Positions 1 to 64,000 of a DNA stretch of 64,000 nt are shown here, piece after piece (positions within the stretch are counted from its first letter, which is position 1; each line of letters begins with the position of its first letter). Source of the stretch: an uncultured Actinomycetes bacterium (lineage in GTDB: Bacteria > Actinomycetota > Thermoleophilia > UBA2241). The position numbers and the translations under genes are program-made. The stretch lies in NCBI GenBank assembly GCA_963709345.1, contig CAVPVX010000004.1, positions 288,001-352,000 on the forward strand, given 5' to 3'. The notes below the pieces were generated by a model that did no database searches, was not told the origin of the DNA, and saw nothing but the letters and a program-made list of their open reading frames with translations.

Positions 1-1
1 C

Positions 2-1174
2 GCCGGTGAGCTGTACGACGAATGGTCGGCCGGTTGCGACCTCCTGGCGCTCGTCGCGGTCGAGCCGGCGCTGGACCGCTGGCAGGGCATCGAGGGTTCT
101 CGCGCCGTGGACGTCGCCACGGCGCTCGACGCTCCGCTCGTCCTCGTGGTCGACGCGCGCGACCGTGGCGTCACCGCGGCCGCTGCCGCGGTCGGGGTGC
201 GCTCGCTCGCGCCCAGCGTCGAGTTCGCCGGCGCCGTCGTCGTCGGCGGCGAAGAGCACGGCGCCGCGGAGGGCCTGCGCAGCATCATCGAAGAGCGCGC
301 CGGGCTTCCCCTGCTCGGATGGATCCCCCCTCAGCTCAGCGAGCAGTTCGTGCGCCAATACTGCTTGGGATCCGGCGCGTTGCGGCAGCTAGGCCCTCGG
401 CCGCCCGGCGGCGGGGCGGTCGCCCTGTGCCGGGAGGCGGCGTCGTACCTCCGGCGTGACGAGCTCGAGGCCGTCGCTTCGCGCCACGGCTTCGTGGCGC
501 CGCGGCCGCGCAAGCTCCTGGCCGCGGTCCCTGCCGCCGCCGGGCTCACCCTCGCCGTCGGGTGGGGTCCGCCCCTCGAGCCGTTCGCCCTGGAGAACGT
601 CGATCTGCTGCACGCTATGGGCCTCGCCCTCGCCCCGCTGCACATCGGCCGCGATCACGAGCTGCCGCCCGGCGTGAGCGGTCTGCTGCTGGCCGGGCTG
701 CTGGACGAGGACGCGCTCGGCGAGTTCGCCGCCAACGCGGAGCTCAAGGCGGCGCTGGCCGCGGCCGTCGCCGGCGGGCTGCCGACCCTGGCGCTGGGCG
801 GCGGCGCCCTCCTCCTGCTCCGCCGCCTCACGGACAGCCGCGGGCGCTCGCGCGAGCTGGCCGGTGTCGTTCCCGCCGAGGCCGAACTGCTCGAGTGGTA
901 CCGGCGCCCGCGCTACGTGCGGGCGCGCGCGGCGCGCGAGAACCCGTACGACCAGGGCGAGGGCGACGTGTGCGAGCTGTTCGACCTCGAGTTCCTCACT
1001 CTGCAGCAGGAGTCGTTTGCCTACCATGTCGGCGAGACGAAGGGGGAGGGTGAGGCCGAGGGGTTCGTCAGCGGGCGGTGCCTCGCCACCACGCTCCTCC
1101 CGACCCTCCCAGCGCGGCCGCAGTTGGCGTCGAGCTTCGTGACCGCCATGCGGTCGGCGGCCTCGGGCGAGTGA
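2..1174 (+). CDS. Cobyrinate a,c-diamide synthase (CobB/CbiA)-like protein, 5'-truncated by the window edge, with a degenerate glutaminase domain
   Basis: The frame of ORF 107..1174 is open from base 2. 'DVATALDAPLVLVVDAR' matches the CobB 'DLAxxLxxPVxLVVDA' segment, followed by 'ENVDLL', 'LPPGVSGLLLAG' and 'GVVPAEAEL' of the type-1 GATase domain. The catalytic 'ECGG' appears as 'LGGG'. Confidence 0.7.
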   Translation, partial: AGELYDEWSAGCDLLALVAVEPALDRWQGIEGSRAVDVATALDAPLVLVVDARDRGVTAAAAAVGVRSLAPSVEFAGAVVVGGEEHGAAEGLRSIIEERAGLPLLGWIPPQLSEQFVRQYCLGSGALRQLGPRPPGGGAVALCREAASYLRRDELEAVASRHGFVAPRPRKLLAAVPAAAGLTLAVGWGPPLEPFALENVDLLHAMGLALAPLHIGRDHELPPGVSGLLLAGLLDEDALGEFAANAELKAALAAAVAGGLPTLALGGGALLLLRRLTDSRGRSRELAGVVPAEAELLEWYRRPRYVRARAARENPYDQGEGDVCELFDLEFLTLQQESFAYHVGETKGEGEAEGFVSGRCLATTLLPTLPARPQLASSFVTAMRSAASGE

Positions 1175-1247
1175 GCCCGTCGTTCGCGGCGCTCGTGCGC
1201 CGGCTACGGCGCCGTCCATCCGGACGGCGTGGGCCGGAGCCGCCGTC

Positions 1248-2915
1248 ATGACGCTCTCCTCGCTGGAGGCCCGGATGCGGTCGAGACGCGGGCTGCTCGC
1301 GCTCTGGCTGACGGCGACGGCCGCCGTCGCCGTCACGACGCTGCTCATGTCCTGGGGCGGCGTGCCCGGCTGGGACGACGCCGCCCACGCCTACAAGGTG
1401 CTTCTCCTGCAGGGCGGCGACTCGGTCTTCTGGGACACGTACTGGTACGGAGGCGCCCACGGCGCCGTCACCTACGGGTTCGTCTACTACTGGCTCGCCC
1501 AGTTCGTTCCCGGCGCGTTGATCACGGTCGTCGCCGGCGGGACCGTGCCCCTGATCTTCTATCTGTACCAGCGGGACATGTGGCGGATCGATGACGTCTG
1601 GCCGGCCTGGTCGTTCGTCCTCGTCGTTTCGCTCTACCAGGCGCACGGTCAGGATCCCTTCGTGCTCGCGCTCGCGCTCTCGCTGGGAGGGCTCGCCCTG
1701 CTCGCCCGGCGGCATCCCCTGTGGGCTGCTCTTCCGGTCTCGATCGGGGTGTTCGCCAACCCCATGGGCCTGGTGGTGATGCTGCCGTTCATGATGGCGG
1801 ACTTCATCGCGCGGCCGGAGACGCGGCGGCGGTACGTCGTGTTCGCCGCCGCGCTCGTGCCGGCCGTCATGGTGCGGCTCGCGATCGGCTGGGCGTTCTT
1901 CGAGCCGGGCGCGTATCTGAACGAGACGTCCCAGCTCATGGTCTTTCTCGGGTTCGCGCTCGCGGGGATCGCGTTGGCGGGCGTCAATGCGGCGCACCAC
2001 CGGCGCCCGTTCGTGGTCCTGTTCGCGACTTACGCCGTCATCTGTGTGGTCTCCTTCGTGACGCCCGGGAGTCCTTTGGGCAACAACATCGGGCGCTTCT
2101 TCATGGTCTTCGGTCTGCCCCTGCTCGTCCTGCTGCGGCACACGCGGCTGCGGCGCCCGCTGCCGTACGCCGAGCTGGCCGTGCTGCCGATCGTGTTGTT
2201 CTCCATGCTGCAGTTCGGCACGGCGGTGAGTCACTTCGCCAACAGCGTCGAGCGGCCGCAGACCACACGCGCCTTCTTCGAGCCGGCGCTCACGGCCGCC
2301 CGACGGCTCCACGACCCCAACTACCGCATCCACGTGGTCGCGCTGCGCCGTCATTGGGAGGCGCTCTACTTCCCCGAGGCCGGCTACCCGATCACTCGGG
2401 GGTGGTACAGGCAGGCGGACGCGATCCACAACAGCCTCTTCTATACGCCCTACGTGGCCGCCGAGTATGCGGGCTGGCTGCGATCCATGGGTGTCGAGTA
2501 CGCCTTCCTCCCGGTAGCCGGCCCTCTCGACCCCTGGAGCCGGCGTGAGGCGCGGCTTCTGGCGACGTCGCCGGCGTTCTCCTTCGTCGAGCAGGCCGGC
2601 GCGTGGCGCATCTACCGGCTGGTCGACGCCCGGCCCCTGCTCGTCCCGCTGCCGGACGTCTCCGGTGAGCGTCGCGGCGACATCCACGAGGTCGGGCACC
2701 GCCGCATCACCTTCACCGTCACGGCGCCGGGCAGGTACCTGCTCAAGTTCACGGCGTCGCCCTACTGGGTGCTCGAGGGTGGCCCGGGGACGGTGCGTCC
2801 CCGGGCGGACCGCTTCATGGAGCTCGATCTGCGGCGAGCCGGGACCTACACGCTCCGCTTCGAGGTCTCGCTTGATACCGCGCTGGAGACGGCGGGCGCC
2901 AGACTCGGGCTCTAG
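1248..2915 (+). CDS. Multi-pass membrane protein with a C-terminal extracytoplasmic domain (possible GT-C/YfhO-like glycosyltransferase)
   Basis: 555-aa ORF with about 10 hydrophobic helices. The first loop reads 'PGWDDAAH...WDTYWYGG' (acidic first-loop motif typical of GT-C-like proteins). GC-rich third positions support coding. Confidence 0.6.
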   Translation: MTLSSLEARMRSRRGLLALWLTATAAVAVTTLLMSWGGVPGWDDAAHAYKVLLLQGGDSVFWDTYWYGGAHGAVTYGFVYYWLAQFVPGALITVVAGGTVPLIFYLYQRDMWRIDDVWPAWSFVLVVSLYQAHGQDPFVLALALSLGGLALLARRHPLWAALPVSIGVFANPMGLVVMLPFMMADFIARPETRRRYVVFAAALVPAVMVRLAIGWAFFEPGAYLNETSQLMVFLGFALAGIALAGVNAAHHRRPFVVLFATYAVICVVSFVTPGSPLGNNIGRFFMVFGLPLLVLLRHTRLRRPLPYAELAVLPIVLFSMLQFGTAVSHFANSVERPQTTRAFFEPALTAARRLHDPNYRIHVVALRRHWEALYFPEAGYPITRGWYRQADAIHNSLFYTPYVAAEYAGWLRSMGVEYAFLPVAGPLDPWSRREARLLATSPAFSFVEQAGAWRIYRLVDARPLLVPLPDVSGERRGDIHEVGHRRITFTVTAPGRYLLKFTASPYWVLEGGPGTVRPRADRFMELDLRRAGTYTLRFEVSLDTALETAGARLGL

Positions 2916-2959
2916 ACCGGGCTGCGGCCGCGAGAGCACCGCTCCCCGAGGCCGGCGTC

Positions 2960-3429
2960 CCACGCCGGTTCGCGGATCTCTACGATCCCGAGAGCAACGT
3001 TACGGCGCTTGTCGACTTTGACAACGACTGCGTGGCGACGAGTCTCGCCTGCGCCCGGGCGCTCGGCGAGCGGCTCTGGGGCGTCCGCCTCGACACGAGC
3101 GAGACACTGGTCGACCGTTCGCTGTGGGACGGCGTGGGCGCGTTTCGCCCCACCGGCGTCGCGCCCGAGTCGGTGCGCGCCGTCCGGCGCGGACTCGACG
3201 ACGAAGGATTCGGCGACGTCCACATCGTCGTCAGCGGGGGGCTTCGACGCGGAGCGCATTCGGCGTTTCGAGGCCGCCGGCGTGCCCGCGGACGCGTACG
3301 GCGTCGGTAGCAGTCTGCTGCGCGGCAGCACCGACTTCACGGCCGACGTCGTTCTACTGGAGGGGTGCCCGTGCGCCAAGGGCGGACGGCTGTACCGGCC
3401 CAATCCGCGTCTCGAGCGCGTCCTGCTAG
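2960..3429 (+). pseudogene. pncB: Nicotinate phosphoribosyltransferase C-terminal remnant, frameshifted
   Basis: 'ALVDFDNDCV...LWGVRLDTSETLVD...IVVSGG', then a +1 shift in the G6 run at 3236-3241, then 'FDAERIRRFE...DAYGVGSSL...DFTADVV...AKGGR..RPNPRL'. The N-terminal half is absent. Confidence 0.75.
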
Positions 3430-3456
3430 TGGCTGCCCGGGCCGAAGGCGCCGCTC

Positions 3457-3898
3457 ATGGACCACAGCACACCGACGCTGCGGACGGCCGCCGCCGTCTT
3501 CCTTGCCGGCATGCACGCACCCGACGACCCGGAGTCCCGGATGTTCTCGCCGCACTGCATGGAGGGCTCGGGGGAGGAGGACGTGGCGCCCGGACTCGCT
3601 GGGTTCGCGGCGCGCGGCGCGCGGCACGTTGGTGCGCAAGCGCACCTGCTCCGGCTTTCGCAGTACCCGACTCAACGGGATCCTGGAGCGACTGTCGCCG
3701 GAGAGCGTCGAGGTGGCCGGCGTGTGCACCGGCATCCGCACCCTGCACACCGTCTGCGATCTGAGGGTCCGGAGCTACGAGGTGGTGGCGCGGCGCGACC
3801 TGGTCGACACGTACGACGCGCCGGGACACGACGCCGACGGGTTCAACCGGTTCGCGTTGGCGCACATCGGCGATGTGCTCGGTGCGCGTGTGGAGTGA
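3457..3898 (+). pseudogene. pncA: Nicotinamidase/isochorismatase-family remnant, frameshifted
   Basis: 'HAPDDPESRMFSPHCMEGS' lies in one frame and 'VRKRTCSGF..T.L...L...SVEVAGVCTGI...HTV.DL..R.YEV' in the next (+1). The N-terminal 'LLVIDM' motif is not recognisable. It sits directly after the pncB remnant. Confidence 0.65.
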
Positions 3899-3961
3899 GG
3901 CGGGCCCTGCCCCCGGGCGGGGACGCGGCGCCTGGGCCCCGTCCGCAAGCGCGAGCGCCGC

Positions 3962-4606
3962 TCAGTCGCCGGCGCCGGGGGTCGAACTTCCGCGGTCCGC
4001 CAAGAGGTCGACGAAGCTCTGTGAGCGCAGGCCGATGGTCGAGCCGGGATCGATCCGCGCCGCGGCCTTCCACTCGTCCTTTGCCTGGTCCACCCGGCCT
4101 TCCGAGAACGAGACGATGGCCAAGGAGTAGTGGGCCTCCTGCTGCTCGGGATGCGCGGCGATAAGGGCTTCCAGGGTCTCCCTGGCTTGTGCCGTATCGC
4201 CCCGGGCGTGCCACACCATCGCCAGGCGTACGGTGGCGGTCGTGTTGTCCGGGTCCTCGTGCAGGGCGCGAGTGAAGGCGCGCTCCGCCTGCGGGAGGCG
4301 CTGACCGAGGAAGTAGGCGTCGCCCAGGTCGAGGAGAAGACCGACGTCTTCGGGGTCGGCCGCGCTCGCCTCTTCGAGGCGCTCGATGTTGCGTCCGACG
4401 TCGTCCGCGTCGGCCTTTGCGGGTTCGGGTTCGTCGGTGTCCGCGATGCTCGGGTGCCCGGACGGCAGAGAGTCCTCGAGGGCCGTCTCGCCCGCCGCCG
4501 TGCTCGTCGCAGGGTCTGAGCCGCCCGATGCCATACCGACGGCGACGATGCCCGTGGCCACCGCGACGGCCGCGCCCATGGCGATGAGTGCCGCTGATCG
4601 TCTCAT
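3962..4606 (-). CDS. Tetratricopeptide-repeat protein with an N-terminal signal/anchor helix and an LPSGHP motif
   Basis: ATG at 4606 (MRRSAALIAMG...). TPR-like helices 'LLDLGDAYF', 'AERAFTRALHEDPDN', 'EAHYSLAIVSF' and 'WKAAARIDP'. Confidence 0.75.
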   Translation of the reverse strand: MRRSAALIAMGAAVAVATGIVAVGMASGGSDPATSTAAGETALEDSLPSGHPSIADTDEPEPAKADADDVGRNIERLEEASAADPEDVGLLLDLGDAYFLGQRLPQAERAFTRALHEDPDNTTATVRLAMVWHARGDTAQARETLEALIAAHPEQQEAHYSLAIVSFSEGRVDQAKDEWKAAARIDPGSTIGLRSQSFVDLLADRGSSTPGAGD

Positions 4607-4773
4607 TGTCGACGCTCGTCCTTCCGTGGGGTCGCGCGGGCGTGGACTCCTCGGCAGGATAGCACCCGGCCTGCCGCTGAACGACCGGGTTCTGCCCGCA
4701 CAGCGACGATATCGACAGGCATCCCGGCGACACCTAACCAAGCTTGACCCGTGCTTAACGCGCAGTCCGCCGC

Positions 4774-4828
4774 TTGACCCGCAGGCAGTACTGAGGTTAG
4801 GCTCAATGAGACAGTTTCTGTCCTGTCT
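4774..4828 (+). promoter_or_regulatory. Sigma70-type promoter and putative Rrf2 operator
   Basis: TTGACC (4774-4779), 18 nt spacer, TAGGCT (4798-4803). Just downstream are overlapping inverted repeats GACAG-TTT-CTGTC (4810-4822) and AGACAG-N8-CTGTCT (4809-4828), upstream of the Rrf2 gene. Confidence 0.5.
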
Positions 4829-4848
4829 AGAGAGGAAAGCGAAGGGCC

Positions 4849-5271
4849 ATGGGATTGCAGCTCACACGCGGCGCCGAGTACGCGATCAGAGCGATGACCT
4901 ATCTGGCCCGTGTCCCCGACGGCCGGGTCGCGTCGCTGCACGAGATCGGTGAGGCGCAGGACATACCCGAGAGCTTCCTCGCGAAGATCCTGCAGAGCCT
5001 GGTCCGTTCCGGTCTTGCCGCGTCACAGCGTGGTGCGCACGGAGGCTTCGCCTTGGCGAGCCCTGCCTCCGCCATCACCATGCAGGACGTGATCGAGGCC
5101 GTTGACGGTCCGATATCGCTCAACCGGTGCGTCTTGTCGCCGGAGGAGTGCGGGCGCAGCGCTTCGTGCGCCGTTCACCGGTCGTGGCTCCGCGCTCAGG
5201 AGCAGCTCATGGACGTGCTGGGTACGGTGACGCTCGAGTCGCTGACCCCGCAGCCGGCGCCGGCCGTCTGA
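4849..5271 (+). CDS. Rrf2 family transcriptional regulator (Fe-S binding type)
   Basis: 'LTRGAEYAIRAM', 'FLAKILQSL', 'RGAHGGF.LA', 'DVIEAVDG', and three Cys plus His in 'CVLSPEECGRSASCAVH'. RBS GAGGA upstream. Confidence 0.92.
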   Translation: MGLQLTRGAEYAIRAMTYLARVPDGRVASLHEIGEAQDIPESFLAKILQSLVRSGLAASQRGAHGGFALASPASAITMQDVIEAVDGPISLNRCVLSPEECGRSASCAVHRSWLRAQEQLMDVLGTVTLESLTPQPAPAV

Positions 5272-5288
5272 CTCGCTTTCGCCGTGGC

Positions 5289-6263
5289 TCAGGCGCTCTC
5301 GTATCCCTCCGGGTGAGCGCGCATCCAGATCCACGCCGAGGCGACGGCGTTCCGCAGGTCCTTCGTGGGCCTCCAGCCCAAGCGCTCCGCCGCCCGCCGG
5401 TTGCTCGCCAGGAGCACCGGGGGATCCCCCGCCCGGCGTTCCACGTGGCGCCGCCGCAGCGGCAGCTTCGTCACGTCTTCCACCACGTCGAGCACACGGC
5501 TCACCGAGGCGCCGTCGCCGGTACCCAGGTTGAACGCACCCTGGGTGGCCGGGAGCGCTTCCAGCGCGGCGATGTGTGCCGCGGCGAGGTCGGCGACGTG
5601 TACGTAGTCGCGCACGCAGGTCCCGTCGTCGGTCGGGTAGTCGGCGCCGTAAACACGGATGGCGGCGCCGTCGCGGGCCGCGCGTAGCGCCAGGGGGATC
5701 AGGTGTGACTCGGGGTCGTGGTCCTCGCCGCACGGCTCCACGGCCCCACAGGCGTTGAAGTAGCGCAGGGCGGTGAAGGCGAGCGTCCCGGCCGCGCGCG
5801 CCTGCTCGAGAAGCCGCTCGCCGGCGAGCTTGGTCTCGCCGTACGGGTTGGCGGGGGCGAGGGGATCGCGTTCGTCGATCGGCGTGCGCCGGGGTTCCCC
5901 GTAGACCGCGGCGGTGGAGCTGAAGACGAGACGGCCGACACACGCCTCGGCCGCGGCTGCGATGACGGACGCCGTCCCGTCGACGTTGACTTCTCGGTAG
6001 CGCTCCGGGTGCTCCACCGACTCACCGACCTCGGCCAGGGCTGCCATGTGGATGATGGCGTCCGCGCGCAGGTCACGCAGTGAGGCCGCGAGTAGCGGCC
6101 CGTCGCGAATGTCTCCGCGCACGAGCCGGGCGCTGCCGGTGACCGCCGCCGCGTGCCCGCGTGAGAGGTCGTCGTAGGCGACGACCTCGTGCCCGTGTTC
6201 GGCGAGGCGCGCGACGATCACGCTGCCGATGTAGCCGGCTCCGCCGGTGACGAGGATGCGCAT
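5289..6263 (-). CDS. galE: UDP-glucose 4-epimerase
   Basis: 'ILVTGGAGYIGS', 'FSSTAAVYG', YxxxK 'YGETK', 'LRYFNACG', 'DGTCVRDYVHV'. Confidence 0.93.
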   Translation of the reverse strand: MRILVTGGAGYIGSVIVARLAEHGHEVVAYDDLSRGHAAAVTGSARLVRGDIRDGPLLAASLRDLRADAIIHMAALAEVGESVEHPERYREVNVDGTASVIAAAAEACVGRLVFSSTAAVYGEPRRTPIDERDPLAPANPYGETKLAGERLLEQARAAGTLAFTALRYFNACGAVEPCGEDHDPESHLIPLALRAARDGAAIRVYGADYPTDDGTCVRDYVHVADLAAAHIAALEALPATQGAFNLGTGDGASVSRVLDVVEDVTKLPLRRRHVERRAGDPPVLLASNRRAAERLGWRPTKDLRNAVASAWIWMRAHPEGYESA

Positions 6264-6318
6264 GCCACGATGCTATCAGCCGGGCGTGGTCCCCGGCTCG
6301 TCCGGCGCGCCCTGAAAG

Positions 6319-6355
6319 GGACGGGCGGGGCGCGCCTGCGGCGCCCCGCCCGTCC
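6319..6355 (-). terminator. Hairpin terminator downstream of the M6 protease gene
   Basis: Perfect 15-bp inverted repeat GGACGGGCGGGGCGC / GCGCCCCGCCCGTCC with a 7-nt loop, followed by CTTT on the minus strand. Confidence 0.6.
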
Positions 6356-6377
6356 GATCGCGTCACGCGACCGCGGA

Positions 6378-8741
6378 TCACTTCTTGTTGTCGACCCAGA
6401 TCGTCATGCCCGTGGAATCCATCGACTTGACCTTGATACGCACGCCGAGGTTCCTGGGGATCTTGACCCCCGCTTCCGGAGCGTCCGCGTACCAGTAGGT
6501 CCTCGAGTCCTTGAACCACGGCTGGGCGAGCTTGCCGGGAGCGGTGCGCTCGCCGACGTTGACACCGGCGTCGTAGTCTTTGAAGTAGATGCTCTCCGTC
6601 CGCGTCGGCTTGAGGCCGAAGGCCGCGTCGCGCACCTGGATGCGCGGCCGCCAGTAGCCGAACGCGCCGTTGTAGGCGACGCCGTCAGGCTTCGGTCGGG
6701 CGTCGACGACCATCCAGCCGCCGCGGCCCAGGTGGGCCGCCACGTCGTTGTCCTGGTAGAAGGTGTCGCGGTAGATGAGGTGCAGGCCGCGGTTGTAGGT
6801 GAACCAGTCGACCCAGCTCCAGTAGCTGTTGTTCCACTGGTAGCAGTTCTTGAGGCTGGCGTCGAAGCCGTCGTGGGTGCGGTACTCCGCGATGTAGTAG
6901 TTGTCGCTCATCACCGTGTACACGCCGTCGACGCGCGACCAGCCGTCGCGGACGAAGGCCGCCACCGGGATGGAGGTGCCCCCGAGCTTGACGTCGGTGA
7001 TCTCCCATCCGCGCCAGGCCACACCGCCGTCGGTGCGGTAACGGAAGCGGAGGTAGACGTCCTGGCCGGCGAAGGGCGAGAGGTCGTACTCGATCGGCGT
7101 CGCCCAATTCTCCGTGTCGATGCCGTTGAGGCCGAAGCCGGCCGGCGCTTCGACTGTGTTGCCGGGGCTCTCGATCGTGGTCCACGAGGCACCGTCGGCG
7201 GAGGCCTCGAGGTACCCGTAGTCGTAGTCCGACTCCATCTCGTACCACACCCGCGCCGTCAGGCTGGGATCGCCGGTGGGGACTGTCCACGCCCCCATCG
7301 TTGTGAGGGTGCTGTTGAGGTCGTCACCCATGCCGGACCACCACTCGGTGGCTCCGTCCTTGCTGCTCAGTTCGATGCTGTGCTTGCGCTTCGGCAGGAG
7401 GATCTTGACGCCGGCCGAACCCATCGTGCCCGTGGCAGCCGGCTGCAGCTTGACGGTGGCCGTCTTGCCGCGATTGACCTCCTTGGGTGTGACGAAGCCT
7501 AGGGCGTACTTGTCCCAGACGTTCATCGGAGCCGGCTTGGTGCCGAGACCCCACTGGCGGCCCAGCCATGAGCCGCTCGCCATGATCGTCCAGAAGCCGG
7601 ACGAGGCGTCACCGGTGGTGCTGGAGTAGTCGTACTCGTCGGGAAGGCCGAGGTCGTGACCGAACTCGTGGCTGATCACACCGGGGTCGCAGTCCTCGGG
7701 ATCGATGGTGTAGTTGTAGGCCCAGATGCCGGTTCCCTCGGGCCCCTGTCCCTCCGTGCCCGGGACCATCTGGCCGGGGAAACCGCCGGGGCCGTCGCCG
7801 TCGTTGACGAGGATCCCCCACGAGTGCGCCCAGATGGCGTCGCTGTCCTGGGCGCCGCCGCCGGCCGACTGGTCGCTGCCGGCGTGGATGATGATGAGGT
7901 GGTCGATGATGCCGTCAGGCTGGTAGAACGAGCCGCCCCTGATGCCGTAGGGGTTCTCGTTGTCGTAGTCGGCCCAGGGGAAGCCCGGGTTCTCCGCTGC
8001 GAACTTCACGACCGCGTCCTGTGCTACCCGGTAGACGTCACCGGTGAGGTCGTCGGTGGACACCCAGGGGTCGCTGTCGGCGCCGTACCACGACTCGGGC
8101 ATGTCGAGCTGTACCCACTCACCGATGTCGCCCTCGAGCGTGAAGGCGCCCTTGGACATCTCGAGGTAGTAGTTGCGAACGGTGTCGCTGCTGGTGCCGC
8201 GGAGGGCGCCGTCGGCGTCGTAGATGCCGAACGAGTTGCCGAAGATCTCCTGCTGGTAGTGCATCGGGCTGAAGTCGCCGGGCCAGAAGGTGGCGTTGTC
8301 GTCGGGCCACGGTGCTGGGATCTCACCGTGCGCCGGCCCCGGCGTCATGGGGCCGGTGGGATCGGGAGCGCCGAGCGGCCAGGATTCATCGCCGAACTCG
8401 ACCAGCAGAACGAGGCACTTGGTCGTGAACGTCTGGGTGGCGCTCGGGTCGGACATGCGACGCGAGAGGTACGCGCCGACCGCGGTCTGCTTGCCCTCGA
8501 GCGTCCGCTTGACCGCCGGCATCTTGCGCTCGTACCGCGGCCCGTCGCCGACGATCGCCTTGACCGTGGCCCTCGCCATGTCAGGCGTCGCGTACTGAGG
8601 GATCAGGCCAAGCTTCTGGAACTTCTTGCCGATCAGCACATCGTTCGGCGCCACGGCGCCGGCCGGCGCCGCCACCAGGATCGTGAGCAGCGCCCCAAGC
8701 ACAGCTCCACAGAAGACTCTTCGCACTGTCGCCCCCTTCAT
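6378..8741 (-). CDS. Secreted M6 family (immune inhibitor A-like) zinc metalloprotease
   Basis: Signal peptide after the ATG at 8741 (RBS GGAGG). Motifs 'LVLLVEFGD', 'DHLIIIHAG', 'IWAHSW', zinc motif 'HEFGHDLGLPDEYD', Met-turn 'WTIMASGSW', and 'LRFRYRTDGG'. Confidence 0.9.
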   Translation of the reverse strand: MKGATVRRVFCGAVLGALLTILVAAPAGAVAPNDVLIGKKFQKLGLIPQYATPDMARATVKAIVGDGPRYERKMPAVKRTLEGKQTAVGAYLSRRMSDPSATQTFTTKCLVLLVEFGDESWPLGAPDPTGPMTPGPAHGEIPAPWPDDNATFWPGDFSPMHYQQEIFGNSFGIYDADGALRGTSSDTVRNYYLEMSKGAFTLEGDIGEWVQLDMPESWYGADSDPWVSTDDLTGDVYRVAQDAVVKFAAENPGFPWADYDNENPYGIRGGSFYQPDGIIDHLIIIHAGSDQSAGGGAQDSDAIWAHSWGILVNDGDGPGGFPGQMVPGTEGQGPEGTGIWAYNYTIDPEDCDPGVISHEFGHDLGLPDEYDYSSTTGDASSGFWTIMASGSWLGRQWGLGTKPAPMNVWDKYALGFVTPKEVNRGKTATVKLQPAATGTMGSAGVKILLPKRKHSIELSSKDGATEWWSGMGDDLNSTLTTMGAWTVPTGDPSLTARVWYEMESDYDYGYLEASADGASWTTIESPGNTVEAPAGFGLNGIDTENWATPIEYDLSPFAGQDVYLRFRYRTDGGVAWRGWEITDVKLGGTSIPVAAFVRDGWSRVDGVYTVMSDNYYIAEYRTHDGFDASLKNCYQWNNSYWSWVDWFTYNRGLHLIYRDTFYQDNDVAAHLGRGGWMVVDARPKPDGVAYNGAFGYWRPRIQVRDAAFGLKPTRTESIYFKDYDAGVNVGERTAPGKLAQPWFKDSRTYWYADAPEAGVKIPRNLGVRIKVKSMDSTGMTIWVDNKK

Positions 8742-8873
8742 CCGACTGACCTCCCTGCAGGCGCCCGGGTCCCGTCGCGATGCTCGCCCCGCGGCCCCGG
8801 GCAAAGATGATGGGAGTGTACTCCCGAAGGAGCGAGGTGGCGATGGGGCTGGCGTGCGGTGCCCCGGGACGAA

Positions 8874-8908
8874 GAACGCCCGCGTGCCGGAGTTGCACGC
8901 GGGCGTTC
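8874..8908 (-). terminator. Hairpin, probable terminator of the FmdB-family gene
   Basis: 14-bp inverted repeat GAACGCCCGCGTGC / GCACGCGGGCGTTC with a 7-nt loop. Confidence 0.5.
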
Positions 8909-8949
8909 GCGGAAAGCCGTCGCCTTGCCGGGCGACGCGGTTGCATCGG

Positions 8950-8967
8950 GCGGCGCGACCGCGCCGC
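8950..8967 (-). promoter_or_regulatory. Candidate bacterial SECIS element
   Basis: On the minus strand, 11 nt after the first TGA: GCGGCGC-GGTC-GCGCCGC. This is a 7-bp stem with a G-initiated apical loop 18 nt from the UGA and no U-tract. Confidence 0.5.
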
Positions 8968-8972
8968 TGATC

Positions 8973-9179
8973 TCAGCCTCAGCCGAAGGGGCTGCCGGTC
9001 GGTACCGAGCAGCCGCCGCCAGAACTGCCTCCGATGCTGCTCAGGAAGCTGGTGAACTTCTGGCTCACGTCCTCGCTCCCGCAGTCCGGGCAGACGCGGT
9101 CTTCATCTTTCAGAAAGCCCTGCCGGAACACCTCGAACTCGTGCCCGCAGGAATCGCAGACCAGATCGTATGACGCCAT
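8973..9179 (-). CDS. FmdB-family zinc-ribbon protein, candidate selenoprotein (ends ...PFG-U-G-stop; ends at 8979 if the first UGA is a stop)
   Basis: ATG at 9179 with RBS AGGAGG. 'YDLVCDSCGHEFE...VCPDCGS' zinc ribbon and Gly-rich tail 'GGGCSVPTGSPFG', followed by TGA GGC TGA and a hairpin. Confidence 0.85.
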
Positions 9180-9205
9180 GATCCTCCTGTGCGGTGGTGG
9201 ATAAC

Positions 9206-9225
9206 ATACCCTACTGGGTATTATA
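9206..9225. promoter_or_regulatory. CsoR/RcnR-family-like operator overlapping the -10 of the FmdB-family gene
   Basis: Palindrome ATACCC-TACT-GGGTAT (9206-9221) in an AT-rich patch. TATAAT on the minus strand at 9225-9220. Confidence 0.6.
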
Positions 9226-9329
9226 CGCCTGTCCGGCGACGGGGCAAACACCGTGTCGCAGGGTAAGCTCATGCGCGAGATGATCCGCCCGAGCGTACTG
9301 CTCGGGCTCACCGCCGACAAGGGGATGGG

Positions 9330-9827
9330 ATGAAGACCACCAAGCCGAAGGCTGCGATCGCCGTCATTCTCGCCGTTGTGGTCGCCATGCTGGCGCTCGC
9401 CGCCTGTGGCGGCGATGAAGGAGCGACGACGGGTACGACTGCGAACACCGACGTCGAGGTCCTGGCCGCGTCGGAGTTCTCCGTTGCCGACTACGTCGGC
9501 AAGCCGCTCGTGATCAACTTCTTCGGCTCCTGGTGCGGGCCGTGTCAGGCAGAGGCTCCGGACCTGGCCGAGTTCGCCGCCGGCGCGACGGGCGCTCAAC
9601 TCGTCGGGATCGCCGTCAACGACACCGAGAGCGATGCTCTCGCCTTCGTGGCCGAGTACGGCATGGCCTACCCATTGGTGATCGACGACAACAGCCTCGC
9701 CGCCGAGTACGGCATCACGGGGGTACCCACGACCATCTTCTTCGACGCTCAAGGCCAGGAGAAGGATCGCATCATCGGCGCGGCGGGCAGCGATCAGTTC
9801 AACGCGTCCCTGGCCAAGGCGCAGTGA
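9330..9827 (+). CDS. TlpA/ResA-family thiol:disulfide oxidoreductase lipoprotein
   Basis: Lipobox 'LAAC', 'GKPLVINFFGSWCGPC', cis-Pro 'GVPTTIF'. Confidence 0.9.
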   Translation: MKTTKPKAAIAVILAVVVAMLALAACGGDEGATTGTTANTDVEVLAASEFSVADYVGKPLVINFFGSWCGPCQAEAPDLAEFAAGATGAQLVGIAVNDTESDALAFVAEYGMAYPLVIDDNSLAAEYGITGVPTTIFFDAQGQEKDRIIGAAGSDQFNASLAKAQ

Positions 9828-9864
9828 CGACTGTAACCCGGCGTCTCCTCTTCGCCCGGCGCTC

Positions 9865-10584
9865 ATGATCGCCGCGGAGATCAGCTCTCTCAGCCTGACA
9901 GCGATCGGACTCGCCTTCGCGGCTGGGCTCCTCTCGTTCGTCTCGCCCTGCGTGCTGCCGCTGCTGCCCGTCTATCTGTCCTTCATCTCGGGCGTCGGTG
10001 TGGACGAGCTGGCCGGCCAGCGCCGCCGACTGCTGTGGACCTCGCTCCTCTTCGTCGCCGGGTTCACCCTGGTCTTCATGATGATGGGAGCCGGTGCCGG
10101 TGGAGTCGGCCGGCTTCTGCTCCAGTACCGGGAGGCGCTGACCATTGCGGCCGGCGCCTTCATCGCCGTCAGCGGTCTCGTCGTGGCGGGCGTTCTCAAA
10201 CTGCCGAAGCCCGTCCTCAGGGTGGCGCCGAAGCGCGCCGGCGCCGGTGGCGCCTTTCTCACCGGCGCCGCCCTCGCCATCGGCTGGACGCCCTGTGTCG
10301 GCTACGTGCTCGGCGCCATCCTCTCGATGGCGGCGACCAGTCAGAGCGCCGTCGACGGCTCGCTTCTCCTCCTCGTCTACTCGATCGGCCTTGGCGTTCC
10401 CTTCGTGCTGGCCGCCCTCGCTTTCGACTGGATGACCGCGCGGCTGGCGTGGATCAAGAGGCACTACCGCGCCATTCAGGTCACCGCCGGCGTGCTGCTC
10501 GTGGTGTTCGGCGTGCTGATGATGCTCGGCGTGCTGGAGCGGCTCTCGCGCTGGCTGCCGGCGTTCAGCCCGGGCGGACTGTGA
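9865..10584 (+). CDS. ccdA: Cytochrome c biogenesis protein CcdA (DsbD transmembrane domain)
   Basis: 'AGLLSFVSPCVLPLLPVY', 'GWTPCVG', 'YSIGLGVPF'. Adjacent to tlpA. Confidence 0.92.
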   Translation: MIAAEISSLSLTAIGLAFAAGLLSFVSPCVLPLLPVYLSFISGVGVDELAGQRRRLLWTSLLFVAGFTLVFMMMGAGAGGVGRLLLQYREALTIAAGAFIAVSGLVVAGVLKLPKPVLRVAPKRAGAGGAFLTGAALAIGWTPCVGYVLGAILSMAATSQSAVDGSLLLLVYSIGLGVPFVLAALAFDWMTARLAWIKRHYRAIQVTAGVLLVVFGVLMMLGVLERLSRWLPAFSPGGL

Positions 10585-10674
10585 CCGCGGCGGCTCTGCG
10601 CCGGGGTATCGCAGCTCGTCTTTCCGGCTTCTGACGCTGCCCACCCCGGCTCGCGGGGCGGTATCCTTGGGCGC

Positions 10675-13554
10675 GTGAGCACCAGGCACCGCATCCCGTC
10701 TCTGTCGGACCAGGGCCGCAGCGCCGCCGCCCGCCTGCGGCGCGTCGTCAGCGGCGAGGTCTCGACCTCGCCGCTCAGGCGTTGGATCTACTCGACCGAT
10801 GCGTCCGGCTACCGGGTGGTGCCTGAGGTCGTCGTCGTGGCGGCGTCCCGCGACGACCTCGCGGCGGTCGTGACGGTGGCGGGCGAGCTGGAGATACCGG
10901 TGGTCGTCCGCGGCGCCGGCTCGAGCCTCGCCGGTCAGGCTGTCGGACCTGGCATCACCGTCGACTGCTTCAAGCTCGACCGGATCCTGGAGATCGACGC
11001 GGACGGGCGTCGCGCGCGCGTCGAGCCCGGCGTCATCCAGGCTTCGCTCAACGCCGCCACGGCGGAGTATGGCCTCGAGTTCGGTCCCGACACGTCGACG
11101 GTCGACCAGGCGACGATCGGCGGGATGGTGGGCAACAACTCCTCCGGTTCGCGTTCGATCGTCTACGGCGAGACAAAGGACAAGGTCAGTCGGGTCGCCG
11201 GCGTGCTCGCCGGCGGCGAGGCCGTCGAGTTGGGGGAGTGCGACGACGGCAAGTTGCGGGCGGGGCTGGGCGGGCCCGCGACGGCGAGGCTGGCGGCGGC
11301 GCTCGCCCGGGTGCGCGAGCGGCACCGGGAGTCCATCGCCGGCGGGTTCCCCGAGACGCGACGCTGCACCTGTGGCTACAACCTGCGCGAGCTGCTCGCG
11401 CCACAGCCGCATCTCGGGCGCCTGGTCGCCGGCTCCGAAGGCACATTGCTGCTCTTCACAGAGCTCGATGTCCTGCTGGATGAACGTCCGGCGGCGCGCA
11501 CCGGCGCCGCGCTCACCTTCACCACGCTGCGCCGGGCGCTGGAGGCGAACGTGGCGATCCTGGAGACGGGTCCGTCCGCGGTGGAGCTGCTCGATCTCGG
11601 CCCGCTGCGCGCGGCGCCGAACCTCGCGACGTTCCCGCGCATGGCCGAGCTGCTGGCCGGCGCCGACGAGGCCATGCTCACCGTCGAGTACCAGGGCGAC
11701 GCCGAGGAAGCGCGCGCCGGCCTCGAGCGGCTGCGGGCGCTGGCCGGGGAGCTCGGCGCGACCGGGGTCGCGTGGCTGGGCGATCAGGATGCGCTCGCCG
11801 AGGCGGCGGCGCTGCGGCGCGCCGTCTTGCCGCTGCTCATGGGGGCGCCGGGCGCCGCGCGCCCGGCGTCGTTCGTCGAGGACACGGCCGTTGCCCCGGA
11901 GCGGCTCGCCGGCTTCGTCACCGACTTCCGCCGCCTCGTGGCCGCGCACGGCGTGTCCGCTTCGTTCACGGGGCACGCCTCCGCCGGGTGCTTGCACGTC
12001 CGTCCCTTCCTCGACCAGAAGTCGGTGGCAGGCATAGAGTGCATGGAGAAGCTGGCCGGCGAGGTGGGCCGTCTGGTGGCCGAGTACCACGGGGCGATCT
12101 CCGGCGAGCACGGCGTCGGGCGCTCGCGCAGCTGGTCTCTTCCCGGGCTCCTCGGTCCCGACCTCTACGCCGCCATGGTCGCCGTCAAGGACGCCTTCGA
12201 CCCGCTGCGGATGCTCGGCCCCGGCGTGGTGGTGGACGGGCCGCCGTTGACCGAGTCACTGCGGTATGGGGCGGACTACCGCGGCGGGGGAGGCTGGGAG
12301 CCCCGGCTGTCCTTCGCCGCCGAGGGCGGTTTTGAGCGGGCGGCCGAGCTGTGCTTCGGCGCCGCCCTGTGCAAGAAGCAGACCGGTACGATGTGCCCCC
12401 CTGCCGCGGTCTCCCGCGACGAGGCGCTCTCCACCCGGGCGCGGGCGAACGCGCTGCAGGGCGTGATCTGCGGGGCCGTCCCCCTGGCGGCCATCGGGGC
12501 CGACGAGTTCCGCGACGTGCTCGGCACGTGCATCGCCTGCAAGGCCTGCAAGACCGAGTGCCCTGCCGGCGTCGACATGGCCGCGCTGAAGGTCGAGTGG
12601 CTCGCCGAGCTCCGTGCCAGGGAGGGTGTCCCCCTGCTGGCGCGCGGTATCGGCGAGTTCCGCCGGCTCGCGGCGTTCGCCGCCCCGGCGGCGCCGCTGG
12701 TGAACGCCCTCGGCCGCACGCGTCCGGCGCGCGCGCTCGCGGGCCGGCTCGGCGTCGCCCGCGAGCGGCCGCTCCCCTTGTTCGCGCGGCGTCCTCTCAC
12801 GAGGCGCCTCGCCGGCCGCCCGCATCTCTTCGAGGAGGGCCCGCGTGCAACGCTCTTCGTGGATTGCTTCATCCAGTATCAGGAGCCGGGCGTCGGCGAG
12901 GCCCTCGCGCGCCTGCTCGCGGCCGCCGGTGTCTCGCTGAGTCTCGCCGATGTCGGCTGCTGCGGCCGCACCGCGCTGTCCACCGGACAGATCGACAAGG
13001 CCCGGGCGTTCGCGACGCGCGCGGTCGCCGCCCTGCACGAGCGTTTGCGCGTGGGTGACGAGTTGCTGTTCGTGGAGCCGTCCTGCCTCTCCATGGCGCG
13101 TGACGACTGGGCGCGGCTCCTGCCCGGCGACCCGCGCCTGGCGGATGTCGCCGCAGCGAGCCGCCCGGCGCTTGCGCTCGTCGCCGACCTGGCCGCGGAC
13201 GGCCGTCTGCGCTTTCGTGCCGGCGGCCGCGCCCTGCTGCACAGCCACTGTCACGAAAAGGCGCTCGGCTTCGCCGCGGTCACCGAGCGGGCGCTGGCGG
13301 CGGTGCCGGGCCTGGAGTTCGACAGCCTCGACACCGGCTGCTGTGGCATGTCCGGCGTCTTCGGCTACGAGGCCGAGCACTACGACCTCAGCGTGGCGAT
13401 GGGCGAGCACGCGCTGCTCCCCGCAGTGAGAGCCGCGGGGCCGGAGACGGTCGTGCTCGCGACCGGCACGTCGTGCCGCACGCAGATCGGCGACCTCGGC
13501 GGCCGCCGGGCTCTGCATCCACTCGAGTTCCTGGCCGCGCGGCTCCTCGCCTGA
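10675..13554 (+). CDS. FAD-linked oxidase fused to 4Fe-4S and CCG domains (YdiJ/D-2-hydroxyacid dehydrogenase-like)
   Basis: 'YSTDAS', 'RGAGSSLAGQ', 'TIGGMVGNNSSG', 'GHASAGCLH', 'SGEHGVG', 'CIACKACKTECP', and CCG motifs 'CCGR', 'HSHCH', 'CCGMSG'. Confidence 0.9.
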   Translation: MSTRHRIPSLSDQGRSAAARLRRVVSGEVSTSPLRRWIYSTDASGYRVVPEVVVVAASRDDLAAVVTVAGELEIPVVVRGAGSSLAGQAVGPGITVDCFKLDRILEIDADGRRARVEPGVIQASLNAATAEYGLEFGPDTSTVDQATIGGMVGNNSSGSRSIVYGETKDKVSRVAGVLAGGEAVELGECDDGKLRAGLGGPATARLAAALARVRERHRESIAGGFPETRRCTCGYNLRELLAPQPHLGRLVAGSEGTLLLFTELDVLLDERPAARTGAALTFTTLRRALEANVAILETGPSAVELLDLGPLRAAPNLATFPRMAELLAGADEAMLTVEYQGDAEEARAGLERLRALAGELGATGVAWLGDQDALAEAAALRRAVLPLLMGAPGAARPASFVEDTAVAPERLAGFVTDFRRLVAAHGVSASFTGHASAGCLHVRPFLDQKSVAGIECMEKLAGEVGRLVAEYHGAISGEHGVGRSRSWSLPGLLGPDLYAAMVAVKDAFDPLRMLGPGVVVDGPPLTESLRYGADYRGGGGWEPRLSFAAEGGFERAAELCFGAALCKKQTGTMCPPAAVSRDEALSTRARANALQGVICGAVPLAAIGADEFRDVLGTCIACKACKTECPAGVDMAALKVEWLAELRAREGVPLLARGIGEFRRLAAFAAPAAPLVNALGRTRPARALAGRLGVARERPLPLFARRPLTRRLAGRPHLFEEGPRATLFVDCFIQYQEPGVGEALARLLAAAGVSLSLADVGCCGRTALSTGQIDKARAFATRAVAALHERLRVGDELLFVEPSCLSMARDDWARLLPGDPRLADVAAASRPALALVADLAADGRLRFRAGGRALLHSHCHEKALGFAAVTERALAAVPGLEFDSLDTGCCGMSGVFGYEAEHYDLSVAMGEHALLPAVRAAGPETVVLATGTSCRTQIGDLGGRRALHPLEFLAARLLA

Positions 13555-13600
13555 CGACCGCGCGGGCCCGGCGGGCTCTTCCCCGTGTACGATGACGCAC

Positions 13601-13780
13601 GTGAACTGGATCATCCTGATTGCGGGAGTGACGGGGCTTGCCTGCGCGGGCTACGCGCTGGTCACGCTGTCCGTGGGCGCCTGGAGGCGCCGCCGGTATC
13701 TCGACATCGCCCTCGCCTTCGCCGTCGCCGCGGTGACGATGCTGCTGCTCATCGCTTTCGGGGACCGCATCGTCCGCTGA
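13601..13780 (+). CDS. Small two-helix membrane protein
   Basis: Two hydrophobic helices separated by an Arg-rich loop. TACGAT 7 nt before the GTG at 13601 suggests a leaderless start (alternative ATG at 13592). Confidence 0.55.
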   Translation: MNWIILIAGVTGLACAGYALVTLSVGAWRRRRYLDIALAFAVAAVTMLLLIAFGDRIVR

Positions 13781-14027
13781 GCGGCGCGCGACCGCAGCGT
13801 CCGTCGCCCCGCGTGTACGGACGTCGCCCGTGCGTCGGGCTCAACTTCGGTGACCGTTGGCCGATACCCTTGAGTGTCGCCCGCAGGGAATCACCAGGCT
13901 TGGCCGAATCCCCGTAGCGCGGGGGGCGTGCGCGGGTTGGATCTTGCGCGATGCGGCGGTTCCCGGCGGTACGCCGCCGGGGGGCGACCTCCGTAGATCG
14001 TGGGTACGGCCGCAGGAGAGCAGGCTG

Positions 14028-14612
14028 ATGGCAAAACGCATCCTCGTCGTCGACGACGAGCCGGACATCCGGCGGCTGGTCGGCGAGGCGCTCGAGGTCA
14101 CGGGATACGACGTGCAGAAGGCCGCCAACGGCAGGGATGCCCTGCGCGCGGCGTCGCTCTACCTGCCCGATCTCGTCCTGCTCGACATCATGATGCCCGA
14201 CATGGACGGGTTCGCCGTGTACGAGCGCCTGCGCGAGAAGCCGGTCGACCTGCGTTCGCCGATCATCTTCCTGACGGCGCGCCGCGAGATCAACGACAAG
14301 CTCCTCGGCTTCGAGAAGGGTGCGGCCGACTACATCACGAAGCCGTTCCACATCAAGGAGCTCCTGGCGCGCGTCAAGGTGCATCTCGGAGAGCTCGGCC
14401 CGCCGAAGGGCGACACCCCGAACCCGATGACCGACCGCGAGCTCGAGGTCCTGGGACTCCTGGCCAGCGGCAAGACGTACAAGCAGGTCGCCCGGGCGCT
14501 CGACCTCAGCCAGAGCACCGTACGCAACCACCTGCACAACGTGTACCACAAGCTCAACGTGGTCGACCGCGCGCAGGCAGTGATCGTCAGCCGGGAGAAC
14601 GGCTGGATCTGA
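14028..14612 (+). CDS. Response regulator: receiver domain plus LuxR-type HTH
   Basis: ATG at 14028 with RBS AGGAG. 'ILVVDDE', 'LVLLDIMMPDMDG', 'DYITKPF', then 'TDRELEVL...KQVARALDLSQSTVRNHLHNVYHKLNV.DRAQA'. Confidence 0.92.
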   Translation: MAKRILVVDDEPDIRRLVGEALEVTGYDVQKAANGRDALRAASLYLPDLVLLDIMMPDMDGFAVYERLREKPVDLRSPIIFLTARREINDKLLGFEKGAADYITKPFHIKELLARVKVHLGELGPPKGDTPNPMTDRELEVLGLLASGKTYKQVARALDLSQSTVRNHLHNVYHKLNVVDRAQAVIVSRENGWI

Positions 14613-14687
14613 CGCGCGGGGCCGGACCGACGACGCGGAAGCTTCCGGGCCGGCGTGCTCGTCGGCCCGTCGTGCGTGCGATCGTGG

Positions 14688-14945
14688 TCAGGACACCGCG
14701 AATGGCATATCCGGGAGGGACCACACCACGTCTTCGGCGCGGCGCTCGCCGTGGCGCCGCTCCGCGAGCGGCCCCGACCCGCTGACCCACCGGGGGCGCC
14801 GGCGCTCGCCGACGCGCCGGTCGACGACGACCTTGACGTCGCCACGGTCGGCGAAGCCGTTCGTCAGCCTCTTGTAGAAGTAGCCCTCGAGCTGTCGCGG
14901 GATCACGATGACTCGTGGCTTGGCGCTCTCCATCGTCGCGGGCAT
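14688..14945 (-). CDS. Small hypothetical protein with DRR/ERR repeats
   Basis: TAGCTT -10, then RBS GGAGGAGG, then ATG at 14945. Sequence contains 'VKVVVDRRVGERR...AERRHGERR'. Confidence 0.6.
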   Translation of the reverse strand: MPATMESAKPRVIVIPRQLEGYFYKRLTNGFADRGDVKVVVDRRVGERRRPRWVSGSGPLAERRHGERRAEDVVWSLPDMPFAVS

Positions 14946-14990
14946 GCGATCCTCCTCCGACACCCTTAAGCTACCACCGAACGTGGTATG

Positions 14991-16688
14991 TCATTCGCTC
15001 CCGAGTGCCGTTTCTCCTTGCCCTCCTCGCGGCGCCTTCGCCTCGCCGGCGTCCGCCCCCGCCGCTCCGGCGCCCGCGGCTTCCCGGTCGCGCACGTGGC
15101 TGCGCAGGAGCAGGGCGCAGGCGCCGCCCGCGGCGGCGAGACCGACGGCGACCATGAAGGTGCTGGCCATGGCGTCGGTGAACCAGCCCTTGAACATGGA
15201 CTCCATCATCGTCCGCGCCATCGCCGGCATGCCGTCGCCCTCCGGGACGCTCAGCTGCATGGACCCGCTGCCGGCGGCGTCGATGATCTGCCGCTTCAGG
15301 GCGTCCGAGATGCCCTGCACCCCCTGGACGCCCTCGGCGATGGTGGCCGTGACCCGGTTCTGCAGCACGGCTCCGAGTACGGCGATGCCCATGAGGCTGC
15401 CGACCTGGCGCATGGTCGAGAGTACGCCAGAGGCGTTGCCGACGCGATCCTTCGGGGCGGTCGCCATCACCGCGGAGGTGACCGGGGCGACGGCGAGGCC
15501 GATGCCGATGCCGGAGAGGACGAAGGGGGCGAAGAGGCTCGCCGGCGTCGTGTCCGGGGAGATCTTCGCGGCGCCGGGGATCAGGCCGGCCATCCATCCG
15601 AGGCCCACGGCGAGCAGCAGCATGCCGAGAGCGACGATCCACTTGCTCCCAAGGCGGTCGGAGAGCCAGCCGGCCAGTGGCGCGGCGACGATGATGACGA
15701 CGGACATCGGCGCCATCACGAGCCCCGCCTTGATGGCGCTGTAGCCGAGCACGGACTGCAGGAAGATCGGGATGATGAAGAAGGCGCCCATCATCGCCGC
15801 GCTGAGCAGCAGGCCGGTGACGTTGCCGGCCGCGAAATTGAGACTGCGGAACAGCGAGAAGTCGATCAGTGGCTGGCTCACGCGGTGCTCGCGCCGGTAG
15901 AAGAGCGCGAAGGCGACGATGGCGGCGGCGAAGAGCCCGAGGATGGCCGCCGAGGTCCAGCCGTAGTTCTGTCCCTCCACGAGGGCGAACGTCAGGCAGA
16001 AGAGCGACGCGGAGACCAGGCCGACGCCGGGAAGGTCGAGCGTCTCGACGGCGGTCGGGTTCTTGCTCTCCGGCACGAGGCGGAGCGTGAGGAACACGCC
16101 GGCGACGCCGATGGGGATGTTGACCAGGAAGATCCAGCGCCAACTGTCCGCCGCCGCCGGCCAGGTGATGTACTGGATGATGACGCCTCCCAGCGTCGGG
16201 CCGATGGCCGTGGCGAGGCCGGAGACGCCGCCCCAGACGCCCATGGCGGCGCCGCGCCTTCCGGCGGGGAAGACGTCGGCGATGATGCTCAGGGTCGCCG
16301 GCATCATCGCCGCCCCGCCGATGCCCTGCAGCACGCGGAAGCCGATCAGGGCGTAGATGGTCGGCGCGAGGCCGCAGGCGAGCGAGCCGGCCGTGAACAG
16401 CGCCATGCCGCCGACGAACAGCTTGCGCCGGCCCCAGAGGTCGCCGAAGCGGCCGAGGGTCACGAGCAGGACGGCGAAGGCCAGGATATACGCGTTCATC
16501 ACCCACTCGATGTTGCTGAATGAGGTGTCGTAGTACGTCTGGATGCTCGGGATGGCGATGTTCACGATGGTGCCGTCGAGCAGGATCATGAAGAGGCCGA
16601 GGCAGAGCACTGCGAGCACCACCCACGGGCTGCGCGCCGCACCGGCGGACGAACCGTCGCCCGGAGTCTCGAGCGGAGGAGAGGTCAT
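14991..16688 (-). CDS. DHA2 (EmrB/QacA) family MFS efflux transporter
   Basis: 'LDGTIVNIAIPSI', 'GRFGDLWGRRK', 'FRVLQGIGGA', 'IGPTLGG', 'WRWIFLVNIPIG'. The ATG at 16688 overlaps the marR stop. Confidence 0.93.
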   Translation of the reverse strand: MTSPPLETPGDGSSAGAARSPWVVLAVLCLGLFMILLDGTIVNIAIPSIQTYYDTSFSNIEWVMNAYILAFAVLLVTLGRFGDLWGRRKLFVGGMALFTAGSLACGLAPTIYALIGFRVLQGIGGAAMMPATLSIIADVFPAGRRGAAMGVWGGVSGLATAIGPTLGGVIIQYITWPAAADSWRWIFLVNIPIGVAGVFLTLRLVPESKNPTAVETLDLPGVGLVSASLFCLTFALVEGQNYGWTSAAILGLFAAAIVAFALFYRREHRVSQPLIDFSLFRSLNFAAGNVTGLLLSAAMMGAFFIIPIFLQSVLGYSAIKAGLVMAPMSVVIIVAAPLAGWLSDRLGSKWIVALGMLLLAVGLGWMAGLIPGAAKISPDTTPASLFAPFVLSGIGIGLAVAPVTSAVMATAPKDRVGNASGVLSTMRQVGSLMGIAVLGAVLQNRVTATIAEGVQGVQGISDALKRQIIDAAGSGSMQLSVPEGDGMPAMARTMMESMFKGWFTDAMASTFMVAVGLAAAGGACALLLRSHVRDREAAGAGAAGADAGEAKAPRGGQGETALGSE

Positions 16689-17174
16689 GTGTCGTCCCTT
16701 CCTTTCAGCCTGACGATGAGAGCGCCGAGAAACGCGATCAGGGTGTCCGGGTCGATGCCGGGGAAGCCGGCGAAGACCGCATCGACGTGCCGGCGCCACT
16801 CGTCGTGCATGGCGGCCGCGTAGCCCTCGGCGCGACCGGCGAGCCGCACGTACACGACGCGCCGGTCGGCGGGGTCCGCCTCGCGGCGGACGACGCTCTT
16901 CTCGAGGAGCCGCGCGACGAGCTCGCTCGCTGCGGCGCGGCTGATCTCCAGGCCGTCCGCGAACTCGGTCATGGTGACGCGCCGGCGGTTGGCGATGAAG
17001 ACGACCGCCTCCATCTGGCGGCCGGTGAGCGGCTCGGCGGTCGCCGCCCGCCGGACCTGGGTGTGGTGCGGCGCCGACTCGTAGAGCGCGACGGCCAGCT
17101 CGGGCAGCAGTCGCGCGAGTCGGGTGGTGGTGTCCTCGGGGGGCGGTGCGACGCTCCTCCCGGCCCAGCTTCAT
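16685..17174 (-). CDS. MarR family transcriptional regulator; its 5' part appears frameshifted at a 6-nt homopolymer
   Basis: 'LTGRQMEAV...VTMTEFA..LEISRAAASELVARL....VRREADPADRRVVYVRL'. The frame is open upstream of 17014 but has no start codon. The ATG at 17174 joins it through a +1 shift at the run 17138-17143. Confidence 0.8.
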
Positions 17175-17212
17175 CTGTAGGTCCGTGCCCGATCGCTCAC
17201 TCCCCACTTTAC

Positions 17213-17225
17213 TTCGGTTCCCGAA
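17213..17225. promoter_or_regulatory. Putative MarR operator
   Basis: Inverted repeat TTCGG-TTC-CCGAA in the AT-rich patch between divergent marR and fdh. Confidence 0.35.
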
Positions 17226-17372
17226 TACTACGGGTACCTTAGCATACTGCCGGGGTGGGCGAGGGCGCCGGTCCCGCGCTCGCGCGCGGCCGCCCAGTTT
17301 CCGTCGCCGCTCGTCCGCGAGTACACTTGGCGCAGCTGGACGCGTGGAAGCGATCACCGAGGAGACGCGATA

Positions 17373-20054
17373 GTGGAGCTGACCATCGATGGGCGGCAGG
17401 TGGCCGCCGAACCGGGCACGACGATCCTCCAGGCGGCGCGCGCCGCCGGCATCGACATCCCGACGCTCTGCCAGGACGACAGGCTGGAACCTTTCGCGGC
17501 CTGCCGCCTCTGTCTCGTCGAAGTGGAGGGCGCCAAGGCTCCGCTCGTCGCCTGCGATACGGAGGTCCGTGAGGGCATGGTCGTCGCCACCGAGACCGAG
17601 GACCTTGTGGACCAGCGCCGCGTGCTCATCGACCTGCTGCTCAGCGATCATCACAACGACTGCATCGTCTGCGATCAGGCCGGCGGCTGCCGGCTGCAGG
17701 AGCTGGCGTATCGCTACGACATCTCGGGCACGACCTATGCCGGCGCGACGCGCGAGTACCCGGCGCGCGACGACACGCCCTTCATCGCCTACGACCCCGG
17801 CAAGTGCATCCTGTGCGGCCGCTGCGTCGCCATCTGCCAGGAGGTCCAGGGGTGCGAGGTCCTCGACTTCGCCGAGCGCGGCTTCGACTCGGTCATCACG
17901 ACCTCGTTCGGCCGCTCCATGGTCGAGACCGACTGCGAGATGTGCGGCAACTGCGTGAGCGCCTGTCCTACCGGCGCCCTGCAGGACAAGCTCAGCCGGC
18001 AGCAGTGCCGCATCTGGGACGCCGAGGTCGTGCGCAGCGTCTGCCCCTTCTGCGGCTGCGGCTGCACACTCGACCTGCACGTCAAGGACGGCCGCGTCAT
18101 CCAGGTCACCTCGCCGGTCGGCGAGGGCGCCGGCGAGGGTAATCTCTGCGTCAAGGGGCGGTACGGGTTCCAGTTCATCGGCCACGCGGACCGCCTGACT
18201 CAGCCCTTGGTGCGCCGCGCCGGCGAGCTCGTGCCGGCCACGTGGGACGAGGCCCTCGACCTGACGGCCGCGAAACTGACCGCCATCAAGGTCGAGCACG
18301 GCGCCGACGCGCTCGTCGGCTTCTCGTCGGCCCGGTGCACCAACGAGGACAACTACGTCTTCCAGAAGTTCATGCGCGCCGTGCTGGGCACGCAGAACGT
18401 CGACCACTGTGCCCGGCTCTGCCACGCGAGCACGGTCACCGGCCTGCGCCAGTCACTGGGCAGCGGCGCCATGACCAACTCGTTCAAGGACATCGAGGAC
18501 GCCGAGGCGATCCTCATCATCGGCTCGAACACGAGCGAGGCGCATCCCATCGGCGCGCTGCACATCAAGAAGGCCATGCGCAAGGGCGCCAAGCTCATCG
18601 TCGTCGACCCGCGGCGCATAGACATGGCCCGCCGCGCCGACTACCACCTTCAGCTTCTGCCCGGCACCAACGTGGCGGTCGTCAACGGCCTGATGAACGT
18701 CATCCTCACCGAGCGACTGACCGACCCCGATTTCATCGCCGCGCGCACCGAGGGCTTCGACGAGCTTCCCGAGGTGCTTGCGGCTTACACGCCGGAGGTC
18801 GTCGAGCAGATCTCCGGCGTTCCCGCCGAGACGCTGCGTGAGGCCGCGCGGGCCTTCGCCACGGCCGGCAGGGGCGCCATCTTCTATGCGATGGGCATCA
18901 CACAGCACTCGCACGGCACGGAGCACGTGCTCGCGCTGAGCAACCTCGCGCTCATGACCGGCAACCTCGGCCGGCCCGGCGTCGGCGTCAATCCGCTGCG
19001 CGGCCAGAACAACGTACAGGGAGCCTGTGACATGGGCGCCCTGCCGAACGTCTACACGGGCTATCAGTCGGTCGGCGATCCCGCCGCACAGGCGAAGTTC
19101 GATGAGGCGTGGGGAGTCACGCTCCCCGACAAGCCCGGCCTCACGGTCACCGAGGCCGTCGACGGCATGCACGCCGGCACCGTGCGCGGCCTGTTCGTGA
19201 TGGGCGAGAACCCCATGCTCTCGGATCCTGACCAGACACACGTCGAGGAGGCGCTGCGCGGCCTCGACTTCCTCGTGGTCCAGGACATCTTCCTCACCGA
19301 GACGGCGGCCCTCGCCGACGTCGTCCTGCCGGCGGCCAGCTTCGCCGAGAAGGATGGGACCTTCACGAACACCGAGCGCAAGGTGCAGCGCGTGCGCAAG
19401 GCGGTGCCCAGTCCGGGCGAGGCGCGCGAAGACTGGGCCATCGTCGCCGAGCTGGCGCGCCGCATCGGCGCGACCGACGGCTGGGACTACCGGCACCCGC
19501 GTGACATCGTCGACGAGATCGACCGCCTGACGCCGTCGTACGCAGGCATCACCTACGAGCGGCTCGACGACGAGGGCGGCCTCTGCTGGCCGTGCCCGGA
19601 CACGTCACATCCGGGCACGCCGATCCTGCACATCGGCGAGTTCACGCGTGGGAGGGGCAAATTCTACCCTGTCGCCTACCAGGCGCCGGCCGAGGTCGCC
19701 GACGAGGAGTACCCGTTGACGCTGACCACCGGGCGCATGCTCGAGCACTACCACACGGGCACGATGACGCGGCGCTCCGACGGGCTCAACGAGCTCGTGC
19801 CCACCGGTTTCGTCGAGGTGCATCCCGACGACGCTCTGCGACTCGGTCTGGAAGACGGCATCGAGGTCACGGTCGAGACGCGCCGCGGCTTCATCCGCAC
19901 GCCGGCGAACGTGACGGCGCGGGTGCGCCAGGGCACCGTGTTCGTGCCCTTCCACTTCTGGGAGGCGCCGGCGAACCGGCTCACCAACACGGCGCGCGAC
20001 CCCATGGCCAAGATCCCCGAGTTCAAGGTGTGCGGCTGCCGGGTCACGGCCTGA
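17373..20054 (+). CDS. fdhF: Formate dehydrogenase alpha subunit (Mo/W-bisPGD, Cys-type) with a NuoG-like N-terminal Fe-S region
   Basis: 2Fe-2S 'IPTLC..ACRLC..AC', 'HHNDCIVCDQAGGC', two 4Fe-4S motifs, 'CPFCGCGC...LCVKG', active site 'DHCARLCHAS', 'PLRGQNNVQG', 'TTGR..EHYHTGTMT'. Confidence 0.93.
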   Translation: MELTIDGRQVAAEPGTTILQAARAAGIDIPTLCQDDRLEPFAACRLCLVEVEGAKAPLVACDTEVREGMVVATETEDLVDQRRVLIDLLLSDHHNDCIVCDQAGGCRLQELAYRYDISGTTYAGATREYPARDDTPFIAYDPGKCILCGRCVAICQEVQGCEVLDFAERGFDSVITTSFGRSMVETDCEMCGNCVSACPTGALQDKLSRQQCRIWDAEVVRSVCPFCGCGCTLDLHVKDGRVIQVTSPVGEGAGEGNLCVKGRYGFQFIGHADRLTQPLVRRAGELVPATWDEALDLTAAKLTAIKVEHGADALVGFSSARCTNEDNYVFQKFMRAVLGTQNVDHCARLCHASTVTGLRQSLGSGAMTNSFKDIEDAEAILIIGSNTSEAHPIGALHIKKAMRKGAKLIVVDPRRIDMARRADYHLQLLPGTNVAVVNGLMNVILTERLTDPDFIAARTEGFDELPEVLAAYTPEVVEQISGVPAETLREAARAFATAGRGAIFYAMGITQHSHGTEHVLALSNLALMTGNLGRPGVGVNPLRGQNNVQGACDMGALPNVYTGYQSVGDPAAQAKFDEAWGVTLPDKPGLTVTEAVDGMHAGTVRGLFVMGENPMLSDPDQTHVEEALRGLDFLVVQDIFLTETAALADVVLPAASFAEKDGTFTNTERKVQRVRKAVPSPGEAREDWAIVAELARRIGATDGWDYRHPRDIVDEIDRLTPSYAGITYERLDDEGGLCWPCPDTSHPGTPILHIGEFTRGRGKFYPVAYQAPAEVADEEYPLTLTTGRMLEHYHTGTMTRRSDGLNELVPTGFVEVHPDDALRLGLEDGIEVTVETRRGFIRTPANVTARVRQGTVFVPFHFWEAPANRLTNTARDPMAKIPEFKVCGCRVTA

Positions 20055-20080
20055 GGGTGCGGGAGCGGTAGTCACCACCT

Positions 20081-20782
20081 TTGATACCGCTCCACGACGA
20101 CATACCGACGCGCCGCTTTCCCGTGGTCACCGCGGCGCTCATCGCCACCAACGTCGCCGTGTTCGTCGTGCAACTGCTGCTGCCGCGCTGGGGGATCACG
20201 CTCGAGGGTTGGTACTACTTGGCGGGTGCGCGCCCGTTCGAGCTCACCCACCAGGTCGACCTGCCGCCCTTCGGCTACGTCCCCTGGTGGGCGACGCTGT
20301 TCACGTCCATGTTCGTCCACGGCGGCTGGCTGCATCTCGCTTTCAACATGCTGTACCTGTGGATCTTCGGCAACAACGTCGAGGATGCCATGACACGGTC
20401 GCGGTTCGTCGCCTTCTATGTGGTGTGCGGCCTCGTCGCGACGACGGCGCAGGTGCTCGTCGCTCCTGACAGCGATGTGCCGCTGATCGGCGCCAGCGGT
20501 GCGATCGCCGGGGTGCTCGGCGCCTACCTGGTCCTCTTCCCCGGAGCCAGGGTGCTCGCGGTGATCCCCCTTGTCGTCGTCTTCCCCGTGATCGAGATCC
20601 CGGCTTGGATGCTGCTGGTTCTGTGGTTCGTGCTCCAGAGCGTCAGCGGCATCCAGTCGCTGGGTACGGGTGAGGCCGGGGTCGCCTTCTTCGCTCACCT
20701 CGGCGGCTTCGTGGCCGGCATGGTCCTGGTGTTCCTGTTCGCCGGGCGCCGGCCGGGCGTTCGCGCCCGGCGCCGGGTGTAA
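20081..20782 (+). CDS. Rhomboid family intramembrane serine protease
   Basis: 'MIPLHDD.P', 'SMFVHGGWLHL.FNM', 'GASGAI', 'AHLGGF'. Confidence 0.92.
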   Translation: MIPLHDDIPTRRFPVVTAALIATNVAVFVVQLLLPRWGITLEGWYYLAGARPFELTHQVDLPPFGYVPWWATLFTSMFVHGGWLHLAFNMLYLWIFGNNVEDAMTRSRFVAFYVVCGLVATTAQVLVAPDSDVPLIGASGAIAGVLGAYLVLFPGARVLAVIPLVVVFPVIEIPAWMLLVLWFVLQSVSGIQSLGTGEAGVAFFAHLGGFVAGMVLVFLFAGRRPGVRARRRV

Positions 20783-20804
20783 GCTAGCCGGCAGGGGCCA
20801 TGCC

Positions 20805-21623
20805 ATGATCGCCGACTATCACATCCACACGTTCATGTGCCGTCACGCGGAGGGTGAGCCGCGCGAGTACGTCGAGCGCGCCCTCGCGGTGGGCATGACG
20901 GAGATGGGCTTCGCCGACCACCTGCCGTTTCTCGGCGGGTGGGAGCCCAGCCACGACCTCAAGGACGACTGGTCGATGCGCCCGCACGAGCTCGACGACT
21001 ACGTCTCCATGGTGGCGGGACTCGCCCGGGAGTACGCCTCCGATCTGCGCATCCTCGTGGGCATCGAGGCCGACTACATCGAGGACACGCTGGACGAGAC
21101 CGCTGCGGCGCTGGCCGACTACCCCTTCGACTACGTGATCGGCTCGGTGCACATCGTCGGCGACCGTTTCGGCTTCGATCACCCCGACATGCTGCACCGT
21201 CTCCCGGAGTACGGCATCGACCGCATCTACCTCGAGAGCCTGGAGTTGGCGCGCCGCGCCGCCGAGAGCGGGCTCTTCGACGTCATAGGACACCTCGATC
21301 ACGCGAAGAAGCTCGGCCGCCGGCCGAGCGACGAGGCGGCCGTGGCGGCCGCCGCGTCCGCGGCGCTGCGCGCCGCGGCGGCGGCCGGCTGCGCGCTCGA
21401 GCTCAACACGGCCGGGTGGCGCAAGCCGGTCGACGATCCGTTTCCGGGGCCGGCGCTGCTGGCGGAGGCCCGGCGGCTTGACATCCCGCTCGTGTTCGGC
21501 TCCGACGCGCATCGCCCGGGCGACGTGGGACACGCGTTCGAGCGTGCCGCCTCGGTGGCCCGGGATGCCGGGTATGAGTCGCTCCTCTGTCTGTCCGGCG
21601 AGTGCGCCGAGGCGTTGCCGTGA
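20805..21623 (+). CDS. Histidinol-phosphatase, PHP (HisJ/HisK) family
   Basis: 'DYHIHT..CRHA.G', 'GFADH.P', 'GIEADY', 'DYVIGSVH', 'ELNTAG', 'GSDAH.P'. Confidence 0.88.
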   Translation: MIADYHIHTFMCRHAEGEPREYVERALAVGMTEMGFADHLPFLGGWEPSHDLKDDWSMRPHELDDYVSMVAGLAREYASDLRILVGIEADYIEDTLDETAAALADYPFDYVIGSVHIVGDRFGFDHPDMLHRLPEYGIDRIYLESLELARRAAESGLFDVIGHLDHAKKLGRRPSDEAAVAAAASAALRAAAAAGCALELNTAGWRKPVDDPFPGPALLAEARRLDIPLVFGSDAHRPGDVGHAFERAASVARDAGYESLLCLSGECAEALP

Positions 21624-22510
21624 GGCCGGCCGGCCGGCGGCTCGCCGCCGTCTTCAACGCGCACTCCGGCGGCGGAGGGTATCAGCGCGACATCCCGCTG
21701 ATCTTCGAGGCGCTGCGTGGTCTGGGGTACGAGGTGGAGGAGCGCGAGACGCAGGGGCCCGGCGATGCCACGCGGCTCGCCCGCGAAGCCGTCGCCGACG
21801 GCTGCGATCTCGTCTGCGCCGTCGGCGGCGACGGCACCGTCAACGAGACTATCAACGGCTTGGCCGGGAGCGAGGTCCCCCTCGCCATCGTGCCGACCGG
21901 CACGGTCAACGTGCTCGCGATGGAGCTCGGCATACCGCTCGAGCCGCCCGACGCCGTGCGGCTCCTCGAGGCCGGCACGGTGTCCTGGATCGATCTCGGG
22001 CTCGCCGGAGAGCGCTACTTCGGGCTCATGGCCGGAGTCGGCATGGACGCCGCGGTGGTCGCGTCCCTGAACCCGACCATGAAGAAGGCCCTGAAGGAGG
22101 CGGCGTTCGCCGTTCAGGGCCTTGCCACGTACCTCACCCACGAGGAGCCGCTCATACGTGTGGCATGCGCCGAACGCGCCGTCGAAGGGTACTTCGCCGT
22201 CTTCGGCAACTCGTCCAACTACGGAGGCGCGTTCGGCATCACGCCGCTAGCCGACATGCGCGACGGGTTGCTCGACGTCTGCGTGCTCAAGGACAAGTCG
22301 TTCCTCAGCACCGTCTGGTACTGGACGGCAGCGCTCATCAACGCCCACATCAAGCACCCGAAGGTCGAGTACTTCCGCACGGAGCGCGCCATGGTCACGA
22401 CGGTCGAGGAGGGCAAGGAGGTGCTCGTGCAGACCGACGGAGAGGTCGCCGGCAAGCTGCCGCTCGAGTGTCGCGTGGTCCCGCATGCCCTGCGCGTGGT
22501 GGTGCCGTGA
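21620..22510 (+). CDS. Diacylglycerol/lipid kinase family protein (YegS/BmrU-like)
   Basis: 'FNAHSG', 'GGDGTVNE', 'PTGTVN', 'AGVGMDA', 'QTDGE'. The GTG overlaps the previous stop. Confidence 0.9.
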   Translation: MRPAGRRLAAVFNAHSGGGGYQRDIPLIFEALRGLGYEVEERETQGPGDATRLAREAVADGCDLVCAVGGDGTVNETINGLAGSEVPLAIVPTGTVNVLAMELGIPLEPPDAVRLLEAGTVSWIDLGLAGERYFGLMAGVGMDAAVVASLNPTMKKALKEAAFAVQGLATYLTHEEPLIRVACAERAVEGYFAVFGNSSNYGGAFGITPLADMRDGLLDVCVLKDKSFLSTVWYWTAALINAHIKHPKVEYFRTERAMVTTVEEGKEVLVQTDGEVAGKLPLECRVVPHALRVVVP

Positions 22511-22550
22511 GCATCGCAGGCCTTCGCCGCGGTGCGGGAGGCGAGCAGAG

Positions 22551-24005
22551 ATGAGGCCGCGTATCACGCCAGCCCCGGCGGCCGAGCTCGACGCCATTCA
22601 CGCCGCGACCCTGCGCGTGCTGGACGAGGTCGGCGTCGTCTTCCCGAGCCGCGACGCCCAAGAGCTGCTGGCGGCGGCCGGCGCTGTGGTCAACGCCAGG
22701 ACCGGTGTCGTCAGGATCCCACCACGACTCGTCGGGGAGGCGCTGGATGCGGCGCCTCGCGACGTGCTGCTCGCCGGTCGCGACGCCGCGCGCGACGTGC
22801 GCTGCGACGGCGACGAGGTGTGCCTGACGCTCGACGGCACCGGCGCGTACACGCTCGACCACCACAGCTGGGAGCGACGTACCTCGACGATGCGCGATCT
22901 CGCCGACGCCGCGCTGGTCGCCGATGCCTCGGCGGAGATCGGTGTCGTCTGGAACATCGTGAGCGCGGCCGACGCACCGGCAAACACCCAGGTCCTCGAC
23001 GAGCTCGTCGCCTGCGTGTCCCACACCGGGAAGCACGTGCAGGGGGAGGTACAGCGCGCCGCGGAGGTGCCGTACGTGCTGGACATCCTCGCCGCCGCGA
23101 GCGATGAGGGGCGCTGGCGCCCAGAGCGCCCCTTCTTCTCCATCGTGTACTGCCCGGTCCCGCCTCTTCAGCACGAGCCGGAGATGCTCGACGCAGCCCT
23201 CGCGCTGGCGCGCGCGGGCGTGCCGATGTGCGTCTACAGCATGGGCCTCGCCGGGGCGACCGCCCCGGTCACTCTTGCCGGCGCCGTCATGCAGGCGAAC
23301 GCGGAGATCCTCAGCTCCATCGTCCTCTTCCAGCTCGCGCGTCCGGGTCTGGGCTGCATCTACGTCGCCGACACCGGCGTGCTCGACATGCACGCCGGCG
23401 TGTACGCCGCCGCCTCACCGGAGTCGGTGCTCATCACCCAGGCGATGGCCGGTCTGGCCCGCCGCTACGAGCTCCCCATGATGGCGACGGGCTTCACCGG
23501 CGACGCCAACGAGTTCTCGTGGATGAGCGGGAGCGACGCCGGGATGACGGGTCTGGCCGCGGCGCTCATGGACCCGGACCTGCTCTGCGGCGCCGGCATG
23601 CACGACGGCGCCCAGATGCTCTCGCTGCCCAAGATCCTGCTGGACTGCGAGCTCTTCCGCCAGTGCGTCAGGGTGCGCGCGGGGCTTACGGTCGACGAGG
23701 AGCACCTGATGACCGATGTCGTCGCGAACGTCGGACCGGGCGGCCACTTCCTCAAGGCGCGGGAGACGCGCCGGTTCCTGCGTGCCGGCGAGCTGTTCAG
23801 CCCGCGGTTGCAGCTGCGCGAACCGTTCGAGGCGTGGAGTGCCGAGCGGCCGGAGGGGGTCCGGAGCTCGGCCGAAGTGGACCGCGCGGTCGCGGCCGTC
23901 GAGGAGATCCTCGCGACCCATCGCCCCAAGCCGCTGCCGCCGGGGGCGAGCGACCGTATCGCCGGCGTCCTCGCGGCTGCACGCCGCGACCTGGACGCTC
24001 GCTGA
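22551..24005 (+). CDS. Trimethylamine methyltransferase (MttB) superfamily protein, non-pyrrolysine
   Basis: 'IHAATLRVLDEVGV', 'PPLQH', 'GATAPVTLAG....NAEIL', 'DM..G......PE', 'VGPGGHFL'. No in-frame TAG. Confidence 0.88.
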   Translation: MRPRITPAPAAELDAIHAATLRVLDEVGVVFPSRDAQELLAAAGAVVNARTGVVRIPPRLVGEALDAAPRDVLLAGRDAARDVRCDGDEVCLTLDGTGAYTLDHHSWERRTSTMRDLADAALVADASAEIGVVWNIVSAADAPANTQVLDELVACVSHTGKHVQGEVQRAAEVPYVLDILAAASDEGRWRPERPFFSIVYCPVPPLQHEPEMLDAALALARAGVPMCVYSMGLAGATAPVTLAGAVMQANAEILSSIVLFQLARPGLGCIYVADTGVLDMHAGVYAAASPESVLITQAMAGLARRYELPMMATGFTGDANEFSWMSGSDAGMTGLAAALMDPDLLCGAGMHDGAQMLSLPKILLDCELFRQCVRVRAGLTVDEEHLMTDVVANVGPGGHFLKARETRRFLRAGELFSPRLQLREPFEAWSAERPEGVRSSAEVDRAVAAVEEILATHRPKPLPPGASDRIAGVLAAARRDLDAR

Positions 24006-24006
24006 C

Positions 24007-24600
24007 CTACAGGCCCATCACCTGGGCCAGCGCGCGGAGGCGCTCCGCGTATTCCTTTCGCGCCTTGGGGTCCCGGCCCTGGAGCTCCGCCGGTTCGGCG
24101 ACCGGGACGATCTTGAAGGCCGGGTTGTCGAAGAGCCGGAGCTCGAGGGAGTCGCCGGGGGCGTAGGGCGGGTTCTTGAAGAGCTTGCCGAGGAGGAAGC
24201 GTGTCGTCGGTTCGCCGACCGTGAGCACGTAGTGCGGCGTGGTGATCGTGAGTTCCCGCGAGAGATACGGGTAGCAGGCTTCGAGCTCGTCGTCTGTGGG
24301 GTCGCGCAGGGCGTCGCCGCCGCGCGGGACGCACTTGACGAGCGTCGTCGTGTAGACCTGCTCACGGCTCTCTGCAAGCGCCGGCATGAACTCGGCCAGC
24401 GCTTCGACCGTGGCCTGGCCGGCGACCCGGCCCTCGTCTTCGTCGGCCGGGTCGGGGGCGAGCGAGACGACCATCACCGAGCAGTGCGGGTGACCACCTC
24501 CGGGGACGGCGCGGAGCCGGCTTGCCGCCAGTCCCTCGCAGCGGGTGCACCCGCCGACGCTCCGCGCCAGTTTGTCCAGTTGTTCGATCGCGTCTTCCAT
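24007..24600 (-). CDS. Uracil-DNA glycosylase family 4-like protein with degenerate catalytic motifs
   Basis: Fe-S Cys pattern 'CTRC', 'VKCVP', 'ACYPYL..EL' and 'VYTT' are retained. GEAPG is replaced by 'SLAPD' and HPA by 'EPA'. Confidence 0.75.
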   Translation of the reverse strand: MEDAIEQLDKLARSVGGCTRCEGLAASRLRAVPGGGHPHCSVMVVSLAPDPADEDEGRVAGQATVEALAEFMPALAESREQVYTTTLVKCVPRGGDALRDPTDDELEACYPYLSRELTITTPHYVLTVGEPTTRFLLGKLFKNPPYAPGDSLELRLFDNPAFKIVPVAEPAELQGRDPKARKEYAERLRALAQVMGL

Positions 24601-24646
24601 GAAGGCCTCTCTCTCGTCGAGCCGGCCGGCGGCGCCGGCCGGGAGG

Positions 24647-24988
24647 TCAGGCGTCGGGCTTGATGAGGCGGTAGTCGCAGGTGAGGGCGTTGTGCAGGCC
24701 TACGAGCACGAGCAGCAGCTCGCTGCCGAACGGCGCCAGCACCACGCTGAGATCGTCGAAGTCGACCGAGATGTACCGGGCCTCTGGCCGGGCGAGCTCG
24801 GCGGCCAGTTGCGCGCCGATGTCGATGACGCCGGCCACCTGTGCGGCGACGGCGTCCGCGGCGAACCCGGCGTCGGCGTCGGAGGCCACGACGAAGCCGT
24901 CGCGGGAGATCAGCAGCGCAGCGAGGATGCCGGGGGTCTCGCGGTACGGCGCGAGCTGTGCGGCGAGGGTGTCGGCCTTGTCGTTCAC
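24647..24988 (-). CDS. Roadblock/LC7 (MglB-like) domain protein
   Basis: 'PGILAALLISRDGFVVAS....DAVAA' and 'LARPE..YISVDF', 113 aa. Confidence 0.85.
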   Translation of the reverse strand: MNDKADTLAAQLAPYRETPGILAALLISRDGFVVASDADAGFAADAVAAQVAGVIDIGAQLAAELARPEARYISVDFDDLSVVLAPFGSELLLVLVGLHNALTCDYRLIKPDA

Positions 24989-25284
24989 GGCGCCTCCAGA
25001 GCGGTCTCGAGTTGGGCGCGCACGGCACCGGCGAACGCCGCCGCCGCGGCCGCGTCGGAGAAGACGCGGGTAAGGCCGTCGCGTGAACCGGCCATCTCGC
25101 TGAGGAAGATGCCGGCGCGGGGCAGCGGAGAGCCGTCGGCGTCTGGGAGCGCCCGGTCGAGGGGCAAGTGGATCAGCGTGTCGCCATTCACGAACAACCG
25201 GCTAGTCTCGCGCCCCGACAGGCGCACCCGGACGCGCACGACCACGCCTTCGGGCGATTGCTGGTTGGCGATGTCGATTTCCAC
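24985..25284 (-). CDS. Hypothetical protein
   Basis: 99-aa ORF whose stop overlaps the roadblock GTG. TAGGCT lies 6 nt before its GTG. Confidence 0.6.
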   Translation of the reverse strand: MEIDIANQQSPEGVVVRVRVRLSGRETSRLFVNGDTLIHLPLDRALPDADGSPLPRAGIFLSEMAGSRDGLTRVFSDAAAAAAFAGAVRAQLETALEAP

Positions 25285-25345
25285 AGGAGCAGCCTAACGA
25301 GGCGCGTGTGCGGTGGCAAGACGCGGGCCTTGGCGGCCCGCCGGC

Positions 25346-26389
25346 TCACAAGGCGGCTGCGAGTGGCAGCGGCGGCCGCGCAGGCGGGGCGTCGTCGGTC
25401 GCGCGGCCGGCCTCGCTCTGCGCGGTCGCCAGTAGATCCTCGAGACGTCGCACCGTGGGGAAGGAGGAGGCGCCGGTGGCCAGCGTCTGCCGGCGCCCCG
25501 CGATGAGGCTCGCGCCGACGTCGTGAGCCAGCCGCGCGGCCGTCTCCCGGGCCTCGCCGAGCGGACAGCCGGGCAGCACGAGGACGAGGCTGTCGGGTCC
25601 CGTCCTGAAGGCGCGGCCGTCGGCGCAGAGCCGCCGCTCCGCGCGCCTGGCCACGGCGCGAACCAGCTCTTCGCTTCCCTGCGCGCCGAGGAAGTCGCGG
25701 CTGTCGCGGTAGTGCTCCAGCCGGACGTACACCACGCTCAGGGGGAGGTGCTCCGCCAGCGCCGTCGCCATGCTCCGCTCCAAGTGGTCGGGAAGGCAGG
25801 CCGTCGTCCACAAGCCGGTGCTCACGTCGACCTTCGCGGCGTGTGGCGCTCTGCGAGCAGGTCGCCGCTTGAGGCGGGTCGCTGCCAGCGAGCCGCCGGC
25901 GACCAGGACCCCGATCTTGGCGACGCCCCCGGCGCGGCTGCCGCCGAGGGAGGGATCCGCGATCGCGAGCACGATGAGTAGCGCGAGCGCGGGTCCGAGG
26001 AGGTACGGCCACTCGCCGCGCGCGGCGCCGGCCAGCTGGCCCATGGCGAGCAGTGGGATGGCGCCGAGAAGCCAGCTGTCGGCGCCGCCGGAGAGCGCGA
26101 GGACGAGGCCGAGAAGGAGCCAGTCGGCGACCACGAACGAGTGCGCGAGGTCGGAGCCCCGAGTCAGCGACACGCGGATCGAGGTGAAGCCGGCAAGGGC
26201 GCCGAGCGCGGCCGGGACCGCCGCCGCGCGGTGTCCCAGCGCCAGCGCCGCGACGGTGAGCACGAGGAAGAAGAGAGTGCGGTATCTGGCCCGCAGGAGC
26301 GCCGGGTCGCGGCGTCTGCGAGGCGGGCGCCTCACCGGGGCGCCGTCCGGATCATGCGTGGCGGGGTGTGCGTGCGCTGCATGCCGCAC
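25346..26389 (-). CDS. Membrane protein with a degenerate GGDEF domain
   Basis: About 5 TM helices, then 'DVSTGLWT', 'PLSVVYVRLEHY...D..G....EELVR.VA', 'AFRTGPDSLVLVLP', 'TGASSFP', 'DLLATA'. The start codon is uncertain. Confidence 0.7.
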   Translation of the reverse strand: MRHAAHAHPATHDPDGAPVRRPPRRRRDPALLRARYRTLFFLVLTVAALALGHRAAAVPAALGALAGFTSIRVSLTRGSDLAHSFVVADWLLLGLVLALSGGADSWLLGAIPLLAMGQLAGAARGEWPYLLGPALALLIVLAIADPSLGGSRAGGVAKIGVLVAGGSLAATRLKRRPARRAPHAAKVDVSTGLWTTACLPDHLERSMATALAEHLPLSVVYVRLEHYRDSRDFLGAQGSEELVRAVARRAERRLCADGRAFRTGPDSLVLVLPGCPLGEARETAARLAHDVGASLIAGRRQTLATGASSFPTVRRLEDLLATAQSEAGRATDDAPPARPPLPLAAAL

Positions 26390-26526
26390 CTATTCTGACT
26401 CCCCCGCTCCAATCCTTCAAGGTCAAGTCAAGGGTTTGGGTTGGTAGAAGGACCGCGCCGGTGGGCCGCTGTCGGAATCGGGGCACGGCTGGCGCCGCCG
26501 CCGGCGTCGGCTATAATCGGTGCCCC

Positions 26527-28323
26527 GTGGACCGCACGCTCTTCTTCTCCGGCAACGAAGCGATCGCTCATGGTGCCGTGCGCGCCGGAGCCGCCTTCGC
26601 CTGCGGTTATCCGGGTACCCCGTCCACCGAGATCGTCGAGACCGCCGCGCGCCTCGACGGCATCCACGCCGAGTGGTGCGCCAACGAGAAGGTCGCGCTT
26701 GAGACCGCCGTGGGAGCGTCGCTGGCCGGCGTCCGCAGCATCGTCACGATGAAGCACGTGGGCCTGAACGTCGCCGCCGACCCCTTCATGACGCTGTCGC
26801 TCACCGGGGTCAATGCCGGGCTCGTCGTCGTCACCGCCGACGACCCGGGCATGCATTCCTCGCAGAACGAGCAGGACAGCCGGCACTACGCGCGGTTCGC
26901 CAAGGTACCGATGCTTGAACCGTCGGACAGCCAGGAGGCCTACGACTTCGTTGCCGAGGCTCTTTCCCTCTCGGAGGAGTTCGACACGCCCGTGCTGTTG
27001 CGCTCGACGACGCGTCTCTCGCACGGCCGTGGCCAGGTGATCCCGCGGGTGCCGGTCAACGTCGAGCCGCGCGAGTACGAGCGCGACATCGGCAAGTACG
27101 TCATGGTGCCGGAATACGCGCGCCGGAGGAACCGACTCGTGCTCGACCGGCTGGAACAGCTTCGCCGACGCGCCGAGGAGAGCTCGCTCAACGTGCTGGA
27201 GGCCGGCACCTCCGACTTCGGCATCATCGCATCGGGTGTGGCGTACGAGTACGCTCGCGAGGCGTTCCCGAAGGCGTGGTTCCTCAAGCTGGGGCTCTCC
27301 CACCCGTTTCCGTATGCCAAGGTGGTGAGGCTGTACGAACACGTGGCGCGAGTCGCCGTGGTCGAGGAGCTCGACCCCTTCTTCGAGGACCAGGTCCGTG
27401 CGCTCGGCGTGCCGGTAATAGGCAAGGCCGTGATCCCGGCCGACGGCGAGCTCGATCAGGACATCGTGTTCCGGGCGCTCGAACCCTACGTGCTGCGCAA
27501 GCCGCCGCCGCGGCGGCGGCCGGTGCTGCCGCCCGCACCGCGCATCTCCGAGCCGCCCGCGCCGCCGCCCGCGCTGCCGGTCCGCCCGCCCGTGCTGTGC
27601 GCCGGCTGCGCGCACCGTGCTGTGTACGCGTCGCTGCGACGTCGGGAGCTCGCGCCCTTGGGTGACATCGGCTGCTACACGTTGGGCGCCCTGCCGCCGC
27701 TCCACGCGCTCGACACCTGTCTGTGCATGGGCGCCAGCGTGGGGATGATGGCCGGCTTCAACAAGGCGCTGGGGAGCAAGCGCGCCGTCGCCGTCATCGG
27801 CGACTCCACCTTCTTTCACTCCGGCATCCCGTCGCTGATCGACGCGCACTACAATGAGGTCGAGGGCATGGTCGTCGTCCTCGACAATCGCACGACGGCG
27901 ATGACCGGTCACCAGGGGCACCCCGGCACCGGGTCGCACGCCGACCGCAGCCGGGGGCCGGCGGTCGACATCCGGAAGTTGTGCGACGGCATCGGCGTGC
28001 GTTGCGTGACCGTCGACGCGACCGACTACCGGGCGCTCGACTCAGCGATCGGGCGAGAGGCGGACGCGCCGGGGCTCGGCGTCGTCGTCGCGGCTGCATC
28101 CTGCGCGCTGACGGTGAGCGAGAAGCCCGGCGAGGTCGTGGTGGACGAGGAGCGCTGCAACTTGTGCGGCGCGTGCCTCGATCTCGGCTGTCCGGCGCTT
28201 GCGCCCGGAGAGACCGCGATGATCTTCGTCGAGTCGTGCACCGGGTGCGGGCTCTGCATCGAGGCGTGCCGGCGCGGCGCCCTGAGCTACGCCGGCTCCG
28301 CCGGGGCGGAGGGCGCCTCGTGA
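26527..28323 (+). CDS. iorA: Indolepyruvate:ferredoxin oxidoreductase alpha subunit
   Basis: 'GNEAIAHG', 'GYPGTPSTEI', 'MKHVGLNVAAD', 'SSQNEQDSR', 'RPPVLCAGCAH', 'GDIGCY', TPP motif 'GDSTFFH...DN..TAMTG', C-terminal 2x4Fe-4S. TATAAT at 26512. Confidence 0.95.
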   Translation: MDRTLFFSGNEAIAHGAVRAGAAFACGYPGTPSTEIVETAARLDGIHAEWCANEKVALETAVGASLAGVRSIVTMKHVGLNVAADPFMTLSLTGVNAGLVVVTADDPGMHSSQNEQDSRHYARFAKVPMLEPSDSQEAYDFVAEALSLSEEFDTPVLLRSTTRLSHGRGQVIPRVPVNVEPREYERDIGKYVMVPEYARRRNRLVLDRLEQLRRRAEESSLNVLEAGTSDFGIIASGVAYEYAREAFPKAWFLKLGLSHPFPYAKVVRLYEHVARVAVVEELDPFFEDQVRALGVPVIGKAVIPADGELDQDIVFRALEPYVLRKPPPRRRPVLPPAPRISEPPAPPPALPVRPPVLCAGCAHRAVYASLRRRELAPLGDIGCYTLGALPPLHALDTCLCMGASVGMMAGFNKALGSKRAVAVIGDSTFFHSGIPSLIDAHYNEVEGMVVVLDNRTTAMTGHQGHPGTGSHADRSRGPAVDIRKLCDGIGVRCVTVDATDYRALDSAIGREADAPGLGVVVAAASCALTVSEKPGEVVVDEERCNLCGACLDLGCPALAPGETAMIFVESCTGCGLCIEACRRGALSYAGSAGAEGAS

Positions 28324-28913
28324 ACGGCGCCACGACGGTCTCGCTGGTCGGCGTCGGCGGTCAAGGCATCCTGCTGGCCGCCGCCATCCTCTCCGAGACC
28401 GCCGCCGCCGAGGGCTTCGAGGTCAAGGCCAGCGAGGTCAAGGGTATGGCGCAGCGAGGTGGGAGCGTGCTGAGCACGGTGCGCTTCGGGGAACACGTGT
28501 GGTCGCCCGTGTCGCGCCGTGCCGATCTCGTCGTCGCCATGGAACTTCTCGAGGGCATCCGCGCCCTCGAGCTTCTCGGCCCTCGAGGCACGCTGGTCTG
28601 CGCGCACACCACGCGCATCGCGCCGGGGAGCGTGCTGCGTCGCGAGGAGGAGTACCCGGACGACGTGGAGTCGGCGGCGGAGTTGCGCGGCGTGCGCCTG
28701 CTCGCCGTCGACGCCGAGGCGCTGGCTCGCGAGGCGGGCACGCTTCGCGCCGTCAACGTCGCCTTGCTCGGAGTGGCGAGCACGATGCTGCCCTTCAGCC
28801 GGGAGTCCTGGAATCGCGGACTCGAGGCAGCGGTGCCGGCGAAGATCCTGGCAGTCAATGAACGGGCGTTCACGCTGGGCCGGGACGCCGTCGTCGAGGA
28901 GGTCGAGGAGTGA
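28320..28913 (+). CDS. iorB: Indolepyruvate:ferredoxin oxidoreductase beta subunit
   Basis: 'GVGGQGILLA', 'EVKGMAQRGGSV', 'NVALLG', 'N.RAF..G'. Confidence 0.93.
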   Translation: MNGATTVSLVGVGGQGILLAAAILSETAAAEGFEVKASEVKGMAQRGGSVLSTVRFGEHVWSPVSRRADLVVAMELLEGIRALELLGPRGTLVCAHTTRIAPGSVLRREEEYPDDVESAAELRGVRLLAVDAEALAREAGTLRAVNVALLGVASTMLPFSRESWNRGLEAAVPAKILAVNERAFTLGRDAVVEEVEE

Positions 28914-29323
28914 AGGTCACGCAGCTCACCGTGTTTCTCGAGAATCGCAGCGGGCGTCTCGCCGAGGTCGCCGACCTACTGGGCAAGGCGGCCGTCAACA
29001 TCCGCGGGTTCTCGACGACGGAGGCCGCCGAGTACGGGATCGTCCGGCTCATCGTGACCGATCCCCAGGAGGCCAGGCGGCTTCTGCACGACGCCGGGTT
29101 CACGACGCACTTCGCGCAGGTGCTCTGCGTGCGCGTGCCCGACGAGCCGGGCGGGCTCGCGGAGGTGCTCGACCAGCTCGCCGCCGCCGGCGTGTCCGTC
29201 GACTACCTGTACAGCATCTCGTTCCAGAACATCTGCCTCGCGGTGCGCGACATCGACCGCGCGGTCGAGCTGCTCGCCGGCAAGGTGACGCTGCTCGGCG
29301 ACGAGGAGGTGCGGTCCCTGTGA
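28910..29323 (+). CDS. Tandem ACT domain protein
   Basis: 'QLTVFLENRSGRLAEV...NIR', 'PDEPGGLA.VL...V.YLY'. Typical neighbour of iorAB/paaK. Confidence 0.9.
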   Translation: MKVTQLTVFLENRSGRLAEVADLLGKAAVNIRGFSTTEAAEYGIVRLIVTDPQEARRLLHDAGFTTHFAQVLCVRVPDEPGGLAEVLDQLAAAGVSVDYLYSISFQNICLAVRDIDRAVELLAGKVTLLGDEEVRSL

Positions 29324-30669
29324 GCCGGACTCCGACCGGCCTCCTCACCGCGGACGCCGCCGGCGGTCTCTACTGGCAGCCGGCCGCCGAGACGCTCCCC
29401 ACGCCGCAGCTCGGCGCGCTCCAGATGGAGCGCCTGCGCGCCACGCTGGAGAACGCGTACGAGCACATCCCGTTCTACCGCAGGAAGCTGGACGAGGCCG
29501 GCGTGAAGCCCGGCGACGTGCGCTCTCGCGGCGACGTCTCCGGCCTGCCCTTCACCACCAAGATCGACCTGCGCGACCACTATCCCTTCGGCTTGTTCGC
29601 GCGGCCGCGCGACCAAATCGTGCGCGTGCACGCCAGCTCCGGCACCACCGGCAACCCGACGACCGTCGGGTACACGCGTGCCGACATCGACACCTGGGGC
29701 GACCTCATCGCCCGTACTTTGGCCGCCGGCGGCGTCAGGCCCGGCGACCTGCTGCAGAACGCCTACGGCTACGGCCTCTTCACCGGAGGGCTCGGCCTGC
29801 ACTTCGGCGCCGAGCACCTGGGCTGCACGGTCGTGCCCATCTCGGGCGGCAACACTGAGCGCCAGCTCAAGATCATGCGCGACTTCGGCGCGACGGCGCT
29901 GAGCTGTACGCCGTCCTACGCCATGTACCTGGCCGACGCGGCGCGCGACCGTGGCTTGCGCCCGCAGGACCTGCCGATCCGCGTCGGCTTTCACGGCGCC
30001 GAGCCCTGGACCAACGAGCTGCGTCTGCAGATCGAGGCGGGGCTCGGCATCGACGCGCTCGACATCTACGGGCTCTCCGAGATGGGCGGTCCCGGCGTCG
30101 CCTTCGAGTGCCTGTGCAAGGCCGGGATGCACGTGAACGAAGACCACTACCTGGGTGAGGTCATCGACCCCGAGACCCTGCAGCCGCTTCCGGAGGGCGA
30201 GGTCGGCGAGCTCGTGTTCACCACCCTGACTCGCGAGGCGCAGCCGCTGATCCGCTACCGTACGCGCGACCTGTGCAGTCTCACCTCGGATCCGTGCGCC
30301 TGCGGCCGCACCTCCGCGCGCATGACCAAGCCGATCGGGCGCAGCGACGACATGCTCATCATCCGCGGGGTGAACGTGTTCCCGAGCCAGATCGAAGAGG
30401 TGCTGATGAGCATCCCCTCGATCGAGCCGCACTACCAGATCGTCGTCGACCGAAAGGGCTACCTCGACGTCATCGAGGTCTGGGTCGAGGTGAGCGAGGA
30501 CCTCTTTGCCGAGACGATGGGCGATCTCGAGCGCTTCCAGCGGATGGTTCAGGCGCAGATCTACAACGTCTTGAACATCCAGGTGGCGGTCAAGCTCAAG
30601 GAGCCGAAGACGGTCAAGCGCTCCGAGGGCAAGGCCGTGCGCGTCGTGGACCGGCGCACCGCGCTCTAG
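29320..30669 (+). CDS. paaK: Phenylacetate-CoA ligase
   Basis: 'LPFTTK.DLRDHYPFG', 'HASSGTTG', 'YGYGLFTGGLG', 'DIYGLSE', 'RYRTRD', 'GRSDDMLIIRGVNVFP', 'GKAVRV.D.R'. Confidence 0.95.
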   Translation: MSRTPTGLLTADAAGGLYWQPAAETLPTPQLGALQMERLRATLENAYEHIPFYRRKLDEAGVKPGDVRSRGDVSGLPFTTKIDLRDHYPFGLFARPRDQIVRVHASSGTTGNPTTVGYTRADIDTWGDLIARTLAAGGVRPGDLLQNAYGYGLFTGGLGLHFGAEHLGCTVVPISGGNTERQLKIMRDFGATALSCTPSYAMYLADAARDRGLRPQDLPIRVGFHGAEPWTNELRLQIEAGLGIDALDIYGLSEMGGPGVAFECLCKAGMHVNEDHYLGEVIDPETLQPLPEGEVGELVFTTLTREAQPLIRYRTRDLCSLTSDPCACGRTSARMTKPIGRSDDMLIIRGVNVFPSQIEEVLMSIPSIEPHYQIVVDRKGYLDVIEVWVEVSEDLFAETMGDLERFQRMVQAQIYNVLNIQVAVKLKEPKTVKRSEGKAVRVVDRRTAL

Positions 30670-30791
30670 GACCACGCCGGGAACGCGGAGGGAGATCGGC
30701 GGCCGGCTGCCCGGGGTCGCGCCCTTCGCCTCCGGCATGCCGAGGCTCGGCGGCGTTCTTTGCGCCGAGCCCTTTGCTCTCTGCGTGGCGC

Positions 30792-31352
30792 GTGCCTCTT
30801 CCTCTCCACACGTCACGACTCGAGATCCGCCCCTTCGTGGACGGAGACGTCGAGGCGCCGCCCTCGGTGTTCGGCGACCGCGAGGTCATGCGCTACGTCG
30901 GAGCGGCGCGGCGGCCGCTCGATCTTCACCGGCTCCGGGCCTCTCAGGCGCGCATGCGCAAGCACTGGGAGCGGCACGGGTTCGGGCCGCTGGCCGTGGT
31001 GGAGCAGACCTCCGGTCGACTCGTCGGCGAGTCCGGTCTGCAGCTTCTCGAGTCCGGCCCCGAGGTCGAGGTGACGTACACCCTCGCGCGGGCCGTGTGG
31101 GGTCGCGGGTACGCGACCGAGGCCGTCCGCGCCGTGCTTGCTTGGGGGTTCGACGGGCTGAGGCTCCAGCGCCTGGTCGCCGTCGTGTATCCCGAGAAGG
31201 CCGCGTCCCGGCGTGTCGTCGAGAAGGCGCGCATGGTACGGGAGGGCACGCGGTTCCGTTACGGGGCGACGCTCGATCAGGACGGCCTCGGCATCGACGC
31301 GTGGCGGGCCGTGGAGCGGATGCGGACGCCGCCGTCTATAATCGGGGAGTGA
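30792..31352 (+). CDS. GNAT N-acetyltransferase (RimJ/RimL type), possibly decaying
   Basis: 'TSRLEIRPF', 'EVMRY', 'WGRGYATEA', 'ASRRVVEK'. The usual 'N..S' Asn and 'LG' residues are altered. Confidence 0.75.
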   Translation: MPLPLHTSRLEIRPFVDGDVEAPPSVFGDREVMRYVGAARRPLDLHRLRASQARMRKHWERHGFGPLAVVEQTSGRLVGESGLQLLESGPEVEVTYTLARAVWGRGYATEAVRAVLAWGFDGLRLQRLVAVVYPEKAASRRVVEKARMVREGTRFRYGATLDQDGLGIDAWRAVERMRTPPSIIGE

Positions 31353-33250
31353 CTCCGCCCCGTTCAGCCCTGCTTCCACTCCGCGGTCTGCGCCTCGACC
31401 TCTCGCGGCGAACCTGCGTCGAAGAAGAAGTGTCGGCCGACGTGGCGTGGAGTTTCCTCGGCGGCCGCGGCCTGGGCGCGTATCTGGCTCTGCGAGAGAA
31501 ACTGTACGAGGTTCTGCCGCTCTCTCCGGAGAACCAGCTCATCTTCGCTCCGGGACCGCTCACCGGTACCGGAGCGCCGGCCAGCGGCCGCTACAGCGTG
31601 ACCAGCCGTTCGCCGCTCACCGGCACCGTCTTCGACGGCAACTCGGGTGGCAACTTCGGCAACGCCCTCCGGCGCCTGGGCTGGGACTACCTCATCCTCA
31701 CCGGGGCGCTGGACGAACCCGGCTACGTCACCGTAGGCCTGCCCGGCGCCGCGGGCGGCGAGCTGCTGCCCTGCGCCGGCGATGCCGCGATCCACCCGGC
31801 CGGCGCGCTCTGGGGCACGGACGTGCCGGCGACGCTCTCGCGTCTCCGGGAGCTGCACCCGAAGTCCGAGGCCGGGGTCATCGGCCCCGCCGGGGAGCGC
31901 GGCGTCCTCTTCGGCAGCATCGTGAACAACCGCGGCCGCTCCATCGGTCGCGGAGGTCTGGGCACCGTGATGGGGTCCAAGCGTCTCAAGGCTCTCGTCA
32001 TCAGCGGGCACGGCGACCACCGGCCCGCCGTCGCCGACCCCGAGCGGCTCGAGTTCATCGTGTACGAGGCCGAGAAGCTGCTCAAGGCCAACCCCATCAC
32101 CTCGACGGCGCTCCCCGAGTTCGGCACCTCGGTGCTCGTCAACGTGCTGAACCAGGCCGGCGCGATGCCGACCCGGAACCACCGCGAGAGCCAGTTCGAG
32201 GGCGCCGCCGCCATCTCCGGCGAGATGCTCAAGAAGGACCACGTCAACCGCCGCTCTGCCTGCCGCGGCTGCATCATCGGGTGCGCCCGGCGCACCAGCG
32301 CCGGCGGGGAGAGTGGCGAGGGCCCCGAGTACGAGTCCATCTGGGCTCTGGGGGCGGAGTGCGGCGTCGCCGACCTGACGGCGATCGTGCAGGCGAACTA
32401 CGCCTGCAACCGCGCCGGCATGGACACCATCACCATGGGCGTCACCATCGCCTGCGCCATGGACCTCACCGAAGAGGGTCTGCTGTCCGGCGGCCCGCGG
32501 TTCGGCGACGCGCGCGCGATCATCGAGTTGGCCGAGGCCACGGCGACGGGGGAGGGCCTTGGCGCCGAGCTCGGGCTCGGCTCGGCGCGCTTCGCCGCGC
32601 TCCACGGCCGTCCGGATCTGTCGATGAGCGTGAAGGCTCTCGAGGTGCCGGCGTACGATCCCCGCGGCATGAAGGCACAGGGCCTCGCCTACGCGACCAG
32701 CAACCGCGGGGGCTGCCACCTGCGCGCCAACATGCTCGGCCCGGAGATCCTCGGCGTGCCTAAGATGGTCGACCGCTTCGCGACCCTCGGCAAGGCCGGG
32801 CTGCTGATCAACATGCAGAACCTCAACGCCGTGCTCGACTCGCTCAGCGTCTGCAAGTTCACCGCCTTCGCGATGAAGGAGGACTACTACGCGCGCCAGC
32901 TCAGTGCCGTCTGGGGCGAGCCCGTCGAGCCGCAGGAGTTGCTGCTGCTCGGCGAGCGCATCTGGAACGCCGAGCGTCTGTTCAACCTTGCCGCCGGGTT
33001 CACGCGCGCCGACGACACGCTCCCGCCCCGGCTCCTGTACGAGCCTGTGCCGGCCGGGCCCTCCGAAGGCCAGGTGGTAGACTTGCCCCCCATGCTCGAC
33101 GAGTACTACATCTCGCGTGGCTGGGACGGCGGCGGACGGCCTTTGCCGGCCAAGCTCGAGCAGCTCGAGCTGACGGGCCTGGCGGCGGCCGCCGGCGGAG
33201 CCGGCGCGGCTGCGCCACCCGGCCCGGCCGCGGGCGAGGCCGCCCCGTGA
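31349..33250 (+). CDS. aor: Tungsten-containing aldehyde:ferredoxin oxidoreductase family protein
   Basis: 'LGGRGLG', 'SPLTG...DGNSGG', 'GRGGLG.VMGSKRLKA', 'CRGCIIGC', 'GPEYE', 'GMDTI', 'YDPR', 'RGGCH', 'YY..RGW'. TATAAT at 31337, 6 nt before the GTG. Confidence 0.93.
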   Translation: MTPPRSALLPLRGLRLDLSRRTCVEEEVSADVAWSFLGGRGLGAYLALREKLYEVLPLSPENQLIFAPGPLTGTGAPASGRYSVTSRSPLTGTVFDGNSGGNFGNALRRLGWDYLILTGALDEPGYVTVGLPGAAGGELLPCAGDAAIHPAGALWGTDVPATLSRLRELHPKSEAGVIGPAGERGVLFGSIVNNRGRSIGRGGLGTVMGSKRLKALVISGHGDHRPAVADPERLEFIVYEAEKLLKANPITSTALPEFGTSVLVNVLNQAGAMPTRNHRESQFEGAAAISGEMLKKDHVNRRSACRGCIIGCARRTSAGGESGEGPEYESIWALGAECGVADLTAIVQANYACNRAGMDTITMGVTIACAMDLTEEGLLSGGPRFGDARAIIELAEATATGEGLGAELGLGSARFAALHGRPDLSMSVKALEVPAYDPRGMKAQGLAYATSNRGGCHLRANMLGPEILGVPKMVDRFATLGKAGLLINMQNLNAVLDSLSVCKFTAFAMKEDYYARQLSAVWGEPVEPQELLLLGERIWNAERLFNLAAGFTRADDTLPPRLLYEPVPAGPSEGQVVDLPPMLDEYYISRGWDGGGRPLPAKLEQLELTGLAAAAGGAGAAAPPGPAAGEAAP

Positions 33251-33855
33251 GTTCGGCCGTCCTCGAGCAGTTCCGCAGCGTCGGCCGCGACCTCTTCGTC
33301 GCCGGCGTCGTCAGCTCGCACGGCGGAAACATGAGTGTGCGCATGGGCGATCGCATCCTCATCACCCGGCGTGGCTCGATGCTCGCGCGTTTGGAGGAGC
33401 GGGACATCATCGAGACCGGGCTCGACGAGAACGACGCCAACGTGATGCTCGCCAGCACCGAGATCAACGTGCACCGCGCCATCTACCAGGGCACCGCCGC
33501 GCAGGCGATCGTGCACGCGCACCCGCCCTACACGATCGCTCGCTCGCTCGTCTGCGACGAGATCGTGCCCGTCGACAGTGAGGGCTCGTACCTCCTGCAC
33601 AAGGTGCCGATCGTACACACCGAGCTCACCGCCGGGTCGAAGGAAGTCGCGGAACTGCTGCGGCACGGGCTCAAGGAGTACGACATCGTGATGCTCCGGG
33701 GCCACGGCCCCTTCGCCATCGGGCACCTGCTCGAGGAGGCCTACCAGCTCACCAGCGTGTTGGAGATGTCGTGCCGGATCATGACCATCGCCGATGGGCT
33801 CGGCGATCAGGTCAAGGAGTACCGCAAGGGGTCAGAGCGGTACGAGACCTGGTGA
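33247..33855 (+). CDS. Class II aldolase/adducin family protein
   Basis: 'GGNMSVR', 'ASTE..VH', 'AIVHAHP', 'LRGHG'. Confidence 0.9.
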   Translation: MSSAVLEQFRSVGRDLFVAGVVSSHGGNMSVRMGDRILITRRGSMLARLEERDIIETGLDENDANVMLASTEINVHRAIYQGTAAQAIVHAHPPYTIARSLVCDEIVPVDSEGSYLLHKVPIVHTELTAGSKEVAELLRHGLKEYDIVMLRGHGPFAIGHLLEEAYQLTSVLEMSCRIMTIADGLGDQVKEYRKGSERYETW

Positions 33856-33900
33856 CGCGGGGCTGACCGGCAGGCCGGCCGTGACGCTCCCCGGCGGTCG

Positions 33901-36162
33901 TCAGAACCAGTGCAGACGCGCGAACCACCCGGGGAGCGGGCTGCCGAGGCCGGCGGACGCCAGGGCCGGCGGCCTCGCGACCAAGGCCCCCGCGAGCGTC
34001 GTGCCTCCCATGTTCACCGACGCCTCCGTCGGCGTGGTCGTCGGCGTCGGCTTGGGAGTCGTCGGCGTCGGCTTGGGAGTCGTCGGCGTCGGCTTGGGAG
34101 TCGTCGGCGTCGGCGTCGGGGTGACCGTGGGCTTGATCGTCTTCGTCGGGCCGGGCGACGGGGAACCGCTCTCGTCGGTGGACGGCGACGCCGACGGCGA
34201 CCGCTCCTGCATCTCGCCTTCCCACTTGCTGAAGGTCCACGGGTAGTCCTTGAAGCTCGGGTGGGGCTGCTTCTCGAGTGCTTTCGCGAAGTACTTCGCC
34301 CACATCGGCGCGCAGTACGTGCCTCCGAAGGCGCCGTCCATCGGCGAGTTCTTCTCGGCGTCGCCCATCCACACGGCCGCGGAGAGGTTCGGTGTGTATC
34401 CGCAGTACCAGACGTCCCATCCGTTCTCGGTGGTGCCGGTCTTGCCGGCGCGCGGGTACGGGAAGTACGAGCCGGTCGCCGAGCCGGTGCCGCCGGAAGC
34501 CACGCGCTCGAGGCACTCCGTCACGACGCTGGCCACGCCGGCGGGGATGGCGCGCTTGCCCGTGGTCTTGGGCTTCCAGTCGACGCGTCCGCCGGGAAGC
34601 ACGACCTTGACGATCGCCTGCGGCCGGTGACGGATGCCGCCGGCGGCGAGGGTCGCGTAGGCGTCGGCCATCTCGAGCGGCGTCACGCCGGAGGTGCCGA
34701 GGGTGATCGACGGCACCGCCTCGAGCGGGCTTGTGACGCCCATGCGGTGCGCCACGTCGACGGTCGTATCAGGACCTACATCGACGCTGAGCTGGGCGAA
34801 GACGACGTTGTCGGAGATGGTCGTGGCGGCGGACACGCTCTCGGGGCCGCCCGGGCCGTCGCCGTTGACCACCCAGGGCTCGGCGTAGGCGCCCATCGGG
34901 ATGATGATGGGGCTCTTGGACGAGTAGTAGGTGGTGTCCGGGTCCATGCCCTTCTCCACCGCCGCCGTGAGCACGAAGGGCTTCATCGCGGACCCCGGCT
35001 GGCGCCGCGCCTGCCAGGCGAGGTTGAACTTCTGCGTCTTGTAGTCTAGACCCCCGACCATTGTGCGGATGTAGCCGGTTCTCGGGTCGATGGCGACCAG
35101 GGCGGCCGACGGCTTGAAGCCGAAGTCCAGAGGCTCCGTCGTGCCCCTGAGGATGTCGATGGCGTCGCGCTGCCAGTCCATGTCGATGCTCGTGTGCACG
35201 CGCAGGCCGCCCTCGAACACCTGGCGCGAGCCGTATCTCTTGGTGAGCACGCGGGTGACATAGTCGACGAAGTAGTCGGCCATGTTGTTGTTGTTGTTGG
35301 GGGGCCGTTTGTAGACGCTGAGCTTGGTCTGCGCCATCGTCGTCGCCCGCTCCTGGGTGATGTACCCCTGGTCGGCCATGAGCTGGAGCACCTTGTTGCG
35401 CTGCTCGCGGGCGAGCTTGGGGTCGGCGGTCGGCGAGTACTGCGTGGGGAACTTGGGCAGCGCCGCCAGGAGCGCCGCCTCTTTGAGGCGCAGCCCGGAG
35501 GCGTGCTTGTGGAAGTAGGTGCGCGCCGCCGCCTCGACGCCGTACGCGCCGGCGCCGTAGTACACGGTGTTGAGGTACTCCGTGAGGATCCGGTCCTTCG
35601 ACCAGCGGTCCTCGAGCTGCCAGGCGAGGACGGCCTCGCGGAGCTTGCGTGTGTAGGTGCGCTCGCTGCCGACGTAGGCGTTCTTGACGTACTGCGCCGT
35701 GATCGTGGACCCGCCCTGCACGACGCCCCCGGCGCGCAGGTTCTCGACCATGGCGCGGGCCACGCCCTGGTAGTCGACGCCGTGGTGCTGGTAGAAGCGC
35801 GCATCCTCCACCGCTACAGTCGCCTGCTTCATCACGTCGGGGATCTTGCTGCTCGGCACGAGGACGCGGTTCTCGGCGCCGTGGAGCTCGGCGATCACCT
35901 CGCCGCGGCGGTCGTAGATCACCGTGTTGACGGCGTTGGGCTGCTTGCGCAACTCCTCGAGCGACGGGAGGTCGCGCGAGAGCGCGAAGATCGCGCCTGC
36001 GGCGACGGACATCCCGGCGATGATCAGGAGGAGCAGCGCGACCAGGAAGAGCTTGACCCAGAGCCACTTGCGGCGTCCGGCGGCGGCCTTCTTGCGTCGC
36101 CGCTGCCGGCCCCGGCGCGGGACGTCGTCGGGGTCTGTGCGGTATCGGGTGTACTCAGCCAT
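33901..36162 (-). CDS. Class A penicillin-binding protein (PBP1A family)
   Basis: Transglycosylase 'EDARFYQHHGVD', 'GGSTIT.Q..KN', 'RKLRE', 'YLN..YYG'. Transpeptidase 'SAMK', 'SDN', 'KTGT'. Pro/Thr-rich tail. Confidence 0.93.
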   Translation of the reverse strand: MAEYTRYRTDPDDVPRRGRQRRRKKAAAGRRKWLWVKLFLVALLLLIIAGMSVAAGAIFALSRDLPSLEELRKQPNAVNTVIYDRRGEVIAELHGAENRVLVPSSKIPDVMKQATVAVEDARFYQHHGVDYQGVARAMVENLRAGGVVQGGSTITAQYVKNAYVGSERTYTRKLREAVLAWQLEDRWSKDRILTEYLNTVYYGAGAYGVEAAARTYFHKHASGLRLKEAALLAALPKFPTQYSPTADPKLAREQRNKVLQLMADQGYITQERATTMAQTKLSVYKRPPNNNNNMADYFVDYVTRVLTKRYGSRQVFEGGLRVHTSIDMDWQRDAIDILRGTTEPLDFGFKPSAALVAIDPRTGYIRTMVGGLDYKTQKFNLAWQARRQPGSAMKPFVLTAAVEKGMDPDTTYYSSKSPIIIPMGAYAEPWVVNGDGPGGPESVSAATTISDNVVFAQLSVDVGPDTTVDVAHRMGVTSPLEAVPSITLGTSGVTPLEMADAYATLAAGGIRHRPQAIVKVVLPGGRVDWKPKTTGKRAIPAGVASVVTECLERVASGGTGSATGSYFPYPRAGKTGTTENGWDVWYCGYTPNLSAAVWMGDAEKNSPMDGAFGGTYCAPMWAKYFAKALEKQPHPSFKDYPWTFSKWEGEMQERSPSASPSTDESGSPSPGPTKTIKPTVTPTPTPTTPKPTPTTPKPTPTTPKPTPTTTPTEASVNMGGTTLAGALVARPPALASAGLGSPLPGWFARLHWF
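34037..34114. repeat. 21-bp tandem repeat (3 full copies plus a partial) encoding the PKPTPTT linker
   Basis: GTCGTCGGCGTCGGCTTGGGA at 34037, 34058 and 34079, partial copy at 34100. Confidence 0.9.
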
Positions 36163-36221
36163 GGCCTACCATTGTACTCGACGAGGGACGCGCCGGCGTT
36201 CCCGCGGGTTCACGTCGAGAT

Positions 36222-37031
36222 TCACGCCGGCGCGCGGCTTGCCCCTTCGTCGTCGCGACCTTCCTTCTCATCCTCAGCGCTCGCGGCCTTCTCCTTCTTC
36301 GGCTGCACCAGGCGGGCCAGGACGATCGACGCCTCGTACAGGACGTACAGCGGTACGAACATGGCCAGCATGGAGAAGGCGTCCTGCGACGGCGTGATGA
36401 AGGCCGCCATGACCGCGAGGACGAGGATGGCGTAGCGCCGGTACTTGCGCAGGAAGCGGTCGTCGATCACCCCGACCTTGGCGAGTAACACCAGCACCAC
36501 GGGCAGCTCGAACACCACGCCGAAGGCGAGGATGAAGAGCGCCATGAAGGTGAAGTAGTCGCTGGCCCGGTTCTGGACGTTGAAGAAGCCGGAGCTGAAG
36601 TTGAGCAGAAAACCGAGGCCTCGCGGCAACACGAGGAAATACGCGAGCGCGATGCCGCCGAGGAACAACCCCGTCGAGGCGAAGACCACGGGGTAGAAGT
36701 AGCGCTTCTCCGTCGGCGTGAACGCCGGCGCCAGGAATGCCCACATCTGCCAGATGAGGATCGGTGAGGCCATGATCAGCCCGCCGGCGACCCAGACCTT
36801 GAGGCTGACCATGAACGGCTCGGCGGGACTGAACGTGGTGATCTGGTACGCCTCTTCCGGCAGGCCTTTCACTTGGCGGAGGGGCCACAAGAGCGCATCG
36901 AACACGAAGCTGTTGAAGACCGCCGCGACGAGCACGCCTGCGGTGACTGCGAGGATGGAGCGGAAGAGCCGCTTGCGCAACTCGTCGAGGTGCTCGAGCA
37001 GCGGAAGGCGATCGTCGGGGGAGATGGGCAT
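36222..37031 (-). CDS. tatC: Twin-arginine translocase subunit TatC
   Basis: 'LLEHLDELRKRL', 'SPAEPF', 'WAFLAPA...EKR', 'FELPV', 'ITPSQD', 'LYE.SI'. Confidence 0.95.
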   Translation of the reverse strand: MPISPDDRLPLLEHLDELRKRLFRSILAVTAGVLVAAVFNSFVFDALLWPLRQVKGLPEEAYQITTFSPAEPFMVSLKVWVAGGLIMASPILIWQMWAFLAPAFTPTEKRYFYPVVFASTGLFLGGIALAYFLVLPRGLGFLLNFSSGFFNVQNRASDYFTFMALFILAFGVVFELPVVLVLLAKVGVIDDRFLRKYRRYAILVLAVMAAFITPSQDAFSMLAMFVPLYVLYEASIVLARLVQPKKEKAASAEDEKEGRDDEGASRAPA

Positions 37032-37037
37032 CGCTGC

Positions 37038-37580
37038 TCAGGAACCCGGGGCGAGGTCGTCGGCGGAGTCCGGCTCGCCGGCGTCAGGAGAATCCGAGGG
37101 CGCGGGCGTCTCGGCGAGGCCCGCCGGGCCGGCGGGCTCGGCGGGAGCGCCCGGCGAGTCTCCGGCTTGCGGTGCGCCCGGCGAGTCTGCGGCTTCCGGA
37201 GCGCCGGGAGATCCGGGGGCTCCGGCCGTCGCGGCAGCGCTTTCGTCGGTGGCGGCAGCTCCCGCGACGGCGCCCGCGACCGCCGCGGCCTCCACCGTCT
37301 CGCCGCCGCTCGCGGCGGCACCCGGCGCACCCGGCGCGGGCGCCTCGATGGCCGACTTCAGGTCGACGGTCGACTTGAGGTCGCTGACGGTGGACTTGAC
37401 GGAGCTGATCTCGGAAGCGACGTCGTCGAGGCCGAGTTCCGTGCGCGCCGTGGCGGCGGCATTGCGGAACTCGCGGATGCCCTTGCCGAGCGACCGGCCC
37501 ATCTGCGGCAGTTGCTTGGGTCCGAAGACGAGCAACGCCAAGACGAGGACGACGACTATCTCGATGGGTCCGACGTTCAC
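37038..37580 (-). CDS. tatA: TatA/TatB family subunit with a long Ala/Pro/Gly/acidic tail
   Basis: 'GPIEI......ALLVFGPKQLPQMGRSLGKGIREFR', directly upstream of tatC. Confidence 0.88.
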   Translation of the reverse strand: MNVGPIEIVVVLVLALLVFGPKQLPQMGRSLGKGIREFRNAAATARTELGLDDVASEISSVKSTVSDLKSTVDLKSAIEAPAPGAPGAAASGGETVEAAAVAGAVAGAAATDESAAATAGAPGSPGAPEAADSPGAPQAGDSPGAPAEPAGPAGLAETPAPSDSPDAGEPDSADDLAPGS

Positions 37581-37850
37581 AGGAGGGGCACCTCGTTAGG
37601 GGGTATCGTGCCACTCCATCGTACGAGCCGCGGGGCCGCAGGTCAACGCGGCGCACGGCGAGCGTCCAAAGTCGTCGTCCAGATGTGGCCAATGCGTCGC
37701 CCGCTGGCGTGATTCCCCTGCAAAAGGGGGCTTGCCGCACATACCCCCTCCGGTTTCCCCGTCAGTTGCGTCGCGAGAAGCTGCTTTGGTAGAGTACGCC
37801 GACGGTCCGCTCGGTCTCTGGTGGCAGGGGCTCGGGCCATCCACCTTCAG

Positions 37851-38219
37851 ATGACAAGCACATATCTCACCAACTGGTTGTACGTATGGCTGTTCATCGC
37901 CGCCGGCGGTGCGCTGGTCGTTCTCATCCTGCTCTTTTCCAAGCTCATCAACCCGAGTCACCTCACGCCCGAGAAGCTGCAGCCCTACGAGTGCGGCATC
38001 CCTCCGGTCGGCAATCCCTGGCAGCCGTTCGCGGTGCGCTACTTCGTGTACGGGCTCCTGTTCCTGGTGTTCGATGTGGAAGCCGCGTTCCTGTTCCCCT
38101 GGGCGCTCGTCTTCCGCTCGCTGGGCCCGGCCGGGTTCATCGAGATGCTCCTGTTCATCGCCGTGCTGGCCCTCGGGCTTCTGTACGCCTGGCGCAAGGG
38201 GGCTCTCGAGTGGGCGTAG
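37851..38219 (+). CDS. nuoA: NADH-quinone oxidoreductase subunit A
   Basis: 'K..PYECG', 'FLVFDVE..FLFPWA', '[10 protein letters not shown]'. Confidence 0.95.
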
Positions 38220-38779
38220 GCGACTATCTGCCGGAGCGCGTCAAGGCCGTCCGGTATCCCAAGCTCGAGCACTTCAGCGAGCCCAACGTCATCACTACGA
38301 CGGCCGACTTCATCTTCAGCTGGGCGCGCTCGCACTCGGTGTTCCCGTTCACGTACGGCCTCGCCTGCTGCGCCATCGAGATGCTGAGCTCCGGGTTCGC
38401 CCGCTTCGACGTGGCGCGCTACGGCATGGAGGTCTTCCGGCCGACACCGCGCCAGTGCGACCTCATGATCGTCGCCGGTACCGTCAACGAGAAGATGGCG
38501 CCGGTCCTCAAGCGCCTGTACGACCAGATGGCGGAGCCCAAGTGGGTCATCAGCATGGGCGCCTGCGCGACCAGCGGCGGCCCCTTCTACGACGGCTACA
38601 ACGTCGTGAACGGGGTCGACAAGATCGTCCCGGTCGACGTGTACATCCCCGGGTGCCCGCCGCGTCCCGAGGCGCTGTTCCAGGGGCTGCTGGAGCTCCA
38701 GGTCAAGATCCAGCAGCACAAGTTCGTCGCCGAGAAGCCGGCCATCGCCGAGGCCGCCGCACCGGATGGGGAGGCCTGA
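38210..38779 (+). CDS. nuoB: NADH-quinone oxidoreductase subunit B
   Basis: 'GLACCAIEM', '[12 protein letters not shown]', 'MGACA..GG', 'DVYIPGCPP'. Confidence 0.95.
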
Positions 38780-38783
38780 GCGC

Positions 38784-39278
38784 ATGGGTCTCGAGATCGG
38801 CACTCACCCGATGGGCATGGACGAGATCGCGGCGCTGCTTGCCGAGCGCTTCGCCGCCGAGTTCTTTGACGTGCGCGTGCAGGAGCCGGTCACCGTGGTC
38901 GCGCGCTGCGCCCGCGAGAATCTGGCAGGCGTCGCGAGGAGTCTCAAAGAGCATCCGGATGTCGGGTACGAGACCCTCAACTGGATCGCCGGCGTCGACC
39001 ACGTGAAGTACTTCGAGAGCGTGTACCACGTGTACAGCTGGAAGACCAACACCTATCTCGAGCTTCACGTCGAGGTGCCTTGCGCCACGCCCGAGGTCGA
39101 GACCGTCAGCGCTGTATGGCCCGCCGCCGATTGGCACGAGCGCGAGTCCTTCGACATGGTCGGCATCGTCTACACCGGCCATCCCGACCTGCGCCGCATC
39201 CTGCTCAAGGACGACTTCATCGGGCACCCGCTGCGCAAAGACTACGTCGACCTCGCCGAGAACCACCCGCATGTTTGA
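38784..39278 (+). CDS. nuoC: NADH-quinone oxidoreductase subunit C
   Basis: '[17 protein letters not shown]...[10 protein letters not shown]......HPLRKDY'. Confidence 0.95.
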
Positions 39279-40485
39279 CGAGTTCGAGACACCCGAGCCG
39301 GACGAGGCCGTCAAGCTCGCGCTGCGCCGCATCGACGAAGCGACGGCGCGCGGCGAGGGCTCGGACGCCGACGGCCTCGCCTTCAACGAGTTGGTCGTCA
39401 ACATGGGGCCGCAGCATCCCAGCACGCACGGCGTGCTGCGCCTCGTGGTCACGCTTGACGGCGAGTTGGTCAAAGACGTCATCCCGGTCGTCGGCTACCT
39501 GCACCGGTGCAAAGAGAAGCTCGCCGAGCGCCGCACCTACTACCAATACATCCCCATAGTCGATCGCACCGAGTACCTGGCCAGCATCAACTGCGAGTGG
39601 GCCTACGTCATGACCGTCGAGAAGCTCGCCGGCATCCAGCCGACGCGGCGGGCGGAGTTCATCCGCGTCATCACCGGCGAGCTCATGCGCATCGCCAGCC
39701 ACCAGGTCGCCGTCGGCACCTTCACCGCCGACCTCTCGCCGCTGGGCACGGCCATGATCTTCTACATGTTCCGCGACCGTGAGTACATCCTCGACCTCCT
39801 CGAGGAGCTTACGGGCGCGCGCATGATGTTCAACTACTTCCGCTTCGGCGGCGTGCGCTACGACCTGCCGGACGGCTGGACCTCAAGGTGTCGCGCGTTC
39901 ATGAAGAAGCTGCCGAAGCTCATCGACGAGTACGAGTCGCTGGTCGACGACAACGCGATCTTCCTGCAGCGCACCCAGGGCAAGGGCGTCATCACCCAGC
40001 AGGACGTCGTCGACTACGGCATCACCGGACCGTGCGCACGCGCCTCGGCGGTCGCCCACGACCTGCGCCGCACGCGGCCGTACTCGGTGTACCCGGAGCT
40101 CGATTTCGAGGTCTGCACGCTCGACCACGGGGACATCTTCGACCGCTACAAAGTCCGTATGAACGAGATGCGCGAGAGCATCAGGATCGTCGAGCAGTGC
40201 CTGGACATGCTGCCCAAGGGGCCGGTGCAGACCGGCTCGCTGCGCGCTCCCTACGTCATCACGCCGCCGCCCGGCTCCTGCTACGTCGGTCAGGAGAATC
40301 CACGTGGCGAGTACGGCACCTACATCGAGAGCGACGGCTCGAGGTATCCGTACCGGCTCAAGTACCGCGACCCGTGCTTCTGCAACCTGCAGATCTTCCC
40401 CAAGCTCCTCAGCGGCAACAAGATCGCCGACGCGGTGGCCATCTCGGGCAGCATCGACCTCGTCCTCGGAGGCATCGACCGCTAG
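39271..40485 (+). CDS. nuoD: NADH-quinone oxidoreductase subunit D
   Basis: '[15 protein letters not shown]', 'GYLHR..EK', 'DRTEY', 'GE.MRIASH', 'ENPRGE', '[11 protein letters not shown]'. No NiFe CxxC pairs. Confidence 0.95.
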
Positions 40486-41604
40486 ATGGACGTCCTGCTC
40501 GCCATCCTTCGCGCCCTCGCCTTCGTCGTCATCGCCTACACGGTGGTGTTCGTCGCGGCGCTGGTGAACATCGTCTTCGAGCGCCGCGTCCTCGCCTTCA
40601 TGCAGGACCGCCACGGGCCCAACCGCACGGGCCCGCACGGCGTGCTGCAGAGCGTCGCCGACGCCTTCAAGATGATGGGGAAGGAGGACTTTCGCCCGCT
40701 GCTCGCCGACCCGTTCCTGTTCACGCTCGCCCCGGTCATGGTGATGATCGGGGCGGTGGCCGTGCAGTTGGTGCTCCCGTACACGGCCGGCATCACTGCG
40801 ACCGACCTCAACGTCGGCGTCATCTTCATCGTCGCGATCACCAGCTTCACGACGTTGGCGATCCTGCTGGGCGGCTGGTCGTCGCGCAACAAGTACTCCC
40901 TGGTCGGCGCGCTGCGCGCCGCCGCCCAGATGATCAGCTACGAGATCCCCATGATCCTCGGCCTGATCGTCGTCGTCATGGTCGTCGGTTCGTTCAGCGT
41001 CTCCGCCGTTGTCGAGGCGCAGGCCGGCTTCCAGTGGATCGCGTTCTACGCGCCCTTCACCTTCCTGATCTTCTACATCGCCTCGATCGCGGAGCTCAAT
41101 CGCGGCCCCTTCGATCTGCCCGAGTCCGAATCGGAGCTCGTGTCCGGCTACGGCACCGAGTACTCGGGCATGCGCTTCGGCATGTTCTTCCTCAACGAAT
41201 ACGCCGGCATGACCATCATGTCGATGGTCGCCGTGACGCTGTTCTTCGGCGGCTGGCAGGGTCCGTACGACAGCGCCGTGGTGTTCTTGGGCGTGTCGTG
41301 GATAGGCCTCGCCTGGTTCATCCTCAAGACCTACGTGCTCGTCTTCGCCCTGGTCTGGATCCGCCTGTCGCTGCCGCGTCTGCAGGTCGACCAGCTCATG
41401 GGCTTCGCCTGGAAGATCCTCATCCCGCTCGGCCTTGCGAACATCCTCGCCACGGCGGCGGTGATGCTCTGGGTGCCGAGCTGGAAGTGGGGGCTCGCGG
41501 TCTTCAGCTGGGTCGCGCTCCTCGCCTTCGTCGGCCTCTTCGACCCGATCCTCAAGTACCGCCTGCGCAAGCAGCGTGAGCGCCGGCCGGTGGTGAGCGC
41601 CTGA
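40486..41604 (+). CDS. nuoH: NADH-quinone oxidoreductase subunit H
   Basis: 'ERRVLA.MQDRHGPNR.GP.G.LQ..ADA.K', 'ISYE', 'NRGPFDLPESESELVSG...EYSG'. Confidence 0.95.
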   Translation: MDVLLAILRALAFVVIAYTVVFVAALVNIVFERRVLAFMQDRHGPNRTGPHGVLQSVADAFKMMGKEDFRPLLADPFLFTLAPVMVMIGAVAVQLVLPYTAGITATDLNVGVIFIVAITSFTTLAILLGGWSSRNKYSLVGALRAAAQMISYEIPMILGLIVVVMVVGSFSVSAVVEAQAGFQWIAFYAPFTFLIFYIASIAELNRGPFDLPESESELVSGYGTEYSGMRFGMFFLNEYAGMTIMSMVAVTLFFGGWQGPYDSAVVFLGVSWIGLAWFILKTYVLVFALVWIRLSLPRLQVDQLMGFAWKILIPLGLANILATAAVMLWVPSWKWGLAVFSWVALLAFVGLFDPILKYRLRKQRERRPVVSA

Positions 41605-42365
41605 TGCTCGGCATGTTCAAAGCCATGCGCACGACGCTCAAACATCTGCCGATGAAGAAGATCACGGTGCAGTATCCCGAGCAGCGCGATCGCCTGCCGG
41701 AGCGTAGCCGCGGCCTGTTTCGCGTCGTCATCGACCCGGCGAGCGGCGAGCCGCGTTGCCGCGCCTGCACGCTCTGCGAGAGCAACTGCCCGGTGCAGGT
41801 CATCCGCGTCAACTACGAGAGCAAGTACCGGCTCCCCGTGCCCAACGCGGCGCGCGTCGCGGAGGCGCGTCTCGCAGCGCAGACGGGCGTCGACCTCAAG
41901 GAACTGCAGCCGGTGCTCGACGACTACTACGAGCACGGCACCGGTCTCATCGCCATACTGCAGAACGCGCAGGAGGTCTACGGCTATCTGCCGCGCCTGG
42001 TGCTGCAGGAGATCGGTCTGCAGACGGGCGTCTCGCTCAGCCAGATCTACGGCGTCTCGAGCTTCTACAACCAGTTCCGGCTCTCCCCCGTCGGCGAGCA
42101 CATCATCGACGTGTGCCACGGCACCGCCTGCCACGTGGCGGGTGCGGTGCAGATCACCGAGGCCCTCGAGGAGGAGCTCGGCGTCGCCGAGGGCAAGACC
42201 ACGACGGACATGAAGTTCACGCTGTCGTCGGTGGCCTGCATGGGCGCCTGCTCGCAGGCTCCCGTGATGCGCATCGGCGACGCGACCTACGGCGCTCTCA
42301 CCCCCGACAAGACGCGCAAGATCATCCGCGACCTCATGCAAGAGGTCGGCGGTGAGAGGGGGTGA
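41604..42365 (+). CDS. Fusion of the NuoI N-terminal half with a NuoE/HydC-type [2Fe-2S] subunit
   Basis: Residues 1-75 match the NuoI N-terminus: 'TTLKHL..KKITVQYPE...LPERSRG...CRACTLCESNCP'. From about residue 96 it matches NuoE: 'LIAILQ.AQE.YGYLP', 'YGVSSFY.QF', 'CHGTACH', 'VACMGACS.AP'. Confidence 0.9.
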   Translation: MLGMFKAMRTTLKHLPMKKITVQYPEQRDRLPERSRGLFRVVIDPASGEPRCRACTLCESNCPVQVIRVNYESKYRLPVPNAARVAEARLAAQTGVDLKELQPVLDDYYEHGTGLIAILQNAQEVYGYLPRLVLQEIGLQTGVSLSQIYGVSSFYNQFRLSPVGEHIIDVCHGTACHVAGAVQITEALEEELGVAEGKTTTDMKFTLSSVACMGACSQAPVMRIGDATYGALTPDKTRKIIRDLMQEVGGERG

Positions 42366-44278
42366 GCGGAGGCGGCATGGCTGACGAGACCCCGACACCA
42401 CGCGCCGCGACCGACGTGCGTAACGTCAGCGTCGCCGAAGGACCGGACGGCAGGTTCACCGTCAAGGTGTGCGCGGGTACGGCCTGCGTGTTCGCCGGCT
42501 CCCTCGCGGTCTACGACGCGTTCGTCGAGGAGGTCGCGGCCGCCGGGCTGGGAGACAAGGTCGAGGTGAGCATCATCGGGTGCCATGGGCTCTGCTCGAT
42601 GAGTCCGGTCGTGGTGCTCGGCGACGACACGCTCTACGGCCATCTGCGGCCGAAGGACGTCGGCAAGGTCGTCGAGGAGCACCTCAAGGGGGGCGTGCCG
42701 GTCGAGCGGTTCCTCTACAAGGACGCCCAGACCGGCGAACGCATCCGCGACTGGCACGATATCGGCTTCTACAAAGCGCAGACGCGCATCGCGCTCCGCG
42801 ACGTCGGCGTCATCGACCCCGAGAGCATCGACGCCTACCTCGAGCGCGGCGGTTACGAGGCTGCGCGCATGGCGCTCACCGAGAAGACGCCCGAGTGGAT
42901 CATCGAGCACGTCACCGACTCGGGCATCCGCGGTCGCGGCGGCGCGGGGTTCCCGACCGGCGTCAAGTGGAAGTTCGCGGCGCAGTCGAAGAGTGAGATC
43001 AAGTACCTCATCTGCAACGCCGACGAGGGCGACCCCGGCGCGTTCATGGATCGCTCGATCCTCGAGGGCGATCCGCACGCCGTCATCGAGGGCATGCTCA
43101 TCGCCAGCTACGCGATCGGCGCGAGCGAGGGCTACGTGTACGTACGTGCCGAGTACCCGCTCGCGGTCAAGCGCCTCACCATGGCGATAGCCGACGCCGA
43201 GGCGCGCGGCTTCCTCGGCAAGGACGTCTTCGGCACCGGCTGGGAGTTCAGCCTCCACCTCAAGCTCGGCGCCGGCGCGTTCGTCTGCGGCGAGGAGACC
43301 GCCCTGATCGCCAGCATCGAGGGCAAGCGCGGCATGCCGCGCTCACGGCCGCCCTACCCCGCAGTCAGCGGCCTCTGGGGCAAGCCGACCAACATCAACA
43401 ACGTCGAGACGCTCGCCAACATCGCCTGGATCGTCACCCACCCCGCCGCGGCCTACTCGGACCTGGGCATCGACGTCAGCCGCGGCACCAAGGCCTTCAG
43501 CCTGGCCGGCAAGCTCGTCAACGGCGGCCTCGCCGAGGTGCCGATGGGCAGCACGCTGCGCCACGTGATCTTCGACGTCGGCGGCGGCATCAAGGGCGGC
43601 AAGAAGTTCAAGGCCGTGCAGCTCGGCGGTCCGTCCGGGGGCTGCGTGCCGGCGAGCCTGCTCGACACCCCGGTCGACTACGAGAGCCTCGCCGCGACCG
43701 GCGCCATCGTGGGTTCCGGCGGCATGGTCGTCGTCGACGAAGAAACGTGCATGGTCGACCTCGCGCGCTTCTTCCTCGACTTCACGCAGAAGGAATCGTG
43801 CGGCAAGTGCATCCCCTGCCGCCTCGGCACCAAGCGCATGCTCGAGGTCCTCGACCGCATCATCGCCGGCGACGGCCGCGAGGGCGACATCGAGTTGCTT
43901 GAGGAGCTCGGCGCCTACATCATCGAGGGCTCGCTCTGCGCCCTCGGCGGCACCGCTCCGAACCCCGTGCTGACGACCATCAAGTACTTCCGCAGCGAAT
44001 ACGAGGCCCACATCCGCGAGAAGCGCTGTCCGGCCGGGACGTGCAAGTCGCTGATCACGTACTACATCGATCCGGACGCGTGCACCGGCTGCACCCTCTG
44101 CGCCAAGAAGTGCCCGACCTCGTGCATCACCGGCGAGAAGAAGCAGCTGCACGTGATCGACGTCGCGAACTGCATCAAGTGCGACACGTGCCGCCAGGTC
44201 TGCAAGTTCGACGCGGTCAAGGTGCGCTCGGGCATCGAGCAGGCCGTGGCCGGCACCTCCGAAGGGGCTGAGAGCTGA
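42362..44278 (+). CDS. nuoF: NuoF/HydB-type FMN/NADH subunit with an N-terminal thioredoxin-like [2Fe-2S] and C-terminal 2x[4Fe-4S] domains (bifurcating type)
   Basis: 'CAGTAC...GCHGLC', 'GRGGAGFPTG.KW', 'CNADEGDPGAFMDR', 'GAGAFVCGEETAL', 'GGPSGG', 'ESCGKCIPCR', 'HIREKRCPAGTC', 'CTGCTLCAKKCP', 'CIKCDTCRQVC'. Alternative ATG at 42377. Confidence 0.92.
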   Translation: MSGGGMADETPTPRAATDVRNVSVAEGPDGRFTVKVCAGTACVFAGSLAVYDAFVEEVAAAGLGDKVEVSIIGCHGLCSMSPVVVLGDDTLYGHLRPKDVGKVVEEHLKGGVPVERFLYKDAQTGERIRDWHDIGFYKAQTRIALRDVGVIDPESIDAYLERGGYEAARMALTEKTPEWIIEHVTDSGIRGRGGAGFPTGVKWKFAAQSKSEIKYLICNADEGDPGAFMDRSILEGDPHAVIEGMLIASYAIGASEGYVYVRAEYPLAVKRLTMAIADAEARGFLGKDVFGTGWEFSLHLKLGAGAFVCGEETALIASIEGKRGMPRSRPPYPAVSGLWGKPTNINNVETLANIAWIVTHPAAAYSDLGIDVSRGTKAFSLAGKLVNGGLAEVPMGSTLRHVIFDVGGGIKGGKKFKAVQLGGPSGGCVPASLLDTPVDYESLAATGAIVGSGGMVVVDEETCMVDLARFFLDFTQKESCGKCIPCRLGTKRMLEVLDRIIAGDGREGDIELLEELGAYIIEGSLCALGGTAPNPVLTTIKYFRSEYEAHIREKRCPAGTCKSLITYYIDPDACTGCTLCAKKCPTSCITGEKKQLHVIDVANCIKCDTCRQVCKFDAVKVRSGIEQAVAGTSEGAES

Positions 44279-44280
44279 CC

Positions 44281-46755
44281 ATGGCGACCACGGCGGAGAA
44301 CGTACCCCAGACGAAGCCGCGCCCCGGCCAGATCACCCTGACCATCGACGGACAGGAAGTCACCTGCGAGCGCGGCGACACGATCCTCGAGGCTGCGCAG
44401 CGCATCGGCATCCACATCCCGACTCTCTGCTACGAGCCGCGGCTCCCGGCCACCGCCGCCTGCCGCATGTGCATCGTCGAGGTCGAGGGCGCCCGCAAGG
44501 TCGTCCCGAGCTGCTCCTCGGCGGTCAGCGACGGCATGGTCGTGCGCACCAACACCGACAAGGTGCGCGCCATGCGGCACCTGTATCTCGAGCTGCTGCT
44601 CAGCGACCACAACTCGTTCTGCACGCCGCCGTGCCGCGACGCCTGCCCGACGCACATCAAGATCCCGCAGTTCCTCGACTACATCGCTCACAAGGACTAC
44701 AAGAACGGCGTGCGCAAGCTGCGCGAGGATCTGCCCTTCCCGGCCATCTTGGGGCGCGTCTGCCCGCGGCCCTGTGAGGGACCGTGCCGTCGCCAGCTCG
44801 TGGAGCACCCCATCACCATCTGCCAGCTCCACCGCTTCATGGCCGACCAGACCATCGACGAGGAGCAGACCGGCGAGCTGCTGCTGCCGGTCGAGCCGAA
44901 GGCCGACACCGGTAGAAGGATCGCCGTCGTGGGTGGCGGGCCCGCCGGCCTGGCATGCGCGTTCTATGCCCGGCTCGAGGGGCACTCGGTCAAGATCTTC
45001 GAGGCCCTGCCCAAGCCGGGCGGTATGCTCCGCTACGGCATCCCCAGCTACCGCCTGCCGCGCGACCTCCTCGACAAGGAGATCAACGTGCTCTGGCGCA
45101 TGGGTGTCGAGATCCAAGTCGACAGCCGTCTCGGCGTTGACTACCAGCTTGAGGATCTGCTGGGCGAGTACGACGCCGTCTTCCTCGGCCTCGGCGCCTT
45201 CAACAGCAACGACATGCGCATCCCCGGTGAAGACGCCGACGGAGTCGTCACCGCCGTCGACTTCCTCGGCGAGCTCGAGCGCACCGGCGAGGTGCACGTG
45301 GGCAAGAAGGTCACCGTCATCGGTGGCGGCTTCACGGCCATGGACGCCTGCCGCACCGGCTTGCGCAAAGGCGCCGCCGAGGTCACCTGCCTCTACCGCC
45401 GCTCGCGCAAGGAGATGCCGGCGCACCACACCGAGGTCGACGAGGCCGAGGAGGAGGGCGTCAAGCTCGAGCTTCTCTGCGCGCCGCTCCGCGTGCTCAC
45501 CGACGGCGCGAACAAGGTCACCGGCATCGAGATGCAGCGCATGGAGCTGGGCGAGCCCGACGCCTCCGGGCGCCGCCGCCCCGTGCCGGTCGAGGGCTCG
45601 GAGTTCGTCGTCGAGTGCGACCAGGTCATCGCCGCCATCGGCCAGTACCCCAAGCTCGACGGCACCAGCGAGGAACAGGGCGTCAAACGCACCAAGTGGC
45701 GTACGATCGAGGTCGACGACTGGACCTTCCAGACGGATGATCCGCGCGTCTTCGCCGGCGGTGACGCCGTGCTCGGCGCGCAGACGGTGATCCAGGCCGT
45801 GGCGCAGGGCAAGAAGGCCGCCTGGAGCATCGACGCCTTCCTGCGCGGCGCCGACATGCGCGACGTGGGGCAGTCGCTCGCGGAGCTCAAGGCCACGCCG
45901 TTCTTCAACGCGCTGACGAACAAGACGGATCTCGACCCGCGCATCGCGCGAATGGCCGAGATCCCACCCGTGTTCATCGACATGACCACCGACGTGAAGC
46001 ACCCGAGCCCGCCCGCCGAGATGCCCAAGCTCCCCCCCGACGAGCGCAGGACCAACTTCAAGCAGATCGAGCTCGGCTTCAGCGAAGAAGAGGCCGTCCG
46101 CGGCGCCGAGCTCTGCCTCGATTGCTACTGCCCGGCGAACGGCAAGTGCGACCTCCAGCGGTACAGCATCGAGTACGAGGTGTTCAAGAACCGCTTCCAC
46201 GGCGGCGAAGCCCACGACTACCCGGCCGACTTCCGCCACGACTTCATCATGCGCGAGCCCAACCGCTGCATCAATTGCGGGCGCTGCGTGCGCGTCTGCC
46301 GCATGGAGGTGGGCTCGAGCTGCTACGACAACATGGGCCGCGGGTTCGACTCCATCGTCAGCACGGCCGACAATCTGCCGCTGCAGCTGGTCGGCTGCGT
46401 GAGTTGCGGCAAGTGCGCGGAGACCTGCCCGACCGGGTCCATCGAGACCAACCCGCGCCTGCTCGCCAGCTACGACCTGGACGAGAGCCGCTGCATCTTC
46501 TGCGGGGAGTGCGTCGAGGTCTGCCCCTACGACGCGCTCGAGCAGACCGACTACTACGAGCTTGCCGGCTACAATCGCACGACCATGGCGAGGGAGTCGC
46601 TCTACGTGCGTGAGCCGCGCCCCGCCGACCCGCTGCGCGAGACGCTCCCCGACCTCGTGCCGCACGTGCGCGACGCGGTGCTGGGCGCCGGCTGGGTGTG
46701 GGATCCGATCAAGGACGACCCGATCGACCTGGGCGACCCGGAGGAGGCCGGCTGA
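44281..46755 (+). CDS. NuoG-like Fe-S / GltD-like FAD-NADPH oxidoreductase fused to the NuoI C-terminal half
   Basis: 2Fe-2S 'IPTLC..ACRMC..SC'. GltD region 'PPCRDACP', 'GRVCPRPCEGPC', 'GGGPAG', 'GGMLRYGIP.YRLP', 'GGGFTAMD', 'YRRS', 'FAGGD'. Then 'CINCGRCVRVC' and 'CVSCGKCAETCP', and finally the NuoI-type 'YDLDESRCIFCGECVEVCPYDAL....YELAGYNR'. Confidence 0.9.
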   Translation: MATTAENVPQTKPRPGQITLTIDGQEVTCERGDTILEAAQRIGIHIPTLCYEPRLPATAACRMCIVEVEGARKVVPSCSSAVSDGMVVRTNTDKVRAMRHLYLELLLSDHNSFCTPPCRDACPTHIKIPQFLDYIAHKDYKNGVRKLREDLPFPAILGRVCPRPCEGPCRRQLVEHPITICQLHRFMADQTIDEEQTGELLLPVEPKADTGRRIAVVGGGPAGLACAFYARLEGHSVKIFEALPKPGGMLRYGIPSYRLPRDLLDKEINVLWRMGVEIQVDSRLGVDYQLEDLLGEYDAVFLGLGAFNSNDMRIPGEDADGVVTAVDFLGELERTGEVHVGKKVTVIGGGFTAMDACRTGLRKGAAEVTCLYRRSRKEMPAHHTEVDEAEEEGVKLELLCAPLRVLTDGANKVTGIEMQRMELGEPDASGRRRPVPVEGSEFVVECDQVIAAIGQYPKLDGTSEEQGVKRTKWRTIEVDDWTFQTDDPRVFAGGDAVLGAQTVIQAVAQGKKAAWSIDAFLRGADMRDVGQSLAELKATPFFNALTNKTDLDPRIARMAEIPPVFIDMTTDVKHPSPPAEMPKLPPDERRTNFKQIELGFSEEEAVRGAELCLDCYCPANGKCDLQRYSIEYEVFKNRFHGGEAHDYPADFRHDFIMREPNRCINCGRCVRVCRMEVGSSCYDNMGRGFDSIVSTADNLPLQLVGCVSCGKCAETCPTGSIETNPRLLASYDLDESRCIFCGECVEVCPYDALEQTDYYELAGYNRTTMARESLYVREPRPADPLRETLPDLVPHVRDAVLGAGWVWDPIKDDPIDLGDPEEAG

Positions 46756-47264
46756 TGCCCGGCGGCGACTTCCATCCCTGGTTCTTCGTCATCGTCGCCG
46801 CGTGGGTGCTCGTCTGCGGCCTCGGCGTCGTGCTGTTCAAGAAGATCATGTACTCGGCCGTGTCGATGATCTTCTGCTTCCTCGGCGTGGCGTTCGCCTT
46901 CGCGCTGCTCAACGCGCCGCTGGTCGCCGTCCTGCAGATCGTGATCTACGTCGGCGCCATCTCGATCGTCGTGATCTTCGCGATCATGCTCACCGAGGTC
47001 CAGACCGGCGGCTTCGAGCTCTTCTTCAACCGCCAGACGCTGGGCGCGGCCGTCGTCGCCCTCGTCGGCGCCGCGGTCCTCGCCGTGGTCGCCCTGTCGG
47101 CGGACATCGGGGCAGTGGGCGAGAAGTCGCTCACCCCGGGCATCAAGACGCTGTCGCGTCTCATCTTCGACCGGTACGTGCTGCCGTTCGAGTTGGTCTC
47201 GCTGGTGCTGGTGGCGGCCATGATCGGCGCCATCGTCCTCGCGCATCGAGAGGAGGAGCGCTGA
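46755..47264 (+). CDS. nuoJ: NADH-quinone oxidoreductase subunit J
   Basis: 'QIVIYVGAI.IV.IFAIML', 'Y.LPFEL.S.VL..AMIGAI'. Confidence 0.93.
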   Translation: MPGGDFHPWFFVIVAAWVLVCGLGVVLFKKIMYSAVSMIFCFLGVAFAFALLNAPLVAVLQIVIYVGAISIVVIFAIMLTEVQTGGFELFFNRQTLGAAVVALVGAAVLAVVALSADIGAVGEKSLTPGIKTLSRLIFDRYVLPFELVSLVLVAAMIGAIVLAHREEER

Positions 47265-47572
47265 TGGATCCACTCCAGTGGTGGCTGTTGCTCTCGATCC
47301 TGCTCTTCTGCATCGGCGCCTTCGGCGTGCTCGCCCGGCGGAACGTGATCGTCGTCGTCATGAGCCTCGAGATCATGCTCAGCGCGGTGAACATCGCGCT
47401 GGTCGCGACCGCCAACTTCAGGGGCGGCGCGCGTGGCGCCGGCACGCTCTTCGCACTGTTCATGATCGTGCTGGCCGCCTCCGAGGTCACGGTGGGCCTG
47501 GCGATAGTCATCGCCAACTACCGCAACCGGCGCACCGTACAGACCGACACCTACGACGAGCTCAAGGGGTAG
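47264..47572 (+). CDS. nuoK: NADH-quinone oxidoreductase subunit K
   Basis: 'RRNVI...MSLEIML', 'AASE..VGLAI', ending 'LKG'. Confidence 0.93.
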   Translation: MDPLQWWLLLSILLFCIGAFGVLARRNVIVVVMSLEIMLSAVNIALVATANFRGGARGAGTLFALFMIVLAASEVTVGLAIVIANYRNRRTVQTDTYDELKG

Positions 47573-47603
47573 CGAGGAAGCACCGGTGGAGGGGACTCAG
47601 TAC

Positions 47604-49502
47604 ATGAAGATCGCCGTGGCGCTCATCCCGCTGCTGCCGCTGCTCGGCTTCATCGTGACGCTCGTGCTCGGCAAGCGCTGGGGCGCCAGGGCCCACATCC
47701 TTGCGGTCGCGCTCGTCACCGTCTCGGCGGCGCTCAGCATCTACGCCTTCATCTGGGCGTTCACGCATCAGCACGAGACCTTCGTCTGGGACGCCTTCAC
47801 CTGGGTCGCGGCCGGTCGCTTCACCGTCGAGTGGGGTTTCCAGGTCGACACCCTGACCGGCGTCATGCTCCTCGTGGTCGGCATCATCGGCATGGTCGTG
47901 CACTACTACTCGATCGGCTACATGCACGGCGACGAGGGCTACTACCGCTTCTTCGCCTACCTCAACCTGTTCATGTTCGCGATGTTCGTGCTCATCCTCG
48001 CCGACAACTACCTCCTGCTCTTCCTCGGCTGGGAGGGCGTGGGCCTGTGCTCGTACCTGCTGATCGCCTTCTGGTTCCGCAAGAAGAGCGCCAGCCAGGC
48101 GGGCAAGAAGGCCTTCATCGTCAACCGGGTCGGCGACTTCGGCTTCATGCTCGCCATGTTCACCATCTTCACGGCGACCGGCACGCTCCAGTTCAGCGGC
48201 GTCTTCGAGGCCGCCGAGTCCGGCGCGATCGCCGGCGGCACCATGACCTGGATCTGCCTGCTGCTGTTCGCCGGCGCGATCGGCAAGAGCGCCCAGTTCC
48301 CGCTGCACGTGTGGCTGCCGGACGCCATGGAGGGCCCCACGCCGGTCAGCGCGCTCATCCACGCCGCCACGATGGTCAACGCCGGCGTCTACATGGTCGC
48401 GCGCTCGTACCCGCTGTTCATCAGCAGCGAGACGGCGATGCTCGTCGTCATGGGTATCGGCATCTTCACCGCGATCTTCGCGGCCTACATCGCGATCACC
48501 CAGAACGACATCAAGAAGGTGATCGCGTACTCCACCATCTCGTCGCTCGGCTTCATGTTCGTGGCGCTCGGCGCCGGGGCCTGGGTGGCGGGCATCTTCT
48601 ACCTGTTCGCGCACGGCTTCTTCAAGGGACTGCTGTTCCTCTGCTCGGGCTCGGTGATCCACGCCATGGGCGGGGAACAGGACATGCGCAAGATGGGGGG
48701 ACTGCGCAAGAAGCTCCCCATCACCTTCTGGACGATGATGGCCGGCGCCCTCTCCATGGTCGGACTGATCCCCTTCGCAGGCTTCTGGGCCAAGGACGAG
48801 ATCATCGGCGCGACGTTCATCCACGGGTACTACGTGGTGTGGGCGGTGGCGATGGTCGTCGTGCTCCTCACCGCCATCTACATGGGGCGTCTCATGTTCC
48901 TCACCTTCTGGGGCGAGAACCGCTCCGACGCCGAGGTGCAGGCCCATATCCACGAGTCGCCGCCGATCATGACGGTGCCGCTGATCGTCCTCGCGATCCC
49001 TGCCGCCCTGCTCGGCCTCGTCGTCGGCCTGCCGCCCGAGGGAGGCTGGATCCACGACTTCCTGCACCCGGTCTTCTTCGATGTCGAGGGCGAGCCGTTC
49101 CACCTGCTCGGCGAGGGCGGGCTGCTCATGCTCGCCTCCCTCGCCACTGTGCTGGTGGGTCTGTACGTCGCCTACTACCTCTACGTGCGCCAGACGGAGA
49201 TCCCCGGGCGCATCGCCGCGCGCGTTCCCGTCGCCTACAAGGCCAGCCTCAACAAGATGTACATGGACGACATCTACGACGTCGTGCCGATCCGCGCCAC
49301 GCTCGGGTTCGCCGACTGGCTCTGGACCTTCTTCGACGTCAAAGTCATCGACGGCGCCGTCAACGGCATGGCCCGCCTCTGGGGCTGGGCCGGCGACCGC
49401 TTGCGGCCCATCCAGACCGGTCGCGTCCAGAGCTACGCCATGTACATGTTCGCCGGCATGGTGCTTCTCGTGATCGTCTTCGCCTGGGTCTGGGTGAGTT
49501 GA
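47604..49502 (+). CDS. nuoL: NADH-quinone oxidoreductase subunit L
   Basis: 'YSIGYM', 'GWEGVGLCSYLLI', 'NRVGDFG', 'GKSAQFPLHVWLPDAMEGPTPVSALIHAATMV', 'QTGRVQ.Y'. ATG at 47604 with RBS GGAGG. Confidence 0.95.
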   Translation: MKIAVALIPLLPLLGFIVTLVLGKRWGARAHILAVALVTVSAALSIYAFIWAFTHQHETFVWDAFTWVAAGRFTVEWGFQVDTLTGVMLLVVGIIGMVVHYYSIGYMHGDEGYYRFFAYLNLFMFAMFVLILADNYLLLFLGWEGVGLCSYLLIAFWFRKKSASQAGKKAFIVNRVGDFGFMLAMFTIFTATGTLQFSGVFEAAESGAIAGGTMTWICLLLFAGAIGKSAQFPLHVWLPDAMEGPTPVSALIHAATMVNAGVYMVARSYPLFISSETAMLVVMGIGIFTAIFAAYIAITQNDIKKVIAYSTISSLGFMFVALGAGAWVAGIFYLFAHGFFKGLLFLCSGSVIHAMGGEQDMRKMGGLRKKLPITFWTMMAGALSMVGLIPFAGFWAKDEIIGATFIHGYYVVWAVAMVVVLLTAIYMGRLMFLTFWGENRSDAEVQAHIHESPPIMTVPLIVLAIPAALLGLVVGLPPEGGWIHDFLHPVFFDVEGEPFHLLGEGGLLMLASLATVLVGLYVAYYLYVRQTEIPGRIAARVPVAYKASLNKMYMDDIYDVVPIRATLGFADWLWTFFDVKVIDGAVNGMARLWGWAGDRLRPIQTGRVQSYAMYMFAGMVLLVIVFAWVWVS

Positions 49503-49503
49503 C

Positions 49504-51090
49504 GTGAGCTGGAACGACCAGATCGGCTTCCCGATTCTCTCCGTCATCACCTTCCTGCCGCTCGCCGGCGTGCTGGTGATCCTGCTCGTGGGCCGCGGCC
49601 GCCCCGTCGTGTACAAGACGATCGCCCTCATCGTGACGCTGGCGGCGTTCGTCCTCTCGGTGTGGATGCTGTTCGCCTTCAGGACCACGCTGCCGGGCAT
49701 GCAGTTCGCCGAAGACCTGAAGTGGATCGAGGCGCTGAACATCCACTACGGCATGGGCGTCGACGGCATCGCCGCGCTGCTCGTCTTCCTGACGACGCTG
49801 CTCGGCTGCATCGTCATCATCTCCAGTTGGAACTACGTGAAGGACCGTGAGGTCGGCTTCTTCATCTCGCTGCTGCTTCTCCAGGTGGGGATGGTCGGCG
49901 TCTTCTGCGCCACCGACCTCTTCCTCTTCTACGTGTACTGGGAAGCCATGCTGGTGCCGATGTACTTCATCATCGGCATCTGGGGCGGCCCGCGCCGGGT
50001 CTACGCGGCGATCAAGTTCTTCCTGTTCACGCTGGTCGGCAGCCTGCTCATGCTCGTCGCGATCATCGTCGTCGTGTACTACGTGCAGGACGGCGCGGGG
50101 CCGCTGACGTTCGACATCCAGGAGCTCAGCCGCCAGGTGTACTCGTATCACCTGCAGTTCTGGGCCTTCCTCGCCTTCTTCCTGGCGTTCGCCATCAAGG
50201 TGCCGATGTTCCCGCTGCACACCTGGCTCCCGGATGCCCATGTCGAGGCGCCGACGGCCGGCTCCGTCATCCTCGCCGGCGTGCTCCTCAAGATGGGCGG
50301 CTACGGCATGCTGCGCTTCTGCCTGCCGTTCTTCCCGGACGCCTCGGTGACGTTCATCCCGTGGGTGGTAGGGCTCTCGGTGATCGCGATCATCTACGGC
50401 GCGCTCGTCGCGCTCATGCAGAAGGACCTCAAGAAGCTGGTCGCGTACTCGAGCGTGAGCCACATGGGTTTCGTCACCGCCGGCATCTTCGCCAGCATCG
50501 CGCTGGTCGGCAACGCGGCCGGCATGGAGGGCGCGATCCTCGTCATGCTCAGCCACGGCTTCCTCACCGGCGCCCTGTTCCTCATGGTCGGCTACGCCTA
50601 CGAGCGCACGCACACACGCCTGATCGCCGACATGGGCTCGCTGGCCAAGCCGCTGCCCATCCTGGCCGGGTTCTTCCTCTTCTTCGCCTTCGGCTCCGCC
50701 GGGCTGCCCGGCCTGAGCGGCTTCGTCGGCGAGTTCCTCAGCCTGCTCGGCGTCTTCGAGTACTCGCGCTGGCTGGCGGCGCTCGGCGCGCTCGGCGTGA
50801 TCCTCGCCGCCGCCTACCTCCTCTGGATGTTCCAGCGCACGATGTTCAACGACCGTGGCGACGCCGACGTGAAGCCCACGTTCGAGCTCAAGGACCTGAA
50901 CGCCCGTGAGATCGTGTCGCTGCTGCCGCTGGTCGTCTTCGTCGTCTGGCTCGGCGTGTATCCCGAGACGTTCCTGAACTTCCTGCACGTGCCGGTGCAG
51001 GCGATCCTCGACAAGGTCACGCCGTCGCTCCAGGACGCGAGCGTGCATGGGCTGGCGCAGCTCTTCGACGTCACCAGGGGGCTGTTCTAG
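49504..51090 (+). CDS. nuoM: NADH-quinone oxidoreductase subunit M
   Basis: 'GVDGI', 'FYVYWE..LVPMY', 'IKVPMFPLHTWLPDAHVEAPT', 'LLKMGGYG', 'AYSSVSHMG', 'GLPG..GFVGEF'. Confidence 0.95.
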   Translation: MSWNDQIGFPILSVITFLPLAGVLVILLVGRGRPVVYKTIALIVTLAAFVLSVWMLFAFRTTLPGMQFAEDLKWIEALNIHYGMGVDGIAALLVFLTTLLGCIVIISSWNYVKDREVGFFISLLLLQVGMVGVFCATDLFLFYVYWEAMLVPMYFIIGIWGGPRRVYAAIKFFLFTLVGSLLMLVAIIVVVYYVQDGAGPLTFDIQELSRQVYSYHLQFWAFLAFFLAFAIKVPMFPLHTWLPDAHVEAPTAGSVILAGVLLKMGGYGMLRFCLPFFPDASVTFIPWVVGLSVIAIIYGALVALMQKDLKKLVAYSSVSHMGFVTAGIFASIALVGNAAGMEGAILVMLSHGFLTGALFLMVGYAYERTHTRLIADMGSLAKPLPILAGFFLFFAFGSAGLPGLSGFVGEFLSLLGVFEYSRWLAALGALGVILAAAYLLWMFQRTMFNDRGDADVKPTFELKDLNAREIVSLLPLVVFVVWLGVYPETFLNFLHVPVQAILDKVTPSLQDASVHGLAQLFDVTRGLF

Positions 51091-52626
51091 ATGGGTCTGA
51101 ACAACACGATCTCAGTGATCCTGCCGGGCGTGGTCTTCGCGCTCGCCGCCGGGCTCGTCTTCGTCGTCGACCTCTTCGTGCGGCGTAAGGGCGCGCTTGC
51201 CTGGATCGCCGTCGCCGGTCTCGTCGCGGGCGCCGCCGTGGCCGTCGGCCAGTGGGGCCAGTGGACGGGGGGCTGGGCCGTCTGGAAGGTCTTCAGCGGC
51301 GGTCTCGGCTTCGGCCGGCGCGAGATGGTGGTGGGCTTTGCCGGCATGATCGGACACGACCGCTACGCGCTCTTCTGCGTCGTGCTGTTCGCCGCCGTCG
51401 GCGTCCTCACGATCATGCTCTCGGACGCCTATCTCGCGAAGCGCAAGGCCGCGCGCGGAGAGTTCTACGGCCTGCTGCTGCTCATCATCACCGGCATGAC
51501 CGGCATGGTCATGAGCACCGACATCGTCCCGTTCTTCGTGTCTTTCGAGCTCATGTCGCTCCCCACGTACATCCTGGCCGGGTACGTCTGGCGGGAGCAG
51601 CGCTCCACGGAGGCGGCGCTCAAGTACTTCGTGACCGGCGCCTTCTCCTCGGCGATCCTCGCCCTCGGCCTCGCGCTCCTGTACGCGGCCACCGGCCAGA
51701 CCAGCTATCGCGGCATCGCCGCCGGCCTCGGTGCTCTCGGCGGTCTCGAATCCGGCGGCTTCCTCGTCGTGGCCTTCGTGCTCGTGGTCACGGGCTTCGG
51801 CTTCAAGATCTCGGCGGTGCCCTTCCACAGTTGGGCGCCTGATGTGTACGAGGGGGCGCCCACGCCGGTCACGGCCTTCATGTCCGTCGGCGTGAAGGCC
51901 GCCGCCTTCGCCGGGTTCGCCAAGCTCTTCCTCATGGCCGCCGGCGTCGACTGGCAGCACTGGGGTCACGTCATGATCGTCCTCGCCGTGCTCACGATGG
52001 TGGTCGGGAACGTGCTGGCGCTGCCGCAACGCAATCTCAAGCGCATGCTCGCCTACTCGAGCATCGCCCACGCGGGCTACCTGACGCTCGGCATCATCGC
52101 CGCCGGCAAGAGCGGCGACCCGCTCGGGGTGAGTGCGATCCTCTTCTACCTCTCGGCCTACGCGCTCATGAACCTCGGCGCGTTCGGCGTCCTGATCTGG
52201 ATCCGCAGTCGCCGGACGTTCGCGTACACGCTCGACGAGATGGCCGGCCTGGGGCGCAGCCTGCCGTGGCCGGCCATTCTCATGGCGTTGTTCATGATCT
52301 CGCTCACCGGCATCCCGCCGACGGCCGGCTTCTGGGGCAAGTTCTACCTGTTCACGGCGGTCGTGCAGGCCGACCTCACCTGGCTCGCGATCGTCGCCGT
52401 GCTCATGAGCACCGTCTCCGCCTACTACTACCTGCGCGTCGTCTGGTACATGTACTTCCGTGAGGCGCCCGAGGAGGCGGAGATCGTCGCCGAGCCCAGG
52501 ACGTCGCAAGTGGGCGTCGCCGCCGCCGTCACGGTCGCCGCGCTCGGCGTCCTTCTGGTCGGCCTCTTCCCGGACCCGCTCCTGCGGGCCGCCGAGGGAG
52601 CGCTGCGCCTGCTCGCCGGCGGCTGA
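51091..52626 (+). CDS. nuoN: NADH-quinone oxidoreductase subunit N
   Basis: 'EAALKYF', 'FKISAVPFH.WAPDVYEGAP', 'KRMLAYSSIAHAGY', 'GIPPTAGF.GK', 'YYYLRV'. Confidence 0.95.
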   Translation: MGLNNTISVILPGVVFALAAGLVFVVDLFVRRKGALAWIAVAGLVAGAAVAVGQWGQWTGGWAVWKVFSGGLGFGRREMVVGFAGMIGHDRYALFCVVLFAAVGVLTIMLSDAYLAKRKAARGEFYGLLLLIITGMTGMVMSTDIVPFFVSFELMSLPTYILAGYVWREQRSTEAALKYFVTGAFSSAILALGLALLYAATGQTSYRGIAAGLGALGGLESGGFLVVAFVLVVTGFGFKISAVPFHSWAPDVYEGAPTPVTAFMSVGVKAAAFAGFAKLFLMAAGVDWQHWGHVMIVLAVLTMVVGNVLALPQRNLKRMLAYSSIAHAGYLTLGIIAAGKSGDPLGVSAILFYLSAYALMNLGAFGVLIWIRSRRTFAYTLDEMAGLGRSLPWPAILMALFMISLTGIPPTAGFWGKFYLFTAVVQADLTWLAIVAVLMSTVSAYYYLRVVWYMYFREAPEEAEIVAEPRTSQVGVAAAVTVAALGVLLVGLFPDPLLRAAEGALRLLAGG

Positions 52627-52687
52627 CGGGCGAGCGGCCCGCGGGGACGCCGCCGCCTCCGCTCCTGCCGTCAGGTACACTGAGACC

Positions 52688-53461
52688 ATGAACATCCTCT
52701 TCGTCGGTGACGTGTTCGGCAGGCCCGGGCGGGATGCCTTGCTGGGCTGGCTCCCCGGTTTTCGCGAGGAGCGCGCCGTCGACTTCGTCATCGTCAACGG
52801 TGAGAACGCCGCCAACGGCGCCGGGATCACCTCCAAGATCGCCCTGCGTCTGCTTGCCGCGGGGGTCGACGTGATCACGACCGGCAACCACGTCTGGCGG
52901 CAGCGTGAGGTCTACGGTTTCCTCACCACCGACGAGCGGATCGTGCGCCCGGCGAACTACCCGCCGGGCGCTCCGGGCCGGGGACTGACGGTGCGCCCGA
53001 CGGCCGCAGGCGAGGAGGTCGCCGTCATCGATCTCGCCGGTGAGCTCTTCATGCAGACCGGCATGTCGCCCTTCCGCGTCGTCGACCGGCTCGTCGACGA
53101 GGCGCAAGGCCTCGCCGAGACGATCGTCGTCGATCTGCACGCGGAGGCGACCAGCGAGAAGGTCGCCATGGGGCACTATCTCGACGGTCGCGTCACCGCC
53201 GTGCTGGGCACGCACACGCACGTGCAGACCAGCGACGCGCGCGTGCTGCCGGGAGGCACGGCCTACATGACCGACGTCGGCATGACGGGTCCGCTGGAGT
53301 CGGTCATCGGAGTGCGCACCGACATCATCGTGCGGCGGTTCACGACCGAGCTGCCGCAGCAGTTCGAGGTCGCGGAGGGGCCGGTCCGTCTCGACGCCGT
53401 GCTGATCTCGGCCGATGGCGGCCGCGCCACCGATGTGGAGGCTTTTGACCTCTTCCTGTAG
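52688..53461 (+). CDS. ymdB: YmdB family (TIGR00282-type) metallophosphoesterase
   Basis: 'ILFVGDVFGRPG', 'NGEN', 'TTGNH', 'RPANY', 'DLHAEATSEK', 'GTHTHVQT', 'TDVGMTG'. TACACT 6 nt before the ATG. Confidence 0.93.
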   Translation: MNILFVGDVFGRPGRDALLGWLPGFREERAVDFVIVNGENAANGAGITSKIALRLLAAGVDVITTGNHVWRQREVYGFLTTDERIVRPANYPPGAPGRGLTVRPTAAGEEVAVIDLAGELFMQTGMSPFRVVDRLVDEAQGLAETIVVDLHAEATSEKVAMGHYLDGRVTAVLGTHTHVQTSDARVLPGGTAYMTDVGMTGPLESVIGVRTDIIVRRFTTELPQQFEVAEGPVRLDAVLISADGGRATDVEAFDLFL

Positions 53462-53566
53462 AAGGTATTCCCTTGCCGGCGGCGTTCCGCCCGGCGGGTT
53501 CGCGGGTAGGTCTTGGTCTGCGGGTGCGGAGCGCTCGTAGCGACCGGCGGGGGAGGATGAGGGCTG

Positions 53567-55157
53567 ATGCACCGGGCGAGCCTGCACGACCCTGCCCTTG
53601 AGGTATCCGAAGGTGTTGCCGATGTTGAGAACATGGGCGACACCACACTGAGCGAGAGGCGCGCGGAGCGCCTGGACCGCGGTTCCCGCGCGGCTGAAGC
53701 GGCCGGCGGAGCGCGGAGGCGCCCGTCCGCCCTGCGCGTGGCCGCGACGCTGGCGGCCGACGCGGCGGCTTTGGCCGTGTCCGCCATCTTCGTCGCCTGG
53801 ATCGTCGCGGGTCTGGGGTCGGTGAGTGTGATCGACAGGCTCGGTGGGCCCTTCGTCAGCGAGCCCGGGGTCGGCCTTCTCCTGTTCCTCGCCCTGATAC
53901 CGTACTGGCTCGCGGTGCTCTGGGCCTTCGGCCTGTACCGCGAGCCGGGGCGCAGCATCGGCGGCTTCAACCTGGGCGAGGCCCTGAACGGTCTCACGTC
54001 GCTGACGTCGGCGAGCTGGCTGCTCCTCATCATCATGGTGCTCAGCCTGGGTATCACGCGCGCCGGTGGCCCCTCTCATCATCTACTGGGCTCTGGCCGC
54101 GGTGATCGTGCCTTCGGCGCGGTGGGTCAGCCGCGTCACCGTCTGGTCCAGGCCGGCCTTCCAGGAGCGGGTGCTGATCATCGGCGCCGGTGAGGTGGGT
54201 CACACCATCGCGGCGAAGATCAGCGCGCACCCCGAGTATCACATCAAGCTCGTCGGCTTTCTCGACGACGGAGAGCCGCGTCGCAACGGCGACGGCGGCC
54301 CCCCGCTTCCCGTCATCGGCACCCTCGACGACCTCGAGCGCCATCGTCTCGGACGAGCGGGTCGACCGCGTGATCGTCGCCTTCTCGCGCGCCCGACACA
54401 ACGACTTCCTGCGGGTGGTGCGTGCCTGCGCCGACGACGGCGTCAAGGTCAACATCGTGCCGCGCCTCTTCGAAGTGGTCAGCTCGCGGGCGCTCGTGGA
54501 CGACGTCGAGGGCATCCCGCTTGCTCGACGTCGGGCACGTGGAGCTGAGCCGCTTCAACATGGCCGTCAAGCGCGGCTTCGACCTTGTGGTCGGCGGCCT
54601 GCTCTGCATCCCGATCCTGCCGATCCTCGCCGTGGTCGCCGTCGTCATCAAGCTCGACTCGCCGGGTCCCGTCTTCTACCGGCAGGAGCGCATGGGCCGC
54701 GGCGGCAAGACCTTCACGATCTTCAAGTTCCGCTCCATGTATGTAGGGCGCGGATGAGGAACGGCTGGAGCTGGCCGAGGGGCAGAACGACTACAGCGGG
54801 CCGATGTTCAAGCTCAAGGACGACCCGCGGATCACCCGCGTCGGCGGCGTCCTGCGTCGCTGGAGCATCGACGAGCTGCCGCAGATCCTCAACGTGATGA
54901 AGGGCGACATGAGCCTCGTCGGTCCGCGGCCGCTGTGGGTCGAGGAGGCCAAGCAGTGCCGGGGCTGGACGCAGAAGCGTCTGGACATCACGCCCGGCAT
55001 CACCGGGCTCTGGCAGGTGCTCGGCCGCACGAACATCCCGTTCGACGAGATGGTCAAGCTCGACTACATGTACGTCACCGGCTGGAGCCTGAGCTGGGAT
55101 GTCAAGCTGCTGTTTCAGACGGTCCCGGCGGTGCTCAACAAGCGCGGGGCGTACTGA
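53567..55157 (+). pseudogene. Priming polyprenyl glycosylphosphotransferase (WcaJ/WbaP-like), interrupted by four +1 frameshifts (pseudogene or sequencing error)
   Basis: Segments in successive frames: TM region; 'RVLIIGAG...VGFLDD'; 'VDRVIVA...VNIVPRL'; 'KRGFDL...IKLDSPGPVFYRQERMG..GK.F.IFKFRSM'; 'DDPRITRVG..LRRWSIDELPQ..NV.KGDMSLVGPRP...PGITGLWQV'. Shifts near 54060, 54338, 54520 and 54747. Confidence 0.85.
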
Positions 55158-55277
55158 CCCGGGAGCGGCGGCGCCTCGCGGCCCTTCCCGGCGGAGAGAG
55201 CGCGCTGAACGGTATACTGCTGGCGGCTTGGCGAGCACGGTACGACTCTGGCGGCCACCCGATAGCGGCGGAGGGCA

Positions 55278-56483
55278 GTGCGCGAACCACATCACATCCT
55301 GATCCTCGTCGAGAATCTCTCGGTGCCGTTCGATCGCCGGGTCTGGCACGAGTGCACGACCTTGGTCTCGGCCGGGTTCGAGGTCTCCGTCATATGCCCG
55401 CAGGGCGAGCGTCACGATCGCGAGGCCTACGCGGAGATCGAGGGCGTGCGCATCCTTCGGTATCCACCGCCGCCCAGTGCCCGATCGCTCGCCGGCTACG
55501 TGCGTGAGTACCCGTTCATGCTGTGGTGGACCCTGCGCCTCGCTCGCCGGATCTGGCGGGTATGCCCGTTCGACGTGATCCACGCGGGCAATCCGCCCGA
55601 CCTCTTCTTCCTGATCGGCGGGCTCTTCCGGCCGAAGGGCGTGGCCTTCGTCTACGATCAGCACGACGCCGGTCCGGAGATTCTTCTGGCGAAGCGGGGT
55701 GGCGTGCAGAAGAGAGGCATCCCGGAGCTTGTTGTGGAGTGGGCCGAACGGTGCACGTATGCGCTCGCGGACGTCGTCATCGCCCCGAACGATTCCTACA
55801 AGCGCTTGGCCACGACCCGCGGACACAAGGATCCCGGTGATGTGATCGTCGTGCGCAGCGCCCCTCGCCGGGAGGAGTTCTCGATCAGCCGCCGCGGCTT
55901 CGACCGCCGCGGTCACCACCACCTCGTCGGGTATCTGGGCGTGATGGGCAAGCAGGACGGCGTGGACCTGCTCGTGCGCGCCGTGGGGCTTCTCATGCAC
56001 GAGGGGTACGACATCCTGCTGTATCTCGCCGGAGACGGCGAGGCCCGGAGCGAGATCGAGGAGCTCGTGAAGGAGCTCGGCATCGAGGACAACGTGCTCA
56101 TGCCGGGCTACCAGACTCATGAGGAGTTCACCCCCGCGCTCGCGAACGCGGATGTCTGCGTCGCTCCCGACCCGCCGAGTCCCTTCAACGACATCTCGAC
56201 GATGAACAAGATCATCGAGTACATGGCGCTGGGCTGCGCCTCCGTCGCCTTCGGGCTTCCGGAGAACCGCACGACCGGCGGGGATGCTGTGGCATACGCG
56301 GATTCCGGCGAGTGGCCGTCCCTCGCGCGAGCGATCGCGCGGCTGCTCGACGACGATGAGGCGAGGGCCGAGATGGGCGCCCGTGCTCGCGAACGGTTCG
56401 AACGGGTCCTCGCCTGGGAGTATCAGGCGCCCCGTCTTCTGGCGGCGTACGAAAGGCTGCGGCAGAAGGTGGTGGGCCGTTGA
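55278..56483 (+). CDS. Glycosyltransferase family 4 protein
   Basis: 'VENLSVPFDRRVW.E', 'HAGNPPD', 'YLGVMG.QDG', 'STMNKIIEYMALG'. Confidence 0.9.
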   Translation: MREPHHILILVENLSVPFDRRVWHECTTLVSAGFEVSVICPQGERHDREAYAEIEGVRILRYPPPPSARSLAGYVREYPFMLWWTLRLARRIWRVCPFDVIHAGNPPDLFFLIGGLFRPKGVAFVYDQHDAGPEILLAKRGGVQKRGIPELVVEWAERCTYALADVVIAPNDSYKRLATTRGHKDPGDVIVVRSAPRREEFSISRRGFDRRGHHHLVGYLGVMGKQDGVDLLVRAVGLLMHEGYDILLYLAGDGEARSEIEELVKELGIEDNVLMPGYQTHEEFTPALANADVCVAPDPPSPFNDISTMNKIIEYMALGCASVAFGLPENRTTGGDAVAYADSGEWPSLARAIARLLDDDEARAEMGARARERFERVLAWEYQAPRLLAAYERLRQKVVGR

Positions 56484-57481
56484 GGGGTGCAGCGATGCCG
56501 GCGTGCCACGACCACTGGCGCGGCCTCTTCCTGTCGTGGGCGCCGTTCTCTCGTCGCACCGAGACGCTGGCGGCCGAGTTCGGCTTGGATGCGCGGTTCA
56601 TTGTCACCCCGTGGCCGAAGCGGCCGTGGACGGCGCCCGTCAAGTACCCGTTGCAGGCGCTGCGCACGGCGCAGGAACTGGGCCACGGCGGCGTGAGCGA
56701 GCTGTGGATCATGGATCCGCCGTCCCCGCTGGTGACGCTGGCGGGGGCGTGGGCGCGCCGCCATGGAGTCCCCACCGTGGTGGACATGCACACTGTGGCC
56801 TTCTTCGCCCGCGAATGGCGGCTGTTTCGGCCCGTCGAGCTGTCCTGGTTGCGCACCGCCGCGGCAGTCATCGTCACGAACGACGAGCTGGCGGAGCAGG
56901 TGCGGGCCTGGGGCGCACGGGCGTTCGTGCTGCCCGACCCGTTGCCTGCCGTACCGGCCGGCGTCGGCGGCCTTGCCGACGTTCTCGACCCCGGCCTCGT
57001 CACAGTCGTTGCGACGTACTCGAAGGACGAACCACTGGAGCTCCTCCCGGCCGTCGCCGAAAGTCTGCCGCAGTTGCGGTTCGCCGTGACGGGAGCGCCG
57101 CGCGGCGACCTCGGGCGCTGGCCGGCCAATCTGACCCCGACGGGCTTCCTCAGCGACCGGGAGTACTGGAGGCAGCTGGCCCGGTCGGCGGTGGTCGTCG
57201 TGCTGACGACGCGGCCGGCGACTCTCCTCTCCGGTGGCTACGAGGCCGTCGCGCTCGGGCGGCCGCTGGTCACCTCCGACCACGCAGTACTGAGAGACTA
57301 CTTCGGGCAGGCTGCCGTGTACGCGCCGGCCGACTCACGGCTGCTGAGCGCGGCGGTGGGCGAGGCTGTCGCTCACGGGTCTGAGCTCGTCGAGCGCATC
57401 GTCGCTCTCCGCGCCGTGCGCGAGGCCGGATGGGGCCGCGCTGCGGCGCGGCTGCGGGCCGTCTTGGGGAGGGCAGGGTGA
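56480..57481 (+). CDS. GT-B fold glycosyltransferase (GT4-like)
   Basis: 'VVDMH', 'IVTN', 'TYSKDEP', 'TGFL', 'GGYEAVALGRPLVTSD'. Overlapping start/stop codons within the operon. Confidence 0.8.
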   Translation: MRGAAMPACHDHWRGLFLSWAPFSRRTETLAAEFGLDARFIVTPWPKRPWTAPVKYPLQALRTAQELGHGGVSELWIMDPPSPLVTLAGAWARRHGVPTVVDMHTVAFFAREWRLFRPVELSWLRTAAAVIVTNDELAEQVRAWGARAFVLPDPLPAVPAGVGGLADVLDPGLVTVVATYSKDEPLELLPAVAESLPQLRFAVTGAPRGDLGRWPANLTPTGFLSDREYWRQLARSAVVVVLTTRPATLLSGGYEAVALGRPLVTSDHAVLRDYFGQAAVYAPADSRLLSAAVGEAVAHGSELVERIVALRAVREAGWGRAAARLRAVLGRAG

Positions 57482-59409
57482 GCGGCGTCGTCGCGATCCT
57501 GTCGTCCGACCCCTCCCGCTCGTCGGTCGGCGCGAGCGGTCTTGAGCGGCTCGACCACGTCGACGGCTACGTACGGGAGTCGGCCGAGAGCGGCGCAGTC
57601 TGGCTCGGCGTCTGCGGGGACCCGCGCGCGGTGAGCATCGTCGTCGAAGGGGCCGGTCCGGGGGCCGACGGCGTCGTGGAGGCGTCGGCATCCGCCGCGG
57701 CGACGGCCCTCGCAGTCTTCTCCGGTCACCTGCTCAATCGCGCGCGGCTGACCCGCGAGCTGGGTCTCGACGGGTCCGCGGAGCCGGCGACCGTGGCGCT
57801 TGCGGCGTATCGTCGCTGGGGCAGCCGCCTGTTCGACCGGCTCGAAGGAGCCTTCGGGGTGATCGTCCACGACGCCCGCAGCGGAGTCACGCTCGCCGGC
57901 AGCGACCCGTGCTGTGTGGCTCCGCTGTTCGCCACGACGCTGGGTGAGGACGTGTGCATCTCGAGCGAAGCCAAAGCGTTCGTGGCTCACCCCCGATTTC
58001 GCTCCTCGCTGGACCGGCGTTCGCTGGGCGAGCTCATCAGCTTCGGGCACACGCTCGGAGGCAGGCCGCTGTTCGAAGGCGTCGAGGGGCTGCCGCACGG
58101 AGGCCACTTCGAGGTCGCGGGTGGGTCTCTCGCGGTGGTGCGGCACTGGGACGTCAGGGACGTGGGGGCGCCCTCGCTGCGAGGCGTGACGTATCTCGAC
58201 CGCCTGGAACTGGTGGTCCGCGAGCTGTCGGCCGAGGCCTACGCGGAGCCCGGCGTCCTCCTGCCGTTGACCGGCGGGCTCGACTCACGTCTCTTCGCCG
58301 CCGCCGCTCCCGCCGACCGGGGTGTGAGGGCGCTCACCTTCGGGGCGCCGGCGGACCACGACTGCGCCCTCGCGGCTCGTGTGGCCGCGGCCCGCGGCAT
58401 CCCGCACGCAGTGCTGCCTCTCGACCCGGCGTACGTGGGCAAGTTCGCGGCCGAGGCGGTCTGGCTCGTGGAGGGCCGCCTCAACCCGGTCGGCAACATC
58501 ACCGGCAGCCTGATGGACGGTCTGCGGCCGGCGACCGCCTTTGTCAGCGGTGCCGGGGCTGCGGCCGGTCGCCACTTCAGCCGCTCCAAGATGCTCGTTC
58601 CGGACTGGGCGTGGGACCACGCGAGCGACGGCGACTATGAGCGGTTCTTCGCGACGCGAGTGGAGCAGAACGGACTCCCCTGGCACCGCATCGCGGACCT
58701 CGTCGTCGACGGTGCGGAGTTGCGGGCGGCCGCAGAGCGGCGCCGGCTGGGGATCCTCGCGTCCACGCGGGGTCGGCCCGCAGTGGACCGGCAGGACCTC
58801 TACGTGGTGCAGGAGGACGAACGCTTCGGCCAGACCGGTCTGGCGATCGCCGACCTCTGGGTGCAGGCTCGGGCTCCTCTCCTGACGCGCCGCTGGATAG
58901 AGGCCATGCTCTCGGGTGTTCCGTCGGAGCGGATCGACGATATCGCGCGGCTGCGACTCCTTGCGCGCCTCGACCGGCGGGTCGCCGCCGTGCCATGGTC
59001 TCTCACGCATCTGTCGCTGCCCGCCAGCGCCAAGGTGCTTCGTGCCCTCAGGCTTGTCGGCCGACTGGCGCCTCGCCGTCTCGAGCCGCAGGCGACGGCC
59101 GGTCGAACGGCGCCGACGAAGGGACGGACCGGCGAGGCGCTCAGCGCGCTGCAACACCGGCTGTATCGCCACGCGGACAGCAGAGACGAGTGGCTGCGCG
59201 GGCCCTCGCGGGCGGGCGTCGAGGAGATCCTGCTCTCACCGCGCCTCGCCGACCACGGCGTCTTCCGCCCCTCCGCCGTGCGCGCTCTCGTGGCCGAGCA
59301 CATGGCCGGAGGCGCGCTGGCGTCGGCGCTCGGCATCGTCCTCCAGGTGGAGCTGTGGCAGCGGTTCTTCGAGGACGGCGACCCGCCGCCTCCCGTGAGG
59401 CGCGCATGA
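57478..59409 (+). CDS. Asparagine synthetase-like amidotransferase associated with polysaccharide modification
   Basis: Ntn-like 'YRRWG..LF.RLEGAF', 'SSEAKA'; PP-loop 'LTGGLDSR'; 'LELWQR'-type C-terminus. The N-terminus is 'MSGVVAI' (no Cys2). Confidence 0.8.
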   Translation: MSGVVAILSSDPSRSSVGASGLERLDHVDGYVRESAESGAVWLGVCGDPRAVSIVVEGAGPGADGVVEASASAAATALAVFSGHLLNRARLTRELGLDGSAEPATVALAAYRRWGSRLFDRLEGAFGVIVHDARSGVTLAGSDPCCVAPLFATTLGEDVCISSEAKAFVAHPRFRSSLDRRSLGELISFGHTLGGRPLFEGVEGLPHGGHFEVAGGSLAVVRHWDVRDVGAPSLRGVTYLDRLELVVRELSAEAYAEPGVLLPLTGGLDSRLFAAAAPADRGVRALTFGAPADHDCALAARVAAARGIPHAVLPLDPAYVGKFAAEAVWLVEGRLNPVGNITGSLMDGLRPATAFVSGAGAAAGRHFSRSKMLVPDWAWDHASDGDYERFFATRVEQNGLPWHRIADLVVDGAELRAAAERRRLGILASTRGRPAVDRQDLYVVQEDERFGQTGLAIADLWVQARAPLLTRRWIEAMLSGVPSERIDDIARLRLLARLDRRVAAVPWSLTHLSLPASAKVLRALRLVGRLAPRRLEPQATAGRTAPTKGRTGEALSALQHRLYRHADSRDEWLRGPSRAGVEEILLSPRLADHGVFRPSAVRALVAEHMAGGALASALGIVLQVELWQRFFEDGDPPPPVRRA

Positions 59410-60560
59410 TGCGCATCGTCATGTTCGGGCACAACGACTGGTGGGTGTGGGATCGACAGGGCTTCTGCACGCGCAACGCGGCCTTGGCGCGCGAACTCGC
59501 GGCGAGAGACGCCGTGTCCGGGCTCCTCGTCGTCGACTCGCCGCGCTGGGGCGCACGCACGCACAGGCCTGCCGAGGCGCGGGCGGACGAAGTCACTCCC
59601 GTCGGGCCGGGGATCCTGGCGGTCCGGTACTCGTATCCGCTGCCGCTGCCCTCGACCTGGCCTGCGGGGCGGCGCCTCAACGAGAGTCTCTCCGCGCCGC
59701 GCCTTGGGAAGCGCCTCGCCGCCGCCGACGGCGGCGGACCGGTCGTCCTCTGGGTCGCGGACCCGAGACTCGTGGCTGCCGCGCTGCGTGTGCCGCACGA
59801 CGTGTTCGTCTTCGACGCCATCGACGACTGGCGCCAGCATCCCTGGGCCGGACCCGAGCTTGTCCGCCGCGGCTACGAGCTCGCCGGTCGGCGCGCCGAC
59901 GTCGTGTTCTCCGTCCATCCCCGGCTGCTCGAGATCATCCAGCCGCGCGGTCACGGCGAAGTCCTCTTCAACGCGGTGGACGTGCAGCTGTGGTCGGAGG
60001 CCCGGCCGGCCGCCGATGTGGCCACAGGGTCGCGACCACTGGTCGGCTATGTCGGCATGATCCAGCGACGCGTCGACGCGCACCTGCTGAGCGGTACGGC
60101 TGGCCTGTTGCCTCAGGCACGGTTCATGCTGGTCGGCAGGGTGTCACCGTCTTACCGGGACGAGGTCGGAGGCCTGGGGTCAAATGTGTGGCTGACGGGG
60201 CCGAAACCGCACGCGGAGGTGCCGGGACTCGTCGCCGCGTGTGACGTGTGCATCGTGCCGCACACGCGGGATGCTCTGACGGCGACGATGGATCCGCTCA
60301 AGCTGTACGAGTACGTCGCCGCCGGCAAGCCCGTCGTGAGCACCGTCTCGTCGCCCAATCCTGCCGTGGCCTCCGAGGTGACGCTCGTGGACGGTGAAGA
60401 GGCGTTCGCCGCGGCCATCCTCTCGGAGGCGGCGTATGACGACGCTTCGCGTCGCCTGCGCCGCCGTGCGGCGCTCGCCGGCGAGACCTGGCCGCGGCGA
60501 GCCGACCGCATCTTGCAGGTGATCGGCTCGGCGCTTGACGGGCACGGGAGCTCGCCGTGA
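59406..60560 (+). CDS. Glycosyltransferase (GT4/TuaH-like)
   Basis: 'VFDAIDDW', 'NAVD', 'VGYVG.I..RVD', 'DVCIVP', 'DPLKLYEYVAAGKPVVST'. Confidence 0.88.
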   Translation: MMRIVMFGHNDWWVWDRQGFCTRNAALARELAARDAVSGLLVVDSPRWGARTHRPAEARADEVTPVGPGILAVRYSYPLPLPSTWPAGRRLNESLSAPRLGKRLAAADGGGPVVLWVADPRLVAAALRVPHDVFVFDAIDDWRQHPWAGPELVRRGYELAGRRADVVFSVHPRLLEIIQPRGHGEVLFNAVDVQLWSEARPAADVATGSRPLVGYVGMIQRRVDAHLLSGTAGLLPQARFMLVGRVSPSYRDEVGGLGSNVWLTGPKPHAEVPGLVAACDVCIVPHTRDALTATMDPLKLYEYVAAGKPVVSTVSSPNPAVASEVTLVDGEEAFAAAILSEAAYDDASRRLRRRAALAGETWPRRADRILQVIGSALDGHGSSP

Positions 60561-61472
60561 GCGTCTGGGCCGTCGTGGCCCATTTTGGCCGACCCCGCCA
60601 TCACCGCTCGCGCCGTCGTCGCGCTGCTGCATGGCGCCGTCGCACCGGACGTCGTGCTGGTCATCGACAACCAGGGAGACCTGGTGGCGCTTGAGGGCGT
60701 CGACCTGACCGCGACCACACGCGGCGCGTCTCCGGTCGTTCAGTTCGTGCGGCCCTCGCGCAATGTCGGCTTCGCCGGGGCGTGTGCTGAGGGGTCCCGT
60801 CGCGCGCTCGCCGCAGGAGCCGACTGGGTCTGGCTCTTCAACAACGACGCCGTGGCGGACCCCGGCTGCCTGTCGGAACTCCTCGCAGCCGGTACGGCCT
60901 TTCCGCGCGCCGGGCTCCTGAGCCCGGTGATCTCGCTGCGCGGCGGCGCCGGGTTCTGGTATGCCGGCGGGGATGTTGCGCCCAACACGCTGCAGGTGAC
61001 TCATCACGCCGAACCCCGGAAGACAGTGCCTCACAGTACCGGCTTCATCACCGGTTGCGCTTGGCTGGCTCGGTCGGCCTTCATCGCCGATTGCGGCCCG
61101 CCTGACGCCAGCCTCTTTCTCTATTTTGAAGACGTCGACTGGACGTTGCGGGCGCGCGCCGCCGGATGGGACACTTTGCTGGTGCCGACGGCCCTCGTGA
61201 CTCACGACGTTGAATACGCCGATGGCCGCAGGGTGTTCTCATCGATCGCAGTCTACTATATGTCTCGCAACCGACTTCTCGTGGCTCGTCGTTGGGGGTC
61301 GCTTCCGGCGGCGTTCGTGGGCGCGGTCTCGTGGGGCGCGCGCCAAACGCTCAAGTGCCGCTCGCGCACGGTCGCCGCGTCCGTGACGACGGCCGTGCTC
61401 GCTGGTCTGCGCGACGGGCTGGTGGGCAGGCGCGGCTCGATTCCCCTGTCCTTGGCGAGGAGGCTCGTATGA
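60557..61472 (+). CDS. Glycosyltransferase family 2 protein; apparent +1 frameshift near 60590
   Basis: The GTG at 60557 overlaps the previous stop and gives 'SVWAVVAHFG'. It continues in the +1 frame as 'DPAIT...VIDN...NVGFAGA...WLFNNDA...GCAWL...FLYFEDVDW..RA...RNR'. Confidence 0.85.
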
Positions 61473-61662
61473 ACCGGGCCATCGTATCGGCCTGCGACGA
61501 TCTCTGGCTGTGGATTCCGGCGGCCGTGATTCGACCTATCCGGGCAGGCCTTTCGGCGTTGGACTCGGTAGCGCTGGCTGCGGCATTCCGAATCGCGAGG
61601 CCGAAGTGTCTCAGCCAGGCTGCTCCAGATGGCTCATTGACCGTCACGTGCGCTGATCATCA

Positions 61663-63162
61663 GTGCCCGGCGTCGACGGCGCTCCTGGAGAGACTCCGGT
61701 GATCGGCCGCCTCGCCCACCGTCGCGACGACGTCCTCGTCTGGGGCTTCGTCGCCGCCGTGGAACTGGTCGTCGTCCTGGCCGCCTTTCGCTCGCCGGGG
61801 CTCGCCGCCGCCCTCGCCGCCGCCGTCGGGATCCTGGCGCTTCTCTCGCTCGTGATCGGCTCTCGTCGCGGGACGCTCCTGATCGGCGGAGTCCTCGTCG
61901 CCGTGACGATCGTGCTACCGGGCGATCTTGCCCTGCAGTATCGCCTCCCGGTCGGCGGCGGCGGCATCTTCATCGTCGACTTTCTGCTCGCGCTGCTGCT
62001 CGCCAGCCTCGCGCTGTACGTACTCGCGCAGCGCGAGAGGCCGCCGATGATCGAGTCGCCTGTGCGTCTGCCCGTCGGCCTGTTTCTCGGCTGGGTCCTC
62101 GTCGCCGCCCTGATTGGCATGATGAGCGGGAACGAGGCGAAGCTGGTCCTGCAGGACGCCCGCTCCCTGGCGTACTACGTTCTCTTCTTCGCCGTGGTGA
62201 TCCTGGCGACGGACCGCCGCTCCGTCATCGCTTTCATGCGGCTGCTCGCCGTGTGTGTACCCATCGTCTTCGCGCTCGGCATCGTCTTCGCCGCTCTCGG
62301 CCAGGGGATGGCGCTCGACTACGTCGAGCCGGGCGTCAGCCGGTTCCCGGCGCCCGACGACGTCTTTCTCATGAGCTCGGTGATGACGCTGACGTTCATC
62401 GCGGTCTGGCCGTCCGGCCGCACCCGGCCGCGGTGGCTGTGGCTCCTCCTCCTCGTCTCGCTGCTCGGGCTCGTCCTCTCTCTCGTGCGCGGCAACTGGG
62501 TGGCCTTCGCCGTGTCGGTCGTGTACCTGCTGCTCGTGCTGCGCGTGCGCGAGCGCGTGCGTCTGGTCGTGGTCTCCCTCGTGCTCGCCGCCCTGTTCGC
62601 GGCCGGGCTGGCCGTGGCTCAGCCGGCGGTCTTTCGCTCGGTGATCTCCCGCGCCCTTGCGGTGACGGCGGTCGAGGACAGGAACGTGCAGTGGAGGCTC
62701 ATCGAGAACCGGGCGGTAGGCGAGCAGATCGCGCAGCGCCCCTGGGTCGGGAACGGCCTCGGCAAGGAGTACCTGTTCGACTGGTCGCGCTACGGCGTCG
62801 CTCCCTATCGCAAGACGTACATCCACAACGACTACTACTACTTCGTCCACCGATTGGGCGTCGTCGGATTCGCGCTGTTCATCTGGGTCGCGTTCGCCTA
62901 CCTCGTGCCCTGGATGAGGGCCCGTGCGACGCTTCCGCGGGACGATCCGTGGCTGCTCGGCCTCGTCTACGGCGGGCGAGCCATGTTCGTCGCGCTTCTC
63001 ACCGTCTCGGTCACGTCGCCGCGGCTCAGCGGCAAGTTGTCGGTGACGGTGCTCGCGGTCGTCATGGGCCTGTCGGAGGCGGCGCTGGTCATTCTCCGCG
63101 AGCGCGCGAGTGCCGAACTGGAAGAGCCGCGCGAAGCGCCTAGCGCAAAGGCCGAGGAGTGA
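61663..63162 (+). CDS. O-antigen ligase/polymerase (Wzy_C/WaaL-like) membrane protein
   Basis: About 12 TM helices. 'SLVRGNW', 'R.......PWVGNGLG', 'IHNDY......LG.VG'. The start codon is uncertain (61663 or 61678). Confidence 0.85.
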   Translation: MPGVDGAPGETPVIGRLAHRRDDVLVWGFVAAVELVVVLAAFRSPGLAAALAAAVGILALLSLVIGSRRGTLLIGGVLVAVTIVLPGDLALQYRLPVGGGGIFIVDFLLALLLASLALYVLAQRERPPMIESPVRLPVGLFLGWVLVAALIGMMSGNEAKLVLQDARSLAYYVLFFAVVILATDRRSVIAFMRLLAVCVPIVFALGIVFAALGQGMALDYVEPGVSRFPAPDDVFLMSSVMTLTFIAVWPSGRTRPRWLWLLLLVSLLGLVLSLVRGNWVAFAVSVVYLLLVLRVRERVRLVVVSLVLAALFAAGLAVAQPAVFRSVISRALAVTAVEDRNVQWRLIENRAVGEQIAQRPWVGNGLGKEYLFDWSRYGVAPYRKTYIHNDYYYFVHRLGVVGFALFIWVAFAYLVPWMRARATLPRDDPWLLGLVYGGRAMFVALLTVSVTSPRLSGKLSVTVLAVVMGLSEAALVILRERASAELEEPREAPSAKAEE

Positions 63163-63299
63163 TGGTGACCGGCCCGAGGAACTGCGGCTCGTAGCAGGAG
63201 TGTCGCGGCCCGTCGTCAAGGACGGCGCGGAGTCGCTCGCCGCCGAGCACCCGGTAGCCGATGGTGAAGGGTGGGAGGCACACGGCGACGTCGACGACG

Positions 63300-63803
63300 T
63301 CATCGGGGTTGGGTGAGCGTTCCGCGTCCGGCGCGAAGAACCTCGCCAGGTACGTCCACGCACGTCATGTAGTCCACCGTGCCCCCGCGCTCCGGTCGGT
63401 ACCTGCGCAGTATGGCGACCTCCGGCGCCGGTGTGGTTCCCCGGCCGTCTCCGTCGTTGTCCGGCCGCAGGGCGTGGTCCACGGCCCGGTCTGCGCACAG
63501 AGGGTTCGCCGTCGTGTCGAGCACCCCGGTGACGGTTGCGTCGTCGCCGGTCTGCGATGCGAGAGCGAGGGAGAAGGTCCGACGCGGGCTCCGGGGCTCT
63601 TCGGATGCGGCCATCCGCTCGCGTATCGCGCCGGCGAGGACTACCCGCGGCGCCCACACCTCGGCCCCGACGGTGCCGGGGGGTGTGAGGGAGGTGGTGG
63701 CCGTAGCCCGGCCGGGGGCAATCGAGAGTACTGCGGCGGCGATGCCGGCGAGCATCGCCGCCGCAGTGCGGACCAGTCTTCTTCGGCTGCGCCGCGGCGG
63801 CAT
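63300..63803 (-). CDS. Hypothetical exported protein
   Basis: Arg-rich N-terminus, hydrophobic stretch and an AxA site. No recognisable domain. Confidence 0.4.
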   Translation of the reverse strand: MPPRRSRRRLVRTAAAMLAGIAAAVLSIAPGRATATTSLTPPGTVGAEVWAPRVVLAGAIRERMAASEEPRSPRRTFSLALASQTGDDATVTGVLDTTANPLCADRAVDHALRPDNDGDGRGTTPAPEVAILRRYRPERGGTVDYMTCVDVPGEVLRAGRGTLTQPR

Positions 63804-63857
63804 GTGCTCGTGCCACCGTACCCCGCCGCCGCCCGTTACGGCTCGCGGCGGCTTGTA

Positions 63858-63998
63858 TCAGGGTTGCGTCAGCGTCGTAGGCCCAAGGAACTGGGACTCG
63901 TAGAAGCGTGTCCGCGAGTACTGTCCCCCGTTCACGTCGTCCAGGTACTGCTGCTCACCGAAGATGTGCCAGGCGGACTGGACGCGCGAGAGGTAGAG
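63858..63998 (-). CDS. C-terminal fragment of a gene starting beyond the window
   Basis: Minus-strand frame reads 'LYLSRVQSAWHIFGEQQYLDDVNGGQYSRTRFYESQFLGPTTLTQP*' with GC-rich third positions. Confidence 0.55.
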   Translation of the reverse strand, partial: LYLSRVQSAWHIFGEQQYLDDVNGGQYSRTRFYESQFLGPTTLTQP

Positions 63999-64000
63999 GT

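Follow-up and report, generated by a model that had tools for sequence, protein, structure and literature searches.

A complex I operon with a divided NuoI and an inserted Bfu-type electron-input module in an uncultured actinobacterium

The complex I operon of an uncultured soil/sediment actinobacterium (Actinomycetota; Thermoleophilia; UBA2241) encodes NuoI on two polypeptides. Sequence comparison supports a split between the two Cys motifs of NuoI that yields complementary halves, and the three genes that span the split would provide an electron-input head. This operon, found in the 64,000-nucleotide stretch of DNA analysed here (the window), is the organism's only complex I. The explanation towards which we lean as a whole is that a two-polypeptide NuoI links a BfuABC head covalently to this enzyme's quinone module; that a two-chain NuoI joins the head to complex I is, within it, the part that we regard as highly likely.

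Organization of the operon

The gene order is nuoA-B-C-D-H, a fusion of the NuoI N-half with NuoE, a NuoF-like gene, a gene that joins 2Fe-2S, GltD and Fe-S domains to the NuoI C-half, and nuoJ-K-L-M-N; all features described here lie on the + strand. Family matches show that the Q- and P-module subunits A, B, C, D, H, J, K, L, M and N are all encoded together. Upstream of the split are nuoA (37821..38219; NF005839 NuoA, E 9e-30), nuoB (38210..38779; TIGR01957, E 3.8e-69, and PF01058), the candidate GTG start of which overlaps the end of nuoA, nuoC (38766..39278; TIGR01961, E 2.1e-35), nuoD (39271..40485; NF004739, 444 bits against a cut-off of 360) and nuoH (40486..41604; NF004741, 336.5 bits against a cut-off of 305). 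Downstream are nuoJ (46755..47264; PF00499, E 7.2e-30), nuoK (47264..47572; PF00420, E 5.5e-26), the ATG of which overlaps the nuoJ stop, nuoL (47586..49502; NF005141, 734 bits), nuoM (49504..51090; TIGR01972, 609 bits) and nuoN (51091..52626; PF00361, E 5.1e-71, together with its operon position). An open reading frame at 47278-47607 was rejected as nuoK, as it is in the wrong frame and has no family match. In the regions presumably relevant to the N2 ligands of NuoB and to possible NiFe ligands of NuoD, NuoB contains a CC pair and two more cysteines (positions 47, 48, 113 and 143), and NuoD has no N-terminal Cys pair and has DPCFC close to its C terminus.

Three genes lie between nuoH and nuoJ. 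P0001 (41604..42365, 253 amino acids) fuses the NuoI N-half to a NuoE/BfuC-like [2Fe-2S] subunit, P0002 (42362..44278) is a BfuB/NuoF-like flavoprotein by its family matches and its alignment with NfnB/StnB, and P0003 (44281..46755, 824 amino acids) is a BfuA/NfnA-like subunit that ends in the NuoI C-half. All frames across the operon are intact, and the junctions are overlaps or a 2-nt gap: the nuoH stop and P0001 start share TGATG (41602-41606), the P0001 stop (42363-42365) overlaps the P0002 GTG at 42362 (an ATG at 42377 is another possible start), the P0002 stop (44276-44278) is followed after 2 nt by the P0003 ATG at 44281, and the P0003 stop is overlapped by the nuoJ ATG at 46755. The open reading frames and tight junctions reported in an initial annotation of this DNA were as described.

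The two halves of NuoI

The N-half (P0001 residues 8-74, 41625..41825) consists of an N-terminal NuoI segment and the first CxxCxxCxxxCP motif, CRACTLCESNCP, at 41757-41792, and aligns to positions 2-66 of the 121 positions of the NuoI model TIGR01971. The C-half (P0003 residues 724-770, 46450..46590) aligns to positions 69-115 of the same model; within it, YDLDESRCIFCGECVEVCP begins at 46471 and the second CxxCxxCxxxCP motif lies at 46492-46527, beyond which the P0003 tail continues to 46752. Both motifs lie where the initial annotation had placed them. With scores of 49.6 bits (N-half) and 57.9 bits (C-half), neither half alone attains the family cut-off of 113.05 bits; taken together, they give full coverage of the model (2-66 plus 69-115 of 121), with the eight cluster cysteines present. 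The halves are also complementary on solved NuoI chains, where they align to adjoining parts: 23-91 and 98-136 of 7ar7_I, 7-82 and 88-129 of Thermus thermophilus Nqo9 (2fug_9) and 23-77 and 94-133 of Escherichia coli NuoI (7awt_I). Among the Protein Data Bank matches of the N-half, 33 of 34 are NuoI/NDUFS8/NdhI chains, and the single-stretch matches of the C-half fall in the second half of NuoI/NdhI chains. The proposal that the halves would match complementary parts of NuoI is thus upheld. The motif residues C52, C55, C58, C62 and P63 of P0001 are invariant in 40 homologues, as are C738, C741, C744, C748 and P749 of P0003 in 39.

A scan of the whole genome (3.11 Mb in 11 contigs, 98% complete) returned 44 matches to TIGR01971, none of them above the cut-off, so that no intact nuoI was found in the genome. 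The genes nuoA-D, H and J-N occur once each genome-wide and so constitute a single nuo gene set. Neither RnfD nor a heme-copper oxidase was found in the genome, which contains one cytochrome bd; ferredoxin enzymes are encoded, for example AOR within the window and POR in the genome. The same genome has a paralogous Bfu-type cassette inside a 2-oxoacid:ferredoxin oxidoreductase cluster, where it separates the alpha gene from the TPP (beta) domain, and Bfu paralogues with frameshifts on other contigs.

Recurrence in other genomes

The layout recurs, with frames intact, in dozens of independently assembled Thermoleophilia genomes. The best 120 listed homologues of P0001 are all the same 253-amino-acid fusion, and the N-half is carried by 56 of 64 related loci; the other eight comprise six Planctomycetota-labelled loci in which an E-F-GltD module stands by itself and two fragments that begin inside E. 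Among the 39 loci that are long enough to include the C-half, 34 pass strict adjacency tests, and the remaining five have C-half and nuoJ matches where expected and a broken A-subunit match. In genomes of the same family, an uninterrupted full-length N-half–NuoE match is present in about 61 of 81, among the matches listed. These counts show that other genomes carry the same pair of fusions. They also bear on whether the halves are relics of a decaying operon or products of an assembly or frameshift error. The frameshifted Bfu paralogues on other contigs indicate that indel errors or pseudogenes do occur in this assembly. However, the cluster ligands are invariant, this is the sole nuo operon of a 98%-complete genome, and the layout in dozens of independent assemblies, together with the eight invariant cysteines, argues against an artefact, which we consider scarcely credible.

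Several variants were observed. In a sister family, an I_N-E′-F fusion of 607 amino acids is found, and in a lineage known from metagenome contigs, NuoF has 443 amino acids and the E-like part has no Pfam match; both retain a split NuoI together with the GltD subunit, and both are missing the BfuC cluster domain and the extra domains of BfuB. Another Thermoleophilia family (L081) has a single-chain form in which a NuoI N terminus, GltD and the NuoI ferredoxin core follow one another, and in a same-genus genome (L082), a canonical 14-subunit operon with intact NuoI is present as a separate paralogue. In an unrooted comparison, the Q- and P-module proteins of the window are closer to those of the sister family's split-type operon than to those of the same-genus canonical operon.

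The inserted head

By homology, the inserted genes are an Nfn/Stn-type BfuABC module in which the molybdopterin-like tail is swapped for the NuoI C-half. The thioredoxin-like [2Fe-2S] domain of P0001 (residues 104-244, 41913..42335; PF01257, E 3e-47), within a NuoE match over residues 100-244, is of the NuoE/BfuC type, and its cluster (C1) ligands C171, C176, C212 and C216 are invariant in the 40 P0001 homologues. P0002 comprises a thioredoxin-like domain (42440-42679), an FMN domain (42911-43426), an NADH_4Fe-4S domain (43757-44011) and a C-terminal 2x[4Fe-4S] domain (44060-44221); it covers residues 3-583 of the 584 of NfnB (9bov_B) at 796 bits and also matches StnB (8oh5_B) over its full length. 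Residues 19-744 of P0003 align to residues 5-698 of the 1,178 of NfnA (9bov_A; E 2.4e-190), and residues 17-743 align to StnC (8oh5_C). P0003 begins with a [2Fe-2S] domain (residues 17-92, 44329..44556; PF13510, E 1.6e-21), which is followed by a GltD-type insert (residues 114-510, 44620..45810; PF14691, PF07992 and NF009454, 639 bits) with two [4Fe-4S] sites (Fer4_20) and a FAD/NAD(P)H-binding domain, and by a HydA/NuoG-type Fe–S region (residues 612-717, 46114..46431; PF22117 covers 655-720). The cysteines of this last region (C612/615/617/623, motif A C663/666/669/673 and motif B C706/709/712/716) align with those of NfnA and StnC and are all invariant in the 39 P0003 homologues. The molybdopterin-like C-terminal domain is absent from P0003, as the 9bov_A alignment stops at residue 698 of 1,178 (query residue 744 of 824) and none of the 25 families listed for P0003 is a molybdopterin Pfam family. 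The earlier description of an E-F-G-like head is refined by these results: the NfnA/StnC and NfnB/StnB matches identify the head not as a copy of NuoEFG but as an Nfn/Stn-type BfuABC module with a GltD site.

Proposed assembly of the halves

Because all eight half-motif cysteines are invariant, the economical reading is that the N- and C-halves form one two-chain N6a/N6b domain. In this reading, the N-half, carried by the BfuC-like chain, and the C-half, carried by the BfuA chain, would fold into a single 2x[4Fe-4S] domain equivalent to N6a/N6b. With the usual ferredoxin ligation, each of the two clusters would take cysteines from both chains. The alternative that a complete dicluster arises in cis from motifs B and C of P0003 and acts as the NuoI ferredoxin core while the P0001 motif pairs with motif A or binds no cluster and the P0001 N terminus is a membrane-arm anchor only, draws on the span of Pfam Fer4_7 (P0003 706-752), on the ferredoxin-like B/C spacing and on the fact that NuoI chains can be aligned to B and C, as can TIGR01971 positions 41-116 in the sister-family protein. 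However, motifs A and B match the HydA/NuoG-type dicluster of NfnA/StnC residue for residue (PF22117, 655-720), and the NfnA/StnC homology ends exactly at the start of motif C, which leaves motif C unpaired within P0003. Moreover, the cysteines of the P0001 motif are invariant in 40 of 40 sequences, and the higher-scoring matches pair P0001 with the first half of NuoI and P0003 724-770 with the second half. We consider the cis dicluster improbable.

The two-chain domain was also modelled by complex prediction from the two NuoI halves and four 4Fe-4S clusters, in three runs and three controls. The median ipSAE was 0.57 (0.59, 0.57 and 0.53), compared with 0.00 in the best of the three controls, with a partner pLDDT of at least 54 and agreement between runs on at least 64% of contacts. 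In calibration, 58 of 80 solved complexes and 2 of 110 mismatched pairs attained the ipSAE mark; scores at or below 0.60 were contributed by only 7 of the 80 solved complexes and by both passing mismatches, and a value of 0.57 belongs to the weak band. The pass may simply mirror likeness to solved NuoI. In the AlphaFold2 model of P0003, the part from residue 611 onwards is unreliable (pLDDT <50). Modelling support for assembly of the halves is weak. The earlier proposal that both clusters are built across two polypeptides thus agrees with the complementary halves and the eight of eight invariant cysteines, and gains little from the models.

Proposed electron path

The split-and-fused NuoI probably wires a head that handles NADPH, NADH and ferredoxin straight into the proton pump. 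In NfnABC, the electron path is given as FAD-A7-A6-A3-A2-A1-[B1-FMN-C1]-B3-B4-Fd (PMC11829005). The homology of P0003 to NfnA stops where the next cluster of NfnA, in the molybdopterin-like domain, begins, and the NuoI C-half stands there instead, which suggests that a side branch beyond motif B leads to N6a/N6b and onwards through N2 on NuoB to menaquinone. NADPH would enter at the FAD of the GltD insert, a putative NADPH site, and NADH at the FMN of BfuB. Reduced ferredoxin is taken as the third partner because the BfuC [2Fe-2S] cluster and the C-terminal dicluster of BfuB are kept and because no Rnf turned up in the genome. The complex would then take electrons from NAD(P)H and ferredoxin together, pass them to menaquinone and pump protons.

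That ferredoxin coupling is real is suggested by these sequence features, and we put it forward tentatively, with slightly more doubt than belief. On the same two-chain NuoI, a plain dual-input dehydrogenase could pass electrons from NADH (FMN) and NADPH (FAD) to menaquinone with no ferredoxin coupling, bifurcation or confurcation. The sister-family (607 amino acids) and metagenome (NuoF of 443 amino acids) variants point in this direction, as they retain the split NuoI and GltD in the absence of the BfuC cluster and the BfuB extras, which implies that the core function of the design does not need the bifurcation parts. By contrast, the variant in the window keeps and conserves the BfuC [2Fe-2S] ligands and a complete BfuB, and no Rnf was found for ferredoxin recycling although AOR (window) and POR are encoded; we therefore regard the plain dehydrogenase as rather unlikely for this operon. 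A broader and more speculative view, to which we give limited credence, extends the coupled reading: half-ferredoxin motifs might be a portable docking device by which an Nfn-type BfuC-B-A cassette, flanked by half motifs derived from NuoI, plugs into different Fe–S enzymes, here complex I and the 2-oxoacid:ferredoxin oxidoreductase of one genome. Complex I would then have four substrates (NADH, NADPH, ferredoxin and menaquinone), and its two-chain N6a/N6b would link flavin-based bifurcation or confurcation directly to the pumping of protons.

Relation to known systems

Canonical complex I (Nuo/Nqo; with solved structures from T. thermophilus, E. coli and Mycobacterium smegmatis) has the same Q- and P-module subunits in one operon. 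The present operon departs from it in the division of NuoI between two polypeptides, in a Bfu-type head that contains a GltD insert and in the absence of NuoE/F/G genes from the interval between nuoD and nuoH. This interval is empty, and the order A-B-C-D-H-(I)-J-K-L-M-N is that of the 11-subunit headless complex I/NDH-1/Fpo, and the gene order fits insertion of a head into such an operon; those enzymes, however, have an intact NuoI/NdhI/FpoI on which ferredoxin or FpoF docks non-covalently. The top Protein Data Bank matches of both large subunits are the bifurcating transhydrogenases NfnABC/StnABC of the Bfu family (9bov, 8oh5 and 9n5u). P0003 resembles NfnA in its 2Fe-2S domain, GltD insert and A2-A4 ligands; it differs from NfnA/StnC in that about 480 residues, their molybdopterin-like C-terminal half, are replaced by the NuoI C-half, and from NfnABC/StnABC the system differs in that the BfuC-like subunit bears the NuoI N-half and the module is encoded within a nuo operon.

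An enzyme termed Nuo-Bfu has been predicted, in which BfuABC, encoded within the nuo cluster in place of NuoEFG, is the head of a complex I-like proton pump whose third substrate is menaquinone; the 14-subunit A-N cluster is described from Deferribacteres, Proteobacteria, Planctomycetes and Nitrospirae (Schut et al. 2022, PMC9304861). The present operon follows that idea, and the role suggested here, from ferredoxin and NAD(P)H to menaquinone with proton pumping, is that already proposed there. By contrast with the published clusters, compared by their description, the genes here are at the nuoI position and not between nuoD and nuoH. The main text of that paper does not contain the words NuoI, fused, split, Actinobacteria or Thermoleophilia and does not mention a GltD site, and its supplementary tables might list related clusters. 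In Mbx-like complexes, a flavoprotein related to GltD stands in for NuoI (Degli Esposti 2015, PMC4758237), so that in these relatives of complex I, too, a GltD-type NAD(P)H site is attached where NuoI would be; there, a single flavoprotein substitutes for NuoI, whereas here NuoI is kept and split around a three-gene Bfu module. We found no description in the literature of a split NuoI or of a GltD-bearing head on complex I. The initial annotation knew of no described complex with this architecture; in the literature searched, this stands for the split NuoI but not for a Bfu head on complex I, which had been predicted (PMC9304861).

Discussion

The operon is a candidate for a quinone-linked, proton-pumping Bfu enzyme, with an added putative NADPH site. 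To our knowledge, such a member of the Bfu family, although long predicted, has never been isolated. In the usual view, the head of complex I docks on a NuoI that is whole, whereas here the connector itself is divided and fused to the head. If the halves fold as proposed, they would be a natural example of a 2x[4Fe-4S] ferredoxin fold made of two chains, and they suggest concretely how the 11-subunit core could have acquired new electron-input modules by grafting. The fusions would fix the position of the head relative to N2, which makes the complex an attractive cryo-EM target for the handover of electrons from Bfu to its third partner. Metagenomes from soil and sediment commonly contain this lineage, so the enzyme may be important to the way in which uncultured anaerobic Actinomycetota without Rnf conserve energy.

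A complex I operon with a divided nuoI

The complex I genes of the window form a single tightly packed operon on the plus strand (37821–52626). The genes nuoA (37821–38219), nuoB (38210–38779), nuoC (38766–39278), nuoD (39271–40485) and nuoH (40486–41604) are followed by three genes encoding P0001 (41604–42365; 253 aa), P0002 (42362–44278; 638 aa) and P0003 (44281–46755; 824 aa), and then by nuoJ (46755–47264), nuoK (47264–47572), nuoL (47586–49502), nuoM (49504–51090) and nuoN (51091–52626). As reported in the initial annotation, the junctions are tight: TGATG overlaps join nuoH to P0001 and P0003 to nuoJ, a GTGA overlap joins P0001 to P0002, and a 2-nt gap separates P0002 from P0003. The GC content of the region is 0.64–0.70, with no uneven stretch. 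An ORF at 47278–47607, considered as nuoK, lies in the wrong frame; it is not a gene, and its tblastn matches in related loci stem from conservation at the DNA level. Upstream of the operon, the window encodes an AMP-binding enzyme (28519–30669), an aldehyde:ferredoxin oxidoreductase ORF (30737–33250; 837 aa) whose AFOR_N domain begins only at residue 218, and a class II aldolase (33247–33855). Just before nuoA, a PBP1-type transglycosylase/transpeptidase gene (33901–36162), tatC (36222–37031) and a tatA/B-like gene (37038–37580) lie on the minus strand.

Profile searches place one part of NuoI in P0001 and the other in P0003. Residues 8–74 of P0001 (the N-half, with the first CxxCxxCxxxCP motif of NuoI) match positions 2–66 of the 121-position NuoI model TIGR01971 with 49.6 bits, and residues 724–770 of P0003 (the C-half, with the second motif) match positions 69–115 with 57.9 bits. 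Neither half alone attains the family cut-off of 113.05 bits; jointly, they span the model except for two positions. The N-half is followed in P0001 by a NuoE-type [2Fe-2S] domain (residues 100–244). NuoI, NDUFS8 or NdhI chains account for 33 of the 34 matches of the N-half to solved structures, and the single-stretch structure matches of the C-half lie in the latter half of these chains. The N-half and C-half align, respectively, to residues 23–91 and 98–136 of 7ar7_I, 7–82 and 88–129 of Nqo9 (2fug_9), and 23–77 and 94–133 of E. coli NuoI (7awt_I). These complementary ranges place the break in the loop between the two motifs, and the proposal that nuoI is split into two complementary parts is borne out.

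P0003 contains three CxxCxxCxxxCP motifs, termed A (C663...), B (C706...) and C (C738...). The solved NfnA and StnC chains have a HydA/NuoG-type dicluster domain to which motifs A and B can be aligned residue by residue (PF22117 spans 655–720), and this homology stops just where motif C starts. Motif C is thus left without a partner in its own chain. In such ferredoxin folds, each cluster is ligated by three Cys of one motif and one of the other. From the sequences, the single motif of P0001 would be the obvious partner of motif C.

Recurrence of the two fusions

Close relatives are labelled uncultured Thermoleophilia (Actinomycetota). The best 120 of 1182 P0001 homologues (E ≤1e-10) are 236–340 aa long and share 67–91% identity at 96–100% query coverage. 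The last 105 residues of P0003 match proteins of 453–1442 aa, and among the best 120 of 152 (E ≤1e-3) most share its GltD architecture. The N-half is present in 56 of 64 related loci; of the other eight, six are labelled Planctomycetota, lack nuo genes and have the E-F-GltD module standing on its own, and two are fragments that begin inside the E subunit. The Planctomycetota-labelled loci and one further locus, L063, also give apparent C-half matches, but these lie within the C-terminal dicluster of the F subunit and are not NuoI halves. Strict adjacency of the A (P0003-type) subunit and the C-half was found in 34 of 39 sufficiently long loci, 33 of which also show adjacency to nuoJ. The five remaining loci were flagged by this measure as lacking the C-half; tblastn shows C-half and nuoJ matches where expected, with a fragmented A-subunit match that probably reflects frameshifts in long-read assemblies. 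Among the matches listed, an uninterrupted full-length N-half–NuoE match occurs in about 61 of 81 genomes of the same family.

Among the aligned homologues (40 for the N-half and 39 for the C-half), neither half motif varies in its four Cys or its Pro. The ligands of the [2Fe-2S] cluster in the E part (40 sequences) and those of motifs A and B (39 sequences) are likewise invariant. An assembly artefact is excluded by this recurrence across related loci and genomes, together with the invariant cluster ligands. The split of nuoI is real and robust. Two short contigs with a locus of the Thermoleophilia type at 71–89% identity (L020, 3.8 kb; L062, 2.0 kb) have been assigned to Deltaproteobacteria and Vicinamibacteria MAGs, probably through mis-binning.

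Identity of the inserted head

The three-gene module was initially described as an E-F-G-like head. The module stands, and its identity is revised to the Nfn/Stn type of the electron-bifurcating Bfu family. Along its entire length, P0002 matches NfnB (9bov_B 3–583/584; 796 bits) and StnB (8oh5_B), sharing with them the thioredoxin-like N-domain and the C-terminal 2x[4Fe-4S] domain that ordinary NuoF lacks. Residues 19–744 of P0003 match residues 5–698 of the 1178-residue NfnA chain 9bov_A (E 2.4e-190), residues 17–743 match StnC and residues 17–723 match an archaeal NfnA; the GltD-type FAD/NAD(P)H insert lies within the matched regions. NfnA continues into a molybdopterin-like C-terminal half, whereas P0003 has the NuoI C-half in its stead, and the BfuC-like subunit here bears the NuoI N-half. 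According to PMC11829005, electrons in Caldicellulosiruptor NfnABC follow the path FAD-A7-A6-A3-A2-A1-[B1-FMN-C1]-B3-B4-ferredoxin.

The known systems nearest to this complex are canonical complex I, NfnABC/StnABC, the predicted 'Nuo-Bfu' (a complex I with a Bfu head) and those Mbx-like complexes in which a GltD protein occupies the NuoI position (PMC4758237). The initial annotation knew of no complex with this architecture. A full-text literature search likewise turned up no account of a divided NuoI, of NuoI–NuoE fusions or of BfuA–NuoI fusions; its coverage excludes supplements and subscription journals, where an earlier mention may exist. They are also undescribed in the available portions of PMC9304861, PMC4758237, PMC3144371, PMC5736913 and PMC9326234. 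In the same search, the term 'Nuo-Bfu' was found in one paper only. In databases, the proteins go by the names 'NADH-quinone oxidoreductase subunit E', 'FAD-dependent oxidoreductase', 'formate dehydrogenase major subunit', 'ferredoxin' or 'hypothetical protein'.

The only complex I of the genome

The genome of the window (3.11 Mb in 11 contigs; 98% complete) was scanned in six frames with the NuoI model. None of the 44 matches exceeds the cut-off and the two halves are the best, so that an intact nuoI elsewhere, which could have served the complex instead, is absent from this assembly. Since nuoA–D, H and J–N are also present in one copy each, the operon encodes the organism's only complex I. 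The genome encodes one cytochrome bd and the ferredoxin enzymes AOR (within the window) and POR; no match to RnfD, heme-copper oxidase, CdhC or DsrA was found in it.

A second Nfn-type E-F-A cassette lies within a 2-oxoacid:ferredoxin oxidoreductase cluster of the same genome (L073; contig C7:455000–470000), downstream of a POR_N gene. Its E-like protein has a half motif at the N terminus, its F-like gene contains a frameshift and an in-frame stop in this assembly, and its A subunit (1088 aa) shares 41% identity with P0003 over residues 18–762, motif C included, before a PorB (TPP) domain. NuoI models are the best match for both half motifs. Paralogues of this kind, whose match to P0001 starts at about residue 27–33, occur in many genomes of the family among the matches listed. 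Contig C3 (L074; 16306–18586) carries the paralogues that are closest to the E and F parts (56–57% and 59–77% identity, respectively), with the F match in four pieces and with formate-tetrahydrofolate ligase and FTCD_C genes nearby; an A-type subunit was not found on C3.

Variants in Thermoleophilia and beyond

In a survey of 151 genomes of the class with the NuoI model, intact NuoI was found in 115. Within the window's family, 16 of 26 genomes have half matches only and 10 of 26 have an intact NuoI in addition. A same-genus genome (G134; L082) has a separate canonical 14-subunit-type operon, B-C-D-E-F-G-H-I-J...N, with intact NuoI; canonical and split-type operons coexist in some genomes of the genus, and the window's genome lacks the canonical one. 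In a sister Thermoleophilia family, 17 of 24 genomes lack intact NuoI, and a reduced operon, A-B-C-D-H-[N-half + vestigial E + NuoF, 607 aa]-[2Fe-2S + GltD + Fe-S + C-half, 783 aa]-J...N, was seen in four genomes (G048, G018, G108 and G024; L077–L080). Identity to the window's proteins is higher in this split operon than in the same-genus canonical operon for NuoD (55–56% versus 43%), NuoL (58–60% versus 41%) and NuoM (61–62% versus 43%). These relationships of the Q- and P-modules indicate that split-type complexes form a lineage of their own.

A metagenome lineage yielded 220 related stretches. Four (L083, L099, L105 and L110) of the best 80 of these were examined; they carry nuoB-[N-half + E-like, 246 aa]-NuoF (443 aa)-[GltD subunit + C-half, 801 aa], with unrelated neighbours (P450, glycosyl hydrolase) and no further nuo gene within 9 kb. 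A search of representative proteins with the N-half gave 1445 matches (E ≤1e-3), and the best 150 include further single-motif N-half fusions (38–47% identity), some in clusters with members labelled Chloroflexota or Candidatus Limnocylindria. P0283 and the P0287 cluster, with these labels, are single-motif N-half proteins of 215–242 aa annotated as hypothetical. Given such labels, split NuoI may exist beyond Actinomycetota. In another Thermoleophilia family (L081; G100, contig C7:12000–27000), one chain runs from a NuoI N-terminus through a GltD-type flavoprotein to a complete NuoI dicluster core (TIGR01971 positions 40–121; 91 bits); its gene adjoins nuoB-C-D, which is divergent from nuoA-H-J-L.

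Proposed role of a two-chain NuoI

A complex prediction of the two halves with four clusters gave a median ipSAE of 0.57 (0.59, 0.57 and 0.53; best of three controls, 0.00), with partner pLDDT of at least 54 and contact agreement between runs of at least 64%. In calibration, 58 of the 80 solved complexes attained the mark, as did 2 of the 110 mismatches, and scores up to 0.60 include only 7 of the 80 solved complexes plus both mismatches above the mark. The prediction thus weakly suggests that the halves pair, and its pass may reflect mere likeness to solved NuoI. An AlphaFold2 model of P0003 (39-row alignment; mean pLDDT 62.8) is below 50 at residues 611–824 and so is uninformative on motif pairing.

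Comparative sequence evidence supports well a two-chain NuoI that would connect the Bfu head with the proton pump; we hypothesize that the head was inserted into an 11-subunit operon. The N-half and C-half would fold together into one N6a/N6b-like domain, clamping the head onto the Q-module and extending the branch past motif B to N2 and then menaquinone. The GltD FAD would be the entry point of NADPH, and the BfuB FMN that of NADH. All parts tied to bifurcation and ferredoxin binding in the Bfu literature are retained in the window's variant. Because of these parts, the absence of RnfD and the presence of ferredoxin enzymes (AOR and POR), we favour a putative role in which NAD(P)H and reduced ferredoxin would be oxidized jointly, with menaquinone reduced and protons pumped, the same role that Schut et al. 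propose for 'Nuo-Bfu' (PMC9304861).

Follow-up and report, generated by a model that had tools for sequence, protein, structure and literature searches.

The closest described relatives of the locus investigated in this study are the soluble NfnABC/StnABC complexes, whose structures from C. saccharolyticus (9bov), S. ovata (8oh5) and T. sibiricus (9n5u) are the best solved matches to all three subunits of its central module. In the cited sections of the work on C. saccharolyticus NfnABC, the B5, B3/B4 and C1 domains constitute a ferredoxin-binding tripod and the A2-A4-A5 path of the soluble NfnA is regarded as a side branch that has no function (PMC11829005). A related head on complex I was predicted by Schut et al. 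(2022), whose 'Nuo-Bfu' would oxidise NADH and reduced ferredoxin with menaquinone and is described as a set of 14 separate subunits, A to N, from Deferribacteres, Proteobacteria, Planctomycetes and Nitrospirae (PMC9304861). As far as this description extends, our locus resembles Nuo-Bfu in the Bfu-type B/C core within a nuo operon and in the proposed proton-pumping transfer of electrons from NADH and reduced ferredoxin to menaquinone, and its genes for BfuABC lie in the middle of the nuo cluster in place of NuoEFG, the arrangement by which Nuo-Bfu is recognised. It is set apart by a GltD/NADP(H) domain, a split NuoI and its occurrence in Actinobacteria, none of which is mentioned in the description cited, where 'Actinobacteria', 'fused' and 'fusion' have no occurrence in the main text (PMC9304861).

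What the locus has in common with the canonical 14-subunit complex I (T. thermophilus Nqo1-15, and the nuoA-N operon L083 from a class relative) is the membrane arm, the quinone module made of NuoB/C/D/H, and homologues of the NuoF core, of NuoE and of the N-terminal clusters of NuoG. In contrast to this complex, its genes follow the order A-B-C-D-H-...-J, NuoI is encoded in two pieces, the C-terminal domain of NuoG is absent, and an FAD/NADP(H) domain is found in addition to the B2, B3, B4 and B5 sites. Our literature search has retrieved no published description of a split NuoI or of an Nfn-type head on complex I; the nuo genes of a Thermoleophilia metagenome-assembled genome are merely listed in the text cited (PMC9326234), and Mbx-like operons, where a GltD-like protein is reported in place of NuoI, represent a different system (PMC4758237). 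A Bfu head on complex I is thus not new in principle, while its split-NuoI, Nfn-type form is apparently undescribed.

The window, which refers to the entire stretch of 64,000 nucleotides that was analysed, contains a nuo operon of 13 genes, with NuoI in two pieces and an Nfn-type BfuA:

37821..38219, + strand, nuoA (NCBIfam NuoA models, E 9e-30; start uncertain, with the family match from residue 11)
38216..38779, + strand, nuoB (PF01058; TIGR01957 at 231 bits, above its cut-off of 142.7; start approximate)
38766..39278, + strand, nuoC (PF00329, E 4.6e-39)
39271..40485, + strand, nuoD (NF004739 at 444 bits, cut-off 360)
40486..41604, + strand, nuoH (NF004741 at 336.5 bits, cut-off 305)
41604..42365, + strand, fusion of the NuoI N-half with a BfuC/NfnC/HydC-type protein, 253 residues (TIGR01971, PF01257, solved chains)
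42362..44278, + strand, BfuB of HydB/NfnB/StnB type, 638 residues (Pfam, solved-chain matches, ligand conservation)
44281..46755, + strand, fusion of BfuA of NfnA/StnA type, with its GltD-type FAD/NADP(H) domain, and the NuoI C-half, 824 residues (solved chains, TIGR01971)
46755..47264, + strand, nuoJ (NCBIfam NuoJ models; its ATG at 46755 overlaps the TGA of the preceding gene by one base)
47264..47572, + strand, nuoK (PF00420; NF004320 at 101.9 bits, cut-off 57; start approximate)
47586..49502, + strand, nuoL (NF005141, 734 bits)
49504..51090, + strand, nuoM (TIGR01972, 609 bits)
51091..52626, + strand, nuoN (TIGR01770, 411 bits)

The ten ordinary subunits, NuoA, B, C, D, H, J, K, L, M and N, are all matched by Pfam and NCBIfam models, with curated cut-offs exceeded for NuoB, D, H, K, L, M and N. 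The open reading frame at 37886-38779 that contains nuoB is over-extended at its 5' end. Since neighbouring genes abut or overlap at 41604, at 42362-42365 and at 46755, we regard the genes as a single operon and, as each of the ten subunits finds a single full-length match in this 98%-complete genome, its product as the sole complex I of the organism. The operon does not contain a canonical NuoE/F/G module, with a plain NuoF and a NuoG carrying its C-terminal domain, nor is there a separate nuoG in this single nuo operon of the genome. The described architecture of operon and fusions is near certain.

The gene at 42362..44278 starts with GTG. Its product contains an N-terminal thioredoxin-like [2Fe-2S] domain (PF01257, residues 27-106, E 3.7e-10), the Nuo51 FMN domain (PF01512, residues 184-355), the NADH_4Fe-4S domain (PF10589, residues 466-550) and C-terminal families of the 4Fe-4S dicluster and Fer4 type (residues 567-620), which together accommodate the following sites:

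C37, C42, C74 and C78, putative B5 site
C428, C463, H550, C556 and C561, putative B2/Zn site
C480, C483, C486 and C526, B1 [4Fe-4S] cluster
C574-C584 and C604-C614, B3/B4 clusters
PF01512 and PF10589, NuoF-like FMN/NAD(H) core

The closest solved chains are NfnB and StnB (794-797 bits, E 1.7e-238 for the best of them), compared to 405 bits for Thermus NuoF. Among 34 orthologues with identities down to 48%, the cysteines of B1 and B5 and all eight of B3/B4 are retained throughout, as is C428 of the B2 site, whose other ligands C463, H550, C556 and C561 are found in 33. This retention and the quality of the match preclude a chance similarity. Within the protein, conservation is highest in the B3/B4 domain (84% mean identity, against 77% for the FMN core). 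Unlike 9bov_B and 8oh5_B, which contain three cysteines at the B5 site, our protein contains four, as found in NiFe-HydB (7t2r_B).

A preliminary description of this DNA had assigned the gene to the HydB type based on its length and a set of motifs. These motifs, NADEGDPGAFMDR, GGPSGG, GCVP, TCMV and HIREKRCPAGTC, are present in the translation and align with the corresponding columns of NfnB (9bov_B), StnB (8oh5_B) and NiFe-HydB (7t2r_B), which, together with the reading frame and the Pfam matches, confirms the assignment. The contrast to respiratory NuoF that it had drawn is borne out by the canonical NuoF of L083, which shows NADEMEPGTFKDR and GGASTDF at the compared motifs and ends directly after the B1 region, lacking a B3/B4 ferredoxin domain. 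In a tree, BfuB groups with Bfu-type B subunits and apart from the single short NuoF homologue of non-bifurcating type that was included, in agreement with its similarity to solved chains. Judged from its sequence, the 638-residue product is the B subunit of a complete Nfn-Bfu/Stn-type module composed of BfuC, BfuB and BfuA.

The flanking genes encode the two other subunits of this module, each fused to one half of NuoI. In the 253-residue protein, the NuoI N-half (residues 1-74), with the first CxxCxxCxxxCP motif at C52-C62, is followed by a linker and a NuoE domain of BfuC/NfnC/HydC type (PF01257, residues 104-244), whose best solved chains are NfnC 9n5u_C (E 1.6e-47), 9bov_C and the StnC-equivalent 8oh5_A. 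C171, C176, C212 and C216 provide the ligands of the C1 [2Fe-2S] cluster, and all eight Fe-S cysteines, including these four, are retained in each of 39 orthologues. In the 824-residue protein, residues 17-723 form a BfuA with the [2Fe-2S] cluster A1, the His-ligated A2 and the ferredoxin domain A3/A4, where a GltD/NfnL-like FAD/NADP(H) domain with its own clusters is inserted after A2 (PF07992 and PF14691; NF009454 at 639 bits, below its cut-off of 916). The NuoI C-half occupies residues 724 to about 775, with CIFCGECVEVCP at C738-C748, and is followed by a tail; the ligands of this protein are retained in 36 of 36 orthologues. The split is apparent in the NuoI model TIGR01971, whose positions 2-66 fall on residues 8-74 of the first protein and positions 69-115 on residues 724-770 of the second, at a site where, in the canonical NuoI from a class relative, the two cysteine motifs lie only about 26 residues apart.

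The solved chains 9bov_A (E 2.4e-190), 8oh5_C and 9n5u_A cover the 824-residue protein only up to about residues 723-744, and the matches stop at around residue 698 of 9bov_A (1178 residues) and 8oh5_C (1172 residues). In NfnABC/StnABC, BfuA continues with an Fdh/NuoG-like domain and A5. In our protein, where Pfam detects no molybdopterin family and where BfuA is without this C-terminal domain, the region is replaced by the NuoI C-half, which in the alignment starts at the place of A5 in soluble NfnA. BfuC likewise differs by carrying the NuoI N-half, and the genes reside within a nuo operon instead of encoding a soluble enzyme, whereas the ligands of B1, the FMN core, C1, the B2 site, B3/B4, A1-A4 and the clusters of the GltD/NfnL-like FAD domain are common to both. 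By its resemblance to these chains, the fused partner in place of NuoG belongs to the NfnA/StnA type and includes an FAD/NADP(H) domain resembling GltD, which identifies NADPH as a putative third soluble substrate, the presumed NADP(H) specificity being solely a matter of likeness to NfnA/StnA (in the ...LYRRSRKEMPA stretch). It appears near certain that an entire Nfn-Bfu/Stn cassette sits within the nuoI of a complex I of 11-subunit type. The preliminary description was thus correct in placing a HydB/BfuB-type subunit in a complex I operon, but it had overlooked both NADPH as substrate and the split NuoI. The public annotation names the fused proteins only as 'NuoE' or 'NAD(P)H-dependent oxidoreductase subunit E', and since neither nuoI nor nuoG appears among the annotated genes, such genomes may be scored by pipelines as devoid of both.

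The two NuoI halves would be expected to combine into one ferredoxin domain of the usual form, with the two clusters N6a and N6b. A joint prediction of residues 1-100 of the 253-residue and 650-824 of the 824-residue protein with four 4Fe-4S clusters gave a score of 0.34, rated as weak support, against 0.00 for the best of three controls, which lies in the range up to 0.60 that holds 18 of 157 solved complexes together with both of the mismatches (2 of 215) that reach the mark attained by 116 of the 157. At least 66% of contacts were in agreement between runs, with no interface given. Since intact NuoI is common in solved structures the score could reflect structures already known to the predictor, and the pLDDT of about 48-50 renders the fold of the partner itself uncertain; the prediction is given no weight here.

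The arrangement is widespread among relatives. Of 61 Thermoleophilia/Actinomycetota loci examined, four are cut by a contig end and four are paralogues, and in all 53 assessable ones the fusion of BfuA with the NuoI C-half is followed by nuoJ. The NuoI N-half and BfuC share a single frame in 43 of 45 loci with the upstream gene, and a match across the fusion junction was found in 68 of 79 further genomes from the family of the window. The identical layout in dozens of independent assemblies rules out an assembly chimera and, with invariant ligands and the window copy being free of frameshifts, the gene is not a pseudogene. This conservation also bears on the proposal that the operon would encode two enzymes, an 11-subunit complex I and beside it a soluble Nfn-type transhydrogenase, for which a soluble StnA-like relative (L039 type), found within the clade and encoding a molybdopterin domain, provides a precedent. 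We consider such a separation highly improbable, as a profile search near the single nuo operon of the genome found no intact or second NuoI, and the sole NuoI sequence consists of the two halves, one joined in frame to BfuC and the other to BfuA, a feature shared by all assessable relatives.

A split-NuoI operon is also present in a second family of the class, f6, whose B subunit comprises the FMN and B1 parts only and whose form is without the B5, B3/B4 and C1 domains. That this sister form is devoid of exactly the three ferredoxin-side domains suggests that these are retained for function in the full form. A loss in f6 is not established and a separate origin is possible, given its placement in quick trees with SH-aLRT support only and with long branches flagged: for BfuA, the Nuo-embedded copy is sister to the soluble StnA-like paralogue and not to the f6 copy, and for BfuB, f6 falls outside on a long branch, so that the trees of the full (f1) and trimmed (f6) forms conflict with a simple scenario of one origin followed by loss.

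Since a HydB/BfuB-type subunit resides inside a complex I operon, the sequence can reasonably be read as linking ferredoxin, NADH and quinone. The best explanation, to which we assign a probability of about 0.55, is a proton-pumping menaquinone reductase that would be driven by the confurcation of NADH and reduced ferredoxin and also by NADPH, with the odds of ferredoxin coupling by itself being about even. Evolution would have spliced a BfuC-BfuB-BfuA module into the nuoI of a complex I of 11-subunit type, with the NuoI halves acting as two covalent links that tether the module to the quinone module. BfuB would take NAD(H) at its FMN and ferredoxin at B3/B4, and BfuA would take NADP(H) at its GltD-like FAD, which gives three sites for soluble substrates. 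NADH and reduced ferredoxin would be oxidised jointly at the B1-FMN-C1 site, with NADPH also contributing. The A2-A4 branch of BfuA, a dead end in soluble NfnABC, would here continue via N6a/N6b and N2 and end at menaquinone. In canonical complex I, it is the His-ligated N5, the equivalent of A2, and not an A4-type cluster that passes electrons on to NuoI, which weighs against the geometry of a step from A4 to N6a.

As a possible but doubtful alternative, the complex could be a plain NAD(P)H:menaquinone oxidoreductase with a dual NADH/NADPH head, in which B3/B4, B5, B2 and the mobile C1 would be inherited scaffolding and ferredoxin no substrate. Menaquinone is far more positive than NAD and its reduction by NAD(P)H is exergonic by itself, so that there is no thermodynamic need to confurcate and either NADH or NADPH by itself could suffice for pumping. 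The trimmed f6 form illustrates that a split-NuoI head exists without ferredoxin-side domains, and the conservation of B3/B4, B5 and C1 could reflect requirements of folding or assembly instead of ferredoxin chemistry. Against this stands the full retention of the domains absent in f6, with the eight B3/B4 cysteines invariant in the most conserved part of BfuB, and the presence of several ferredoxin-reducing enzymes in a genome where Rnf was not found, whereas true NuoF proteins, such as that of L083, have lost the ferredoxin-side domains (see also the cited sections of PMC11829005).

The same set of domains would be compatible with NAD(P)H bifurcation, with menaquinone as downhill and ferredoxin as uphill acceptor, or with a reverse flow driven by the proton motive force from menaquinol to ferredoxin or NADPH. 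A coupling of this kind between NADH, menaquinone and ferredoxin is reported, in the text cited, for Thermotoga EtfABCX (PMC10734219). We regard either direction as improbable, as in the published Bfu model, as cited, electrons of mid potential arrive through the A branch at the site where they are divided between NAD and ferredoxin (PMC11829005), as a rough estimate leaves little energy for proton pumping combined with ferredoxin reduction from NADH, and as the organism contains many other ferredoxin reducers. Quinone-driven ferredoxin reduction and reverse electron flow had been offered as examples in the preliminary description, and nothing in our analysis favours either.

The genome contains genes for menaquinone synthesis of the futalosine type as well as cytochrome bd and an Sdh/Frd flavoprotein, and searches for RnfD, haem-copper oxidase, NrfD and NarI found none of these; in this anaerobe the proposed menaquinone reductase may feed fumarate reductase or cytochrome bd. 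[FeFe] hydrogenases and an enzyme of pyruvate:ferredoxin oxidoreductase (PFOR) type were detected, and genes of an indolepyruvate:ferredoxin oxidoreductase (IOR)-like enzyme and of an aldehyde:ferredoxin oxidoreductase (AOR) are located 5-11 kb upstream.

A cassette of Por type in the same genome (L077) encodes PorG, PorA, a half-ferredoxin motif fused to BfuC, BfuB, and a BfuA with GltD domain fused to a half-ferredoxin motif and the PorB TPP domain, although this copy contains frameshifts and one in-frame stop. Its junction aligns with that of the Nuo cassette, and both resemble each other in plugging in through a split ferredoxin domain, with a 2-oxoacid:ferredoxin oxidoreductase as host in one case and complex I in the other. 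In contrast to this fused form, Por-Bfu as published has its subunits A-G as separate proteins (Schut et al., 2022). We tentatively propose that the unit of half-ferredoxin and BfuC, BfuB, and BfuA(GltD) and half-ferredoxin might act as a portable plug in at least two hosts, accommodated within one genome by the NuoI of complex I and by the delta-type ferredoxin of the oxidoreductase. In complex I it would generate a four-substrate machine, handling NADH, NADPH, ferredoxin and menaquinone, which would confurcate electrons of NADH and ferredoxin onto quinone and serve as the sole ion-pumping outlet of the cell for reduced ferredoxin.

Complex I is thought to have acquired its NADH-oxidising head once, by recruitment of NuoEFG. 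The lineage described here appears to differ, as its 11-subunit core would have obtained a head when an entire bifurcating-type transhydrogenase was inserted into one of the core iron-sulfur subunits. Should ferredoxin coupling prove real, the complex would constitute a membrane proton pump driven jointly by NADH and ferredoxin and equipped with a port for NADPH, which would bear on the balance of three redox pools in anaerobes without Rnf. Together, the covalently tethered and the trimmed f6 forms offer a natural pair for probing the role of the extra Bfu domains.

A search with residues 690-824 of the BfuA fusion against 1.84 billion representatives yielded 173 matches (E up to 1e-10), which carry neither names nor taxa and thus have little bearing on distribution. 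They include only two full-length fused clusters (P0123, 816 residues; P0126, 822 residues), alongside fragments and Por-type forms (P0180, 1049 residues). Small shares of sampled words (0.05-0.08) were found in three sequencing runs, two on record as RNA and one guessed, whose libraries may contain DNA and whose contigs represent relatives with 85-99% likeness. One of these contigs, with 565 letters and 67 differences, covers 41236-41800 and spans the boundary between nuoH and the NuoI N-half-BfuC fusion, and a second covers 41569-41813; both may derive from DNA.

The product of the gene at the centre of this analysis, BfuB, shows every sequence-level characteristic of the B subunit of a Bfu enzyme. 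Its reading frame and the domains assigned by Pfam are:

42362-44278, + strand: BfuB reading frame, 638 aa, with a GTG start overlapping the stop codon of the preceding gene
Residues 27-106: thioredoxin-like [2Fe-2S] domain
Residues 184-355: Nuo51 FMN domain
Residues 466-550: NuoF iron-sulfur region
Residues 567-620: 4Fe-4S dicluster domain

The preliminary description had recognised HydB-type signatures in this NuoF-like protein, and its observations are borne out: all motif strings that it quoted are present in the translation, the N-terminal thioredoxin-like [2Fe-2S] and the C-terminal 2x[4Fe-4S] domains were both found by Pfam, and the contrast that it drew to respiratory NuoF holds for a canonical NuoF of the same class (locus L083), which has different motifs and a shorter C-terminus. 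The latter protein reads NADEMEPGTFKDR and GGASTDF and terminates just past the region of cluster B1. In residue-level alignments, the N-terminal four-cysteine site of BfuB, GGPSGGC, ETCMVD, the B1 motif, AHIREKRCPAGTC and both CxxCxxCxxxC motifs are in register with solved chains of the HydB/NfnB/StnB type. The relationship is also reflected in a comparison against all solved structures.

Top solved chains matched by BfuB, ranked by bits
9bov_B: 796.6 bits
8oh5_B: 794.1 bits
7t2r_B: 790.4 bits
9n5u_B (NfnB): 769.9 bits
[FeFe]-hydrogenase HydB chains 7q4v, 8a6t, 7p5h: 658-763 bits
6vw7_B (NAD-formate dehydrogenase beta): 440 bits
2fug_1 (Thermus NuoF): 405 bits

We take 9bov_B to be NfnB of C. 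saccharolyticus, 8oh5_B to be StnB of S. ovata and 7t2r_B to be NiFe-HydB, the deposited molecule names being generic.

The surroundings of BfuB define a complex I operon of unusual construction, with the + strand order nuoA, nuoB, nuoC, nuoD, nuoH, a 253-aa gene (BfuC), the 638-aa gene (BfuB), an 824-aa gene (BfuA), nuoJ, nuoK, nuoL, nuoM and nuoN, where stop and start codons abut or overlap at every junction of the cassette. In the 253-aa protein, residues 8-74 correspond to positions 2-66 of the NuoI model TIGR01971, including its first CxxCxxCxxxCP motif, and residues 104-244 form a NuoE/HydC-type domain whose nearest solved chains are those of NfnC, the C chain of 9bov and the A chain of 8oh5. 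Residues 17-744 of the 824-aa protein align with NfnA/StnA (9bov_A, E 2.4e-190; 8oh5_C; 9n5u_A) over a [2Fe-2S] site, a His-ligated cluster, a GltD/NfnL-like FAD/NADP(H) domain and a ferredoxin-like domain. This alignment ends where the solved chains of 1172-1178 aa enter their Fdh/NuoG-like domain, which is replaced by positions 69-115 of TIGR01971 (residues 724-770). Since the model is matched at 2-66 and 69-115 on two proteins, both pieces of NuoI are, as judged from these matches, exactly complementary; in a canonical NuoI of the same class only about 26 residues separate the two motifs. Neither a separate nuoG nor a separate nuoI was found in the operon among Pfam and NCBIfam domain matches. 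As read from its genes, the operon contains a whole Nfn-Bfu/Stn cassette inside nuoI and otherwise follows the 11-subunit order A-B-C-D-H-I-J-K-L-M-N, and we assign a probability of about 0.9 to this architecture of a cassette spliced into nuoI of a complex I operon. Directly upstream of nuoA and divergent from it lies a TatA/E-type gene (37038-37580, - strand) encoding 180 aa with a long Ala/Pro-rich C-terminal tail.

None of the systems compared matches this arrangement fully. Nfn and Stn are soluble enzymes with an Fdh-like BfuA domain, in contrast to the cassette described here, and complex I has an undivided NuoI together with a canonical N-module, neither of which is found in the operon. 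The idea of 'Nuo-Bfu' (PMC9304861) fits the operon, whereas the form described in that source does not. In the full-text literature outside the supplementary tables of PMC9304861, neither a NuoI in two pieces nor a complex I with an Nfn-type head was found to be described, and the term 'Nuo-Bfu' was found in one paper only; the split-NuoI operon with an Nfn-type head appears to be undescribed.

The architecture is widespread among relatives. With the 824-aa protein as query against contigs of one genome per species, 583 related stretches were obtained, the best 80 of which yielded 68 loci, 61 of them with titles naming Thermoleophilia, Actinomycetota or Actinomycetes, all from metagenome-assembled genomes. 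Within these loci from the best 80 of 583 stretches, BfuA is followed by the NuoI C-half and nuoJ in 53 of 61, the other eight being either truncated at a contig end (four) or a StnA-like paralogue (four). A single frame encodes both NuoI-N and BfuC in 43 of the 45 loci matching the 253-aa protein; one exception is truncated at the contig start and the other is in pieces, one of which still crosses the junction. In a class sample of 401 genomes, a tally that takes in one unpublished genome with a canonical-type match only, the 150 matches listed include one spanning the junction (residue 1 to at least 95 of the 253-aa protein) for the window's genome and for 68 of the 79 other members of its family, and in one further genome it is in two pieces; no such match was found in other families among these 150, with 335 further matches existing. 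Among orthologues with identities down to 48-57%, ligands are kept in NuoI-N/BfuC (39/39), BfuA/NuoI-C (36/36) and BfuB (33-34/34), the mean conservation of the NuoI halves being 86% and 83%. The best-conserved part of BfuB is the B3/B4 ferredoxin domain (mean 84%, minimum 66%; FMN core 77%). A word-based search revealed 188 protein clusters carrying the NuoI-N/BfuC fusion, named by their sources only as NuoE or 'NAD(P)H-dependent oxidoreductase subunit E'. The StnA-like BfuA paralogue (L039, L041, L044 and L046, in other Thermoleophilia) carries a molybdopterin domain and is 65-66% identical to the Nuo-embedded BfuA (residues 18-742); it has no BfuB or BfuC within 8 kb and in L039 reads as two ORFs (859+548 aa).

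By analogy to solved relatives, BfuC, BfuB and BfuA would assemble like NfnABC, with a bifurcating site composed of B1, FMN and C1, and with ferredoxin being served by B3/B4, whereas NADPH would enter at the FAD of BfuA and use the path A7-A6-A3-A2-A1 described in PMC11829005. For the soluble enzyme, the same source regards A2-A4-A5 as a side branch that comes to a dead end. Because the NuoI C-half, starting about 20 residues past the A4 motif, stands in for the A5-bearing domain, this branch would turn into an outlet leading by way of N6a/N6b and N2 to quinone. A two-cluster ferredoxin fold binds each of its clusters by three cysteines of one motif and a fourth from the other, and both NuoI clusters would therefore have ligands from both polypeptides. 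NAD(H), NADP(H), ferredoxin and menaquinone would each have a site in the enzyme. We favour a mode where NADH would be oxidised jointly with reduced ferredoxin, and NADPH would be oxidised as well, with menaquinone and proton pumping, in analogy to the joint oxidation of NADH and reduced ferredoxin with menaquinone and proton pumping proposed for 'Nuo-Bfu' by Schut et al. (PMC9304861). We consider the chances of the predicted ferredoxin coupling of the window's complex to be roughly even.

In a rival view, the head would act as a plain NAD(P)H dehydrogenase. A natural control is provided by f6, a second family of the same class with a trimmed version of the operon. Among the matches listed, 23 of its 24 genomes have the NuoI N-half at the start of an ORF of 458-797 aa. 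All three genomes inspected show the order nuoA-B-C-D-H, a single fusion gene, BfuA/NuoI-C and nuoJ-N, and one f6 genome additionally has a canonical 14-subunit operon (L083). The fused protein of about 617 aa consists of the NuoI N-half, a vestigial N-terminal part of NuoE and the NuoF core without the C1, B3/B4 and B5 domains; a domain scan in one genome (L082) detected FMN and B1 families only, and neither of the two kinds of thioredoxin-like [2Fe-2S] domain nor a C-terminal dicluster domain. BfuA is retained, including GltD and the C-half of NuoI. The absent parts are the N-terminal thioredoxin domain and the C-terminal domain of BfuB and the C-terminal domain of BfuC, and in C. saccharolyticus NfnABC the N- and C-terminal BfuB and C-terminal BfuC domains form a ferredoxin-uptake tripod, according to PMC11829005. 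This contrast is our main reason to think that the tripod domains would be kept for function in the window's family. Quick trees do not establish a 'loss in f6', since they place its copies apart: the window's BfuA groups with the soluble StnA-like paralogue (SH-aLRT 99) and not with the f6 copy, and the long-branched f6 B subunit falls outside those of the Bfu type.

A second rival is an NADH-driven bifurcation towards ferredoxin. The genome (3.11 Mb, 11 contigs, 98% complete) has a single nuo operon, the one described here. It carries genes for cytochrome bd and an Sdh/Frd flavoprotein and a futalosine-type MqnA/D gene for menaquinone, the last adjoining a UbiA prenyltransferase gene, whereas searches for RnfD, haem-copper oxidase, NrfD and NarI did not find any of these in the genome. 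A PFOR-type enzyme is encoded too, as are three [FeFe]-hydrogenase clusters that include NuoE/NuoF-type partners, and positions 26368-33250 of the window (+ strand, 5-11 kb upstream of nuoA) hold genes for an IOR-like protein (POR_N, TPP_enzyme_C, Fer4), an AMP-binding ligase and an aldehyde:ferredoxin oxidoreductase (AOR). By gene content, the organism looks like a fermenting anaerobe that would make much reduced ferredoxin and lack another ion-pumping route for its oxidation.

Contig C7 (295001-315000) has two [FeFe]-hydrogenase clusters. One includes a BfuB of 1017 aa with a fused GltD-like domain, whereas the NuoF-like protein of the other is short (398 aa) and lacks extra clusters. The DNA between the two encodes a HydS-like sensory hydrogenase joined to a histidine kinase, and response regulators. 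The window itself encodes an 893-aa FdhA/NuoG-like protein (17373-20054, + strand; [2Fe-2S], NuoG-type clusters, molybdopterin domains) without an adjoining NuoE/NuoF-type gene, overlapped by an opposite-strand ORF (14991-18425) whose 5' part is probably spurious.

Related cassettes are found elsewhere in the same genome. On contig C7 (455001-470000, about 2604-10756 therein), a 2-oxoacid:ferredoxin oxidoreductase cluster has an Nfn-type Bfu cassette in its ferredoxin part, in the order PorG, PorA, one CxxCxxCxxxCP motif with BfuC, BfuB and a 1088-aa BfuA, where the latter continues from its GltD domain into a further CxxCxxCxxxCP motif and a PorB-type TPP domain, a domain order shared by a 1049-aa public representative (P0180). 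The Nuo, f6 and Por forms can be aligned from the A4 motif up to and including the half-ferredoxin motif. Since the Nuo and Por forms share the cassette and the aligned junction, the cassette with its half-ferredoxin ends may constitute a reusable plug. At this locus, frameshifts occur in the reading of PorA, BfuC and BfuB, the last of which also has one in-frame stop; these may be assembly errors. The closest paralogue (contig C3, 8001-26000, about 8046-10691 therein, - strand) comprises BfuC and BfuB, with identities of 57% and 59-77%; it adjoins folD with no BfuA beside it, and its BfuB reads in several frames.

What the first reader, a model, noticed from the sequence alone, without database searches (positions are those of the whole stretch)
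44281..46755. Nested 'NuoG' replacement adds a second, NADPH-type flavin site to complex I
Seen: a NuoG-like N-terminus in which the His-ligated cluster motif (intact as HHNDCIVCDQAGGC in the FDH at 17373) is interrupted after 'HNSFC' and resumes about 520 residues later as 'CYCPANGKCDLQ'. The insert is a full GltD-like module with 'GGGPAG', 'GGGFTAMD' and 'YRRS'. There is no molybdopterin-like C-terminal domain, and the NuoI half sits in its place. Established: GxGxxA plus a YRR motif indicates NADP(H) preference in the GltD family, and HydC/HydB/GltD-fusion trios resemble Sporomusa-type Stn and related NfnABC transhydrogenases. Inference: the complex could link four pools (NADH, NADPH, ferredoxin, quinone) with the ion gradient, acting as a membrane-docked transhydrogenase/complex I hybrid.
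Basis: partly seen in the sequence, partly recalled or inferred. Interest (0 to 1): 0.85.

Follow-up and report, generated by a model that had tools for sequence, protein, structure and literature searches.

The report
Complex I with grafted NADPH module
In uncultured Thermoleophilia bacteria the usual NADH-input head of the respiratory proton pump complex I is replaced by a three-protein module of the soluble Nfn/Stn transhydrogenase type, whose largest protein carries an NADPH-type flavin domain and ends in one half of the complex I wire subunit NuoI, so the pump can probably be fed by NADPH as well as NADH.

Summary
The ORF at 44281-46755 (824 aa) has a [2Fe-2S] domain, an HNSFC half-motif, a complete GltD/NfnL-type FAD/NAD(P)H module, the resumed Cys motif, a ferredoxin-like dicluster domain and the C-terminal half of NuoI. 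It has no molybdopterin-like domain.

The nested layout is not new in itself. It is the solved StnC/NfnA (Nfn-Bfu) architecture (E 1e-160 to 1e-190).

The context is what is new:
- The two genes upstream are a BfuB-type NuoF and a NuoE carrying the N-terminal half of NuoI.
- A whole Nfn/Stn-type trio therefore sits inside a split nuoI, between nuoH and nuoJ.
- This is the only complex I operon in a genome that is 98% complete.
- Gene order is conserved in all 41 informative Thermoleophilia loci.

My reading is a membrane-bound complex I with two nucleotide sites (FMN/NADH and FAD/NADPH) plus intact bifurcation-type hardware. It would be wired to quinone through clusters A2-A4 and the reassembled NuoI. 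Function is inferred, not shown.

Eight literature searches found a predicted "Nuo-Bfu" class but no description of the split NuoI or of a GltD-bearing version. The scan has flagged this arrangement before on other DNA.

Verdict: a new variant of a known kind, interest 0.72.

The parts
37821..38219 (+). nuoA
   Evidence: NCBIfam NuoA models, E 9e-30
38216..38779 (+). nuoB (start codon uncertain). The N2 ligand motifs [14 protein letters not shown] and PGCPP are present.
   Evidence: TIGR01957 scores 231 bits against a cut-off of 142.7; translation
38766..39278 (+). nuoC
   Evidence: Pfam Complex1_30kDa, E 4.6e-39
39271..40485 (+). nuoD
   Evidence: Pfam Complex1_49kDa, E 5.8e-92
40486..41604 (+). 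nuoH. It is the only NuoH-family gene found in the genome, and its stop overlaps the next gene's start (TGATG).
   Evidence: Pfam NADHdh, E 2.5e-112; own-genome search gave 1 match; sequence
41604..41828 (+). N-terminal half of NuoI (residues 1-75 of P0002), with the first cluster motif CRACTLCESNCP, fused to the NuoE-like protein
   Evidence: TIGR01971 positions 2-66, E 2.6e-13; matches TYKY/NDUFS8 chains at residues 4-73, E about 1e-8; alignment to intact NuoI
41901..42365 (+). BfuC/NuoE-like thioredoxin-type [2Fe-2S] part of P0002 (residues 100-253)
   Evidence: Pfam 2Fe-2S_thioredx, E 3e-47; NfnC 9n5u_C E 1.6e-47 and StnA 8oh5_A E 2.5e-44
42362..44278 (+). BfuB-type NuoF (P0003, 638 aa). 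It has an N-terminal Cys4 thioredoxin-like domain, an FMN/NADH site, the N3/B1 cluster, the B2 site Cys/His/Cys/Cys and a C-terminal 2x[4Fe-4S] domain.
   Evidence: Pfam; NfnB 9bov_B E 1.7e-238 and StnB 8oh5_B E 9e-238 over residues 34-621
44281..46755 (+). The finding: Nfn-type BfuA (P0001, 824 aa) fused to the C-terminal half of NuoI
44329..44622 (+). [2Fe-2S] domain (residues 17-92) and the first half of the split cluster motif, H110-x3-C114
   Evidence: Pfam Fer2_4, E 1.6e-21; H110 and C114 invariant in 32 sequences
44623..45855 (+). Inserted GltD/NfnL-like module (residues about 115-525). It holds two [4Fe-4S] sites, the FAD site GGGPAG, the NAD(P)H site GGGFTAMD (45322-45345) and YRRS (45394-45405). 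His184 stands where StnC has the cluster ligand Lys170.
   Evidence: Fer4_20 and Pyr_redox_2; TIGR01316, 386 bits; alignment to StnC/NfnA
46114..46158 (+). Resumed cluster motif C612-LD-C-Y-C-PANGK-C-DLQ
   Evidence: Pfam NADH-G_4Fe-4S_3 positions 15-39 of 40; aligned to CLECGCxxxxEC of NfnA/StnC
46243..46440 (+). Ferredoxin-like dicluster domain (motifs CINCGRCVRVC and CVSCGKCAETCP), which corresponds to clusters A2/A4 of NfnA
   Evidence: Pfam Fer4_Nqo3 at 655-720; alignment to NfnA/StnC; cluster roles from PMC11829005
46450..46752 (+). C-terminal half of NuoI (residues 724-790, motif CIFCGECVEVCP, then YELAGYNR) plus a conserved tail to residue 824
   Evidence: TIGR01971 positions 69-115, E 7e-16; alignment to intact NuoI including the tail REPRPADPL; invariant columns
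46755..47264 (+). nuoJ (its ATG overlaps the stop of P0001, TGATG)
   Evidence: NCBIfam NuoJ, E 1.6e-29; sequence
47282..47572 (+). nuoK
   Evidence: Pfam Oxidored_q2; NCBIfam NuoK
47586..52626 (+). nuoL (47586-49502), nuoM (49504-51090) and nuoN (51091-52626)
   Evidence: Pfam Proton_antipo_M, E 1e-71 to 1e-85

Best explanation
The operon at 37821-52626 encodes a respiratory complex I. Its NADH-input head (NuoEFG) is replaced by an Nfn/Stn-type BfuABC module that is covalently threaded through a split NuoI.

The protein of the finding is the BfuA subunit. Its parts, in order, are:
- [2Fe-2S] (cluster A1).
- A cluster motif interrupted by a GltD/NfnL-type FAD domain with two clusters (A6, A7).
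- The rest of that motif (cluster A3).
- A dicluster ferredoxin-like domain (A2, A4).
- In place of the Fdh-like domain of soluble enzymes, the second half of NuoI.

The first half of NuoI is the N-terminus of the NuoE-like BfuC. The two halves would pair to rebuild clusters N6a/N6b next to NuoB and NuoD.

Inferred electron paths:
- NADPH -> FAD -> A7 -> A6 -> A3 -> A2 -> A4 -> N6a/b -> N2 -> quinone.
- NADH -> FMN -> B1 -> A1 -> A2 -> the same exit.
- The A2-A4 branch, a dead end in soluble NfnABC, becomes the exit wire here.

BfuB keeps all bifurcation-type features. Reduced ferredoxin is therefore probably co-oxidised with NADH (confurcation).

Shown: architecture, homology, conservation and uniqueness in the genome. 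Inferred: cofactor binding, pairing of the NuoI halves, direction of flow and ferredoxin coupling.

My odds: the module is physically part of complex I, 0.85. The GltD site oxidises NADPH, 0.7. Ferredoxin-coupled confurcation occurs, 0.4.
For: Domain map.

Homology to solved enzymes:
- P0001 residues 17-744 match Csac NfnA 9bov_A (E 2.4e-190), StnC 8oh5_C (5.7e-169) and Tsib NfnA 9n5u_A (1.5e-160).
- P0003 matches NfnB/StnB at E about 1e-238. It has the B2-site Cys/His/Cys/Cys, the N-terminal Cys4 and the C-terminal two Cys motifs.
- P0002 residues 94-247 match NfnC/StnA. Residues 4-73 match TYKY/NDUFS8.

The nucleotide site is kept. YRRS and GxGxxA are as in the NADPH-dependent StnC/NfnA, and the equivalent of StnC R239 is R258.

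The genome depends on this operon:
- No intact NuoI was found in the genome, which is 98.06% complete.
- Only one NuoH was found.
- NuoB has the N2 ligands.
- Gene junctions overlap.

Conservation:
- A full-length NuoI-N::NuoE protein is present in 31 of 35 same-family genomes and in pieces in 2 more. None was listed in 165 genomes of other families.
- The order IE-F-GI holds in all 41 loci that hold the GI gene. nuoJ follows in the 38 that extend far enough.
- All cluster ligands are invariant in 32 sequences.

Cluster roles in soluble enzymes: the path is A7-A6-A3-A2-A1-B1, and A4/A5 form a dead-end branch off A2 (PMC11829005, passages read; PMC10482914, section 8 read).

Complex prediction (P0001 640-824 with P0002 1-100) gave weak support:
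- Score 0.41 against a best score of 0.00 among 3 controls.
- That mark was reached by 116 of 157 solved complexes and by 2 of 215 mismatched pairs.
- Scores of 0.60 or under were seen in only 18 of those 157, and in both mismatches that passed.
- The runs agree in at least 78% of contacts, and the partner's pLDDT is at least 53.
- Because intact NuoI is solved, the pass may reflect likeness only.
Against: - There are no biochemical or structural data for this enzyme, and every carrier is an uncultured MAG.
- The AlphaFold2 model of P0001 is unusable for residues 614-824 (pLDDT 22-41), so cluster distances could not be checked.
- The exit route A4 -> N6 differs from canonical complex I, where the His-ligated N5 hands on to N6a (recalled). 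It rests only on sequence adjacency, a 21-residue linker.
[quoted passage not shown] Here that domain is naturally absent.
- StnC's cluster ligand Lys170 is His184 here, and StnC C114 is Ile128.
- 2 of 32 relatives have a degenerate nucleotide motif: P0109 has YWRS, and P0245 has GDGFAAAE and SPCA.
- PntB is present, so NADH/NADPH exchange does not need this enzyme.
Confidence: 0.7

Rival explanations
1. Plain dual-specificity NAD(P)H dehydrogenase head. The module only passes electrons from NADH and NADPH to quinone. The bifurcation-type extras of BfuB are inherited baggage, and ferredoxin plays no part.
For: Quinone is a far better acceptor than NAD or ferredoxin, so no coupling is needed to drive either reaction (established thermodynamics; table in PMC9304861). 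17 of 35 relatives, like the genome itself, show no canonical NuoI. In those organisms this enzyme must do ordinary NADH oxidation.
Against: P0003 keeps every Bfu-specific feature that non-bifurcating NuoF lacks: the B2-site His, the C-terminal dicluster domain and the N-terminal Cys4 domain. The genome has ferredoxin-dependent enzymes (AFOR and 2-oxoacid oxidoreductases). No RnfD was found to reoxidise ferredoxin.
Confidence: 0.3
2. The trio is a soluble Stn/Nfn-type transhydrogenase that merely lies inside the nuo operon. The membrane complex would be an 11-subunit ferredoxin-type enzyme.
For: The trio's closest solved relatives are all soluble enzymes. 11-subunit complexes without NuoEFG are common (PMC3144371 and PMC11238625, search listings only).
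Against: An 11-subunit complex still needs NuoI. Here NuoI exists only as two halves fused to BfuC and BfuA, and no intact copy was found. The Fdh-like domain that mediates assembly of soluble StnC is missing. The fusions are conserved across the family.
Confidence: 0.05
3. The same architecture runs mainly in reverse. Proton-motive force and quinol would drive reduction of NADP+ and/or ferredoxin for biosynthesis.
For: Complex I and Nfn/Stn enzymes are reversible (PMC10482914, passages). The genome has a cytochrome bd oxidase, while no heme-copper oxidase was found, which fits a low-energy lifestyle.
Against: Nothing in the sequence indicates a direction. In 17 of 35 relatives and in this genome it is the only complex I found, so forward NADH oxidation would otherwise be missing.
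Confidence: 0.1
4. The GltD-like insert no longer binds NADPH. It would be a structural or electron-storage remnant, or act on another substrate as GltD relatives such as NsoC do.
For: Two of 32 relatives have degenerate motifs. The Por-type paralogues replace YRRS by ISPN or IAQH, and GGG by GDG. The cluster ligand differs from StnC (His for Lys).
Against: In the Nuo-type proteins G348 and A353 are invariant. G349, G350, Y372, R373, R374 and S375 are at least 90% conserved. The motif is identical in kind to those of three enzymes with measured NADPH activity (PMC9304861, PMC10482914 and PMC11829005, passages).
Confidence: 0.1

Closest known systems
StnABC / NfnABC (Nfn-Bfu) electron-bifurcating transhydrogenases: Sporomusa ovata 8oh5, Caldicellulosiruptor saccharolyticus 9bov/9bp5, Thermococcus sibiricus 9n5u
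   Same: All three subunits are homologous over nearly their whole soluble-enzyme length (E 1e-44 to 1e-238). The large subunit has the same nested order: [2Fe-2S], HxxxC, GltD/NfnL insert, resumed Cys motif, dicluster domain. It has the same NADPH-type motif. The BfuB extras are also the same.
   Different: These enzymes are soluble and have an Fdh/NuoG-like C-terminal domain with cluster A5. Here that domain is replaced by half of NuoI, and BfuC carries the other half. The genes lie inside a nuo operon. The A7 ligand Lys is His here.
Nuo-Bfu, the complex I with a BfuABC head predicted by Schut et al. 2022 (PMC9304861) in Deferribacteres, Proteobacteria, Planctomycetes and Nitrospirae
   Same: BfuABC-type genes sit in the middle of a nuo cluster and replace NuoEFG. 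Quinone is the proposed third substrate and proton pumping is predicted (passages read).
   Different: That class is described as Type 3, with no catalytic domain in BfuA. The paper's text has no occurrence of NuoI, GltD, fused, fusion or split, nor of Actinobacteria or Thermoleophilia (its one held supplement file). Here BfuA is of the NADPH-binding Nfn type and NuoI is split. I did not inspect a Nuo-Bfu operon myself.
Canonical 14-subunit complex I (NuoA-N), including the one in 18 of 35 same-family genomes
   Same: The same eleven core genes are present. NuoB has the N2 ligands. The NuoI sequence is recognisable in both halves.
   Different: The canonical operons of relatives (L089, L090) run A-C-D-E-F-G-H-I-J-K-L-M-N as far as this query set detected (no nuoB match was listed). 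They have a short NuoF and an intact NuoI, and are only about 38-48% identical to this operon's core subunits. Here the order is A-B-C-D-H-[I'E]-F-[G'I'']-J-K-L-M-N.
Mbx-like operons in which NuoI is substituted by a gltD-related flavoprotein (Degli Esposti 2015, PMC4758237)
   Same: This is a precedent for a GltD-type NAD(P)H flavoprotein attached at the NuoI position of a complex I relative (passage read).
   Different: That case is a substitution of NuoI in a hydrogenase-like Mbx relative. It involves no Bfu trio and no split NuoI. It was not examined here.
Por-Bfu (Schut 2022) and the Por-type paralogue seen here (L088, L021)
   Same: The paralogue has the same cassette, 41% identical in BfuA. 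It has homologous half-ferredoxin pieces on the BfuC N-terminus and after the BfuA dicluster domain.
   Different: Its BfuA continues into the TPP-binding beta subunit of a 2-oxoacid:ferredoxin oxidoreductase. A separate complete delta subunit is kept, and the YRRS motif is absent. Por-Bfu as published has separate Por subunits.

Membership tests
Nfn-Bfu (StnABC/NfnABC), BfuA subunit | N-terminal [2Fe-2S] domain, then an NfnL/GltD-like FAD domain nested before the NuoG-type clusters | tested here: met
   Pfam domain order. One continuous alignment over residues 17-744 to 9bov_A, 8oh5_C and 9n5u_A.
Nfn-Bfu (StnABC/NfnABC), BfuA subunit | NADPH/FAD site residues (GxGxxG, GxGxxA, YRR[ST], StnC R239) | tested here: met
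   GGGPAG, GGGFTAMD, YRRS and R258 align to the StnC/NfnA residues. They are at least 90% conserved in 32 relatives. Binding itself was not tested.
Nfn-Bfu (StnABC/NfnABC), BfuA subunit | Lys ligand of cluster A7/C7 (StnC K170) | tested here: not met
   His184 aligns with K170 and is invariant in 32 sequences and in the Por-type paralogues.
Nfn-Bfu (StnABC/NfnABC), BfuA subunit | Fdh/NuoG-like C-terminal domain | tested here: not met
   No molybdopterin-type Pfam family was found. The alignments to the 963-1178 aa solved chains stop at residues 723-744.
Bfu family core (BfuB, BfuC) | BfuB with a C-terminal 2x[4Fe-4S] domain, the B2 site including the family-specific His, and an N-terminal thioredoxin-like domain; BfuC with [2Fe-2S] | tested here: met
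   Pfam. Alignment to 9n5u_B shows the counterparts of C437, H524, C529 and C534 (with PMC12018979 passage). BfuC.
Bfu family core (BfuB, BfuC) | Electron bifurcation between NAD, ferredoxin and a third substrate | not testable with these tools
   This needs enzyme assays.
Respiratory complex I (Nuo) | Core genes nuoA, B, C, D, H, J, K, L, M, N in one operon, and N2 ligands in NuoB | tested here: met
Respiratory complex I (Nuo) | NuoI as one polypeptide with two CxxCxxCxxxCP motifs | tested here: not met
   Model positions 2-66 lie on P0002 and positions 69-115 on P0001. No match over the cut-off was found anywhere in the genome.
Respiratory complex I (Nuo) | NuoG with a molybdopterin-like domain and a NuoF without extensions | tested here: not met
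Nuo-Bfu (predicted class, Schut 2022) | BfuABC genes within the nuo cluster replacing NuoEFG | tested here: met
   Gene order. Definition from PMC9304861.
Nuo-Bfu (predicted class, Schut 2022) | Type 3 BfuA without a catalytic domain of its own | tested here: not met
   P0001 carries the NfnL/GltD domain that defines Type 1 Nfn-Bfu.

The most novel reading that the evidence does not exclude
The split NuoI may be a portable 'plug'. A Bfu-type NADH/NADPH/ferredoxin module carries one half of a dicluster ferredoxin on its first protein and the other half on its last. It can therefore be wired covalently into different enzymes. In these bacteria the same cassette, with homologous half-ferredoxins, is attached once to the proton-pumping complex I and once to the TPP subunit of a 2-oxoacid:ferredoxin oxidoreductase. 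The complex I version would be a single machine linking NADH, NADPH, ferredoxin and quinone to the ion gradient. In many of these organisms it would be the only complex I.
Probability: 0.35. Interest if true: 0.85.

Novelty: new variant of a known kind. Interest (0 to 1): 0.72.

Why it matters
The nucleotide-oxidising heads of complex I characterised so far have a single site, NADH at FMN (recalled). A version with a second, NADPH-type flavin and a bifurcation-type core would have three consequences:
- It would change how redox budgets are read from genomes of widespread soil and sediment Thermoleophilia. Annotation calls these proteins 'FAD-dependent oxidoreductase' or 'formate dehydrogenase major subunit', and the operon looks as if it lacks NuoI.
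- It would give a natural test case for whether Bfu-type modules can be coupled to proton pumping, as predicted but never shown for Nuo-Bfu.
- It would show an unusual evolutionary route, in which an iron-sulfur subunit is rebuilt from two polypeptides so that a soluble enzyme's dead-end cluster branch becomes the wire into a membrane complex.

Tried and rejected
- AlphaFold2 of P0001 with the 32-row alignment gave mean pLDDT 63. The GltD part was confident, but all Fe-S regions and residues 614-824 were below 50. The model therefore cannot show whether H110/C114 meet the resumed motif or how the NuoI half sits. No fold search was run on it.
- An alternative pairing was considered. In it, motifs 2 and 3 of P0001 (706-748) form a complete NuoI-like dicluster by themselves, as Pfam Fer4_7 and the MAFFT placement suggest. 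I rejected it as less likely for two reasons. Motif 2 is homologous to the A2/A4 motif of the solved NfnA/StnC. And it would leave the NuoI-specific N-half on P0002 without a partner. It is not excluded.
- I first read the Por-type locus as a split of the delta subunit of the oxidoreductase. I dropped this when the intact locus L088 showed a separate complete delta subunit.
- The genome's own Por-type locus (L021) has frame breaks in the BfuC- and BfuB-like genes. I could not tell a pseudogene from assembly indels. Many related long contigs also show broken tblastn matches.
- Six Planctomycetota loci fetched with P0002 hold a BfuC-, BfuB- and BfuA-like trio and no nuo matches. They add nothing.
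- RNA libraries: only small shares of the stretch's words were held (0.05-0.08). When laid, short contigs of four runs from four studies, 88-99% alike, touch 27-30 of 30 bins. One contig runs from nuoH into the NuoI-N part. Contigs in an RNA library do not prove transcription, and the NuoF part is swamped by other organisms.
- The search of earlier findings by place returned nothing.


Full report
**1. The observation**

The ORF at 44281-46755 (+) translates without a stop to 824 residues (P0001).
- HNSFC at residues 110-114.
- GGGPAG at 218-223, GGGFTAMD at 348-355 and YRRS at 372-375.
- CYCPANGKCDLQ at 615-626, which is 501 residues after the first half-motif.

Pfam finds the following:
- Fer2_4 at 17-92.
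- Fer4_20 at 114-194.
- Pyr_redox_2 at 213-510.
- Only the rear part of NADH-G_4Fe-4S_3 at 614-637 (profile positions 15-39 of 40; weak).
- Fer4_Nqo3 at 655-720.
- One more 4Fe-4S motif at 733-754.
- No molybdopterin-type family.

NCBIfam matches residues 724-770 to positions 69-115 of the 121-position NuoI model. The FDH-like ORF at 17373-20054 carries the uninterrupted HHNDCIVCDQAGGC.

**2. The nested layout is already known**

P0001 aligns in one piece, residues 17 to about 744, with three solved large subunits:
- C. saccharolyticus NfnA (9bov_A, E 2.4e-190).
- S. ovata StnC (8oh5_C, 5.7e-169).
- T. sibiricus NfnA (9n5u_A, 1.5e-160).

Each of these has H-x3-C, then the GltD/NfnL-like domain, then C-x2-C-x-C-x5-C, then the dicluster domain. 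The Stn paper describes StnC as a fusion of GltD and NuoG domains (PMC10482914, abstract and section 8 read). NCBIfam even has a model, PRK12814, that covers residues 17-674. The interruption of the cluster motif was therefore inherited, not invented in this operon.

**3. The neighbours supply the new part**

The operon reads nuoA, B, C, D, H, P0002, P0003, P0001, nuoJ, K, L, M, N.
- P0003 (638 aa) is a BfuB-type NuoF. It matches NfnB and StnB at E about 1e-238 over residues 34-621. It has the N-terminal Cys4 thioredoxin-like domain and the C-terminal two Cys motifs.
- P0003 also has the counterparts of T. sibiricus C437/H524/C529/C534. The His is said to be conserved in virtually all Bfu B subunits (PMC12018979 passage).
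- P0002 (253 aa) is NuoE/BfuC-like from residue about 95 (NfnC E 1.6e-47).
- The first 74 residues of P0002 match positions 2-66 of the NuoI model and residues 4-73 match TYKY/NDUFS8 chains. This part includes the motif CRACTLCESNCP.

Aligned with intact NuoI from two genomes of the same class:
- P0002 residues 1-75 cover the N-terminal half.
- P0001 residues about 728-790 cover the C-terminal half, down to the tail REPRPADPL, against REKPPTDPL in the intact protein.

NuoI is therefore split at the loop between its two cluster motifs, and the whole Nfn/Stn-type trio lies in the gap. The junctions nuoH/P0002 and P0001/nuoJ are TGATG overlaps.

**4. The enzyme is needed and conserved**

In the genome itself (98.06% complete, 11 contigs):
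- No NuoI match over the model's cut-off was found.
- There is a single NuoH.
- NuoB has the N2 ligands.

In a sample of 201 genomes of the class:
- The full-length NuoI-N::NuoE protein is found in 31 of 35 genomes of the same family.
- It is in two pieces in 2 more (G074, G134) and was not found in 2 (G122; G171, which is 76% complete).
- No listed match in the 165 genomes of other families starts before residue 26. A further 354 weaker matches were not listed.

An intact NuoI is present in 18 of the 35 relatives. Two of these were inspected:
- NuoI lies in an ordinary E-F-G-H-I-type nuo operon. No nuoB match was listed.
- That operon's core subunits are only about 38-48% identical to this operon's. 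Its NuoF matches only residues 153-557 of P0003.

The grafted operon is thus a separate, divergent complex I. It is the only one found in this genome and in 17 of the 35 relatives.

In GTDB species genomes, 64 loci were fetched with P0002. Of these, 58 show this operon's genes. Nearly all are titled Thermoleophilia, Actinomycetes or Actinomycetota. Two short contigs are titled Deltaproteobacteria and Vicinamibacteria.
- After I dropped tblastn pieces under 45% identity, all 41 loci that contain the P0001 gene have it directly after the F gene and the IE gene.
- nuoJ follows in the 38 loci that extend far enough.

Protein searches point the same way:
- At least 120 clusters of about 825-aa proteins are at least 77% identical over residues 600-824 (266 hits, best 120 listed).
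- At least 120 clusters of about 253-aa fusions are at least 67% identical (1186 hits, best 120 listed).
- In the 1.84-billion representative library, only a handful of the best 150 hits to residues 600-824 reach the NuoI tail. All of them are at least 61% identical.

A Chloroflexota protein (P0405) is 44% identical over residues 498-785, including the NuoI half. This agrees with earlier notes of this scan that place the same arrangement in Chloroflexota. I did not check its operon.

**5. How it most likely works**

In soluble NfnABC, electrons run NADPH-FAD-A7-A6-A3-A2-A1-B1 to the FMN/B1/C1 site. A4 and A5 hang off A2 as a dead-end branch, judged an evolutionary remnant (PMC11829005 passages; likewise C1/C2 in StnC).

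In P0001 the chain is cut just after the A2/A4 domain. After 21 residues it continues with the NuoI half. By inference the dead-end branch becomes the exit: A2-A4-N6a/N6b-N2-quinone. NADPH (FAD in the insert) and NADH (FMN in P0003) would then both reach quinone through A2.

The nucleotide motif is the one shared by three enzymes with measured NADPH activity. It is conserved in the Nuo-type proteins: G348 and A353 are invariant, and Y372, R373, R374 and S375 are at least 90% conserved. The Por-type paralogues have ISPN or IAQH there. That contrast argues that the NADPH-type site is kept for a reason.

P0003 keeps all bifurcation-type hardware. No RnfD was found in the genome, and it has several ferredoxin-linked oxidoreductases. 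Co-oxidation of ferredoxin is therefore plausible but unproven.

A cytochrome bd oxidase and PntB are present, and no heme-copper oxidase was found.

Complex prediction for the two NuoI-bearing pieces gave only weak support:
- Score 0.41 against a best control of 0.00.
- The mark was reached by 116 of 157 solved complexes and by 2 of 215 mismatches.
- Scores of 0.60 or under were seen in only 18 of those 157, and in both mismatches that passed.
- The runs agree in at least 78% of contacts, and the partner's pLDDT is at least 53.
- The pass may reflect likeness to solved NuoI.

**6. Differences from StnC that may matter**
- The A7 ligand Lys170 is His184 here. It is invariant, also in the paralogues.
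- StnC C114 is Ile128 here.
- The FdhF-like domain is absent. Deleting it in S. ovata gave no active complex.
- Two of 32 relatives (P0109, P0245) have degenerate nucleotide motifs.

**7. A sister cassette**

A paralogue of P0001 (42% identity) lies at G000:C7 (L021), after the gamma and alpha genes of a 2-oxoacid:ferredoxin oxidoreductase. In the intact version in G014 (L088) the order is:
- gamma;
- a complete delta subunit (128 aa);
- alpha;
- a BfuC with an N-terminal extension that bears one Cys motif (that motif was read in L021, not in L088);
- BfuB;
- a 1061-aa BfuA whose third Cys motif runs into the TPP-binding beta subunit.

The half-ferredoxin pieces are homologous between the two cassettes: LDESRCI.C.ECV..CP in both, and RC..CTLCE..CPV in both. 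The split ferredoxin therefore behaves as a connector that travels with the cassette. The copy in this genome has frame breaks, and their cause is unresolved.

**8. Literature**

Schut et al. 2022 (PMC9304861; abstract and passages read) predict a 'Nuo-Bfu' class and a 'Por-Bfu' class. The text contains no NuoI, GltD, fused, fusion, split, Actinobacteria or Thermoleophilia. Its one held supplement file names neither taxon, and its sequence table was not held.

Degli Esposti 2015 (PMC4758237, passage) notes Mbx-like operons in which a gltD-related flavoprotein stands in for NuoI.

Full-text searches found no description of a split NuoI or of a GltD-bearing complex I head. Searches returned no paper, and 'Nuo-Bfu' occurs in one paper only.

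**9. Earlier notes of this scan**

Notes found after I had reached this reading describe the same arrangement on other genomes of Thermoleophilia and Chloroflexota. They agree with this report but are not independent evidence.

**10. Verdict**

This is a new variant of known kinds (complex I and Nfn-Bfu), of clear interest to people who work on complex I evolution and on flavin/cluster-based bifurcation.

Noticed in passing
G000:C7:455000-472000 (L021); intact counterpart G014:C1:500500-516500 (L088): There is a Por-type sister cassette. After the gamma, delta and alpha subunits of a 2-oxoacid:ferredoxin oxidoreductase come a BfuC with an N-terminal half-ferredoxin, a BfuB, and a 1061-1088 aa BfuA-GltD protein that continues into the TPP-binding beta subunit. 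The copy in this genome has frame breaks in the BfuC- and BfuB-like genes.
   Followed up: partly
window 44830-44832 (His184 of P0001): The residue aligned with the unusual Lys ligand of the FAD-proximal cluster in StnC (K170) is an invariant His. This holds in all 32 Nuo-type relatives and in both Por-type paralogues. The preceding Cys181 is also conserved.
   Followed up: partly
proteins P0245 and P0109 (relatives of P0001): Two relatives have degenerate nucleotide-site motifs. P0245 has GDGFAAAE and SPCA plus a deletion in the FAD domain. P0109 has YWRS. P0245's motif resembles that of the Por-type paralogues.
   Followed up: no
G128:C4:221500-241499 (L089) and G151:C8:34500-54499 (L090): About half of the same-family genomes (18 of 35) also carry an ordinary E-F-G-H-I-type nuo operon. 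Its core subunits are only about 38-48% identical to the grafted one. This genome shows no such second operon.
   Followed up: partly
own genome: C10:191123-192379, C7:493642-495063, C7:301875-303098, C10:151317-152549, C7:651549-652748: Five further GltD-like domains (37-45% identical to the insert) lie in very long open frames of 824-1507 aa. The genome seems rich in GltD fusion proteins.
   Followed up: no
window 10675-13554, 22485-24005, 26368-28323, 28519-30669, 30737-33250: Anaerobe-type redox genes lie upstream of the operon: an FAD-oxidase fused to a CCG domain (959 aa), an MTTB-family methyltransferase, an indolepyruvate/2-oxoacid:ferredoxin oxidoreductase-like protein, an AMP-binding CoA-ligase-like protein and an aldehyde:ferredoxin oxidoreductase.
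   Followed up: no
window 17373-20054: This is an FDH-like protein (893 aa) with an intact NuoG-type N-terminus. The N-terminus of relative P0026 (851 aa) resembles this protein's N-terminus rather than that of P0001, which suggests a chimera or a misassembly in that record.
   Followed up: no
protein P0405 (Chloroflexota MAG; 296 aa as annotated): It is 44% identical to P0001 residues 498-785, including the NuoI C-half. As annotated it starts inside the GltD domain, so the gene call is probably truncated or the gene is divided there.
   Followed up: partly
window 52460-53461: A YmdB-like metallophosphoesterase gene lies directly after nuoN. As listed, the ORF overlaps the end of nuoN, so its real start is probably later.
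   Followed up: no
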